From: Candidatus Micrarchaeota archaeon
GTDB lineage: Archaea; B1Sed10-29; B47-G15
NCBI GenBank assembly: GCA_003660975.1
Contig: QMVG01000002.1
Span: 93,848 to 117,847, forward strand
Reading direction: 5' to 3'
Length of the DNA stretch: 24,000 bases
The position numbers and the translations under genes are program-made. The first letter of the stretch is position 1, and every line of letters starts with the position of its first letter. The notes below the pieces were generated by a model. That model was not told where the DNA came from. It did not search any database and saw nothing but the letters and a program-made list of their open reading frames with translations. Positions 1 to 24,000 of the stretch are shown here, in pieces.

Positions 1-397
1 CAATAGAAGAGAGCAAAAGATTATTATGAAGGCGCTTGCTGATGCGAGAACAAGTACTGATGACAGTTCAAACATGCTGCCTGAAGAACAGAACCTCTAT
101 TTTCGCATAAAAGAAGCGCTCAAAGACAGTAGGTCTGACTTCTCCGTCATACTAGCAGGCAAAACTCCGAAAAAAGCAGAGACAAATGTGCTAAACGAAA
201 AGCTTGGTGATGAAATCGCGAAGGAAGATAAGCAGGAAGATTTAAATATTATTCTTGTAAGAACTATAAAGAAGGTGCCTAAATTTGTGGGTTCTGATTT
301 GAAGGAATACGGGCCCTATGAAGCCAACGAGCTCGTGAATATTCCCAAAAAAGAAGCAGAGCTTCTTTCAAAGCAAGGTTTCATTGAAATCATCTAG
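1..397 (+). CDS. gins51: GINS51-like DNA replication complex subunit, C-terminal part; 5' end is cut by the window edge
   Basis: The frame of the 26..397 ORF stays open back to base 2, so the gene probably starts upstream of the window. The C-terminal block VRTIKKVPKFVGSDLKEYGPYEANELVNIPKKEAELLSKQGFIE matches the conserved archaeal Gins51 B-domain pattern as I remember it (D..L.EYGPF..GD.V.LP...A..L). Recognised by eye only. Confidence 0.6.
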   Translation, partial: NRREQKIIMKALADARTSTDDSSNMLPEEQNLYFRIKEALKDSRSDFSVILAGKTPKKAETNVLNEKLGDEIAKEDKQEDLNIILVRTIKKVPKFVGSDLKEYGPYEANELVNIPKKEAELLSKQGFIEII

Positions 398-405
398 GTG
401 ATAGA

Positions 406-702
406 ATGAAGGTTCCATCTAAGATAAAAACATATTGTCCATACTGCAGGAAGCACACAGAGCATAAGGTAAAGTCAATAGTGCAGAAGCACTCACCAGC
501 TAAGCCAAGAACACTAAGCTGGGGGCAGCAGAAGCACTTAAAGAAGATAAAGGGTTACAAGAGCAAAGTGGCAGGTAGCGCAGACCATGTAAAGCAGTCT
601 GCCCGAAATGTGCTCTATTTACAGTGTACTATTTGCGGTAAGCAGCACCATATGTCTATAGGCTCTAGAACAAAAAAGAAAATTGAAAAGAAAAAGGAGT
701 AG
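406..702 (+). CDS. rpl44e: 50S ribosomal protein L44e (eL42)
   Basis: 98-aa Lys-rich protein with a CPYC...CTICG zinc-ribbon spacing and the typical L44e N-terminus MKVPSKIKTYCPYCRKHTEHKV. AGGTGA Shine-Dalgarno at 396-401. Sits in the conserved L44e-S27e-aIF2alpha-Nop10 neighbourhood. Confidence 0.93.
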   Translation: MKVPSKIKTYCPYCRKHTEHKVKSIVQKHSPAKPRTLSWGQQKHLKKIKGYKSKVAGSADHVKQSARNVLYLQCTICGKQHHMSIGSRTKKKIEKKKE

Positions 703-710
703 GTGGTTTG

Positions 711-899
711 ATGGACAACTTATTCCTGAAGCCAAAGTCAAAGTTCGTTAAGGTAAAATGCGAGAACTGTGGAAATCAGCAGATAGTCTTTCAATCTTCT
801 GCTACAGTGGTTAAATGCTTAAAGTGCAATGCGGTTCTGGTTGAGCCTACAGGTGGAAAAGCAAAGATTAATGGCAGTATTGTTAAGGTTCTTGATTAG
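711..899 (+). CDS. rps27e: 30S ribosomal protein S27e (eS27)
   Basis: C4 zinc ribbon (CENCGN...CLKCNAVL) with the typical FVKVKC...Q.VF..A...V.C..C...L..PTGGKA pattern. I chose the ATG at 711 rather than the TTG at 708 because AGGTGG at 701-706 is a suitably placed SD. Confidence 0.92.
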   Translation: MDNLFLKPKSKFVKVKCENCGNQQIVFQSSATVVKCLKCNAVLVEPTGGKAKINGSIVKVLD

Positions 900-908
900 G
901 GTTTTGTT

Positions 909-1682
909 ATGAGTAGGAAGGAATGGCCAGAAACCGGTGAATTGGTTGTAATTAAGATAAAGAGGGTTAGTCATTACGGTGCAATAGCAGAGCTGCTTGA
1001 GTATCCTGGAAAAGAGGGTTTCATTCATATTTCAAATGTGGCCAATTCTTGGGTTAAAAACATAAGGAGTTTTGTTTCTGAAGGGCAGGTAAGGGTTGCT
1101 TCTGTAATCAGGGTAAATCCAGACAAGAGGATAGCAGACCTCTCTCTCAGAAAGATCTCCGCGCAGCAGGAGAAGAGGAGACTTTCTGATTGGAAGAGAA
1201 AAAAGAGAGCCAACAAGATATTTGAGAATCTCTGCAAAAAGCTAAAAGAAGACCCAGAAAAGGCATATGCGAAGGTGGCAGAGCCGTTAATAGATGTGTT
1301 TGGTGATTTGTATTCAGTATTTGAGAACATAAAGCTAAACGGACCTGAGGTTTTAGACGCTGTTAAGATACCTGAGAAATGGAAGAAGCTTCTAATAGAG
1401 TATACAAACGAAAACATAAGCATACCTGAAGTAGAAATAAAAGGTGTGCTAACTTTGACAAGCACTGCTCCAGACGGCGTTGACTTGATAAAAAAAGCCC
1501 TGCTAAAAGCTAAGTCAAATAATGTTAACATATATTATATATCTGCCCCAAGATATGCCATTGAGGTAAAGGGAAAGACATATCAAGAAGCTGAAAAGAG
1601 AATGGAGAAGGCCGTGGCATCCGTTGTTGATTATATGAAAAAGCACGGAGGAGAGGCTTCATTTGAAAGGATTAAGACCTAG
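909..1682 (+). CDS. eif2a: Translation initiation factor aIF2 alpha subunit
   Basis: N-terminal S1/OB domain (GELVVIKIKRVSHYGAIAELLEYPGKEGFIHISNVA) followed by helical and alpha-beta domains. Length of 257 aa and synteny are typical of aIF2-alpha. Confidence 0.9.
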   Translation: MSRKEWPETGELVVIKIKRVSHYGAIAELLEYPGKEGFIHISNVANSWVKNIRSFVSEGQVRVASVIRVNPDKRIADLSLRKISAQQEKRRLSDWKRKKRANKIFENLCKKLKEDPEKAYAKVAEPLIDVFGDLYSVFENIKLNGPEVLDAVKIPEKWKKLLIEYTNENISIPEVEIKGVLTLTSTAPDGVDLIKKALLKAKSNNVNIYYISAPRYAIEVKGKTYQEAEKRMEKAVASVVDYMKKHGGEASFERIKT

Positions 1683-1686
1683 GCTT

Positions 1687-1833
1687 ATGAGATGTCCGAA
1701 GTGTGGCAGATATACTATGAAAAATAGCTGCCCTCTCTGCGGTGCTGAAACAGTCAAAGCAGAGCCGCCGAGGTTTTCACCACTAGACAAATATGGGGAG
1801 TATAGGAGAAGATTGCTGTATGAAAGAAGCTAA
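1687..1833 (+). CDS. nop10: H/ACA RNP protein Nop10 (48 aa; absent from the supplied ORF track)
   Basis: Translated by hand as MRCPKCGRYTMKNSCPLCGAETVKAEPPRFSPLDKYGEYRRRLLYERS. It has the CPxCG...CPxCG zinc ribbon and the PxRFSPxDKYxxYRRxL tail that define Nop10. The ATG lies 4 nt after the aIF2alpha stop, the canonical position. Confidence 0.9.
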   Translation: MRCPKCGRYTMKNSCPLCGAETVKAEPPRFSPLDKYGEYRRRLLYERS

Positions 1834-2584
1834 AATAAAGGTTCTGGCAAGACCTAAATTGAAGAGACCGATACTCATAGAGGGACTGCCAGGTTTGGGT
1901 CTTGTAGGCAAAATTGCCATTGACCACTTAATAAGAAGCTTGAAGGCCAAAAAGTTTGCAGAACTTTACTCACCTCATTTTCCCCCAATAGTTATCATTA
2001 TGCCAGATGGCAGCGTAAGAATGATAAAAAATGAGTTTTACTATGCCAAAATGCGCGGGAAAGCCAGAGATTTGATACTTCTCACAGGAGACCATCAGGG
2101 CCTCACTGTAGAGTCATTTTATGAACATGCTGGCAAGATTATAGATTTCGCTAAGAGATACAGGACCAGCCTTGTTATCACTTTAGGGGGCTTAGGCACC
2201 AAAAAAATAGTCCAAAGACCCAACGTCTTTGGGGCTGCGAGCAGTAGCGGCTTGGTAAAGAAATACCAAAAGTACAACATCAAATTTGATAGAACAGGGA
2301 CACAAATAACAGGGGCTGCTGGTCTGCTGCTGGGTCTTGGCAAGCTAAAAGGAATAGACGGCCTCTGTTTAATGGGAGAAACTCATGGCAATTATGTTGA
2401 TCCAAATGCTGCAAAGGCCGTGTTGAAAGTGCTTGAAAAGATACTCAATATAAAGCTTACATATAAGGAATTGGACAGCCAATCCAAGCAGATGAAGGAA
2501 ATGTTTAAGAAATTGAGAGAGATACAGAAAGCGCCTCAGAAAACGGAGACTGGAAAGCCATTAGATTTATCTTACATAAGATGA
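1820..2584 (+). CDS. PAC2-family proteasome assembly chaperone-like protein (COG1938)
   Basis: N-terminus KRPILIEGLPGLGLVGKIAIDHLI and the later LLTGDHQ / GAAGLLLG blocks fit the archaeal PAC2 family. I prefer the ATG at 1820 (AGGAGA at 1804-1809) to the track start at 1793; it overlaps the nop10 3' end by 14 nt. Confidence 0.75.
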   Translation: MKEAKIKVLARPKLKRPILIEGLPGLGLVGKIAIDHLIRSLKAKKFAELYSPHFPPIVIIMPDGSVRMIKNEFYYAKMRGKARDLILLTGDHQGLTVESFYEHAGKIIDFAKRYRTSLVITLGGLGTKKIVQRPNVFGAASSSGLVKKYQKYNIKFDRTGTQITGAAGLLLGLGKLKGIDGLCLMGETHGNYVDPNAAKAVLKVLEKILNIKLTYKELDSQSKQMKEMFKKLREIQKAPQKTETGKPLDLSYIR

Positions 2585-2588
2585 TCGA

Positions 2589-3815
2589 ATGAAGATTATA
2601 GCAGATCTTCATCTGCATTCCCATTTTTCAAGAGCCACAAGCCCAAAAATGAACTTGGAGGGCATATCTGAAGGTGCAAGGAAAAAGGGTTTGAACCTAT
2701 TGGGCACTGGAGATTTTACTCACCCAAAGTATTTTGAAGAGTTAAAAAGAAAACTGCTGCCAAGCGATAATGGGACAGGCATTTATGAGTATAACGGCAT
2801 TCATTTCATGCTTCAGGTTGAGATATCATTAATATATCAACAGGGAGGGAAGCAACGCAGGGTGCATCATGTAATATTTGCTCCAGATTTTGAGGCTGCA
2901 GAGCAGATTAACAGCATGTTTTCTAAGTGGGGGAGGTTAGATTACGATGGAAGGCCTATTTTTGGAAAATCATCTATGGAATTCATGGATGCTCTGATGG
3001 CTCTATGTCCTGATGCTTTTGTGGTTCCTGCTCATGCTTGGACACCATGGTATGGCATATTCGGAAGCATGAGTGGCTTTGACTCTTTAAAGGAAGCCTT
3101 CGGAGAACATGTGAGACATATCCATGCGATAGAGACAGGTTTAAGTAGCGACCCTGCTATGAACTGGAGGATAAGCGAATTGGATAATGTATCTCTGATA
3201 TCAAATAGCGATTCGCACTCCCCATATCCTTGGAGACTTGGGAGAGAAGCAAATGTTTTCGACACGAAAATGACATACAAAGACATAACTAATACTATAA
3301 CAACCAGAAAAGGATTTGAGTATACAATAGAGGTAGATCCAGCCTATGGAAAGTACCACTACGATGGGCATAGAAATTGCGGCGTGTCTATGAGCCCTGA
3401 AGAAGCGAGGAAGCACAATAACATCTGTCCTGTCTGCGGCAAGCCACTTACCCTGGGGGTGGAACACAGGGTTGAGGATTTGGCAGACAGACCAGCAGGA
3501 TATAGACCAAAGCATGCAGTTGATTTTATAAAATTGCTGCCTTTAGCAGAGTTAATCGCCACTGCGAGAAAGAGGAGCTTGTCATCACCTACTGTTACAA
3601 AAGAGATGCACCAAATAATGAAAGATTACTCCGAGCTGTATGTGCTTACTGAAATGCCTGAAGATGAAATAAGGAAAATTGCGGATGAAAGCTTAGCAGA
3701 ACTGATACTCAAAAACAGGAATCAAGAATTGAAAATTAAACCAGGCTATGATGGTGTTTACGGTGAAATAATATTGGAGAGCGGAGCTCAGTCCTCGCTT
3801 CTGGATTTTTCCTGA
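2589..3815 (+). CDS. PHP-domain nuclease with C-terminal Zn ribbon, endonuclease Q-like (COG1379)
   Basis: PHP metal motifs (ADLHLHSHFSRATS, GTGDFTHP, VPAHAWTPW, SNSDSHSP) plus GKYHYDGHRNC...CPVCGKPLTLGVEHRV. This architecture matches what I recall for Thermococcales EndoQ. Confidence 0.65.
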   Translation: MKIIADLHLHSHFSRATSPKMNLEGISEGARKKGLNLLGTGDFTHPKYFEELKRKLLPSDNGTGIYEYNGIHFMLQVEISLIYQQGGKQRRVHHVIFAPDFEAAEQINSMFSKWGRLDYDGRPIFGKSSMEFMDALMALCPDAFVVPAHAWTPWYGIFGSMSGFDSLKEAFGEHVRHIHAIETGLSSDPAMNWRISELDNVSLISNSDSHSPYPWRLGREANVFDTKMTYKDITNTITTRKGFEYTIEVDPAYGKYHYDGHRNCGVSMSPEEARKHNNICPVCGKPLTLGVEHRVEDLADRPAGYRPKHAVDFIKLLPLAELIATARKRSLSSPTVTKEMHQIMKDYSELYVLTEMPEDEIRKIADESLAELILKNRNQELKIKPGYDGVYGEIILESGAQSSLLDFS

Positions 3816-5080
3816 TTTAAAAACTCTACGATTTCTTCAATGCTTTTCCTGTACTCCTTTCCTTTTCTCATATCTCTCAGAGTGAAAATTTTTTCATTAA
3901 TTTCTTTTGGTCCTACAATCAGGCAAAAAGGAATCTGTTTTGAAGAAGCATAGTCCATTTGTTTCTTGAGCTTCCTATCCATCAGGTCAATGTCACAATT
4001 AATGCCCTGCTTTCTCAGTTTTTGGCATATTTTTATGCTCTCTTTTCTTACCTCATCTGTTGCAGAGGCTATGAAAACAGCTGTCTTGCTTGGCAGCTTT
4101 GGCAACATTTTCATATCTTTCATAGCATCTATTATTCTCTCTAGACCTATGGTCGTGCCTGTGGCAGGCAGTTCTTTCCCTGCAAAAAGCCCTATCAGTT
4201 TATCATACCTGCCCCCACCCGTGATGCTTCCTACCTGTCCTTCTTTAACAACTGTCTCAAACACAAAAGAGGTGTAATAATCAAGCCCACGCGCCAATGA
4301 CAAATCAAAACTGATAACCTCATCTGGCACTCCAAACAGTTTAACAGCTTCAAAGAAGTCCTCGCTTTCCCCCACGGTCTCTTTGCTCACATAGTCCTTT
4401 ACTCTGTCAAGCACTTTCTTTGGTTTTCCCTTTATTTTTATTATATCCATGATTTCCTTTACCTTCGCATCATCAACGCCCCTTTTCTTTAATTCGTCAA
4501 TAACACCCATTTCACCTATTTTGTCTATCTTATCAACAGCGACAAAAATATCTTTCTCATTTTCAATGCCCAGCTTTTTGTAAATTTCACTCATTAGTTT
4601 CCTGTTGTTAATCCTTATTTCAAAAGATTTGAAACCCACTGCTTTTAACACGTCATTTGTTATTGCTATTATCTCAGCATCTGCCAGCACACTTTTGCTT
4701 CCAACTATGTCAACATCACATTGCCAGAACTCTCTATACCTGCCCTTTTGCGGTTGGTCATATCGCCAGACCCTGCTTATCTGATACCTCTTGAACGGCA
4801 CTGGCATATTCCTATTCATAGCCACATATCTAGCGAGAGGAACAGTTAAATCAAATCTTAAGGCAACATCTCTTCCGCCAAGGTCTTTAAATTTCCATAT
4901 CAGCTTTTCCTCTTCTCCGTACTTTTTCATTAATACATCAAGAAACTCAACAGCAGGAGTTTCCAAGGCCTCAAAACCATACCTTTCAAAAACTTCCTTT
5001 ATTTTGGATATCACATATTCCCTTATCCTCATCTCTTCAGGAGAAAAATCTCTGGTCCCCTTAGGTATTGAAAGTCTCAT
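3788..5080 (-). CDS. hisS: Histidyl-tRNA synthetase (class IIa)
   Basis: Motifs PKGTRDFSPEEM, RYDQPQKGRYREFWQCD, GGGRYD and a C-terminal anticodon-binding domain. The ATG at 5080 is preferred over the GTG at 5089 because GGTG sits 6 nt upstream of it. The 3' end overlaps the convergent EndoQ-like gene by 28 nt. Confidence 0.93.
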   Translation of the reverse strand: MRLSIPKGTRDFSPEEMRIREYVISKIKEVFERYGFEALETPAVEFLDVLMKKYGEEEKLIWKFKDLGGRDVALRFDLTVPLARYVAMNRNMPVPFKRYQISRVWRYDQPQKGRYREFWQCDVDIVGSKSVLADAEIIAITNDVLKAVGFKSFEIRINNRKLMSEIYKKLGIENEKDIFVAVDKIDKIGEMGVIDELKKRGVDDAKVKEIMDIIKIKGKPKKVLDRVKDYVSKETVGESEDFFEAVKLFGVPDEVISFDLSLARGLDYYTSFVFETVVKEGQVGSITGGGRYDKLIGLFAGKELPATGTTIGLERIIDAMKDMKMLPKLPSKTAVFIASATDEVRKESIKICQKLRKQGINCDIDLMDRKLKKQMDYASSKQIPFCLIVGPKEINEKIFTLRDMRKGKEYRKSIEEIVEFLNQEKSRSED

Positions 5081-5099
5081 ATTGCACACCTTTCAGAAG

Positions 5100-5172
5100 G
5101 GCCCAGGCCGGGATTTGAACCCGGGCTGAGGGATCCACAGTCCCTAGTGCTAACCGCTACACTACCTGGGCC
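5100..5172 (-). tRNA. tRNA-His (anticodon GUG) with genome-encoded G-1 and C73; CCA not encoded
   Basis: Minus-strand read: G(-1)-GCCCAGG-TA-GTGTAGCGGTTAGCAC-T-AGGGA-CTGTGGA-TCCCT-CAG-CCGGG-TTCAAAT-CCCGG-CCTGGGC-C. All four stems pair, the anticodon loop is CU-GUG-GA, and the extra 5' G faces the discriminator C. The downstream sequence is CTT, not CCA. Confidence 0.92.
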
Positions 5173-5188
5173 ATTAACTATAACATTC

Positions 5189-5213
5189 TTTATTAAGACA
5201 TTATCTTTTATAT
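5189..5213 (-). promoter_or_regulatory. Putative archaeal promoter for tRNA-His (and probably hisS)
   Basis: The minus strand shows ATATAAAAG (5205-5213, 33-41 nt upstream of the tRNA 5' end) and TTAATAAAG (5189-5197). Either could be a TATA box. Assigned by position only. Confidence 0.35.
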
Positions 5214-5317
5214 TGGCTATGAAACAGATAAATAAAATTAGAGAAATCTTTTCAATGCATATCGTTATGAAGTGAATCGCCCATTAATCCTCACTGCCCT
5301 TTTTCTACATTTTCTAC

Positions 5318-5325
5318 TATATAAA
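5318..5325 (+). promoter_or_regulatory. TATA box upstream of the radical SAM gene
   Basis: TATATAAA lies about 30 nt upstream of the ATG at 5354, which is consistent with a leaderless or very short-leader archaeal transcript. Confidence 0.4.
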
Positions 5326-5353
5326 TTTATTTCGTGCATTTCATAATATTTTC

Positions 5354-6352
5354 ATGCGCAAAATATCTCTGCAAAGCAAGGTAAAAGGAATACCCCGCTG
5401 CAATTGGTGCTACCACAGGTGTGTTATCCCCGAAGGTAAAACAGGCATATGCCACAACAACATAAATATAAATGGCGAGCTTTACAGTCAGGTCTACGGC
5501 AAGGCAGTTTCAATGGCAGTAGACCCAATAGAAAAGAAGCCACTGTATCACTTCCTTCCAGGAACAACAGCTTTTTCAATAGCCACGACAGGTTGCAATT
5601 TCAGATGCAAACACTGCCAAAACTGGGAGATATCCCAGGCAAAACCAGGAGATTTGCCAACACATGATGCAATGCCTGAAGACATAGTTGAAATGGCAGT
5701 GAGGACTGCATCGTCTTCTATAGCATACACATATAATGAGCCAACAGTTTTCTTTGATTACGCTCACGATACCGGCATACTTGCACGCAAAAAAGGTTTA
5801 AAAAACATTTTCGTGACAAATGGCTACATGACCCCAGAAGCAGTTGAGCTTGCTGCTAAGGACTTTTTGGATGCCTCAAACATAGACATAAAAGGAGACG
5901 AGAACTTTTACAGAAAGGTTGTAGGCGCTGATTACAACAACGTACTGGAAAATGTGAAGAATCAGTATAAAGCAGGCATTTTCATAGAGGTAACTACATT
6001 GATAATACCAGGTTTCAATGACAATGCTGATTTTATTAGGGAAATAGCAGCTTTCCTGAAATCTCTTTCAAAGGACATACCATGGCACTTTAGCGCATTT
6101 TATCCTGCCTACCAGATGAGGGATGTTCCTCCAACACCAAGAGAAACAATTTTGAAAATGTGCGAGATAGCAAAAGATGAGGGAATGCACTATGTTTACG
6201 CAGGCAATATATGGGATAGCGGTTATGATAACAGCTATTGCCCTTACTGTGGTGCATTGCTTGTAAGGAGAAAAGGATATGATGTTGAACTTTTAATCCA
6301 TGAAAACAAATGCCCAAACTGTGGCAGGAAGCTGAATTTTGTTTTAAAGTGA
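5354..6352 (+). CDS. AmmeMemoRadiSam-system radical SAM enzyme (PFL-activase-like)
   Basis: CNFRCKHCQNWEISQ (CxxxCxxC SAM cluster) is preceded by DPIEKKPLYHFLPGT. There is an N-terminal Cys cluster (CNWCYHRC...GIC) and a C-terminal CPYCG...CPNCG ribbon. This pattern is typical of the TIGR04337-type family as I recall it. Confidence 0.8.
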   Translation: MRKISLQSKVKGIPRCNWCYHRCVIPEGKTGICHNNININGELYSQVYGKAVSMAVDPIEKKPLYHFLPGTTAFSIATTGCNFRCKHCQNWEISQAKPGDLPTHDAMPEDIVEMAVRTASSSIAYTYNEPTVFFDYAHDTGILARKKGLKNIFVTNGYMTPEAVELAAKDFLDASNIDIKGDENFYRKVVGADYNNVLENVKNQYKAGIFIEVTTLIIPGFNDNADFIREIAAFLKSLSKDIPWHFSAFYPAYQMRDVPPTPRETILKMCEIAKDEGMHYVYAGNIWDSGYDNSYCPYCGALLVRRKGYDVELLIHENKCPNCGRKLNFVLK

Positions 6353-6400
6353 GCGATACTTTTAAAATATCACATCTCTTATTACAAGGAGGGGGTGTAA

Positions 6401-7777
6401 ATGGAGAAAAAAACGAAGTATCAAAAATTAGCTGAAAAGATTCTAATGAAAAAAGAGAGCGCTTGGTTGATGTTAAGGAAAAATGAAGAAAAGAAGGTTT
6501 TTTCCTTTGCAGAGAGCTACAAGGATTTTTTGAATAAGTCAAAGACAGAGTTGGAGGCCGTTGAGACAATAAGAAAGATAGCTGAGTCGTACGGCTTTAA
6601 AGAGTATCCAAAAAGCAAAGTAAAGTATTATCTAATAAACAGGGGCAAAAACATAGCACTGGTGAAAAAGGGAGAGAGCATTGAAAAGGGTGTAAATATA
6701 GCTATATCCCATCTTGATTCTCCTCGCTTGGATCTGAAACCACACCCCCTTTATGAGGACTCTGATATCGCCTTGTTCAAGACGCATTACTATGGGGGAA
6801 TAAAGAAATACCACTGGGTTTCATCACAGTTGGCTCTTCATGGTATTGTCATAAGAAAAGACGGTAAGAAAATTCATGTAAAAATAGGCGATTCAAAGAA
6901 AGACCCTGTTTTTACAATTGCAGACCTGCTTCCTCATCTGGATAAGAAGCAAGAGGAAAAACCAATGAAAGAGGCTATAGAAGCAGAGCAGCTGAACATA
7001 ATTGTAGGCAATATGCCTGTTAATGACAAAAAGATAGATGAAAAGATTAAGCTGAACATAATGAAAATCTTGAACGAAAAATATGGCATAACTGAGGAAG
7101 ATTTTGTGACAGCTGAGTTGCACGCAGTGCCTGTTGCAGAGGCGAGAGACCTTGGTTTTGACAAAAGCATGGTAATTTCCTACGGCCAGGATGACAAGTC
7201 GTCTACTTATGCTGCATTGCTTGCCTTTTTAGAGGCGAAAGCAAAGAAGACATTGATATTTTTAGGAGTGGACAAGGAAGAGATAGGCAGTGAGGGCCCA
7301 ACTGGCATGAAATCATCCTTTATAGAGGAAGTCATAAGGACCCTGACAAAGCAGGATCCGCGTTTGCTACTTTCGCGCTCAAAGGTTCTGTCCTGTGATG
7401 TGGATGCTGCTGTAAACCCAACATTCAAAGATGTGCACGACACTTTAAATGCCAATTACCTAGGTAGAGGGCCAGTGGTTGCCATGTATACAGGATATGG
7501 CGGCAAATACAGTGCAAGCGATGCAGGAGCCGAATATACATATAAATTGATATCAATATTAAGAAAACATAAAATCCCTTGGCAATCAGGGGAGCTTGGG
7601 AAAGTAGACGAGGGAGGGGGAGGCACGATAGCGAAATACGTAGCTAAGTATAACTGCGATGTTATTGACTTTGGTCCTCCTGTCCTAGGCATGCATGGAC
7701 CTATGGAAGTTGCCAGCAAGATAGATGTTTACTACACTTACAAAGGCATAAAAGCCTTCTATGAAGAGATGGAATAA
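6401..7777 (+). CDS. M18-family aminopeptidase (aspartyl aminopeptidase-like)
   Basis: ISHLDSPRLDLKP, YGQDDKSS, DKEEIGSEG, EGGGGTIA and LGMHGPMEV correspond to the metal-ligand and catalytic blocks of the M18 family. GGAGGGGG SD at 6388-6395. Confidence 0.8.
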   Translation: MEKKTKYQKLAEKILMKKESAWLMLRKNEEKKVFSFAESYKDFLNKSKTELEAVETIRKIAESYGFKEYPKSKVKYYLINRGKNIALVKKGESIEKGVNIAISHLDSPRLDLKPHPLYEDSDIALFKTHYYGGIKKYHWVSSQLALHGIVIRKDGKKIHVKIGDSKKDPVFTIADLLPHLDKKQEEKPMKEAIEAEQLNIIVGNMPVNDKKIDEKIKLNIMKILNEKYGITEEDFVTAELHAVPVAEARDLGFDKSMVISYGQDDKSSTYAALLAFLEAKAKKTLIFLGVDKEEIGSEGPTGMKSSFIEEVIRTLTKQDPRLLLSRSKVLSCDVDAAVNPTFKDVHDTLNANYLGRGPVVAMYTGYGGKYSASDAGAEYTYKLISILRKHKIPWQSGELGKVDEGGGGTIAKYVAKYNCDVIDFGPPVLGMHGPMEVASKIDVYYTYKGIKAFYEEME

Positions 7778-8392
7778 TCAAATCCACCCAAAAACAGCTG
7801 CTATAAGCAGGGCACCAACACCACCAAGGCCTCCCATTATTGAGACAAGAAGCGTGAGGCCATTTATTGGGATTGCTATGCCGAGAATAAATTTGACCAC
7901 AAGCAGAGCAATTAAGCCAGCGATAGCATTGGCCAAAAACTGCTTGAAAAGCCACAAGGCGACAAATGTTATTGCCAATAACAATAATCCAATTAAAACA
8001 TATGAGTAATTGCCTTTTATGCTTCCGATTAATTTCTTTACTTTTTCTGTTGTTCCCTTTTTTCTTGGAATGTATGTGTAATTGACTTGGTTTTCATCTG
8101 TCCCATTGCTGAAGAAAAGGGAAAGCGTTTTGCTTTCTGCTGAGCTCAACACAAAAACATAACCCTGTTCCACAGGATTTACTGTCAAATTCTCGCCGTC
8201 TAACACTGCTTTTTCCAGTTTGTAATTGTCCTCTATGTTGCTTATCAGGCAGCTAACGTTTTCCCTTGAAGCCATTATCTTATGCCCCTCAATATTGGAG
8301 GCAGCACACTGTATGGTAAAAGCATTAACAGTAAGCAATGTTAAAAGCAGAGCCAAGGCCGGGTAAACACTTCTTTTAGAATATTTTGGCAT
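7778..8392 (-). CDS. Hypothetical secreted/membrane protein: signal peptide, about 100-aa ectodomain, 3 C-terminal TM helices
   Basis: Start placed at MPKYSKRSVYPALALLLTLLTVNAF. The hydrophobic C-terminal third contains YVLIGLLLLAITFVALWLF, IAGLIALLVVKFILGIAI and LLVSIMGGLGGVGALLIAAVFGWI. No family recognised. Confidence 0.55.
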   Translation of the reverse strand: MPKYSKRSVYPALALLLTLLTVNAFTIQCAASNIEGHKIMASRENVSCLISNIEDNYKLEKAVLDGENLTVNPVEQGYVFVLSSAESKTLSLFFSNGTDENQVNYTYIPRKKGTTEKVKKLIGSIKGNYSYVLIGLLLLAITFVALWLFKQFLANAIAGLIALLVVKFILGIAIPINGLTLLVSIMGGLGGVGALLIAAVFGWI

Positions 8393-8427
8393 ATGCTTAT
8401 ATAGGTGCAAGGTTCCATAAATATCTC

Positions 8428-9060
8428 ATGGTTGAGTATACAAAGGAGCAGCAGCAAATAGCTCGTTCTTTGCTTAAAGGTCCGAAAACAATAGAGGAAT
8501 TGAGAAAGGACCTTAACATGCCTACAGATGAGATATTAAAACATCTTAAAGAACTAATAAAGCTAAAGGTTGTGGAAAAAAGTGGCTTCCCAACCAAATA
8601 CAAGCTTCTGGATGTAATTGTTAACAGGGTGAAATCAGGAAAAGAGAGCCGCCTAAGCGATTACCCTTATGAGGTGCTAATGATAATAGAAGGCATGAGC
8701 AGTGATAAGGAAGCTCTTGAAAAGCAGATGCAGATGCTAAAGGAGAAAATAGAATCAGAGAAAGGCATTGACATAATAAAGCTGAACTTGGCAGATGTCG
8801 TAAAAAATGAGAATAACTTCACTACGTTTATCAGCCTGCAGTTCGGCTGTGAGACATTTGCCGATTTGATTAGGATGATTATACAATATGGCCCTTCCAG
8901 CGTTGAAATTCTAGCTCCGCAAGAAGCTGAATTGTCAATAAGAGAAATGCAGGAAATTTCAAATGACGTGATGTCTGCTGTCCATTACTACATCACACTT
9001 ATAGTTCAACTCAAGCAGGCCATGGGGAAAATGGCAGAAGGAGGGCATTTAAACAAATGA
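8428..9060 (+). CDS. Hypothetical protein with N-terminal winged-helix (ArsR/TrmB-like) DNA-binding domain
   Basis: QQIARSLLKGPKTIEELRKDLNMPTDEILKHLKELIKLKVVEK has the pattern of a wHTH recognition unit. The C-terminal 140 aa are unrecognised. The ATG at 8428 avoids overlapping the divergent gene, and TTATATA lies about 26 nt upstream. Confidence 0.45.
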   Translation: MVEYTKEQQQIARSLLKGPKTIEELRKDLNMPTDEILKHLKELIKLKVVEKSGFPTKYKLLDVIVNRVKSGKESRLSDYPYEVLMIIEGMSSDKEALEKQMQMLKEKIESEKGIDIIKLNLADVVKNENNFTTFISLQFGCETFADLIRMIIQYGPSSVEILAPQEAELSIREMQEISNDVMSAVHYYITLIVQLKQAMGKMAEGGHLNK

Positions 9061-9100
9061 CGAAGTTGTGCCTGACGTTATCTGAAAACCGCACCACAAT

Positions 9101-9109
9101 ATTTATAAA
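9101..9109 (+). promoter_or_regulatory. TATA box of the S-layer gene promoter
   Basis: ATTTATAAA lies about 100 nt upstream of the ATG. This implies a 5' UTR of about 80 nt ending in a GAGGTG SD (9195-9200), 8 nt before the ATG at 9209. Confidence 0.5.
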
Positions 9110-9163
9110 CCCTATCAATATCATTTAATCCACAGATATGGTGGGATAGCCATGTCTGTTGAT

Positions 9164-9184
9164 AACAAAGAATAAATCTTTGTT
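9164..9184 (+). promoter_or_regulatory. Perfect 8-bp hairpin in the S-layer 5' UTR
   Basis: AACAAAGA-ATAAA-TCTTTGTT has exactly complementary arms and a 5-nt loop. It lies 10 nt upstream of the SD. Confidence 0.5.
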
Positions 9185-9208
9185 CGATAAAAACGAGGTG
9201 AAGAAAGC

Positions 9209-11899
9209 ATGAGAAGTTTGAATTTAAAGAGGGTGGCGGCCATCGCAGCTGGAGCTGCAATGGTTGGTAGCACACTTGCTACTGGTTTGGCTGCAGTAAA
9301 CACCCAAGGTGACGTCACAAGCTTTGTACAGAACGTCAAAGCAAACCTAGACGACGTGGAGATCGTCGTCGGAACGAACGGAGCTGCAATCAGTGACGGA
9401 ATACAGGCAGCTAAGTTAGCAGCTGTTCTTGCAACCCTCAACTTTGAGGAAGCAACTGACGTAGCAGCAGTACCTGACACATCAGGAGTAACAATCGGCG
9501 AGAAGTCAGTAAAGGTCTCAACATCAACAGGAGGAACAATAGTACAGCCATCAGAGGTAGAGTTCCCAATAGTCTACCCAGCAGTAGTGGATTACTCCTC
9601 AAGCGTAAGTTATTCTACCGGTTCAAAACCAGCAACCTTGACGCCAGATGTCCTCCCAGGTGTTCTGACCAGGTCAACATTTGAGACAATAACATCAGGA
9701 GGAACAACTGTTGACAGGATGCTTGAGGAGCAGATAGTGATAGACAGCGGCAATGTCAAGTACGCAGAGGACACAGACCCAGACGGACACGGGCTGTACT
9801 GGAACCTCGGAGGCAAGGACCACATCCACTACAAGCTCGACTTTACGAAGAGCGGAAATGGTCTGCCAACAGGTTCTGGCAACTACTCAGAAACGCCTGA
9901 GATAACACTTCTGGGACACACCTATGGAATAAACACAAGAAAGCTAGCTGACAATGTATTTGAGCTCTACGCAGGAGACAAGATAACACTGACATCAGGA
10001 GATGAGTACGAGACAGCAGACGGTTACACAATAAAAGTCAACTTAGTGAGCCAAATAACTAGTGAAAGCACCACACGTGGAAAGGTCTCCTTGACCGTGA
10101 CATCTCCTGACGGAGACGAGCAGACAAGAAGCATCCAGGAAGGAAACTCATACGAGTTCTTCGGAGGAGCAGTCACAATAACAGTTGACAGCGCAGCAAC
10201 AGGTTTCACTCAGGAGAACGTCCAGACAGGAGTTGCAACCCTTAGGATCGGAACAGGCTCATTGAAGTTTGAGAAAGGAGATCCATTCCCACTTGACCCT
10301 GCCTGGAAGGTCAAGGACATAACCTGGAGCTCTGGATACCTGCAGTCAATAGACATAACATACGGAAACCCAGACGGAGAAACATACTTTGAGAAGGGAG
10401 ACTTCCAGGGAGATGTGAAGCACGGGCTTGCGCAGGGAGTAATCGTGCCAGGTCCAAAGGACGCAGACGGAAAATCCCTGTTCAACATCCAGCTTGCAGG
10501 CTTTGGAGGTTCAACCCAGATAGACACAACAACACTTGAGTTTGAGGGAGACGGCAGCGACTCAGATGCTGTAATGCACGTGACATGGGTTGACCCAGAC
10601 GGCTTGACAAATGTGCTGGATGCCAGCAAGGACGAATTGGCTCCATTCCACAAACTAGTTGCTGGTTCAAATGAGACATTGAACGCGACAACAGAGGCCA
10701 ACTACTTCATAGTGAACGACAAGCTATTTGTCTTCAAGGGATGGACAACAGAGGGGCTTCCAACGCATTTCGTAAAGCCAAGGTTCGCAATAGGCTCAGC
10801 AACAGGTCCTGTAATTGAGGGAGACCCTGTTGACATGTCAAAGGCATCACCAACAGGACACTTCAAGTACACATCAGGAGCTTCAGCAACAGGAGGCAAC
10901 ATAGACTGTACATTCACGTACTACAGCAATGCCTCAAAGGACGATGGCTGGATACACATAGCATACGATGCCGCAACATGTGACATAATACCTGACCAAG
11001 TGAACGCAGGAATGGAAGCAGTAATGGACCAAGCAGCTCAGAGCGGTACGCCTGTAACAATGGACCTCAGGTATGTGAGGGGCGCAAAGCTGAACGCCTC
11101 AAGCGAGACCAATGTGGATGGAAAGACATTCCCTGTTGTGTTGCTCTGGGAGGCGAACCAGACATACCCAGGAGCTGACAGGCCAATTGTTATAATGTAT
11201 GACGGCTCAACAACAACTGGTTTCAGCAAGGATTACACAGGCATACTGGCAGGAATTCCAACAAACATAACCCTCTTAGGAAATGGAGCTAAGGGAGGAG
11301 CAGTCCTGAACATGTCAGAGTACACAGACAACAAGCTGGTTGACACACCTGCAAACAGTGCCTCAACAAGCAGCACAATACAAAACAAATACCACATAAC
11401 AGCCTACAGCTCTGAGTTGTCTGCGGATGGAAACAAGTTGACAATTGTCGTGCCAGAGGCCGCAAGGTCAGCTGTTGTGAAGGTGGCCAAGACCATTGAG
11501 GAAACAGAAGGCGAGGAAGGACAGGCATACTACACGCTGTCTGAGGGAGATTCAATCAGCGGCGTGACAATAGAAGAGATCAACGCAGAGATAACTGGTC
11601 TGGACAGCATCACCTGCGGTGCAGCTGAGGGAACACTCTACTCCAAGAAGACTGCACTTGACCCAACAGCTCTGGTGACGACGGACACAGCCGCAACAGC
11701 AACATACCAGATTGTTGTTGGAGGTCCATTTGTCAACAAGTTGGCACAGGCCATTGACACAACTGGACTGACAACGACAGGAGCTGGTGCACAGTACCTC
11801 ATCGCAACAGATGATGGTACAAAGTTGCTGGCTGCTGGTTACACAGCAAGCGACACTGCGGCTGCAGTTGACGAGTTAATCCGTCTGTTGCAAGGATAA
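9209..11899 (+). CDS. S-layer protein (Methanococcales/Thermococcales-type N- and C-terminal S-layer domains)
   Basis: Signal peptide KRVAAIAAGAAMVGSTLATGLAA, then VVGTNGAAISDGIQAAKLAAVLA. The C-terminus YQIVVGGPFVNKLAQ...LLAAGYTASDTAAAVDELI matches the S_layer_N/S_layer_C patterns as I remember them. The protein is acidic, rich in Thr/Gly/Ala/Asp, poor in Lys, and carries 8 N-X-S/T sequons. Codon usage is strongly biased and differs from its neighbours. Confidence 0.85.
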   Translation: MRSLNLKRVAAIAAGAAMVGSTLATGLAAVNTQGDVTSFVQNVKANLDDVEIVVGTNGAAISDGIQAAKLAAVLATLNFEEATDVAAVPDTSGVTIGEKSVKVSTSTGGTIVQPSEVEFPIVYPAVVDYSSSVSYSTGSKPATLTPDVLPGVLTRSTFETITSGGTTVDRMLEEQIVIDSGNVKYAEDTDPDGHGLYWNLGGKDHIHYKLDFTKSGNGLPTGSGNYSETPEITLLGHTYGINTRKLADNVFELYAGDKITLTSGDEYETADGYTIKVNLVSQITSESTTRGKVSLTVTSPDGDEQTRSIQEGNSYEFFGGAVTITVDSAATGFTQENVQTGVATLRIGTGSLKFEKGDPFPLDPAWKVKDITWSSGYLQSIDITYGNPDGETYFEKGDFQGDVKHGLAQGVIVPGPKDADGKSLFNIQLAGFGGSTQIDTTTLEFEGDGSDSDAVMHVTWVDPDGLTNVLDASKDELAPFHKLVAGSNETLNATTEANYFIVNDKLFVFKGWTTEGLPTHFVKPRFAIGSATGPVIEGDPVDMSKASPTGHFKYTSGASATGGNIDCTFTYYSNASKDDGWIHIAYDAATCDIIPDQVNAGMEAVMDQAAQSGTPVTMDLRYVRGAKLNASSETNVDGKTFPVVLLWEANQTYPGADRPIVIMYDGSTTTGFSKDYTGILAGIPTNITLLGNGAKGGAVLNMSEYTDNKLVDTPANSASTSSTIQNKYHITAYSSELSADGNKLTIVVPEAARSAVVKVAKTIEETEGEEGQAYYTLSEGDSISGVTIEEINAEITGLDSITCGAAEGTLYSKKTALDPTALVTTDTAATATYQIVVGGPFVNKLAQAIDTTGLTTTGAGAQYLIATDDGTKLLAAGYTASDTAAAVDELIRLLQG

Positions 11900-11912
11900 G
11901 GGCTCTAACCCC

Positions 11913-11935
11913 CTTTTCCCTTATTTTTGTTTTTA
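11913..11935 (+). terminator. Oligo-T archaeal terminator after the S-layer gene
   Basis: CTTTTCCCTTATTTTTGTTTTT contains T4, T5 and T5 runs within 35 nt of the stop codon. Confidence 0.6.
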
Positions 11936-11958
11936 CAAAGCTCTGAGCGTTAGCTCTG

Positions 11959-11968
11959 TTTAAATATA
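11959..11968 (+). promoter_or_regulatory. TATA box for the downstream six-gene operon
   Basis: TTTAAATATA is centred about 27 nt upstream of the ATG at 11991, which suggests a leaderless transcript. Confidence 0.5.
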
Positions 11969-11990
11969 AGAAAAATGTTAAGTGATAACT

Positions 11991-12548
11991 ATGAAAAAAA
12001 GGACTAAAGCAGGATCAAAAAAGCAAGCGCAGTGGAAATACGGCCTTATCACCGTAATTGCAATTATCATTATTGCCTCAATAATCCTTTTAAGCTCCTC
12101 GCCTGTTAGCAGGTATAGGATAGGAAACACTGATGCTTACATCGTAGGCCATGATGCAGTAAACAGAATAAAACAGCTTCTGGAAGAATCCTCTCGCGTA
12201 ATTATTATAGCAGAAGGAGACAACCACACAACCCAAACAACCGGCTTTATATCATCTGCAGTAACATATCTTGCGAGGGACTTTCCGAAGCGACTAAATA
12301 GCTCAGACATCTATGGCATAGAGTATTACGGGGGCAGGGCCATTGGTTGCATAGGAGAGAATGCAAGCCTGGACTTTTGCCTCAATTTCAAGCCCTCTGA
12401 TAAGGAACTGCTCATAAAAATTAAATACCCAAATTACAGCGAGAACAATATTTTAGTTTACGATAACACCATTGAGTTCAGAGGCAAGTCAGGAGCAGAT
12501 ACCCTATCTCTTGTGAAAGCTTTTGAACAGCTCTTCCTAGGGAAGTGA
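11991..12548 (+). CDS. Hypothetical N-terminally membrane-anchored protein (first gene of the operon after the S-layer gene)
   Basis: Basic N-terminus MKKRTKAGSKKQAQWKY, one TM helix (GLITVIAIIIIASIILLSS), then an extracytoplasmic domain of about 145 aa. I prefer the ATG at 11991 to the GTG at 11982. No family recognised. Confidence 0.55.
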   Translation: MKKRTKAGSKKQAQWKYGLITVIAIIIIASIILLSSSPVSRYRIGNTDAYIVGHDAVNRIKQLLEESSRVIIIAEGDNHTTQTTGFISSAVTYLARDFPKRLNSSDIYGIEYYGGRAIGCIGENASLDFCLNFKPSDKELLIKIKYPNYSENNILVYDNTIEFRGKSGADTLSLVKAFEQLFLGK

Positions 12549-12552
12549 TTTT

Positions 12553-13461
12553 TTGAGATTGAACGTCCTGTGGTTTACACTATCTCTTGTGCTTATTTTT
12601 CTTTTGTATGAGCTCAGCGGCGCAAAAGTGCAAGGAATTAACCTTGCATACTTCTCCCTTTCTTCATTGCTTTTTCTCGCATCAACCTTTTTTTGGGCCT
12701 TAGCCTGGATCTATGTTATGAAAGCACCAACAAGAAAAGCACTTATTATACACCTAAGGTCTCTGGCAGGTGTTTTTGCTCCTATGGGTCTTGGAGCTGA
12801 CATGCTCAGAAGCTTTTGGGCATCAAAAGAAAAAGGAATGAAACCAGACAGGGCTTTGGCTTGCAGTTTGATAGTTAAGTTTTTCAAGTTTATTTTAATG
12901 TTCCTACTTTTACTGTTCAGCGTAATTGCCCTGAGCAGCCGTTCATATGATTTCCCTCAATACGTGTTCATCTTTATAAGCATGCTTTTCTCTGCTCTCA
13001 TAGGTCTTTTGATAATTATCCTGCTGAGGTCAAGAAAAACAATTGCATTTATCCACCATTTCATTAGGAAGTTATTCTTATGGCGCTTTCATGAGGAGCT
13101 TAACCTTAACTTTGACAGGTTGAGGTTGAGAGACATTGCCTTTATAATCATTGTGCTTATGCTGTCTGTTGTTTTTGAGATAGGGGCTGCCTGGGCTGCT
13201 TTCTTGTCCGTTTCTCAAGAGCTTCCTCTGCTACATATCATTATATTTTCCAGCGTTGCTTCCTCTCTTGCGCTGATAACCGTGTCGCCACAGGGGCTCG
13301 GATTCGTTGAGGCAGGCTCTTACTTTCTTCTGTCAATGGGCTACTTTTCGCTTTCAAGAGTGGTTATAGGCAATGTTTTAATAGTATGGAACATAGTAAG
13401 ATTATGGATTCCCAGCATTGTGGGTCTATTTGCTTCACTTGTAAAGAGGTCTGATAGATGA
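12553..13461 (+). CDS. Polytopic membrane protein, flippase-like / UPF0104 (LPG-synthase TM-domain) family candidate
   Basis: About 8 predicted TM helices. The segment GVFAPMGLGADMLRSFWASKEKGMKPDRALACSLIVKF resembles the conserved P.G.GGE..R...L.K.G block of this family. TTG start. The stop overlaps the next ATG (ATGA). Confidence 0.5.
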   Translation: MRLNVLWFTLSLVLIFLLYELSGAKVQGINLAYFSLSSLLFLASTFFWALAWIYVMKAPTRKALIIHLRSLAGVFAPMGLGADMLRSFWASKEKGMKPDRALACSLIVKFFKFILMFLLLLFSVIALSSRSYDFPQYVFIFISMLFSALIGLLIIILLRSRKTIAFIHHFIRKLFLWRFHEELNLNFDRLRLRDIAFIIIVLMLSVVFEIGAAWAAFLSVSQELPLLHIIIFSSVASSLALITVSPQGLGFVEAGSYFLLSMGYFSLSRVVIGNVLIVWNIVRLWIPSIVGLFASLVKRSDR

Positions 13462-14141
13462 TAACAGTTGTGATGCCTGCGTTTAATGAAGCCGAGAAAG
13501 GCATTGAAAATAACTTGAAAGAGCTGTGCAGGTTAAAAGAAGTTGACGAGATTGTTGTTGTTAATGACGGAAGCAGCGATGACACAGCCAAAATCGTCCA
13601 AAGCATTGCTAGAAGAAACAGGAAAGTTAAGTTAGTGAACCATGAGAGAAACAAAGGAAAAGGAGAAGCCATGAGGACAGGTGTTAAAAATGCTAGGGGA
13701 GACCTTATTGTTTTCATTGACGCCTCACAGTTTAGTATTTCAGACATTCCAAAGGTAGTAAAGAAAGCGAAAAATTATGACATAGTGATCGGCATTAGGG
13801 ACTTCAGCAAGATACCTCTGCTCAGAAGAATAAATAACCTCCTATCAAGGCTCGCTGTTTTCATAGCAACAGGCAGACATATCAGCGACAGCATAAGTGG
13901 CTTTAGGGCAATAAGAAAAAAAGACTTCATTGCACTTGATACTAAGGAAAGGGGCTATGCAATAGAAATAGAGATGAACTTCAAGGCATTAAGCAGGGGG
14001 ATGACTGTAGGTGAAGTTCCGGTTAAGGTCTACTACGAAAAAGAGTCCTCTTTACCCACATTGGGCTCTTTAAAGAGATCCGTATACGAGTCCTGCTTTA
14101 CTGTGCTTGGTGTGTTTAGGACCTGGCTTGGGCTGTGGTGA
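13458..14141 (+). CDS. GT2-family glycosyltransferase, polyprenol/dolichol-phosphate hexose synthase-like (Dpm1/AglD/AglJ class)
   Basis: VVMPAFNEAE, VVVNDGSSDDT, GKGEAMRTG, VFIDAS (DXD-type) and SGFRAIRK are canonical GT-A fold GT2 motifs. At 227 aa it is the catalytic domain only. Confidence 0.85.
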   Translation: MITVVMPAFNEAEKGIENNLKELCRLKEVDEIVVVNDGSSDDTAKIVQSIARRNRKVKLVNHERNKGKGEAMRTGVKNARGDLIVFIDASQFSISDIPKVVKKAKNYDIVIGIRDFSKIPLLRRINNLLSRLAVFIATGRHISDSISGFRAIRKKDFIALDTKERGYAIEIEMNFKALSRGMTVGEVPVKVYYEKESSLPTLGSLKRSVYESCFTVLGVFRTWLGLW

Positions 14142-14142
14142 T

Positions 14143-14559
14143 ATGGTAAGGAAATATTATACATTCAAACAGTTCAGGGAAATGCTTTTTGTAATTACCA
14201 TAATCCTTATATCTTTGCTGGCCATTTTACTTTCTTTGATTTCACCATACAAGCAGGAAGCAACTGTTTATGAACTTTGGCTGTCTAATTATTCTTCAAC
14301 AGTAGAGAAAGGCGAGAACATAACTTTTTTCATAAACAGCAACAGCGAGAGCAACAAGTTGTTTTCAATTGCCATATATTTTGACAGTAAATTGAAGGCA
14401 AATTTTCTGAGCACTTTGAACAAAAATAGTATAAAAGTAAACCTGCCAAACGACCTTGATAAAGGAAAGCACAGGATTTCTGTTGTGGTTTTTGATACCT
14501 CTACAGGAGATTGGTTTGGTCAAGGGCATCAGTTGTTCTATACGGTGAACGTCTTATGA
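14143..14559 (+). CDS. Hypothetical small membrane-anchored protein with a beta-rich ectodomain
   Basis: Start placed at MVRKYY (GGTGA SD just upstream). One TM helix (LFVITIILISLLAILLSLI) and a domain of about 100 aa with NYSS and NITF sequons. The stop overlaps the next ATG (ATGA). Confidence 0.5.
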   Translation: MVRKYYTFKQFREMLFVITIILISLLAILLSLISPYKQEATVYELWLSNYSSTVEKGENITFFINSNSESNKLFSIAIYFDSKLKANFLSTLNKNSIKVNLPNDLDKGKHRISVVVFDTSTGDWFGQGHQLFYTVNVL

Positions 14560-15980
14560 AAAAGATAACAGTTTCATTGTTGCTTGCTTTGATATTCATT
14601 ACAGGGCTCGCATTAAGGCTAATGCCTGCGCTCAATTCAGAGCTTCCACTTAGGTTTGATTCTTACTATCACGCCCGTGTTGCAGAGTTGATAAATAGAG
14701 ACATGTCTATCCCATCTTGGGAACCATGGCCTTATGGTGGAAGGCCCCATGTATACCCTCCTGCCTATCCGCTGCTTTTGCTTTTTATTTCCAAGCTTTT
14801 TATGACAACTACTTTGAATGCAAGCAGGTTTGTACTTCCTTTCATAAGCTCTTTGATTGTTGTAGCAGCTTTTTACTTTGTTAGGTCATTTAAGTCAGAA
14901 AGGGCAGCATTGATAGCCAGTTTTCTGATTTCAGTTAACCCTTATCTTGTGTCATCATCATACGATTCTCCCCAAGTGATAGGGATACTCCTTCTTATTA
15001 TCGCAGTGTATTTTGTTTTCAAAAAAGAATTTTTTAAAGCATCCATCTTGCTAGCATCAGTTTTTTTCTTTAATCCATTTAGCTTAGTTATGTTCTCAGT
15101 TCCGCTTTTTGCCTATCTGTTGATAAGGGACAAAACACTCAACACTGCAAAGACATTCTCATTACCTATAATCACCTCCATTCTCTGGCTGCTTTTAAAT
15201 TTCAACGCTACGTCCTGCTATAACAATTGGATAGGGCCTTTATTCATAATGAAAAAAATAAACCCCTGGATAAATTTCGCTACACCTATATTCATATTTC
15301 TTCCAATTATAGCCTTTGTTATGATTAAAGACCTTAAGGACAAGTTCAGGTTTTTCTGGTTTATCTCTTCAATTGTTTTTGTGGCAGTATTCATGCTTCA
15401 TTTTATTACTCCTATTTTCCATCCTTGGAGGGCAGATGTTTATCTAATGCTTGCCCTCTCTTTTCTGTTTTCCGATTCTTTGTCAAGCCTAAACTGGAAA
15501 AACCTATTTCTGTTCATAACACTCTCAATGATAAGCCTTGCCTCCCTTTTCTCTGTTTTCCTAGCATCTCCCTTGATGATGCCCCCCCTCACACAGAACG
15601 AGTACAAACTGGTTGATTTTATCAGCAAAAACAATAAGGGGCTGCCGATATTGGCAAATCATGACATGTGCTCAAATATTCTAACCTTGACAAATAAAAG
15701 CTGTCTCTTGGACTTGAACTTTGAGTGCATACCAAATGCAACGAGTTGGTACGACTACGAACAGTTCTTCTGGGTAGCAAGCAGGCAGGAGATGAGAGAC
15801 ATTATAAATAGGAATCCAGATATATCCTATATTGCATACTCCTCAGGAGATTGGGGAAGGCAGTTCTTGGAATCTATGGATGTTGACAAGGTATATTCAG
15901 CGTGGACTGATTCGTCCAGAGATGCGAGCCTGTATAAGGTTAACAGAATTAAAGGCAATATAACGTATATGGAGGGCTGA
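14556..15980 (+). CDS. GT-C fold membrane glycosyltransferase, STT3/AglB-like paralogue 1 (no WWDYG motif)
   Basis: Polytopic protein of 474 aa. The first external loop RFDSYYHARVAE...PYGGRPHVYPPAYPLLL resembles the STT3/AglB (F)DP(W/Y)(F/Y)HxR...YPP region. The C-terminal soluble domain is about 130 aa. It aligns along its length with the next gene. Confidence 0.55.
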   Translation: MKKITVSLLLALIFITGLALRLMPALNSELPLRFDSYYHARVAELINRDMSIPSWEPWPYGGRPHVYPPAYPLLLLFISKLFMTTTLNASRFVLPFISSLIVVAAFYFVRSFKSERAALIASFLISVNPYLVSSSYDSPQVIGILLLIIAVYFVFKKEFFKASILLASVFFFNPFSLVMFSVPLFAYLLIRDKTLNTAKTFSLPIITSILWLLLNFNATSCYNNWIGPLFIMKKINPWINFATPIFIFLPIIAFVMIKDLKDKFRFFWFISSIVFVAVFMLHFITPIFHPWRADVYLMLALSFLFSDSLSSLNWKNLFLFITLSMISLASLFSVFLASPLMMPPLTQNEYKLVDFISKNNKGLPILANHDMCSNILTLTNKSCLLDLNFECIPNATSWYDYEQFFWVASRQEMRDIINRNPDISYIAYSSGDWGRQFLESMDVDKVYSAWTDSSRDASLYKVNRIKGNITYMEG

Positions 15981-15983
15981 GAA

Positions 15984-17414
15984 GTGAACAAAAGGTTGTT
16001 GTTGCTTTTCATTTTCTTTTTTGTATTTTTCTCACTCCCACAACTGCTAAGATTCGCGCTTTACTCTCCGTCTATCATAGGCACAACCCCTTATTTTCAC
16101 ATTAGAATGGCCGAATTGCTTCTCTCAGGTCAAGCTTATGATTCTTTGTCATTTGGAGGCAGATATTACACATACCCACCTGCCTATCACTGGCTTTTGG
16201 CAATTAGTCCTTTGAAATATCTTTTGAACCCCTTCATAGGTGCTTTGGGCGTAGTGCTTCTTTATTTCATCGCAAGAGAATTGGGCTTTTCAGAGGAATC
16301 TGCTTTATTCTCATCAGCGCTTCTGGGTTTTATCCCTGGCTATTTGTATCTTTCTGGACACATCAACCCGAGAATGCCCGCGCTCTTTTTCTTAATGCTT
16401 ACATTCCTCTTTCTCCTAAAGTCAAGAAAAGATAAAAGAATGTTTTATTTGTCTTTTCTCTCAATGCCAATCGTTTTTCTCATACATCCCCTCGTGGGAG
16501 CAGTTGCCGTCTTTTTGGTTCTTTTTCTTTTCAGGAGCATGTTTAAAAGGGTTGCCCTGCTTTCTCTCTTTTCTTTATCTGTATTTCTTCTGTGGTTCCT
16601 GCCATTAGCTCTTAACTTAGGTCTTCCGCAATATAGCTCATTCTATTCTGTTTATGTGGAGCTGAAAACAGGCATTCAATACTTCATATTTGAATACGGT
16701 TTGGTGAGCGATTCCATCACAGCTTTTATGCTGCTTCTGTCTTTATACGCAATATTTAAGGTGAAAGGCAAGAGCTTTGTGAAGGAATGGGCAATATTGG
16801 CTTTCTTCCTTCCACTACTGATAGGAAATAGGATAAATGAGCAACTGCTGTTTCCAGTAGCTCTTTTGGCTGCTGAGGTTTTTATTAATCATTGGAATAG
16901 GTTCTGGAAAGACATCAAGTTAGATTTCGTGCCTGTTAAGGTCTGGACAGCTTTGTTTATGCTTTACGTTTCTGTAGCTGCAATACTTGCCGCAGGAGCT
17001 CTTATGTTTTTCCCACCGTCAGCAGAAGAATACCACGCAATGCAGTGGCTGTCATTACATAGTCCAGAAAATGCCGTGGTATTCGCTGATTGGTTCTACG
17101 GTCATTGGATAAGTGCTATTGCAAAAAGGAAGAATGTTATGGACGCTTATGCCGAATACGCGCCGAACCTGGAACAGAGGTTCAGGGACAGCAACAAAAT
17201 ACTTTACGGCTCTGATATAAATGTTACTATATCTTTGCTTAGGAAATATAATGTGTCTTATGTTTACTATGAAAGGCCAAGAGATGCGGAGTTATGCTCT
17301 GGTTTTCCATATATAACACGCTATCCATACTTTAAAAAGCTCTACCAGGATAAGAGAATTTACATATACAAGGTAGATTATCTTGGCAACTCAACACCAG
17401 TGCCTATCTGCTGA
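15984..17414 (+). CDS. GT-C fold membrane glycosyltransferase, short STT3/AglB-like oligosaccharyltransferase candidate (paralogue 2)
   Basis: GTG start with a GGAGGG SD. The loop TTPYFHIRMAE...GGRYYTYPPAYHWLL is STT3-like. VVFADWFYGHWISAIAKRKNVMD aligns to the AglB WWDYG(Y/H)WI block, and LLRKYNVSYVYYE aligns to the following AglB/STT3 block. At 476 aa it is shorter than any AglB I know of. Confidence 0.6.
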   Translation: MNKRLLLLFIFFFVFFSLPQLLRFALYSPSIIGTTPYFHIRMAELLLSGQAYDSLSFGGRYYTYPPAYHWLLAISPLKYLLNPFIGALGVVLLYFIARELGFSEESALFSSALLGFIPGYLYLSGHINPRMPALFFLMLTFLFLLKSRKDKRMFYLSFLSMPIVFLIHPLVGAVAVFLVLFLFRSMFKRVALLSLFSLSVFLLWFLPLALNLGLPQYSSFYSVYVELKTGIQYFIFEYGLVSDSITAFMLLLSLYAIFKVKGKSFVKEWAILAFFLPLLIGNRINEQLLFPVALLAAEVFINHWNRFWKDIKLDFVPVKVWTALFMLYVSVAAILAAGALMFFPPSAEEYHAMQWLSLHSPENAVVFADWFYGHWISAIAKRKNVMDAYAEYAPNLEQRFRDSNKILYGSDINVTISLLRKYNVSYVYYERPRDAELCSGFPYITRYPYFKKLYQDKRIYIYKVDYLGNSTPVPIC

Positions 17415-18541
17415 CAGTTGTTAAATAAACAGTCGATAACAACAGTGGCATAGCTTCCTTTTGGCAGGGAAAAATCCAGCAAGTATCTCCCCTCAGCTTC
17501 TTTTACTATTTTCATATCTCCTATTTCTATCCACAGTTTTCTTCTGGTTCCCTTGCTTCTCAAATCATGAAGGTTGTTTACCCTAAAGTCTTCTAATGTC
17601 AAACCATGTCTTTCTAATATCTCCTGTTCCAATTCATTTTCCAATTCCAGCGCATATCCGTATATGGGGCCAGTCTCATAGTCCAGGCCTCTTTTTATGC
17701 ACTCTGCTAGAAATTCGTTAAAGAGCTTGGCTTGGTAAGCGTGAACAAACATCTTTAATAACGAGCGGGGTAGCATTCTCAGTGCCCTTAGGTAATTTCT
17801 TGGCTGTCTTGACAGGGAGACGAGCATTTTTCTTTCAAAGCGCAGGCGCTTTGGAAAATATTTTAAAGCTTCCTTGAAGTTCATCTCCTCAGCCAGTTTT
17901 TTTCTTGCCTTTATTGAATTTTCATCTTCTCTTTCATCAACAGCTGTTAAGTATGTCATAACTGCTTTTTCAAAATCTTTTTTTACTATGCTTTCTCCAA
18001 CATCGGCAGTTATCGGCCTTATAACTCCAAAGCGCTGTTCTCCGAAAAAATTGGGAAATTTATCCATGCGCCTAGGCTCTCTATCAGAGTAAACCCTTAT
18101 TATGAAATGGTTTCCTACAAGGTCTCCTATGAAAACCCCTCTGTCCCTGTAAGCCAATGGAACAAGCTCTATATTTTCCACATTGAATTTTTTTAGCTCT
18201 TCCTTTCTAACGCCCTTTATGCTTATGAGTTGCGAGCTTATTGACCTCTTGTCCTTTGTTCCAGCAAAAGAGACGCTTCTATTAGGAATGTTTAGCTGTT
18301 TAGCAATTTTTTCAACAGCCAACAACGTGTCCCAGTTTCTCTTTTTCATTACGCATAGAAGGTATTCCCCTCTTCCCCCTTGAAACCTATATTTCTTGTT
18401 TACAGACAGAACACCGTAATCTTTTGTTATCTCTTCAACAATAAAATCCTCTGCTTTTTCCTTAATTTTGTATGCGCTAGTTCCTGTATCTGAGGATTGC
18501 ACCGATACCACCAAAGCCCTTAAGGAACTGTTGCCCCCCAT
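17378..18541 (-). CDS. truD: tRNA pseudouridine(13) synthase TruD/Pus7 family
   Basis: AEDFIVEEI near the N-terminus, the catalytic FAGTKDKRSISSQ block (GxKD), NFFGEQRFG and KGSYATV. The start is uncertain: the ATG at 18541 gives a 65-nt overlap with aRF1, and GTG codons at 18511 and 18502 are alternatives. Confidence 0.85.
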   Translation of the reverse strand: MGGNSSLRALVVSVQSSDTGTSAYKIKEKAEDFIVEEITKDYGVLSVNKKYRFQGGRGEYLLCVMKKRNWDTLLAVEKIAKQLNIPNRSVSFAGTKDKRSISSQLISIKGVRKEELKKFNVENIELVPLAYRDRGVFIGDLVGNHFIIRVYSDREPRRMDKFPNFFGEQRFGVIRPITADVGESIVKKDFEKAVMTYLTAVDEREDENSIKARKKLAEEMNFKEALKYFPKRLRFERKMLVSLSRQPRNYLRALRMLPRSLLKMFVHAYQAKLFNEFLAECIKRGLDYETGPIYGYALELENELEQEILERHGLTLEDFRVNNLHDLRSKGTRRKLWIEIGDMKIVKEAEGRYLLDFSLPKGSYATVVIDCLFNNCQQIGTGVELPR

Positions 18542-19568
18542 TCGTGCTTGTGCTTATTATTTCCACTTTTGTTCCCATTTCTTCGGCAATGCTCTCAAGT
18601 TCGTCTATCTTTTCATCATCCAAGCCCTCGGATAGCATTAAAAGTTCCACCTGTCCTCTTTCAAGAGCTTCTCTTACCTCTTTTTCGCCATATGCAGCCA
18701 GGTTTCCAACACTTGCTTCTTTTATGAACCTATCAACAAGCTTCTTTTCTTTGGCTGTTTCCATCTCCTCAATAATCTCTCCGCTTTTGTCTAAAATTTC
18801 CTTTATTCCAAACTCGTCAGTATAACCTGTGTCCACCACACCAACAATTTTTTTCTTGACCTCTGGCCTTAGATATGGCCCGTCAATAAATCCGTACTTT
18901 GTAGGTCCGCTTCCTCCTGCTATGATTGCCTTTACTTTTGGGTCAGAAAAAGCTTCGTTTATGACTTCAGCAACCTTTTTGTAGAAATCCACAGCTGCTT
19001 CCTCTATAAGTCTCGTAAATCTCATAGCACTTTGGCCTCCCTTGTGGTGTTTTCCAGGAACGTTGGATGTCATATGTCTTATAATGTTCAAGTGCTTGCC
19101 TTCAATCAGGGCGATTGTTGCCTCTCTCCTGTCCATTGCAAAAGCACCATAAATCTCCTTTGCTCCAAGCATGTCTTCAAGTGGCTTAGTGTAGAAACTT
19201 GAATCGCACCTGTAAATCTGAACGTTTATGGGCTTTGGAGGGATGAGAGTGATTAATTTTATATCTGGCTGGTCGTTTCGGCTGCTAACATTACCACAGA
19301 AAATAGCAACCCCCTTATCGCCTGTTTTGTGAACCCCTTTTAACACTTGAAGTATCCTGTCAATAGCTGCCTGGACATTTTTTCGTGTACTCTTGCTTTT
19401 TATGTTTGCTGCCTGGCCGTATTCACTTCTTAACCTTGCGCTTATTTCATTAACATTTGCGTTTGGTGGAATGTAAACACTAATCAATTCAGTTCCCTGT
19501 CCCCTTATGCTTTTGAGATACTTTAACTCCTTTTTTAGCTGGTGCATTTCCTTTGAACTTTCAGGCAT
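18477..19568 (-). CDS. prf1: Peptide chain release factor aRF1
   Basis: NIKS motif (QAANIKSKSTRKNV), GGQ motif (GKHHKGGQSAMRF) and the typical C-terminus FGGIGAILRY. At 363 aa it is a short form lacking the domain-3 insertion. Confidence 0.92.
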   Translation of the reverse strand: MPESSKEMHQLKKELKYLKSIRGQGTELISVYIPPNANVNEISARLRSEYGQAANIKSKSTRKNVQAAIDRILQVLKGVHKTGDKGVAIFCGNVSSRNDQPDIKLITLIPPKPINVQIYRCDSSFYTKPLEDMLGAKEIYGAFAMDRREATIALIEGKHLNIIRHMTSNVPGKHHKGGQSAMRFTRLIEEAAVDFYKKVAEVINEAFSDPKVKAIIAGGSGPTKYGFIDGPYLRPEVKKKIVGVVDTGYTDEFGIKEILDKSGEIIEEMETAKEKKLVDRFIKEASVGNLAAYGEKEVREALERGQVELLMLSEGLDDEKIDELESIAEEMGTKVEIISTSTNGGQQFLKGFGGIGAILRYRN

Positions 19569-22139
19569 TCAATCACCCTTTCTTAGTGTTTTCCACAGCT
19601 CGACAACAGAGAAGACAACAACTGTCAGCAGTATTACTCTTATCCAATCAACAGCATGCAACGGCGTTGTTTTGAAGATAACATCAAGCACAGGCGTTTG
19701 AACTATTAGCACCTGAATTAAAAGTGATGACACCACTGCAAAGCCCATCCACTTGTTAGACAGCAAGTGCAATCTGCTTAGCCTTCTTTTAGACTTGAAG
19801 TTTACTGCTATCATTGTTTCTAAAAATACAATCGTGGTGAACGCAACAGTTCCTGCCTTTCCTGTCCCGGCATTTAACTCCCAGTAAAACGCCAGCACAG
19901 TTATTATTCCCACAAGCAAGCCGATGAATGCAATAGTTATCATTTCTTCCCTATTTAAAGGATTATCCTCCTTTGGGTTTGGTTTTCTTTTCATAACATC
20001 CTTTTCAGCTTTTTCAACACTTAATGCGAGGGCCGGCAAGCCATCAGTTATCAAATTCATCCACAGTATTTGAACAGGCAGCAAGATTAACGGCAGTCCT
20101 GCCATCATGCTGCTCGCAACAGCCAAAACCTCTCCAGAATTACAAGAGAGTAAATACGTTATTGACTTTTTTATGTTGTCATATATCACTCTTCCTTCTT
20201 TTACAGCTTCAACTATGGTGGTGAAGTCATCATCCTCTATTACCATATCCGCTGCCTCTTTCGCAACATCTGTTCCCTTCATTCCCATCGCTATGCCTAT
20301 ATCTGCCTTTTTTAGAGCAGGAGCATCGTTAACACCATCTCCTGTCATGCCTACAATCTCTCCATTTTGTTGTAAAGCTCTCACTATTCTAAGCTTGTGT
20401 TGTGGAGAAACTCTGGCAAAAACAGCGATGCTCCTCACATCTCTTTTTAGCTCCTCATCAGACATCTTTTCCAATTCCCTTCCATTGACAACTCTTCTCT
20501 TTCTGAGCAAGCCAACATCCTCAGCGATTGCCTTGGCCGTTATCTCGTGGTCTCCTGTTATCATAATTACACTTATCCCTGCTTTCTCGCAGTTCTCTAT
20601 TGCTTCCTTTACTCCTTCTCTTGGTGGGTCTCTCATGGCAATCAAACCAACAAAAACAAAATCTTTCTCGTCTTTTTCACTAAAATCTCTGTTTACCTTT
20701 TCTTTCACAGCCATCGCAAGAACACGCAGTGCCTTACTGTTTAGGTCCTTAAACACCCTCATTATCTCCTCTTGCTTCCGCTTTGTTAAGCGCTTTAGCC
20801 TCCTGCCTTCTCTGTAGTAGCTACAATTTTCAATCACGATTTCTGGAGCCCCTTTCATATATGCCTTTAGAATTCCCTTCCTTTCGTATACAACAGTCAT
20901 TTTTTTCCTTTCGCTGGAAAAGCTAACCTCCTTAACCTTTTTGTAATCAACGAGCTTTATGCCTGCTTTTATTGACGCTTCAAGCAATGCATTTTCCGTC
21001 GGGTCTCCAAGCACAACGCCTTCAACAATTTTTGAATTGTTGCAGAGCGCACCTATCTTAAGGGCTTTCAGCTGGTTATATGATAGTTTGTCTTTTATTG
21101 AAACCAATTTGTTGTCAGCATATATCTTTTCCACAGTCATCTTGTTCTCTGTTATCGTGCCAGTTTTGTCAACACATAGATACGTGGCACTACCTAAGGT
21201 TTCCACGATTGGCAGCCTTTTCACAAGACTTTTCTTTCTGGCCATTCTCTGAATGCCAAAAGCAAGAGCTAACGTAACAATAGCAGGAAGGCCTTCTGGG
21301 ATAACTGCCACTGCCAAGCTTATAGATGTGAGTATCATTTCAATAATCTCAATGCCTTTCAAGACTCCCATAATAAATATTAATATGATTATGAAGAGAA
21401 TGAGAATGCCAAGGTTTTTGCTGAATACTGCCAACCTTTTCTGCAAAGGAGTTTCCTCTTTTTCTGTGCTCTCAACTAGATGCGCTATTTTTCCTATTTC
21501 GGTATCCATGCCTGTTTTGCAAACAACTGCCTTTGCGTTGCCCTTTACTACCAAACTGCCTTTGAAGAGCATGTTGAGCCTTTCACTGACTAAGCTGGCC
21601 TCTTTGACAATCTTAGCTGTTTTCCTCACAGCTTTTGACTCACCTGTGAGCATTGACTCATCGACATATAAATCGTTTTCATAGATTATTCTGGCATCTG
21701 CTGGTACAGCAGAACCTTCTGATAAAATAATTATATCTCCAGGCACCAATTCTCTTGAAGGGATTTGCATTTCTTTCCCATTTCTTATTACAATGCTCTT
21801 AGGGTGGCTTAATTTTCTTAAGGCCTCTATGGCTTTGTCTGCCTTGTATTCCTGCACAAAGCCAAAGACAGCGTTTAAAATTACTATTGCCAAGATGATA
21901 AGAGCGTCTATTGTATTTCCTATGAAAAATGAAAAAGCTGTTGCAAATATAAGCACAATCACAAGAGGGCTCTCAAATTGAGACATAAATATTTTTAACA
22001 GTTTGTGCTTCTCTTCCCTGCGTATCTCATTGTAGCCGAATTTTTTCAACCTACGTTTTGCCTCTGTCTCGCTTAAACCATTAACACTTGTTTTTAGTAT
22101 CTCAATTGCTCTCTTGCTGGGGAGGGAATAGTAATCCAT
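19569..22139 (-). CDS. P-type ATPase, P2 (Ca2+/cation-transporting, SERCA/PMCA-like)
   Basis: N-terminal cation-ATPase domain (GLSETEAKRRLKKFGYNE), TGES, phosphorylation site CVDKTGTITENKM, MITGDH, TGDGVNDAPALKKADIGIAMG and 10 TM segments. Confidence 0.9.
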   Translation of the reverse strand: MDYYSLPSKRAIEILKTSVNGLSETEAKRRLKKFGYNEIRREEKHKLLKIFMSQFESPLVIVLIFATAFSFFIGNTIDALIILAIVILNAVFGFVQEYKADKAIEALRKLSHPKSIVIRNGKEMQIPSRELVPGDIIILSEGSAVPADARIIYENDLYVDESMLTGESKAVRKTAKIVKEASLVSERLNMLFKGSLVVKGNAKAVVCKTGMDTEIGKIAHLVESTEKEETPLQKRLAVFSKNLGILILFIIILIFIMGVLKGIEIIEMILTSISLAVAVIPEGLPAIVTLALAFGIQRMARKKSLVKRLPIVETLGSATYLCVDKTGTITENKMTVEKIYADNKLVSIKDKLSYNQLKALKIGALCNNSKIVEGVVLGDPTENALLEASIKAGIKLVDYKKVKEVSFSSERKKMTVVYERKGILKAYMKGAPEIVIENCSYYREGRRLKRLTKRKQEEIMRVFKDLNSKALRVLAMAVKEKVNRDFSEKDEKDFVFVGLIAMRDPPREGVKEAIENCEKAGISVIMITGDHEITAKAIAEDVGLLRKRRVVNGRELEKMSDEELKRDVRSIAVFARVSPQHKLRIVRALQQNGEIVGMTGDGVNDAPALKKADIGIAMGMKGTDVAKEAADMVIEDDDFTTIVEAVKEGRVIYDNIKKSITYLLSCNSGEVLAVASSMMAGLPLILLPVQILWMNLITDGLPALALSVEKAEKDVMKRKPNPKEDNPLNREEMITIAFIGLLVGIITVLAFYWELNAGTGKAGTVAFTTIVFLETMIAVNFKSKRRLSRLHLLSNKWMGFAVVSSLLIQVLIVQTPVLDVIFKTTPLHAVDWIRVILLTVVVFSVVELWKTLRKGD

Positions 22140-22160
22140 GTTTTTTTAAAAGCAGCTCTT

Positions 22161-22168
22161 GTTTAAAT
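22161..22168 (-). promoter_or_regulatory. Possible TATA element for the ATPase gene, overlapping the dph2 stop codon
   Basis: The minus strand reads ATTTAAAC, 22-29 nt upstream of the ATPase ATG, within a 28-nt intergenic gap. Read-through from dph2 is an equally plausible alternative. Confidence 0.3.
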
Positions 22169-23064
22169 CAATAACTATCTATTATTTTCATTAATTCTAA
22201 TGCCTCATCAGGCAAAAGCAGGGCTTTTTTGTAATTTTTCCAATCGTCCAAGACAATGCGCGGACATGCAGTTATTACAAAGGCATCAAAAGGCAGGTAA
22301 TCCAAAAGCTCTGGCTTTATGTTCTCTGCGCTGATTAGGTATGAATTGGGAATTTTCTTTTTTAGTTCCATGGCCTGCCTGAGATGTTTCTGTCCTGGCT
22401 TTTCCCCTATTACAATAGCAAAAGTACTTGCTTTTACTGCTTTTGATATTCTGATATATCTCTCTTTTTCCCAGTTTTCCTCTACTTTTTCTACTTCGCC
22501 AGTGTATGGGTCTGCCCTTATGACCTTTTTCTTTGTCGCGAATGACAGCATTTGCGGATGGAAAAGCCCACTGCCTATGAAAAGAAAGCCGTCAACTTTG
22601 TCTTTTATTGCCAAGGCATTTGACACATCACAGCCAAGTATCTGCGCATTCCTGTGAACATGAACTGAAAAGGATTTTTTCTTCAAGTAATTCATTACCT
22701 CTGCTACCTTGTGCAAGTGCTGTGCTGTTGTCACTATGCCAACACTCTTCGGAAGAAGTTGCTCGGCTTTCTTTACAACAGGCATGACATCCTTTTTTGA
22801 ATAACACGGAACATATACCACATTCTTGCTGGGAATCATCTGGGTATGGCCATAATGTATCGTCAAGTCATAATTCACTTTAATGTCACAGGCACCATAG
22901 CAGGGGTCTGCGCTTAGGATGATTTCTGCTCCGGTTTCAGAAAGTTTGTCCATTATCTCCTTAGCATATTGCTTGAGGCCTTCTGGCAGCTGCACAAGCA
23001 CCTTCTTTGCCTTTCTCCGCACTATCTCCTTTTTTACCCTTTCAAATTCAAAATCATAATCCAT
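22168..23064 (-). CDS. dph2: Diphthamide synthesis enzyme Dph2 (2-(3-amino-3-carboxypropyl)histidine synthase, radical SAM-like)
   Basis: N-terminus DFEFERVKKEIVRRKAKKVLVQLPEGLK. The three spaced Cys residues (SADPCYGACD, ILGCD, ITACPR) correspond to the [4Fe-4S] ligands of archaeal Dph2. Confidence 0.85.
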   Translation of the reverse strand: MDYDFEFERVKKEIVRRKAKKVLVQLPEGLKQYAKEIMDKLSETGAEIILSADPCYGACDIKVNYDLTIHYGHTQMIPSKNVVYVPCYSKKDVMPVVKKAEQLLPKSVGIVTTAQHLHKVAEVMNYLKKKSFSVHVHRNAQILGCDVSNALAIKDKVDGFLFIGSGLFHPQMLSFATKKKVIRADPYTGEVEKVEENWEKERYIRISKAVKASTFAIVIGEKPGQKHLRQAMELKKKIPNSYLISAENIKPELLDYLPFDAFVITACPRIVLDDWKNYKKALLLPDEALELMKIIDSY

Positions 23065-23065
23065 A

Positions 23066-23494
23066 TCAGAACCCTAACTTGCGTCTCTTCTTTTCTTCTT
23101 CATATTCCTCATTTAACTTCTTTTCTATAGCTTTTTTAAGCGGAAAGTTAAAACGATTGATGTCCACCCCATAGCGGGACATTAGCTGTATGCCAAGCTC
23201 CACAGCTTTGGCCATATCCTTCTTTGACAGTTCATTTATTTCCCCCGTGGCTACTAGGACAGGATCTGCTTTTTTTGCCTTTTCCGCCTCTGCCCTCAAG
23301 CGAGATTTCATATCTGGGTCCCAAGTCTTATTATATTTATTTATGGTCTTTTCACGCTTTTTTCTTTCCATTTCTATTAACTCATCAACATCTCTAACCT
23401 CTTTTGCTACTGTTTTTTTCGTTTTCCCCGGTATTTGGAAGATAAAAGGCGCTGCAACTTTTCCAAGACGTGCTTTCTTTCTTCTAAAGCCCAT
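23066..23494 (-). CDS. Hypothetical Lys/Glu-rich protein (142 aa)
   Basis: ATG preceded by a GAGGTG SD 5 nt upstream. The stop lies 1 nt from the dph2 ATG. Very basic termini (MGFRRKKARLGK..., ...EEEKKRRKLGF). No family recognised. Confidence 0.5.
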   Translation of the reverse strand: MGFRRKKARLGKVAAPFIFQIPGKTKKTVAKEVRDVDELIEMERKKREKTINKYNKTWDPDMKSRLRAEAEKAKKADPVLVATGEINELSKKDMAKAVELGIQLMSRYGVDINRFNFPLKKAIEKKLNEEYEEEKKRRKLGF

Positions 23495-23507
23495 TTTGAC
23501 ACCTCTC

Positions 23508-23571
23508 GCGCGTCAGAGGCGTTATCATATCATCGCCGAGGCTCATTGGTTGTACACCACTTCATTCGCGC
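23508..23571 (-). ncRNA. Candidate C/D box sRNA (64 nt)
   Basis: Minus-strand read: GCGCG-A-ATGAAGT(C, 5/7)-GGTGTACAACCA(12 nt)-ATGA(D')-GCCTCG-GCGATGA(C', 6/7)-TATGATAACGCCT(13 nt)-CTGA(D)-CGCGC. It has a 5-bp terminal stem, canonical spacer lengths and a GC-rich island in AT-rich DNA. Box C keeps the G3/A4/G6 needed for a k-turn. A competing hairpin CCTCT-N8-AGAGG (23502-23519) lowers confidence. Confidence 0.4.
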
Positions 23572-23591
23572 AATAAAATACTGTTTTTTAC

Positions 23592-23600
23592 TTTTTAAAA
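23592..23600 (-). promoter_or_regulatory. Putative TATA box for the C/D sRNA / downstream operon
   Basis: The minus strand reads TTTTAAAAA, 21-29 nt upstream of the proposed sRNA 5' end. Confidence 0.35.
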
Positions 23601-23733
23601 GCTTGCTTTTGCAGTTCTGTGAATTTATTGTTGGTGAGATATTCGGTAGATGTCTAAAGTCCAGCTAGAGGCCGAATTTGGGCAGAGCGAAGCGTAGTTG
23701 TATGTCTGCTGTTATCTGAAGTCGCCAAAAAAC

Positions 23734-24000
23734 TTATTCTATTTCTTCTTTTATCCATAGTTTTTCACCTCTTACCCAATCAATAACTATTTGCTTGTAA
23801 TCGTCCTTTATTTTGTATATGTAATCTCTTTCTGCATGACTCCAGGAACTCTCTATAATGTCCTCTTTTTTCAACGGTTTTCTTCTCATTTTTAGACCTG
23901 CTCGTGCTCCAGCAATATCTCTACCCGTTATTTTTTTATCAATTCCTTCGGAAGGTTTTCTCTTCGCAATCTCATTCATCAAGAAGGTTACCTGTTTGCT
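23734..24000 (-). CDS. Hypothetical protein, probably N-terminally truncated by the window edge
   Basis: The ORF frame remains open from 23982 to the window end (SKQVTF precedes the TTG/ATG). The C-terminus is ...ERDYIYKIKDDYKQIVIDWVRGEKLWIKEEIE. No family recognised. Confidence 0.4.
   Translation of the reverse strand, partial: SKQVTFLMNEIAKRKPSEGIDKKITGRDIAGARAGLKMRRKPLKKEDIIESSWSHAERDYIYKIKDDYKQIVIDWVRGEKLWIKEEIE

Follow-up and report, generated by a model that had tools for sequence, protein, structure and literature searches.

The window analysed here, a 24,000-nt stretch of contig QMVG01000002.1 from a Candidatus Micrarchaeota archaeon, contains an S-layer protein gene and, directly behind it, six head-to-tail genes that most likely form one operon for lipid-carrier-dependent glycosylation at the outer face of the membrane. 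All seven open reading frames are present on the forward strand (Table 1). The first-pass annotation had described an S-layer terminator, a new TATA box and six genes whose junctions span −4 to +4 nt, and re-reading the sequence gave the same layout. The operon junctions are, in order, +4, −4, +1, −4 and +3 nt, with ATGA overlaps between the flippase-like gene and GT2 and between unk2 and GT-C1, and with a GTG start for GT-C2 3 nt after the preceding stop codon (GGAGG lies upstream).

Table 1. Genes and predicted regulatory elements at the S-layer locus (window positions)
Feature	Position	Strand	Description
MJ0538-family winged-helix protein gene	8386..9060	+	Directly 5' of the S-layer gene; PF27325 match (precomputed)
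S-layer protein gene	9209..11899	+	896 aa; TIGR01564 and PF05124 matches
T-rich tract	11910..11934	+	Predicted archaeal terminator after the S-layer stop codon, read from sequence
TATA-like box TTTAAATA	11959..11966	+	32 nt upstream of the unk1 ATG
unk1	11991..12548	+	Signal-anchor orphan; first operon gene
Flippase-like gene	12553..13461	+	TTG start; PF03706/UPF0104, MprF N-terminal domain type
GT2 gene	13458..14141	+	227 aa; PF00535
unk2	14143..14559	+	Signal-anchor helix and beta-rich ectodomain
GT-C1	14556..15980	+	474 aa; 'mini-STT3'
GT-C2	15984..17414	+	476 aa; GTG start; paralogue of GT-C1

The T-runs 3' of the S-layer stop codon lie at 11924-11934, and TTTAAATA is the predicted promoter of the six-gene operon; its spacing would imply a leaderless transcript or a very short leader. 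In the orthologous intergenic regions examined, a GC-rich hairpin with T-runs is kept in all six, and five of the six lineages have a TATA-like box 30-48 nt ahead of the start. Because the pattern of terminator and TATA box recurs in five of six such regions that have otherwise diverged, it is not attributable to chance. The product of the gene upstream of the S-layer gene has weak TrmB/HTH matches and is a possible regulator, considered here as context only; in each locus extending that far, an orthologue precedes the S-layer gene.

The S-layer protein exceeds the thresholds of both family models that it matches (51.7 bits for TIGR01564, where the cutoff is 25, and 37.7 bits for PF05124, where the gathering score is 23.9), which assigns it at the sequence level to the 'MJ' type of Methanococcales and Pyrococcus. 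The GC content of its gene is 47-49%, compared with about 40% nearby. The only hydrophobic segment detected by a scan is the signal sequence at the N-terminus, and the C-terminus has no membrane anchor. The S-layer proteins show no enrichment of N-X-S/T sequons. In a cultured Micrarchaeon, an S-layer protein that also belongs to the TIGR01564 family stains as a glycoprotein, and a need for anchor proteins has likewise been raised for the Micrarchaeum S-layer protein (bioRxiv 10.1101/2021.04.28.441871).

The core trio proposed in the first-pass annotation (a GT2 synthase, a UPF0104 flippase-like protein and GT-C enzymes) was borne out by profile searches, none of which placed the GT-C proteins in unrelated families. 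GT2 matches PF00535 at 1.7e-29, and its best PDB matches (PfDPMS 5mlz at 2e-12, then ArnC and GtrB) are all polyprenyl-phosphate sugar synthases. It also aligns with the AglJ, PpgS and ArnC NCBIfam models at 1e-17 to 1e-19, far under their cutoffs. By sequence, GT2 is thus of the polyprenyl-phosphate sugar-synthase type, resembling DPM1, GtrB, ArnC and AglJ. The claim that all six products are membrane-associated held for the five that have hydrophobic segments but not for GT2, in which the scan detected no membrane segment. The flippase-like protein is polytopic, with about eight hydrophobic segments, and matches PF03706 at 1.5e-20 (74.3 bits; gathering score 33.4); its TIGR00374 score is under the cutoff, and a PDB sequence search returned no match. 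A public gene call places its start at the ATG at 12718 (247 aa), but PF03706 supports the TTG start: in the 302-aa form the match starts at residue 8 and runs from position 5 to position 302 of the profile. Gene calls for orthologues give 300-305 aa. To our knowledge, flipping of polyprenyl-phosphate sugars has been demonstrated for no PF03706 protein, and a literature search by that accession found nothing relevant.

GT-C1 is nearest to STT3, AglB and PglB, as judged from a PDB profile search and from Foldseek comparison of a confidently predicted AlphaFold model (pLDDT 86.8). The profile search found STT3A at 5.6e-6, in an alignment that pairs RFDSYYH of GT-C1 with EFDPYFNY and SYDSPQ with SYDNE. 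Foldseek ranked STT3, AglB and PglB structures at the top (7e-9 to 7e-7, TMq 0.55-0.66), whereas PMT structures were found only at about 1e-2. The protein has an invariant Asp35 in the first external loop (EL1), within RFDSYYHxR, as well as the SYDSPQ motif and HPWR. The large mini-STT3 family to which it belongs has members of about 470 aa that are annotated only as hypothetical.

This resemblance raises the alternative that the locus encodes a minimal N-glycosylation system, in which GT-C1 would be the lineage's AglB-equivalent oligosaccharyltransferase acting on Asn of the S-layer protein, and an AglJ/AglK-like GT2 would make a dolichyl-phosphate-linked linking sugar that is flipped and then used by GT-C1. 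The closest solved folds and sequences are indeed those of STT3, AglB and PglB, AglJ is among the best NCBIfam matches of GT2, and euryarchaeal AglB takes monophosphate-linked donors. Moreover, one family member from another lineage (P0060) is flanked by an AglH/WecA-type PF00953 gene, three GT4 genes and an ABC transporter, the position at which the oligosaccharyltransferase sits in agl clusters; it points at least as much to N-type oligosaccharyltransferase ancestry as to O-glycosylation. Some members also retain WDYGH (e.g. P0108). In GT-C1 itself, however, LANHD stands in the small C-terminal ectodomain where WWDYG is expected, and this position is poorly conserved throughout the family. 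GT-C1 falls just short of the Pfam STT3 gathering score (PF02516, 22.1 bits against 24.5) and scores only 26 bits with the archaeal STT3 NCBIfam model, the cutoff of which is 450. Together with the lack of sequon enrichment, these results make such a system unlikely. It would be a specific sub-case of the reading we favour below, with the linkage being N.

By hhalign with the GT-C1 family (E 1.5e-44 across 407 columns), GT-C2 is a full-length paralogue of GT-C1, but it lacks the EL1 Asp, having GTTPYFH there. The description of both GT-C enzymes as STT3-like rather than PMT-like therefore stands for GT-C1 and needs qualification for GT-C2: its paralogy and the alignment of its DWFYGHWI with the STT3 motif WWDYGYQI agree with it, whereas Pfam alone gives PMT (29.3 bits) and PMT_2 (26.9 bits), both over their gathering scores across about 135 residues, and not STT3. 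The GT-C2 slot is empty or differently filled in other lineages. A further set of paralogues, GTCx, exceeds the Pfam EpsG threshold, but this match probably reflects generic resemblance, since GTCx and GT-C2 can be aligned over about 400 residues.

Synteny of the S-layer gene and the module extends to more than 20 loci in DPANN genomes that are deeply diverged and labelled Micrarchaeota, in accordance with the first-pass suggestion that the block is physically attached to the S-layer gene. These genomes range from 37 to 57% GC, and their TruD proteins are only 45-47% identical to that of the window. In every examined locus that reaches far enough, unk1, the flippase-like gene, GT2 and GT-C1 follow the S-layer gene; unk2 is absent from just one of them (L004). 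GT-C1 is the module's constant transferase, present in all loci. However, the wider neighbourhood is collinear in the lineage as well, extending from the upstream regulator gene to TruD and aRF1 on the downstream side, so that adjacency to the S-layer gene may be inherited gene order and is weak evidence for a substrate link.

The proteins encoded by unk1 and unk2 each begin with an N-in signal-anchor helix. In unk1, six Lys/Arg precede the helix and an alpha/beta ectodomain of about 150 aa follows. It has no match in Pfam, NCBIfam or PDB sequence searches, and a fold search with its AlphaFold model (pLDDT 84) gave nothing significant, the best match being a SIS domain (E 4.5e-3, TM 0.38). Its 27 homologues are all about 190 aa long, none carries a Pfam domain, and those whose loci were examined all belong to the module; unk1, an orphan family, occurs in every locus. 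The ectodomain of unk2, about 100 aa and beta-rich, has only weak beta-sandwich, lectin and DUF1616 matches. In one locus (L026) unk2 and GT-C1 are duplicated together, and GTCx paralogues carry an unk2-like segment fused at the N-terminus. Both arrangements tie unk2 to the transferase, and its sequence context suggests that it is a likely partner of the GT-C encoded next to it.

A further alternative is that the S-layer protein is not the target. The module might instead attach sugars to membrane lipids, or make or alter some other polymer of the envelope; unk1 or unk2 might even be S-layer anchors and not glycosylation factors, and adjacency would reflect a shared envelope-biogenesis neighbourhood. 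Lipids or teichoic acids are the substrates of some other GT-Cs, ArnT and YfhO among them, and an S-layer protein without its own membrane anchor would need anchor proteins. The collinearity of the whole neighbourhood, the separate terminator and promoter predicted for the S-layer gene and the operon, and the EpsG matches of GTCx also fit such a role. It is nonetheless quite improbable given the ties between unk2 and the transferases, the probably generic nature of the EpsG match and the persistence of S-layer adjacency through very deep divergence.

The reading we favour, to which we give somewhat less than an even chance, is a three-component module for outer-face glycosylation that acts on the S-layer polypeptide itself. 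GT2, which lacks transmembrane segments, would charge dolichyl or polyprenyl phosphate with one nucleotide-sugar-derived sugar on the cytoplasmic side of the membrane, probably held there by the flippase-like protein, whose gene it overlaps. The PF03706 protein would move the lipid-linked sugar to the outer leaflet, where GT-C1, probably with unk2, would transfer it to a surface acceptor. GT-C2 or its lineage-specific substitutes might add or extend a second residue or serve as a non-catalytic partner, and unk1 would be an obligatory outer-face accessory. We infer that the acceptor is the product of the adjoining S-layer gene and that the glycan is very short, one or two sugars, attached through either Asn or Ser/Thr. 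We suspect an amino sugar: in four to five lineages GT-C1 bears an outward-facing C-terminal DUF2334/polysaccharide-deacetylase domain with RIDD and HGxxH intact, and in Diapherotrites-type genomes homologues lie near GlmS/GlmM/GlmU-like genes, both of which hint at an N-acetylated sugar. This reading is weakened by the presence of only one GT2, which implies one donor for two GT-Cs, by the lack of WWDYG in GT-C1 and of the EL1 Asp in GT-C2, and by the unenriched sequons.

Alternatively, the module may decorate a glycan in the manner of AglD/AglR/AglS or GtrABC, adding terminal sugars to a structure attached by a separate pathway and not to polypeptide. Among characterised GT-Cs that take a polyprenyl-phosphate monosaccharide made by a GT2, most have glycans as acceptors (GtrC, AglS, the ALG enzymes, Emb/Aft). 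The variable second GT-C slot resembles serotype-like glycan diversification, and an acceptor other than peptide would be in keeping with the lost sequon-binding motif; the literature on three-component systems is also consistent with decoration (PMC11127046). Yet none of the more than 20 loci has glycan-assembly genes within about 10 kb, the genomes are small and DPANN-type, and the GT-C1 fold is nearest to protein-modifying oligosaccharyltransferases and not to ALG or GtrC-type enzymes. We consider a decorating role doubtful.

Three-component glycosylation is an established mechanism (PMC11127046), exemplified by GtrA/GtrB/GtrC (O-antigen glucosylation), CsbB/GtcA/YfhO (lipoteichoic acid glycosylation) and ArnC/ArnEF/ArnT. 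As in those systems, the GT-C is encoded together with a GT2 that makes polyprenyl-phosphate sugar and with a small membrane translocator, and the donor, a lipid-monophosphate monosaccharide, would be consumed on the outside of the membrane. The outward-facing deacetylase domain of some GT-C1 variants recalls ArnD of the ArnT pathway. In contrast to those systems, the candidate translocator is of the PF03706 MprF type and not GtrA/SMR or MATE, the GT-C is STT3-like, two additional anchored orphan proteins are conserved, and the module, an archaeal one, is linked to an S-layer gene.

In Haloferax volcanii, AglD, AglR and AglS add the final mannose to the S-layer N-glycan by charging dolichyl phosphate, flipping it and transferring the sugar at the outer face. 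The parallel drawn with this system in the first-pass annotation is sound for the charge-flip-transfer logic, with an S-layer glycoprotein as the acceptor there, but probably does not extend to homology: AglR is a Wzx-type flippase, and the flippase-like protein belongs neither to that family nor to that of GtrA. The Haloferax acceptor is a pre-existing N-glycan, and the genes, unlike those of our locus, are not known to form a compact operon behind the S-layer gene.

The proposed route from a GT2-made polyprenyl-phosphate sugar through a GT-C to a secreted protein would also resemble O-mannosylation by Ppm1/Pmt (GT39), and the Pfam matches of GT-C2 agree with this. Glycosylation of a surface protein by a GT-C has a precedent in TfpW (bioRxiv 10.1101/2020.04.19.049825). 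However, PMT structures rank far below STT3 for GT-C1, the module has no MIR domains, and GT-C2 has no acidic residue in loop 1.

By both fold and profile, the best matches remain STT3/AglB/PglB (CAZy GT66), with which the EL1 Asp and SYD(N/S) motifs align, the C-terminal ectodomain starting at the WWDYG location and a homologue occurring in an AglH/GT4 cluster. The window proteins differ in their length (about 470 aa against matched chains of 640-870 residues, with an ectodomain of only about 110 aa), in the replacement of WWDYG by LANHD in GT-C1 and DWFYGHW in GT-C2, in scoring below the family thresholds, and in being encoded with a monosaccharide-type GT2 rather than an oligosaccharide assembly line. 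The operon's transferases thus represent an unstudied, shortened family related to STT3/AglB, the universal enzyme of N-glycosylation.

The six genes behind the S-layer gene are set among ordinary archaeal housekeeping genes (GINS, aIF2-alpha, HisRS, an M18 peptidase, TruD, aRF1, a P-type ATPase and Dph2) on a 127,970-bp metagenomic contig (ENA ERZ650341 NODE_11; labelled 'Candidatus Micrarchaeota archaeon' at NCBI, locus tags DRN74). T-runs 3' of the S-layer stop codon are followed by TTTAAATA, 32 nt ahead of the unk1 ATG, and this terminator-plus-TATA layout was found again in five of six diverged orthologous intergenic regions. Junctions within the operon measure +4, −4 (ATGA), +1, −4 (ATGA) and +3 nt, and GGAGG lies just upstream of the GTG start of the last gene, GT-C2. 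The first-pass annotation had described an S-layer gene, a terminator and TATA box, and six head-to-tail genes with junctions of −4 to +4 nt, all of which we read as well. For unk1 and the flippase-like gene to be joined this tightly, the latter has to begin with the TTG at 12553, a start that is absent from the public gene call but was accepted because the PF03706 alignment supports the longer form. Membrane association, proposed for all six products, applies to five; GT2 has no hydrophobic segment.

Scans for bacterial-type signals returned sigma-70 promoter and intrinsic-terminator matches no commoner than in shuffled sequence, and such signals have no bearing on an archaeal genome. GT-C2 and TruD converge with overlapping 3' ends, and in several related loci the last module gene likewise overlaps TruD convergently. 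Elsewhere in the window, the gene for histidyl-tRNA synthetase is preceded, at a distance of ~10 nt, by one for tRNA-His(GTG), both on the minus strand.

Positions of the operon genes and of other features in the window and related loci
Sequence	Feature	Position	Strand	Size
Window	Histidyl-tRNA synthetase	3788-5089	−	
Window	tRNA-His(GTG)	5099-5171	−	
Window	Winged-helix protein, MJ0538 type	8386-9060	+	
Window	S-layer protein	9209-11899	+	
Window	unk1	11991-12548	+	185 aa
Window	Flippase-like protein	12553-13461	+	
Window	GT2	13458-14141	+	227 aa
Window	unk2	14143-14559	+	138 aa
Window	GT-C1	14556-15980	+	474 aa
Window	GT-C2	15984-17414	+	476 aa
Window	Overlap of GT-C2 (+) and TruD (−)	17378-17414		37 nt
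L004	GT-C1/deacetylase fusion	10001-12067		
L011	GT-C1/deacetylase fusion	10001-12025		
L026	Second copy of unk2, GT-C1 and GT-C2, convergent with main module	9523-12896 (+) and 12893-20465 (−)		
L032	HTH + S_layer_C protein	4079-5011	−	310-323 aa (with L034)
L033	Cluster containing mini-STT3 P0060	5643-14647		
L034	HTH + S_layer_C protein	16331-17302	−	310-323 aa (with L032)

Related loci, more than 20 in all and representing at least ten distinct lineages, were gathered from look-ups of GT-C1 homologues and from scans of genome and metagenome collections. The proposed synteny of the block with the S-layer gene holds in every one whose contig extends that far, with genes in the order MJ0538-type regulator, S-layer gene, unk1, flippase-like gene, GT2, (unk2), GT-C1. 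Module-bearing genomes range from 37 to 57% GC and their TruD proteins are only 45-47% identical to that of the window, which indicates that the arrangement is old. The wider neighborhood (HisRS, a radical-SAM gene, TruD, aRF1 and Dph2) is collinear too, and synteny alone is therefore no proof of a substrate relationship.

The constant core consists of unk1, the flippase-like protein, GT2 and GT-C1, to which one variable slot is added. This slot holds GT-C2 in the window and in loci L003, L006, L014-L021 and L027, holds GTCx (a GT-C2-type paralogue of 664-754 aa) in L011, L012, L022, L024 and L025, and is empty in L009 and L023. An 'EpsG' identity of the GTCx proteins was rejected, as ~400 of their residues align with GT-C2. 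The N-terminal extension of GTCx matches the unk2 profile, and in locus L026 (JGI1358J11329_10000015) unk2, GT-C1 and GT-C2 occur a second time, as a convergent copy that faces the main module. From this fusion and this joint duplication we argue that unk2 would be a detachable subunit of the GT-C. The GT-C1 proteins of L004 and L011 themselves carry, as a C-terminal fusion, a DUF2334/polysaccharide-deacetylase domain that would face outward and whose RIDD and HGxxH motifs are intact; going by their ORF lengths, L022, L024 and L025 appear to have this fusion as well.

The S-layer ORF passes both curated models (TIGR01564, 51.7 bits against a cutoff of 25; PF05124, 37.7 against 23.9), and its product, of the MJ type, has an N-terminal hydrophobic segment, which we read as a signal sequence. 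Its GC content is 47-49%, compared with ~40% for the rest of the window, and the six-gene operon lies at background. Directly upstream is a gene for a winged-helix protein (PF27325 MJ0538, with a weak TrmB match); an MJ0538-type protein of 200-224 aa precedes the S-layer gene in every related locus reaching that far and is a candidate S-layer regulator.

GT-C1 scores just under the gathering threshold of PF02516 (22.1 bits against 24.5) and far below that of TIGR04154 (26 bits against 450), and some of its orthologues pass PF02516 (for example 28.2 bits in L004 and 26.7 bits for P0060, a homologue in locus L033). A profile of 13 orthologues searched against the PDB matched STT3A at 5.6e-6, with RFDSYYHxR aligned on EFDPYFNYR and SYDSPQ on SYDNE. 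The invariant Asp35 aligns to the Asp of EFDPYFNY; Gln or Pro occupies the position of Glu in SYDNE, and LANHDxC(S/A)N stands at the position aligned to WWDYG. The AlphaFold model of GT-C1 (pLDDT 86.8, pTM 0.86) has a GT-C fold, with a multi-helix membrane domain and a C-terminal external domain of only ~110 aa. In a Foldseek search with this model, the best 14 matches were STT3 or AglB, and PglB ranked 18-21 (E-values 7e-9 to 7e-7, TMq 0.55-0.66). Nearest were yeast and human STT3, Archaeoglobus AglB and PglB, whereas PMT structures ranked 31st at ~1e-2.

GT-C2 aligns with GT-C1 as its paralogue along the full length (hhalign probability 100%, E-value 1.5e-44, 407 columns), but, over residues 80-214 only, it passes PMT (29.3 bits against a gathering score of 22.7) and PMT_2 (26.9 against 26.1); a Pfam search gave no MIR domain match. 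The claim that the GT-C enzymes are STT3-like and not PMT-like stands for GT-C1 on profile and Foldseek evidence; for GT-C2 it would follow from paralogy, whereas Pfam by itself places this protein with PMT/PMT_2 and not with STT3. In GT-C2, Thr replaces the Asp of the first external loop (EL1), leaving no acidic residue there, while DWFYGHWISAIAKRKNVMD aligns to WWDYGYQIGGMADRPTLVD of STT3, which puts DWFYGHWI at the WWDYG site. Judged by these motifs the two enzymes look oddly complementary, GT-C1 having the EL1 Asp but LANHD, and GT-C2 a WWDYG remnant but Thr. The pattern W[WFY]D[YWFN]G was absent from all frames of 440 kb of related loci, and AglB was not found within 10 kb further along the contig. 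The module is not canonical GT66: WWDYG is absent and the curated thresholds lie above the scores of the window proteins.

An exhaustive profile search recovered 1,739 cluster representatives at E ≤ 1e-3 (333 at E ≤ 1e-10), and nearly all representatives listed are 430-510 aa long. The few named members sampled are all 'hypothetical protein' from Micrarchaeota and Diapherotrites MAGs. These proteins, which we call mini-STT3, have in common the loop motif xD(S/T)(Y/F)(Y/F)HxR, and their C-terminal motif spans LANHD, xxEGHW and WDYGH. Given this shared loop motif and graded C-terminal motif, the family appears to be a branch of the STT3/AglB lineage whose members are shortened. On L033, a more distant archaeal contig with a TruD 38% identical to that of the window, TruD, PF00953 (AglH/WecA-type), GT4, GT4, mini-STT3 P0060, GT4 and an ABC transporter form a cluster, in which P0060 stands where agl clusters have their oligosaccharyltransferase. 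Type IV pilus/archaellum-like ATPase genes occur near this cluster. Two Diapherotrites-type loci have GlmS/GlmM/GlmU-like genes within a few kb of mini-STT3 members; in L032 and L034, GlmS is adjoined by a protein with HTH and S_layer_C matches, an odd combination of domains in one protein.

The modified residue may be either Asn or Ser/Thr. N linkage would agree with the STT3 affinity of GT-C1 and with the position of P0060 in an AglH/GT4 cluster, but the loss of WWDYG speaks against it, as does the lack of N-X-S/T enrichment in six S-layer orthologues (6-14 sequons observed, shuffle means 7-12), a result that makes the sequon test itself uninformative.

Among the remaining products, GT2 matches PF00535 (1.7e-29, 103 bits), and its nearest solved structures are the Pyrococcus dolichyl-phosphate mannose synthase 5mlz, ArnC and GtrB (2e-12 to 2e-11). 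Matches to the NCBIfam models AglJ, PpgS and ArnC (1e-17 to 1e-19) fall far under every equivalog cutoff; as to class, GT2 clearly belongs with the polyprenyl-phosphate sugar synthases. The flippase-like gene is coupled to it through an ATGA overlap and encodes a predicted translocator that aligns to PF03706 (MprF transmembrane/flippase domain; UPF0104) over profile positions 5-302 of 302 at 74.3 bits, well clear of the Pfam gathering score (33.4). It scores 32.6 bits with TIGR00374 (cutoff 43.2); a PDB profile search gave no match, and a literature search on PF03706 returned nothing relevant. In unk1, a positively charged N-terminus is followed by a single helix and an alpha/beta ectodomain. 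The protein had no match in Pfam, NCBIfam or PDB sequence searches, and a single-sequence search found one homologue and a profile search 27, each of ~190 aa and free of Pfam domains. Its confident model (pLDDT 84) had no significant structural neighbor in a fold search, and an SIS-like or flavodoxin-like resemblance was too weak to use. Unk2 combines a signal anchor with a beta-rich ectodomain, for which weak beta-sandwich, lectin and DUF1616 resemblances were the strongest found.

The best reading of the operon is a three-component, outer-face glycosylation module. Soluble GT2 would load one sugar on dolichyl or polyprenyl phosphate, the PF03706 protein would translocate the lipid-linked sugar, and GT-C1 with unk2 would pass it to a surface acceptor, with GT-C2 or GTCx as a second step or partner. 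The sugar may be an N-acetylated amino sugar, going by the deacetylase fusions and the UDP-GlcNAc genes found nearby. We tentatively take the S-layer polypeptide as the acceptor, nearly an even call, because the gene linkage is deep, the nearest family modifies proteins and the S-layer protein of a cultured Micrarchaeon, a member of the same family, is glycosylated (bioRxiv 10.1101/2021.04.28.441871). A rival is that the module decorates an already existing glycan, as AglD/AglR/AglS or GtrABC do; possibly the target is instead a lipid, a polymer or something else apart from the S-layer, in which case unk1 or unk2 might act as S-layer anchors. For the outer-face module that we prefer, the architecture proposed in the first-pass annotation (component assignments and gene order) largely stands, and its biochemistry stays a proposal.

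To our knowledge, very little has been established about S-layer glycosylation in genome-reduced DPANN archaea. The locus offers a compact, conserved six-gene candidate which, along with its presumed substrate, could be transferred whole to a tractable host, and through it a large family of shortened STT3-like enzymes comes to light. A mini-STT3 without the sequon-binding WWDYG bears on the evolution of oligosaccharyltransferases and their minimum functional size, and the scheme would give PF03706 proteins a first proposed role as polyprenyl-phosphate sugar translocators. A bolder reading, which we consider rather unlikely, is that the mini-STT3 proteins, of roughly 470 aa, would make up a class of protein glycosyltransferase not recognised before: a minimal oligosaccharyltransferase that works independently of the sequon, or else the O-glycosyltransferase still missing from archaea. 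With a TM-less dolichyl-phosphate sugar synthase, an MprF-type flippase and two new anchored subunits, they would then form the smallest self-contained protein-glycosylation pathway known, which throughout a deep DPANN lineage would be hard-wired beside the gene for its S-layer substrate. In 2021 the pathway of archaeal O-glycosylation was still called elusive (PMC8241124); the locus can fairly be named a candidate for it, and no more than that.

The operon follows the logic of three-component systems, with a GT2 synthase, a candidate translocator and a GT-C in one cluster (PMC11127046; see also PMC5836110), and parallels Haloferax AglD/AglR/AglS in logic (see PMC3871713). With GT66, GT-C1 shares the GT-C fold but neither WWDYG nor the curated family scores. 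Known three-component translocators are GtrA, SMR or MATE proteins, whereas the candidate here belongs to another family, PF03706, and the transferase is STT3-like instead of GtrC-, PMT- or ArnT-like. The operon further differs from these systems in its two conserved orphan subunits and in its fixed place behind an S-layer gene.

Follow-up and report, generated by a model that had tools for sequence, protein, structure and literature searches.

A conserved tandem of miniature STT3/AglB-like proteins encoded beside an S-layer gene in Micrarchaeota

Results and discussion

The gene pair and its locus

The locus was analysed within a window of 24,000 nt, and all positions below are those of the window on its forward strand. 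Seven genes are relevant here:

9209..11899, + strand, S-layer protein, 896 aa (Pfam S_layer_C, 2.1e-9)
11991..12548, + strand, conserved protein (185-188 aa) that opens the operon and carries a membrane helix at its N terminus
12553..13461, + strand, flippase-like polytopic membrane protein of the LPG_synthase_TM / TIGR00374 family
13458..14141, + strand, GT2 of the polyprenyl-phosphate sugar synthase type (DPMS/ArnC/GtrB/AglJ/PpgS-like), 227 aa
14143..14559, + strand, small single-pass membrane protein, 138 aa (also a gene call in L081)
14556..15980, + strand, par1, miniature STT3-like GT-C protein ('D-type'), 474 aa
15984..17414, + strand, par2, miniature STT3-like GT-C protein ('T-type'), 476 aa

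Both par genes are intact and lie where the original prediction had placed them, and the peptide strings it cited all occur in their translations. The ATG of par1 overlaps the stop codon of the small membrane-protein gene (ATGA), par2 starts with a GTG located 9 nt downstream of GGAGG, and the two genes are translationally coupled. From the flippase-like gene to par2, adjacent genes overlap by 4 nt at two junctions and are separated by gaps of 1-3 nt elsewhere. The S-layer gene is preceded by a TATA-like box of its own and followed by a T-rich terminator; it forms a separate transcription unit, which counts against the function favoured below.

The flippase-like protein matched Pfam PF03706 (1.5e-20) and NCBIfam TIGR00374 (5.5e-8); its public gene call begins at 12718, and its synteny is conserved. 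The GT2 matched Pfam Glycos_transf_2 (1.7e-29) and the NCBIfam models AglJ (8e-19), PpgS (4e-18) and ArnC (1.4e-17). Its best relatives of solved structure were the P. furiosus Dol-P-Man synthase 5mlz (2.2e-12), ArnC and GtrB, and it also matched the PgfS model (7e-16). The product of 11991..12548 gave no Pfam match; orthologues with 27-34% identity occupy the same position in lineages L001, L003, L005, L006 and L087, with a gene call in L081. Orthologues of the small membrane protein were found in L003 and L005, and L087 has a 126-aa gene at this position.

par1 and par2 had been aligned with each other by eye over their whole length. Plain BLASTP aligned no more than ~108 residues at the N terminus (33% identity, E 1e-9), whereas comparison of a profile for each orthologue family with the other extended over 428 columns (probability 99.9%, E 1.4e-33), so that full-length homology is borne out at profile level. 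This alignment pairs ILANHDMC...CLLD of par1 with FADWFYGHW...NVMD of par2, exactly reproducing the by-eye pairing of the C-terminal blocks. The unusually small size also holds: the proteins fall ~115 aa below AfAglB-S1 (591 aa) and AfAglB-S2 (593 aa), described as the shortest STT3/AglB/PglB proteins known (PMC3703281).

Placement in the STT3/AglB/PglB branch

AlphaFold models of the two proteins were confident, with pLDDT values of 88.9 (pTM 0.88) and 86.8 (pTM 0.86). Foldseek searches with both models returned yeast and human STT3, AfAglB and PglB as best matches (E 5e-12 to 1e-8 and TMq 0.56-0.70 for par2; E 7e-9 to 7e-6 for par1). These outranked ArnT and PMT for both proteins; DPY19, AftA/AftD and ALG9/12 also ranked lower, except for one AftD entry for par1. 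Against the PDB, the family profile matched STT3A (7e-22), AfAglB (5e-18) and PglB (3e-9), with Pmt1 at 0.025. In hhalign comparison with 40 canonical DPANN-type AglBs, E values of 3.7e-31 (par2) and 4.1e-27 (par1) were obtained, and canonical DPANN/Micrarchaeota AglBs such as P0183 could be aligned over 437-466 columns. The resemblance to STT3/AglB from which the original prediction started is thus far above chance, and a check for GT39/GT83 membership was negative, despite a Pfam PMT score for par2. In a rough NJ tree the mini proteins formed clades distinct from the canonical AglBs. par1 and par2 are divergent, miniaturised members of this GT-C branch.

With GT66 enzymes they share the GT-C fold, in which a membrane domain at the N terminus is joined to a C-terminal alpha/beta domain corresponding to the 'CC' core; the C-terminal domain of par2 matches 3vu0. 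Each protein is predicted to have ~11 membrane helices, compared with 13 in AglB/STT3/PglB, and a C-terminal domain of ~130 aa. In this modelled topology the conserved polar residues would all lie in outer loops. The family is large and uncharacterised (854 cluster representatives at E<=1e-30), and two of its members carry the IMG name 'asparagine N-glycosylation enzyme membrane subunit Stt3'.

Motifs retained and lost

The likeness to AglB/STT3/PglB extends to the EL1 motif D-x-Y-Y/F-x-x-R, the EL1 'FD...GR...YP' segment, a conserved Arg (R426 in P0183) and a G-(H/Y)-W...R...D scaffold past the WWDYG position. WWDYG itself is replaced by NHDMC in par1 and DWFYG in par2. The canonical Micrarchaeota AglB P0183 (GXO64_02865, 739 aa) has DPFYIYR, E-K-E, TVAE, VRLLF and WWDFG, of which par1 and par2 each hold only subsets. 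Residue assignments in EL5 and at the second DXD position carry an uncertainty of one residue.

par1 keeps the EL1 Asp of the first DXD as D35, as had been predicted, together with an acid at the second DXD position (D137), E56 and R292; its EL5 TIXE segment is deleted. It had been thought to bear no trace of WWDYG, but N368-H-D370-M-C372 occupies the same alignment columns as WWDFG/WWDYG and retains the Asp (D370), although conservation of this residue does not extend to the wider par1 clade. Four Cys residues (221, 372, 383 and 391) are conserved. That par1 keeps D35, D137, R292 and the WWD Asp counts against the function that we favour.

In par2, T35 takes the place of the first DXD Asp, a loss already noted in the original prediction, and the second DXD positions are N128/R130, so that both DXD acids are lost; D53 and H126 are retained. 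The altered block recognised earlier does align at the WWDYG position, as D-W-F-Y-G373-H-W followed by R382-K383 and D387. RINE, in contrast, is not the TIxE motif of EL5 to which it had been tentatively assigned: the Arg within it, R283 (in G-N-R-I-N-E), aligns with P0183 R426 and the STT3A 'VMVRLML' segment, a conserved position which we take to be PglB R375 / yeast STT3 R404. The better TIXE-like candidate is F-I-F-E237, whose Glu falls no more than one alignment position away from the canonical one.

The idea of complementary non-canonical motifs therefore stands in that the paralogues keep different subsets of catalytic residues and neither has WWDYG, but its residue mapping had to be revised. 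As aligned, the complementarity lies between the Asp residues of par1, which lacks the EL5 Glu segment, and the EL5 Glu of par2, which lacks the DXD acids. In oligosaccharyltransferases (OSTs), the EL1 Asp and EL5 Glu carboxylates together activate the acceptor Asn. Since each paralogue lacks one of these carboxylates, and both lack the WWD Ser/Thr pocket together with any recognisable DK/MI motif, they are probably not classical N-X-S/T oligosaccharyltransferases. Between 21 and 38 residues are invariant across orthologues at 27-57% identity, and the strong conservation in par2 of polar, putatively outer-face residues argues against its being a dead pseudoenzyme.

Conservation of the pair across lineages

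In L003 and L005 the order is S-layer gene, 188-aa protein, flippase-like gene, GT2, small TM protein, par1, par2 and TruD on the opposite strand. L006 keeps this order apart from the small TM protein, which was not detected in that lineage; protein identities across the three are 33-50%. S-layer orthologues lie directly upstream of the operon in L001, L003, L005 and L006, and the S-layer protein is a probable target or partner of the glycosylation operon. The tandem also occurs in L087 and L088. In L087 it has neither an adjacent S-layer gene nor an adjacent flippase-like gene, an arrangement that counts against the function proposed here. The much deeper lineages L004 and L084 carry a 'D-type then T/P-type' tandem, again near an S-layer gene in L084. 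A looser tandem is present in L085 and L086, where the second gene has a loop-1 Glu and lacks WxxGHW. The tandem is retained in at least seven lineages, and its conservation, with that of gene order, in independent lineages refutes the possibility, raised earlier, of decaying duplicates. L001 has par1 alone at this locus, which, in a view of the locus rather than of the whole genome, argues weakly against an obligate par1-par2 heteromer.

Fusions to a NodB-type deacetylase occur among the relatives of both paralogues (P0026, P0029, P0035 and P0038 for par1-type; P0008 for par2-type). In other archaea, canonical WWDFG AglBs adjoin extra mini STT3-like genes (L056, L068, L072-L074 and L078), a coexistence that fits an accessory, non-OST role.

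Proposed function and alternatives

We lean towards reading the conserved pair as two outer-face transferases of an operon-encoded polyprenyl-phosphate-linked sugar pathway with an S-layer or envelope acceptor. Their function would most likely be transfer from a dolichyl-phosphate sugar to the S-layer or envelope rather than sequon-dependent N-glycosylation. On the cytoplasmic side, the GT2 would charge dolichyl phosphate with a sugar; the flippase-like protein would carry the lipid-linked sugar across the membrane, and both mini-STT3 proteins would hand it on to the cell envelope. A HexNAc is a plausible sugar, given the fusion of relatives of both paralogues to an extracellular NodB-type deacetylase. 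The likeliest acceptor would be the S-layer glycoprotein encoded immediately upstream, or else a glycan or lipid by which this protein is carried or anchored. Two distinct transferases, acting sequentially or on different acceptors, would be more likely than OSTs, and they may heterodimerise as Pmt1 and Pmt2 do. We infer donor and acceptor from the gene neighbours only, and infer order of action and complex formation as well.

Three-component systems of this kind include ArnC/ArnD/ArnEF/ArnT, GtrA/GtrB/GtrC, PpgS/Rv3779, CsbB/GtcA/YfhO and Haloferax AglD/AglR/AglS. The locus resembles them in combining a GT2 polyprenyl-P sugar synthase, a candidate flippase and an outside-acting GT-C, and the deacetylase fusions parallel either ArnD or, in the PpgS pathway, the conversion of GalNAc to GalN. 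It differs in that the GT-C is of the STT3 lineage (not ArnT, GtrC, YfhO or PMT_2), that two paralogous GT-Cs occur in fixed order and that the candidate flippase is of the LPG_synthase_TM type. Paralogous GT-C proteins also act or are encoded together in yeast Pmt1-Pmt2, in mycobacterial EmbA-EmbB and in Streptococcus mutans Pgf, where PgfS (GT2) and the membrane GT-C-like PgfM1/PgfM2 modify Thr-rich surface proteins; the GT-C subfamily differs, and the present pair is known from genes and single-protein models.

A less probable alternative is a minimal genuine N-oligosaccharyltransferase. Here par1 would serve these Micrarchaeota as their AglB, either by itself or joined by par2 in an accessory or pseudo-catalytic role, NHD would replace WWD in acceptor recognition, and a Dol-P-linked mono- or short oligosaccharide would be transferred to Asn of the S-layer protein. 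STT3/AglB/PglB are indeed nearest by sequence profile and fold, par1 has D35, D137, R292 and D370 at canonical positions, and two relatives bear the IMG 'Stt3' name. In Euryarchaeota the glycans used by AglB are Dol-P-linked, and the Asn-linking Dol-P-hexose is the product of AglJ-type GT2s; the operon, with its AglJ-like GT2, could accordingly encode N-glycosylation in a minimal form. The S-layer protein of Micrarchaeum harzensis is experimentally glycosylated, and the only STT3-like entries in the glycosylation gene table published for it are two weak TIGR04154 matches (3.5e-9 and 9.5e-23), which the authors take as its AglB (bioRxiv 10.1101/2021.04.28.441871) and which are similar in strength to those of the mini proteins here. 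This glycosylation also lends our preferred reading support from a relative, Pfam placing both S-layer proteins in the S-layer-like family. S-layer orthologues share 11/28 sequon columns versus 35/131 Asn columns, which favours N-glycosylation weakly, but sequons are not enriched over shuffled sequences (8 vs 7.0+/-2.3, 11 vs 10.3, 12 vs 10.5 and 11 vs 9.1). Against this alternative stand also the motif losses in both proteins and the variability of D370 described above, the coexistence of mini paralogues with canonical AglBs elsewhere, and the occurrence in Micrarchaeota of canonical 740-aa WWDFG AglBs such as P0183, which lies beside an AglH-like GT4 rather than in an S-layer/GT2/flippase-like operon.

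Slightly less likely still, the pair could glycosylate a membrane lipid or lipid-linked glycan in the manner of ArnT/PimE/AftD/EmbC; the target might be a lipoglycan that anchors the S-layer or the glycan of an inositol phospholipid. The S-layer proteins here lack a C-terminal membrane helix, and the anchoring mode of the M. harzensis S-layer is unknown (bioRxiv 10.1101/2021.04.28.441871). The L084 tandem adjoins genes for inositol-1-P synthase, inositol monophosphatase and a CDP-OH phosphotransferase (archaetidylinositol synthesis); processive-type GT2s occur in L084 (two), L085 and L004; NodB-type fusions are typical of polysaccharide/lipid-sugar pathways; and AftA/AftD, ArnT, ALG9/12 and PimE are among the structural matches. 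However, the nearest relatives are by a wide margin the protein-modifying STT3/AglB/PglB, the S-layer gene is the tightest and most recurrent neighbour, and the strongly conserved C-terminal WWDYG-loop scaffold (G-H-W...R-K...D) suggests that a peptide-type acceptor site is retained.

It is very improbable that the proteins are GT39-type protein O-mannosyltransferases or decaying, non-functional AglB duplicates: motifs are degenerate in both, and par2 residues 80-214 score with the Pfam PMT/PMT_2 models PF02366 (29.3 bits, cut-off 22.7) and PF13231 (26.9 bits, cut-off 26.1), but this match is confined to ~135 residues within the GT-C core common to these families, the profile E value for Pmt1 is far poorer than for STT3A, Foldseek gave 1e-2 to 1e-1 for Pmt proteins versus 1e-12 for STT3, MIR domains are absent, and two intact genes with invariant residues, a widely retained tandem and many family representatives speak against decay.

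Conclusions

The loss of a different part of the catalytic kit from each paralogue, and their conserved operon beside an S-layer gene, suggest that the pair probably decorates the cell envelope. If this is true, the envelope of this tiny DPANN archaeon (Micrarchaeota) would be decorated in an uncharacterised mode by shrunken relatives of sugar-to-protein enzymes.

The tandem genes and their genomic context

Both open reading frames of the original prediction were found intact on the forward strand. They code for adjacent STT3-like paralogues, here called par1 ("D-type") and par2 ("T-type"). The window corresponds to ~92.7-116.7 kb of a 127,970-bp contig, and par1 is a 100% match to the NCBI protein DRN74_02095, a "hypothetical protein" of Candidatus Micrarchaeota archaeon. 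The surrounding genes are arranged as follows.

9209-11899, forward: S-layer protein gene (Pfam S_layer_C), with its own TATA-like box and T-rich terminator
11991-12548, forward: membrane-anchored conserved protein of 185-188 aa, no significant Pfam match
Upstream of the GT2 gene, forward: flippase-like LPG_synthase_TM protein, adjacent and syntenic, flipping being a family annotation only
13458-14141, forward: GT2 of polyprenyl-phosphate glycosyltransferase type, 227 aa
14143-14559, forward: membrane protein of 138 aa, a conserved operon member, no significant Pfam match
14556-15980, forward: par1, 474 aa, intact, ATG start
15984-17414, forward: par2, 476 aa, intact, GTG start
Downstream of par2, reverse: TruD and aRF1, converging on the operon

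The ATG of par1 lies across the stop codon of the small membrane-protein gene before it (ATGA), a GGAGG sequence lies 9 nt before the GTG of par2, and par2 and TruD, which run towards each other, share 37 nt at their 3' ends (17378-17414). Housekeeping neighbours in the window are archaeal (aRF1, TruD, eIF2-alpha, HisRS and a diphthamide synthesis gene); two further ORFs, 2589-3815 (forward) and 23066-23494 (reverse), also gave no significant Pfam match. The S-layer gene has a GC content of 0.47-0.49, compared with ~0.40 elsewhere in the window, and a strongly positive AT skew, and is separated from the next gene by a T-rich tract followed by a TATA-like box; its composition and signals suggest a separately and highly expressed unit. 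The closest solved relatives of the GT2 are the P. furiosus Dol-P-Man synthase (5mlz), ArnC and GtrB, all polyprenyl-phosphate glycosyltransferases, and its NCBIfam matches are AglJ, PpgS and ArnC.

The whole gene order is kept at two other loci, L003 and L005, at 33-50% protein identity, and likewise at L006, but with no match for the small membrane protein. The par1-par2 tandem was also found at L087, where the flippase-like gene is absent, at L088 and on one 12.7-kb contig, and the head-on arrangement with TruD is retained at L001, L003, L005, L006 and L087. At L001, a 1.08-Mb contig, par1 carries a DUF2334/NodB-type polysaccharide deacetylase at its C terminus (fusion gene at 10001-12067) and TruD follows directly, with no par2. 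Similar deacetylase fusions were identified among related proteins of par1 type (P0026, P0029, P0035 and P0038) and of par2 type (P0008). In the much deeper lineages L004 and L084, beside TruD, the gene of a "D-type" mini protein with D-S-Y-Y-H/F comes first and that of a "T/P-type" par2-like protein with WxxGHW second. A looser tandem occurs at L085 and L086 within clusters of several GT-C-like genes; its second protein has Glu at the loop-1 position and no WxxGHW. Inteins were noted near two related loci, in an inositol-1-phosphate synthase at L084 (1178-3679, intein/LAGLIDADG) and in aRF1 at L085 (3634-5121, HINT domain).

Placement in the STT3/AglB/PglB lineage

BLASTP aligned par1 and par2 over the first ~108 residues only (33% identity, E 1e-9). 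Comparison of profiles built from 13 par1 and 15 par2 orthologues extended the alignment to 428 columns (E 1.4e-33), and reproduced the pairing of C-terminal blocks that had been proposed by eye. Library models leave their family unsettled: the Pfam STT3 match of par1 was below threshold (22.1 bits against a cut-off of 24.5), the PMT/PMT_2 match of par2 was barely above it and covered residues 80-214, and NCBIfam gave a weak archaeo_STT3 match for par1 and none for par2.

Three independent tests agree that both proteins belong to the STT3/AglB/PglB lineage. AlphaFold models (par2, pLDDT 88.9 and pTM 0.88; par1, 86.8 and 0.86) were compared with the PDB using Foldseek, which for both models placed yeast and human STT3, AfAglB and PglB on top, with E values of 5e-12 to 1e-8 and TMq up to 0.70 for par2, and 7e-9 to 7e-6 for par1. 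DPY19, AftA/AftD, ArnT and ALG9/12 ranked lower, one AftD entry for par1 excepted, and PMT far lower (E 1e-2 to 1e-1). The isolated C-terminal domain of par2 matched that of AfAglB-S2. A family profile of 91 sequences, searched against all PDB sequences, scored STT3A at 7e-22, AfAglB at 5e-18, yeast STT3 at 2e-14 and PglB at 3e-9, with weaker scores for ALG12 (1e-4) and Pmt1 (0.025). Lastly, hhalign against 40 canonical DPANN-type AglBs gave E 3.7e-31 over 466 columns for par2 and E 4.1e-27 over 437 columns for par1. Both proteins thus show what is expected of GT66, a GT-C fold whose membrane core is of STT3 type and which ends in a globular C-terminal domain, and the possibility that both fall in GT39 or GT83 was not borne out by any of these searches.

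PMT enzymes of GT39 are characterised by a loop-1 DE motif and luminal MIR domains. No MIR domain is present within the 476 aa of par2, and GT39 membership was rejected, the partial par2 match being its sole Pfam support.

Both proteins are miniatures. The models predict about 11 membrane helices in each, two fewer than the 13 of STT3; a Kyte-Doolittle scan fused neighbouring helices and was left out of these counts. In the alignments STT3A carries an insertion of ~66 residues after helix seven relative to par1 and par2, and their C-terminal domain comprises only ~130 residues. The claim that they are about 100 aa shorter than the smallest known AglB enzymes holds, as they lie ~115 aa below the shortest members described, AfAglB-S1 (591 aa) and AfAglB-S2 (593 aa) (PMC3703281).

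Catalytic motifs

Catalytic motifs were mapped by hhalign against canonical AglBs in place of a global MAFFT alignment, which misaligned the middle region containing external loop 5 (EL5) and the conserved Arg. The canonical residues quoted are those of P0183 (GXO64_02865, 739 aa), a canonical Micrarchaeota AglB, and of STT3. We take the first DXD-type Asp of external loop 1 (EL1) to be D56 of PglB and D47 of AfAglB and of STT3, the Glu of the EL5 TIXE/SVSE motif to be E319 of PglB, and the conserved Arg to be the donor-contacting R375 of PglB and R404 of yeast STT3.

Counterparts of STT3/AglB motifs in par1 and par2
EL1 Asp (STT3A EFDPYFNYR, P0183 LDPFYIYR): par1, D35, invariant; par2, T35, with T or P across the clade
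EL1 "FD...GR" acid: par1, E56; par2, D53; D/E in 159 of 166 family members
Second DXD site (STT3 S-Y-D-N-E, P0183 E-K-E): par1, S-Y-D137-S-P-Q, first acid only, +/-1 residue; par2, G-H126-I-N128-P-R130
EL5 TIXE (P0183 T-V-A-E): par1, deleted; par2, F-I-F-E237, near-invariant, one residue off the canonical Glu
Conserved Arg (P0183 R426): par1, R292 (HPWR); par2, R283 (GNRINE)
WWDYG: par1, N368-H-D370-M-C372; par2, D369-W-F-Y-G373-H-W
Scaffold after WWDYG (R...D): par1, D386; par2, R382 and D387; Asp in 165 of 166 family members

The first DXD Asp is therefore kept in par1 and replaced in par2. At the second DXD/DXE/EXE/DXH motif after TM3, par1 has a single acid and par2 has N and R at the acid positions. 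EL5 of par1 is only ~15 residues long, the canonical GSTVAEN lies opposite a gap in the hhalign alignment, and no conserved acid was found among par1 orthologues in residues 215-235. R292 and R283 align opposite the Arg of STT3A "VMVRLML", making them putative donor-binding residues. Neither protein has WWDYG, which in OSTs forms the pocket for the +2 Ser/Thr; the position is mostly N-H-D-x-C in the par1 clade and x-W-x-x-G-H-W in the par2 clade. No DxxK or MxxI was seen at the place expected for the DK/MI motif, on the kinked C-terminal helix, in sequence or predicted secondary structure, and D-V-D-K445 of par1 falls in a predicted strand; variants of the DK motif are hard to recognise without a structure (PMC3703281).

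The core of the original prediction stands, including the loss of the EL1 Asp from par2 and the identification of DWFYG as its WWDYG counterpart, and two motif assignments do not. Par1 had been described as having no trace of WWDYG, the NHDMC at that position, with its Asp retained, having been overlooked; RINE of par2, proposed as TIxE, belongs to the Arg motif, and the TIXE-like element is FIFE237. The complementarity of the pair is real but is distributed differently, par1 having the Asp set without the EL5 Glu and par2 the EL5 Glu without either DXD acid.

An old and large family

Orthologues of 27-57% identity share 21-38 invariant residues per paralogue, and nearly all of the invariant polar residues would lie in outer loops according to the predicted topology. 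When 1.84 billion cluster representatives were searched exhaustively with a profile, 30,383 matched at E<=1e-3; the count fell to 4,690 at E<=1e-10 and to 854 at E<=1e-30. Full-length proteins of some 360-540 aa made up nearly all of the best 150 matches, the exceptions being four of ~640-690 aa (those checked were deacetylase fusions) and a single protein of 1,220 aa. One Woesearchaeota hypothetical protein is a named member, extending the family to at least one other DPANN phylum. In a rough NJ tree the par1 clade, the par2 clade, several further mini clades and the canonical WWDxG AglBs were all separate, and par1 and par2 are therefore old subfamilies rather than recent duplicates. Decay of a duplicated pair, which had been named as a possible refutation, was rejected given the intact genes, their conservation, the recurrent tandem and the size of the family. 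Par1 and par2 are a variant inside a known enzyme superfamily, drawn from a large uncharacterised family. No dedicated Pfam or NCBIfam model exists for this STT3-lineage family, whose members are about 450-500 aa long, and our literature search found no paper on archaeal STT3-like proteins without WWDYG. The C-terminal domains of P0011, P0073 and P0182 (par2-type and other mini clades) showed weak similarity (1e-6 to 8e-4) to the final part of NCBIfam TIGR03662, the "chlor_Arch_YYY domain" of a separate large membrane-protein family of Chloroflexi and Archaea.

Canonical AglB in Micrarchaeota and related archaea

A canonical AglB does exist in Micrarchaeota, as P0183 has DPFYIYR, TVAE and WWDFG, with an AglH-like GT4 alongside. 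A metagenome scan with P0183 recovered 73 related WWDFG loci; none was on a pair-bearing contig, an absence that is no evidence as the scan used near-exact peptide patterns. No AglB was found in the 3.4 kb of source contig past the 3' end of the window (to 120,140), and a GTDB scan with par1 returned only two loci. At L056, L068 (5234-12361), L072-L074 and L078 a canonical WWDFG AglB is adjoined by extra mini STT3-like genes without WWDYG, so the mini family can coexist with a classical OST. At L068, L072-L074 and L078 these extra genes number one to three and code for 430-600 aa, in what look like multi-GT-C clusters of other archaea.

The S-layer protein of the micrarchaeon Micrarchaeum harzensis has been shown experimentally to be glycosylated, and the published glycosylation table for its closed genome gives only two weak TIGR04154 matches, 3.5e-9 and 9.5e-23, as "AglB" (bioRxiv 10.1101/2021.04.28.441871). 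For scale, P0183 matches this model at 8.9e-38 and par1-type proteins at 5e-12 to 3e-6.

Proposed function

With moderate confidence, we propose that the GT2, the flippase-like protein, par1 and par2 form a pathway modifying the S-layer or its glycan or anchor. The GT2 would make a Dol-P-monosaccharide, perhaps Dol-P-HexNAc, the flippase-like protein would move it to the outer face, and there par1 and par2 would transfer the sugar to the S-layer protein, or to its glycan or anchor. The proposal draws on the STT3-lineage pair with its outward polar residues, the GT2 and flippase-like genes in a tightly packed operon, the recurrently adjacent S-layer gene and the deacetylase fusions. As in three-component polyprenyl-phosphate-sugar systems (ArnC/ArnT-, GtrABC- and AglD/R/S-like), a GT2 lies adjacent. 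The flippase-like protein is a candidate for the flippase of such a system, and par1 and par2, with their GT-C fold and conserved residues predicted to face outward, may be its transferases acting on the flipped monosaccharide donor.

OSTs activate the Asn amide with two carboxylates. Classical sequon-dependent N-glycosylation by par1 and par2 appears unlikely, because the WWD pocket is absent from both and one carboxylate is missing in each. That the pair is nevertheless a genuine N-glycosylation enzyme of minimal size deserves some weight, though we doubt it: sequon positions of the S-layer protein are conserved marginally more than Asn in general, but sequons are not enriched in four S-layer orthologues. 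A lipid or polysaccharide acceptor seems to us rather improbable. At L084 (1178-6691) the tandem adjoins an archaetidylinositol-type set (inositol-1-P synthase, inositol monophosphatase and CDP-alcohol phosphatidyltransferase) and a small GT2, which hints at a lipid-glycan connection; within a few genes of the same tandem there are also an S-layer gene, the gene of a 188-aa protein and two processive-type GT2s. GT39 membership or decay has next to no likelihood.

Within the proposed S-layer pathway, the constant order of the tandem, its coupled translation and its complementary motifs suggest a par1-par2 heterodimer, against which counts the occurrence of par1 alone at L001. A bolder version, which we regard as a long shot, is an obligate two-subunit, sequon-independent STT3-derived transferase. 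In this minimal 11-helix machine par1 would supply the donor/metal site (D35, D137, R292) and par2 an acceptor module (EL5 Glu and WxxGHW), placing Dol-P-linked HexNAc, later de-N-acetylated outside, on the DPANN S-layer, possibly as the sole protein glycosylation.

Implications

To our knowledge, WWDYG-bearing STT3/AglB/PglB is treated as a universal signature of N-glycosylation. The large family described here consists of STT3-lineage proteins whose size, about 450-500 aa, is below the described lower limit of 591-593 aa; they lack this signature and occur as conserved, motif-complementary tandems beside S-layer genes. This calls into question the practice of reading N-glycosylation from STT3 homology in DPANN genomes, and weak "AglB/STT3" annotations, such as those of M. 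harzensis, are not proof of a canonical N-glycosylation machinery. If par1 and par2 are active enzymes, they would represent either a minimal scaffold with an alternative mode of acceptor recognition for OST-type catalysis, or an OST fold turned to other kinds of envelope glycosylation in ultra-small archaea that depend on a host and meet it at their cell surface. In either case they offer a minimal STT3 scaffold that is open to experiment.
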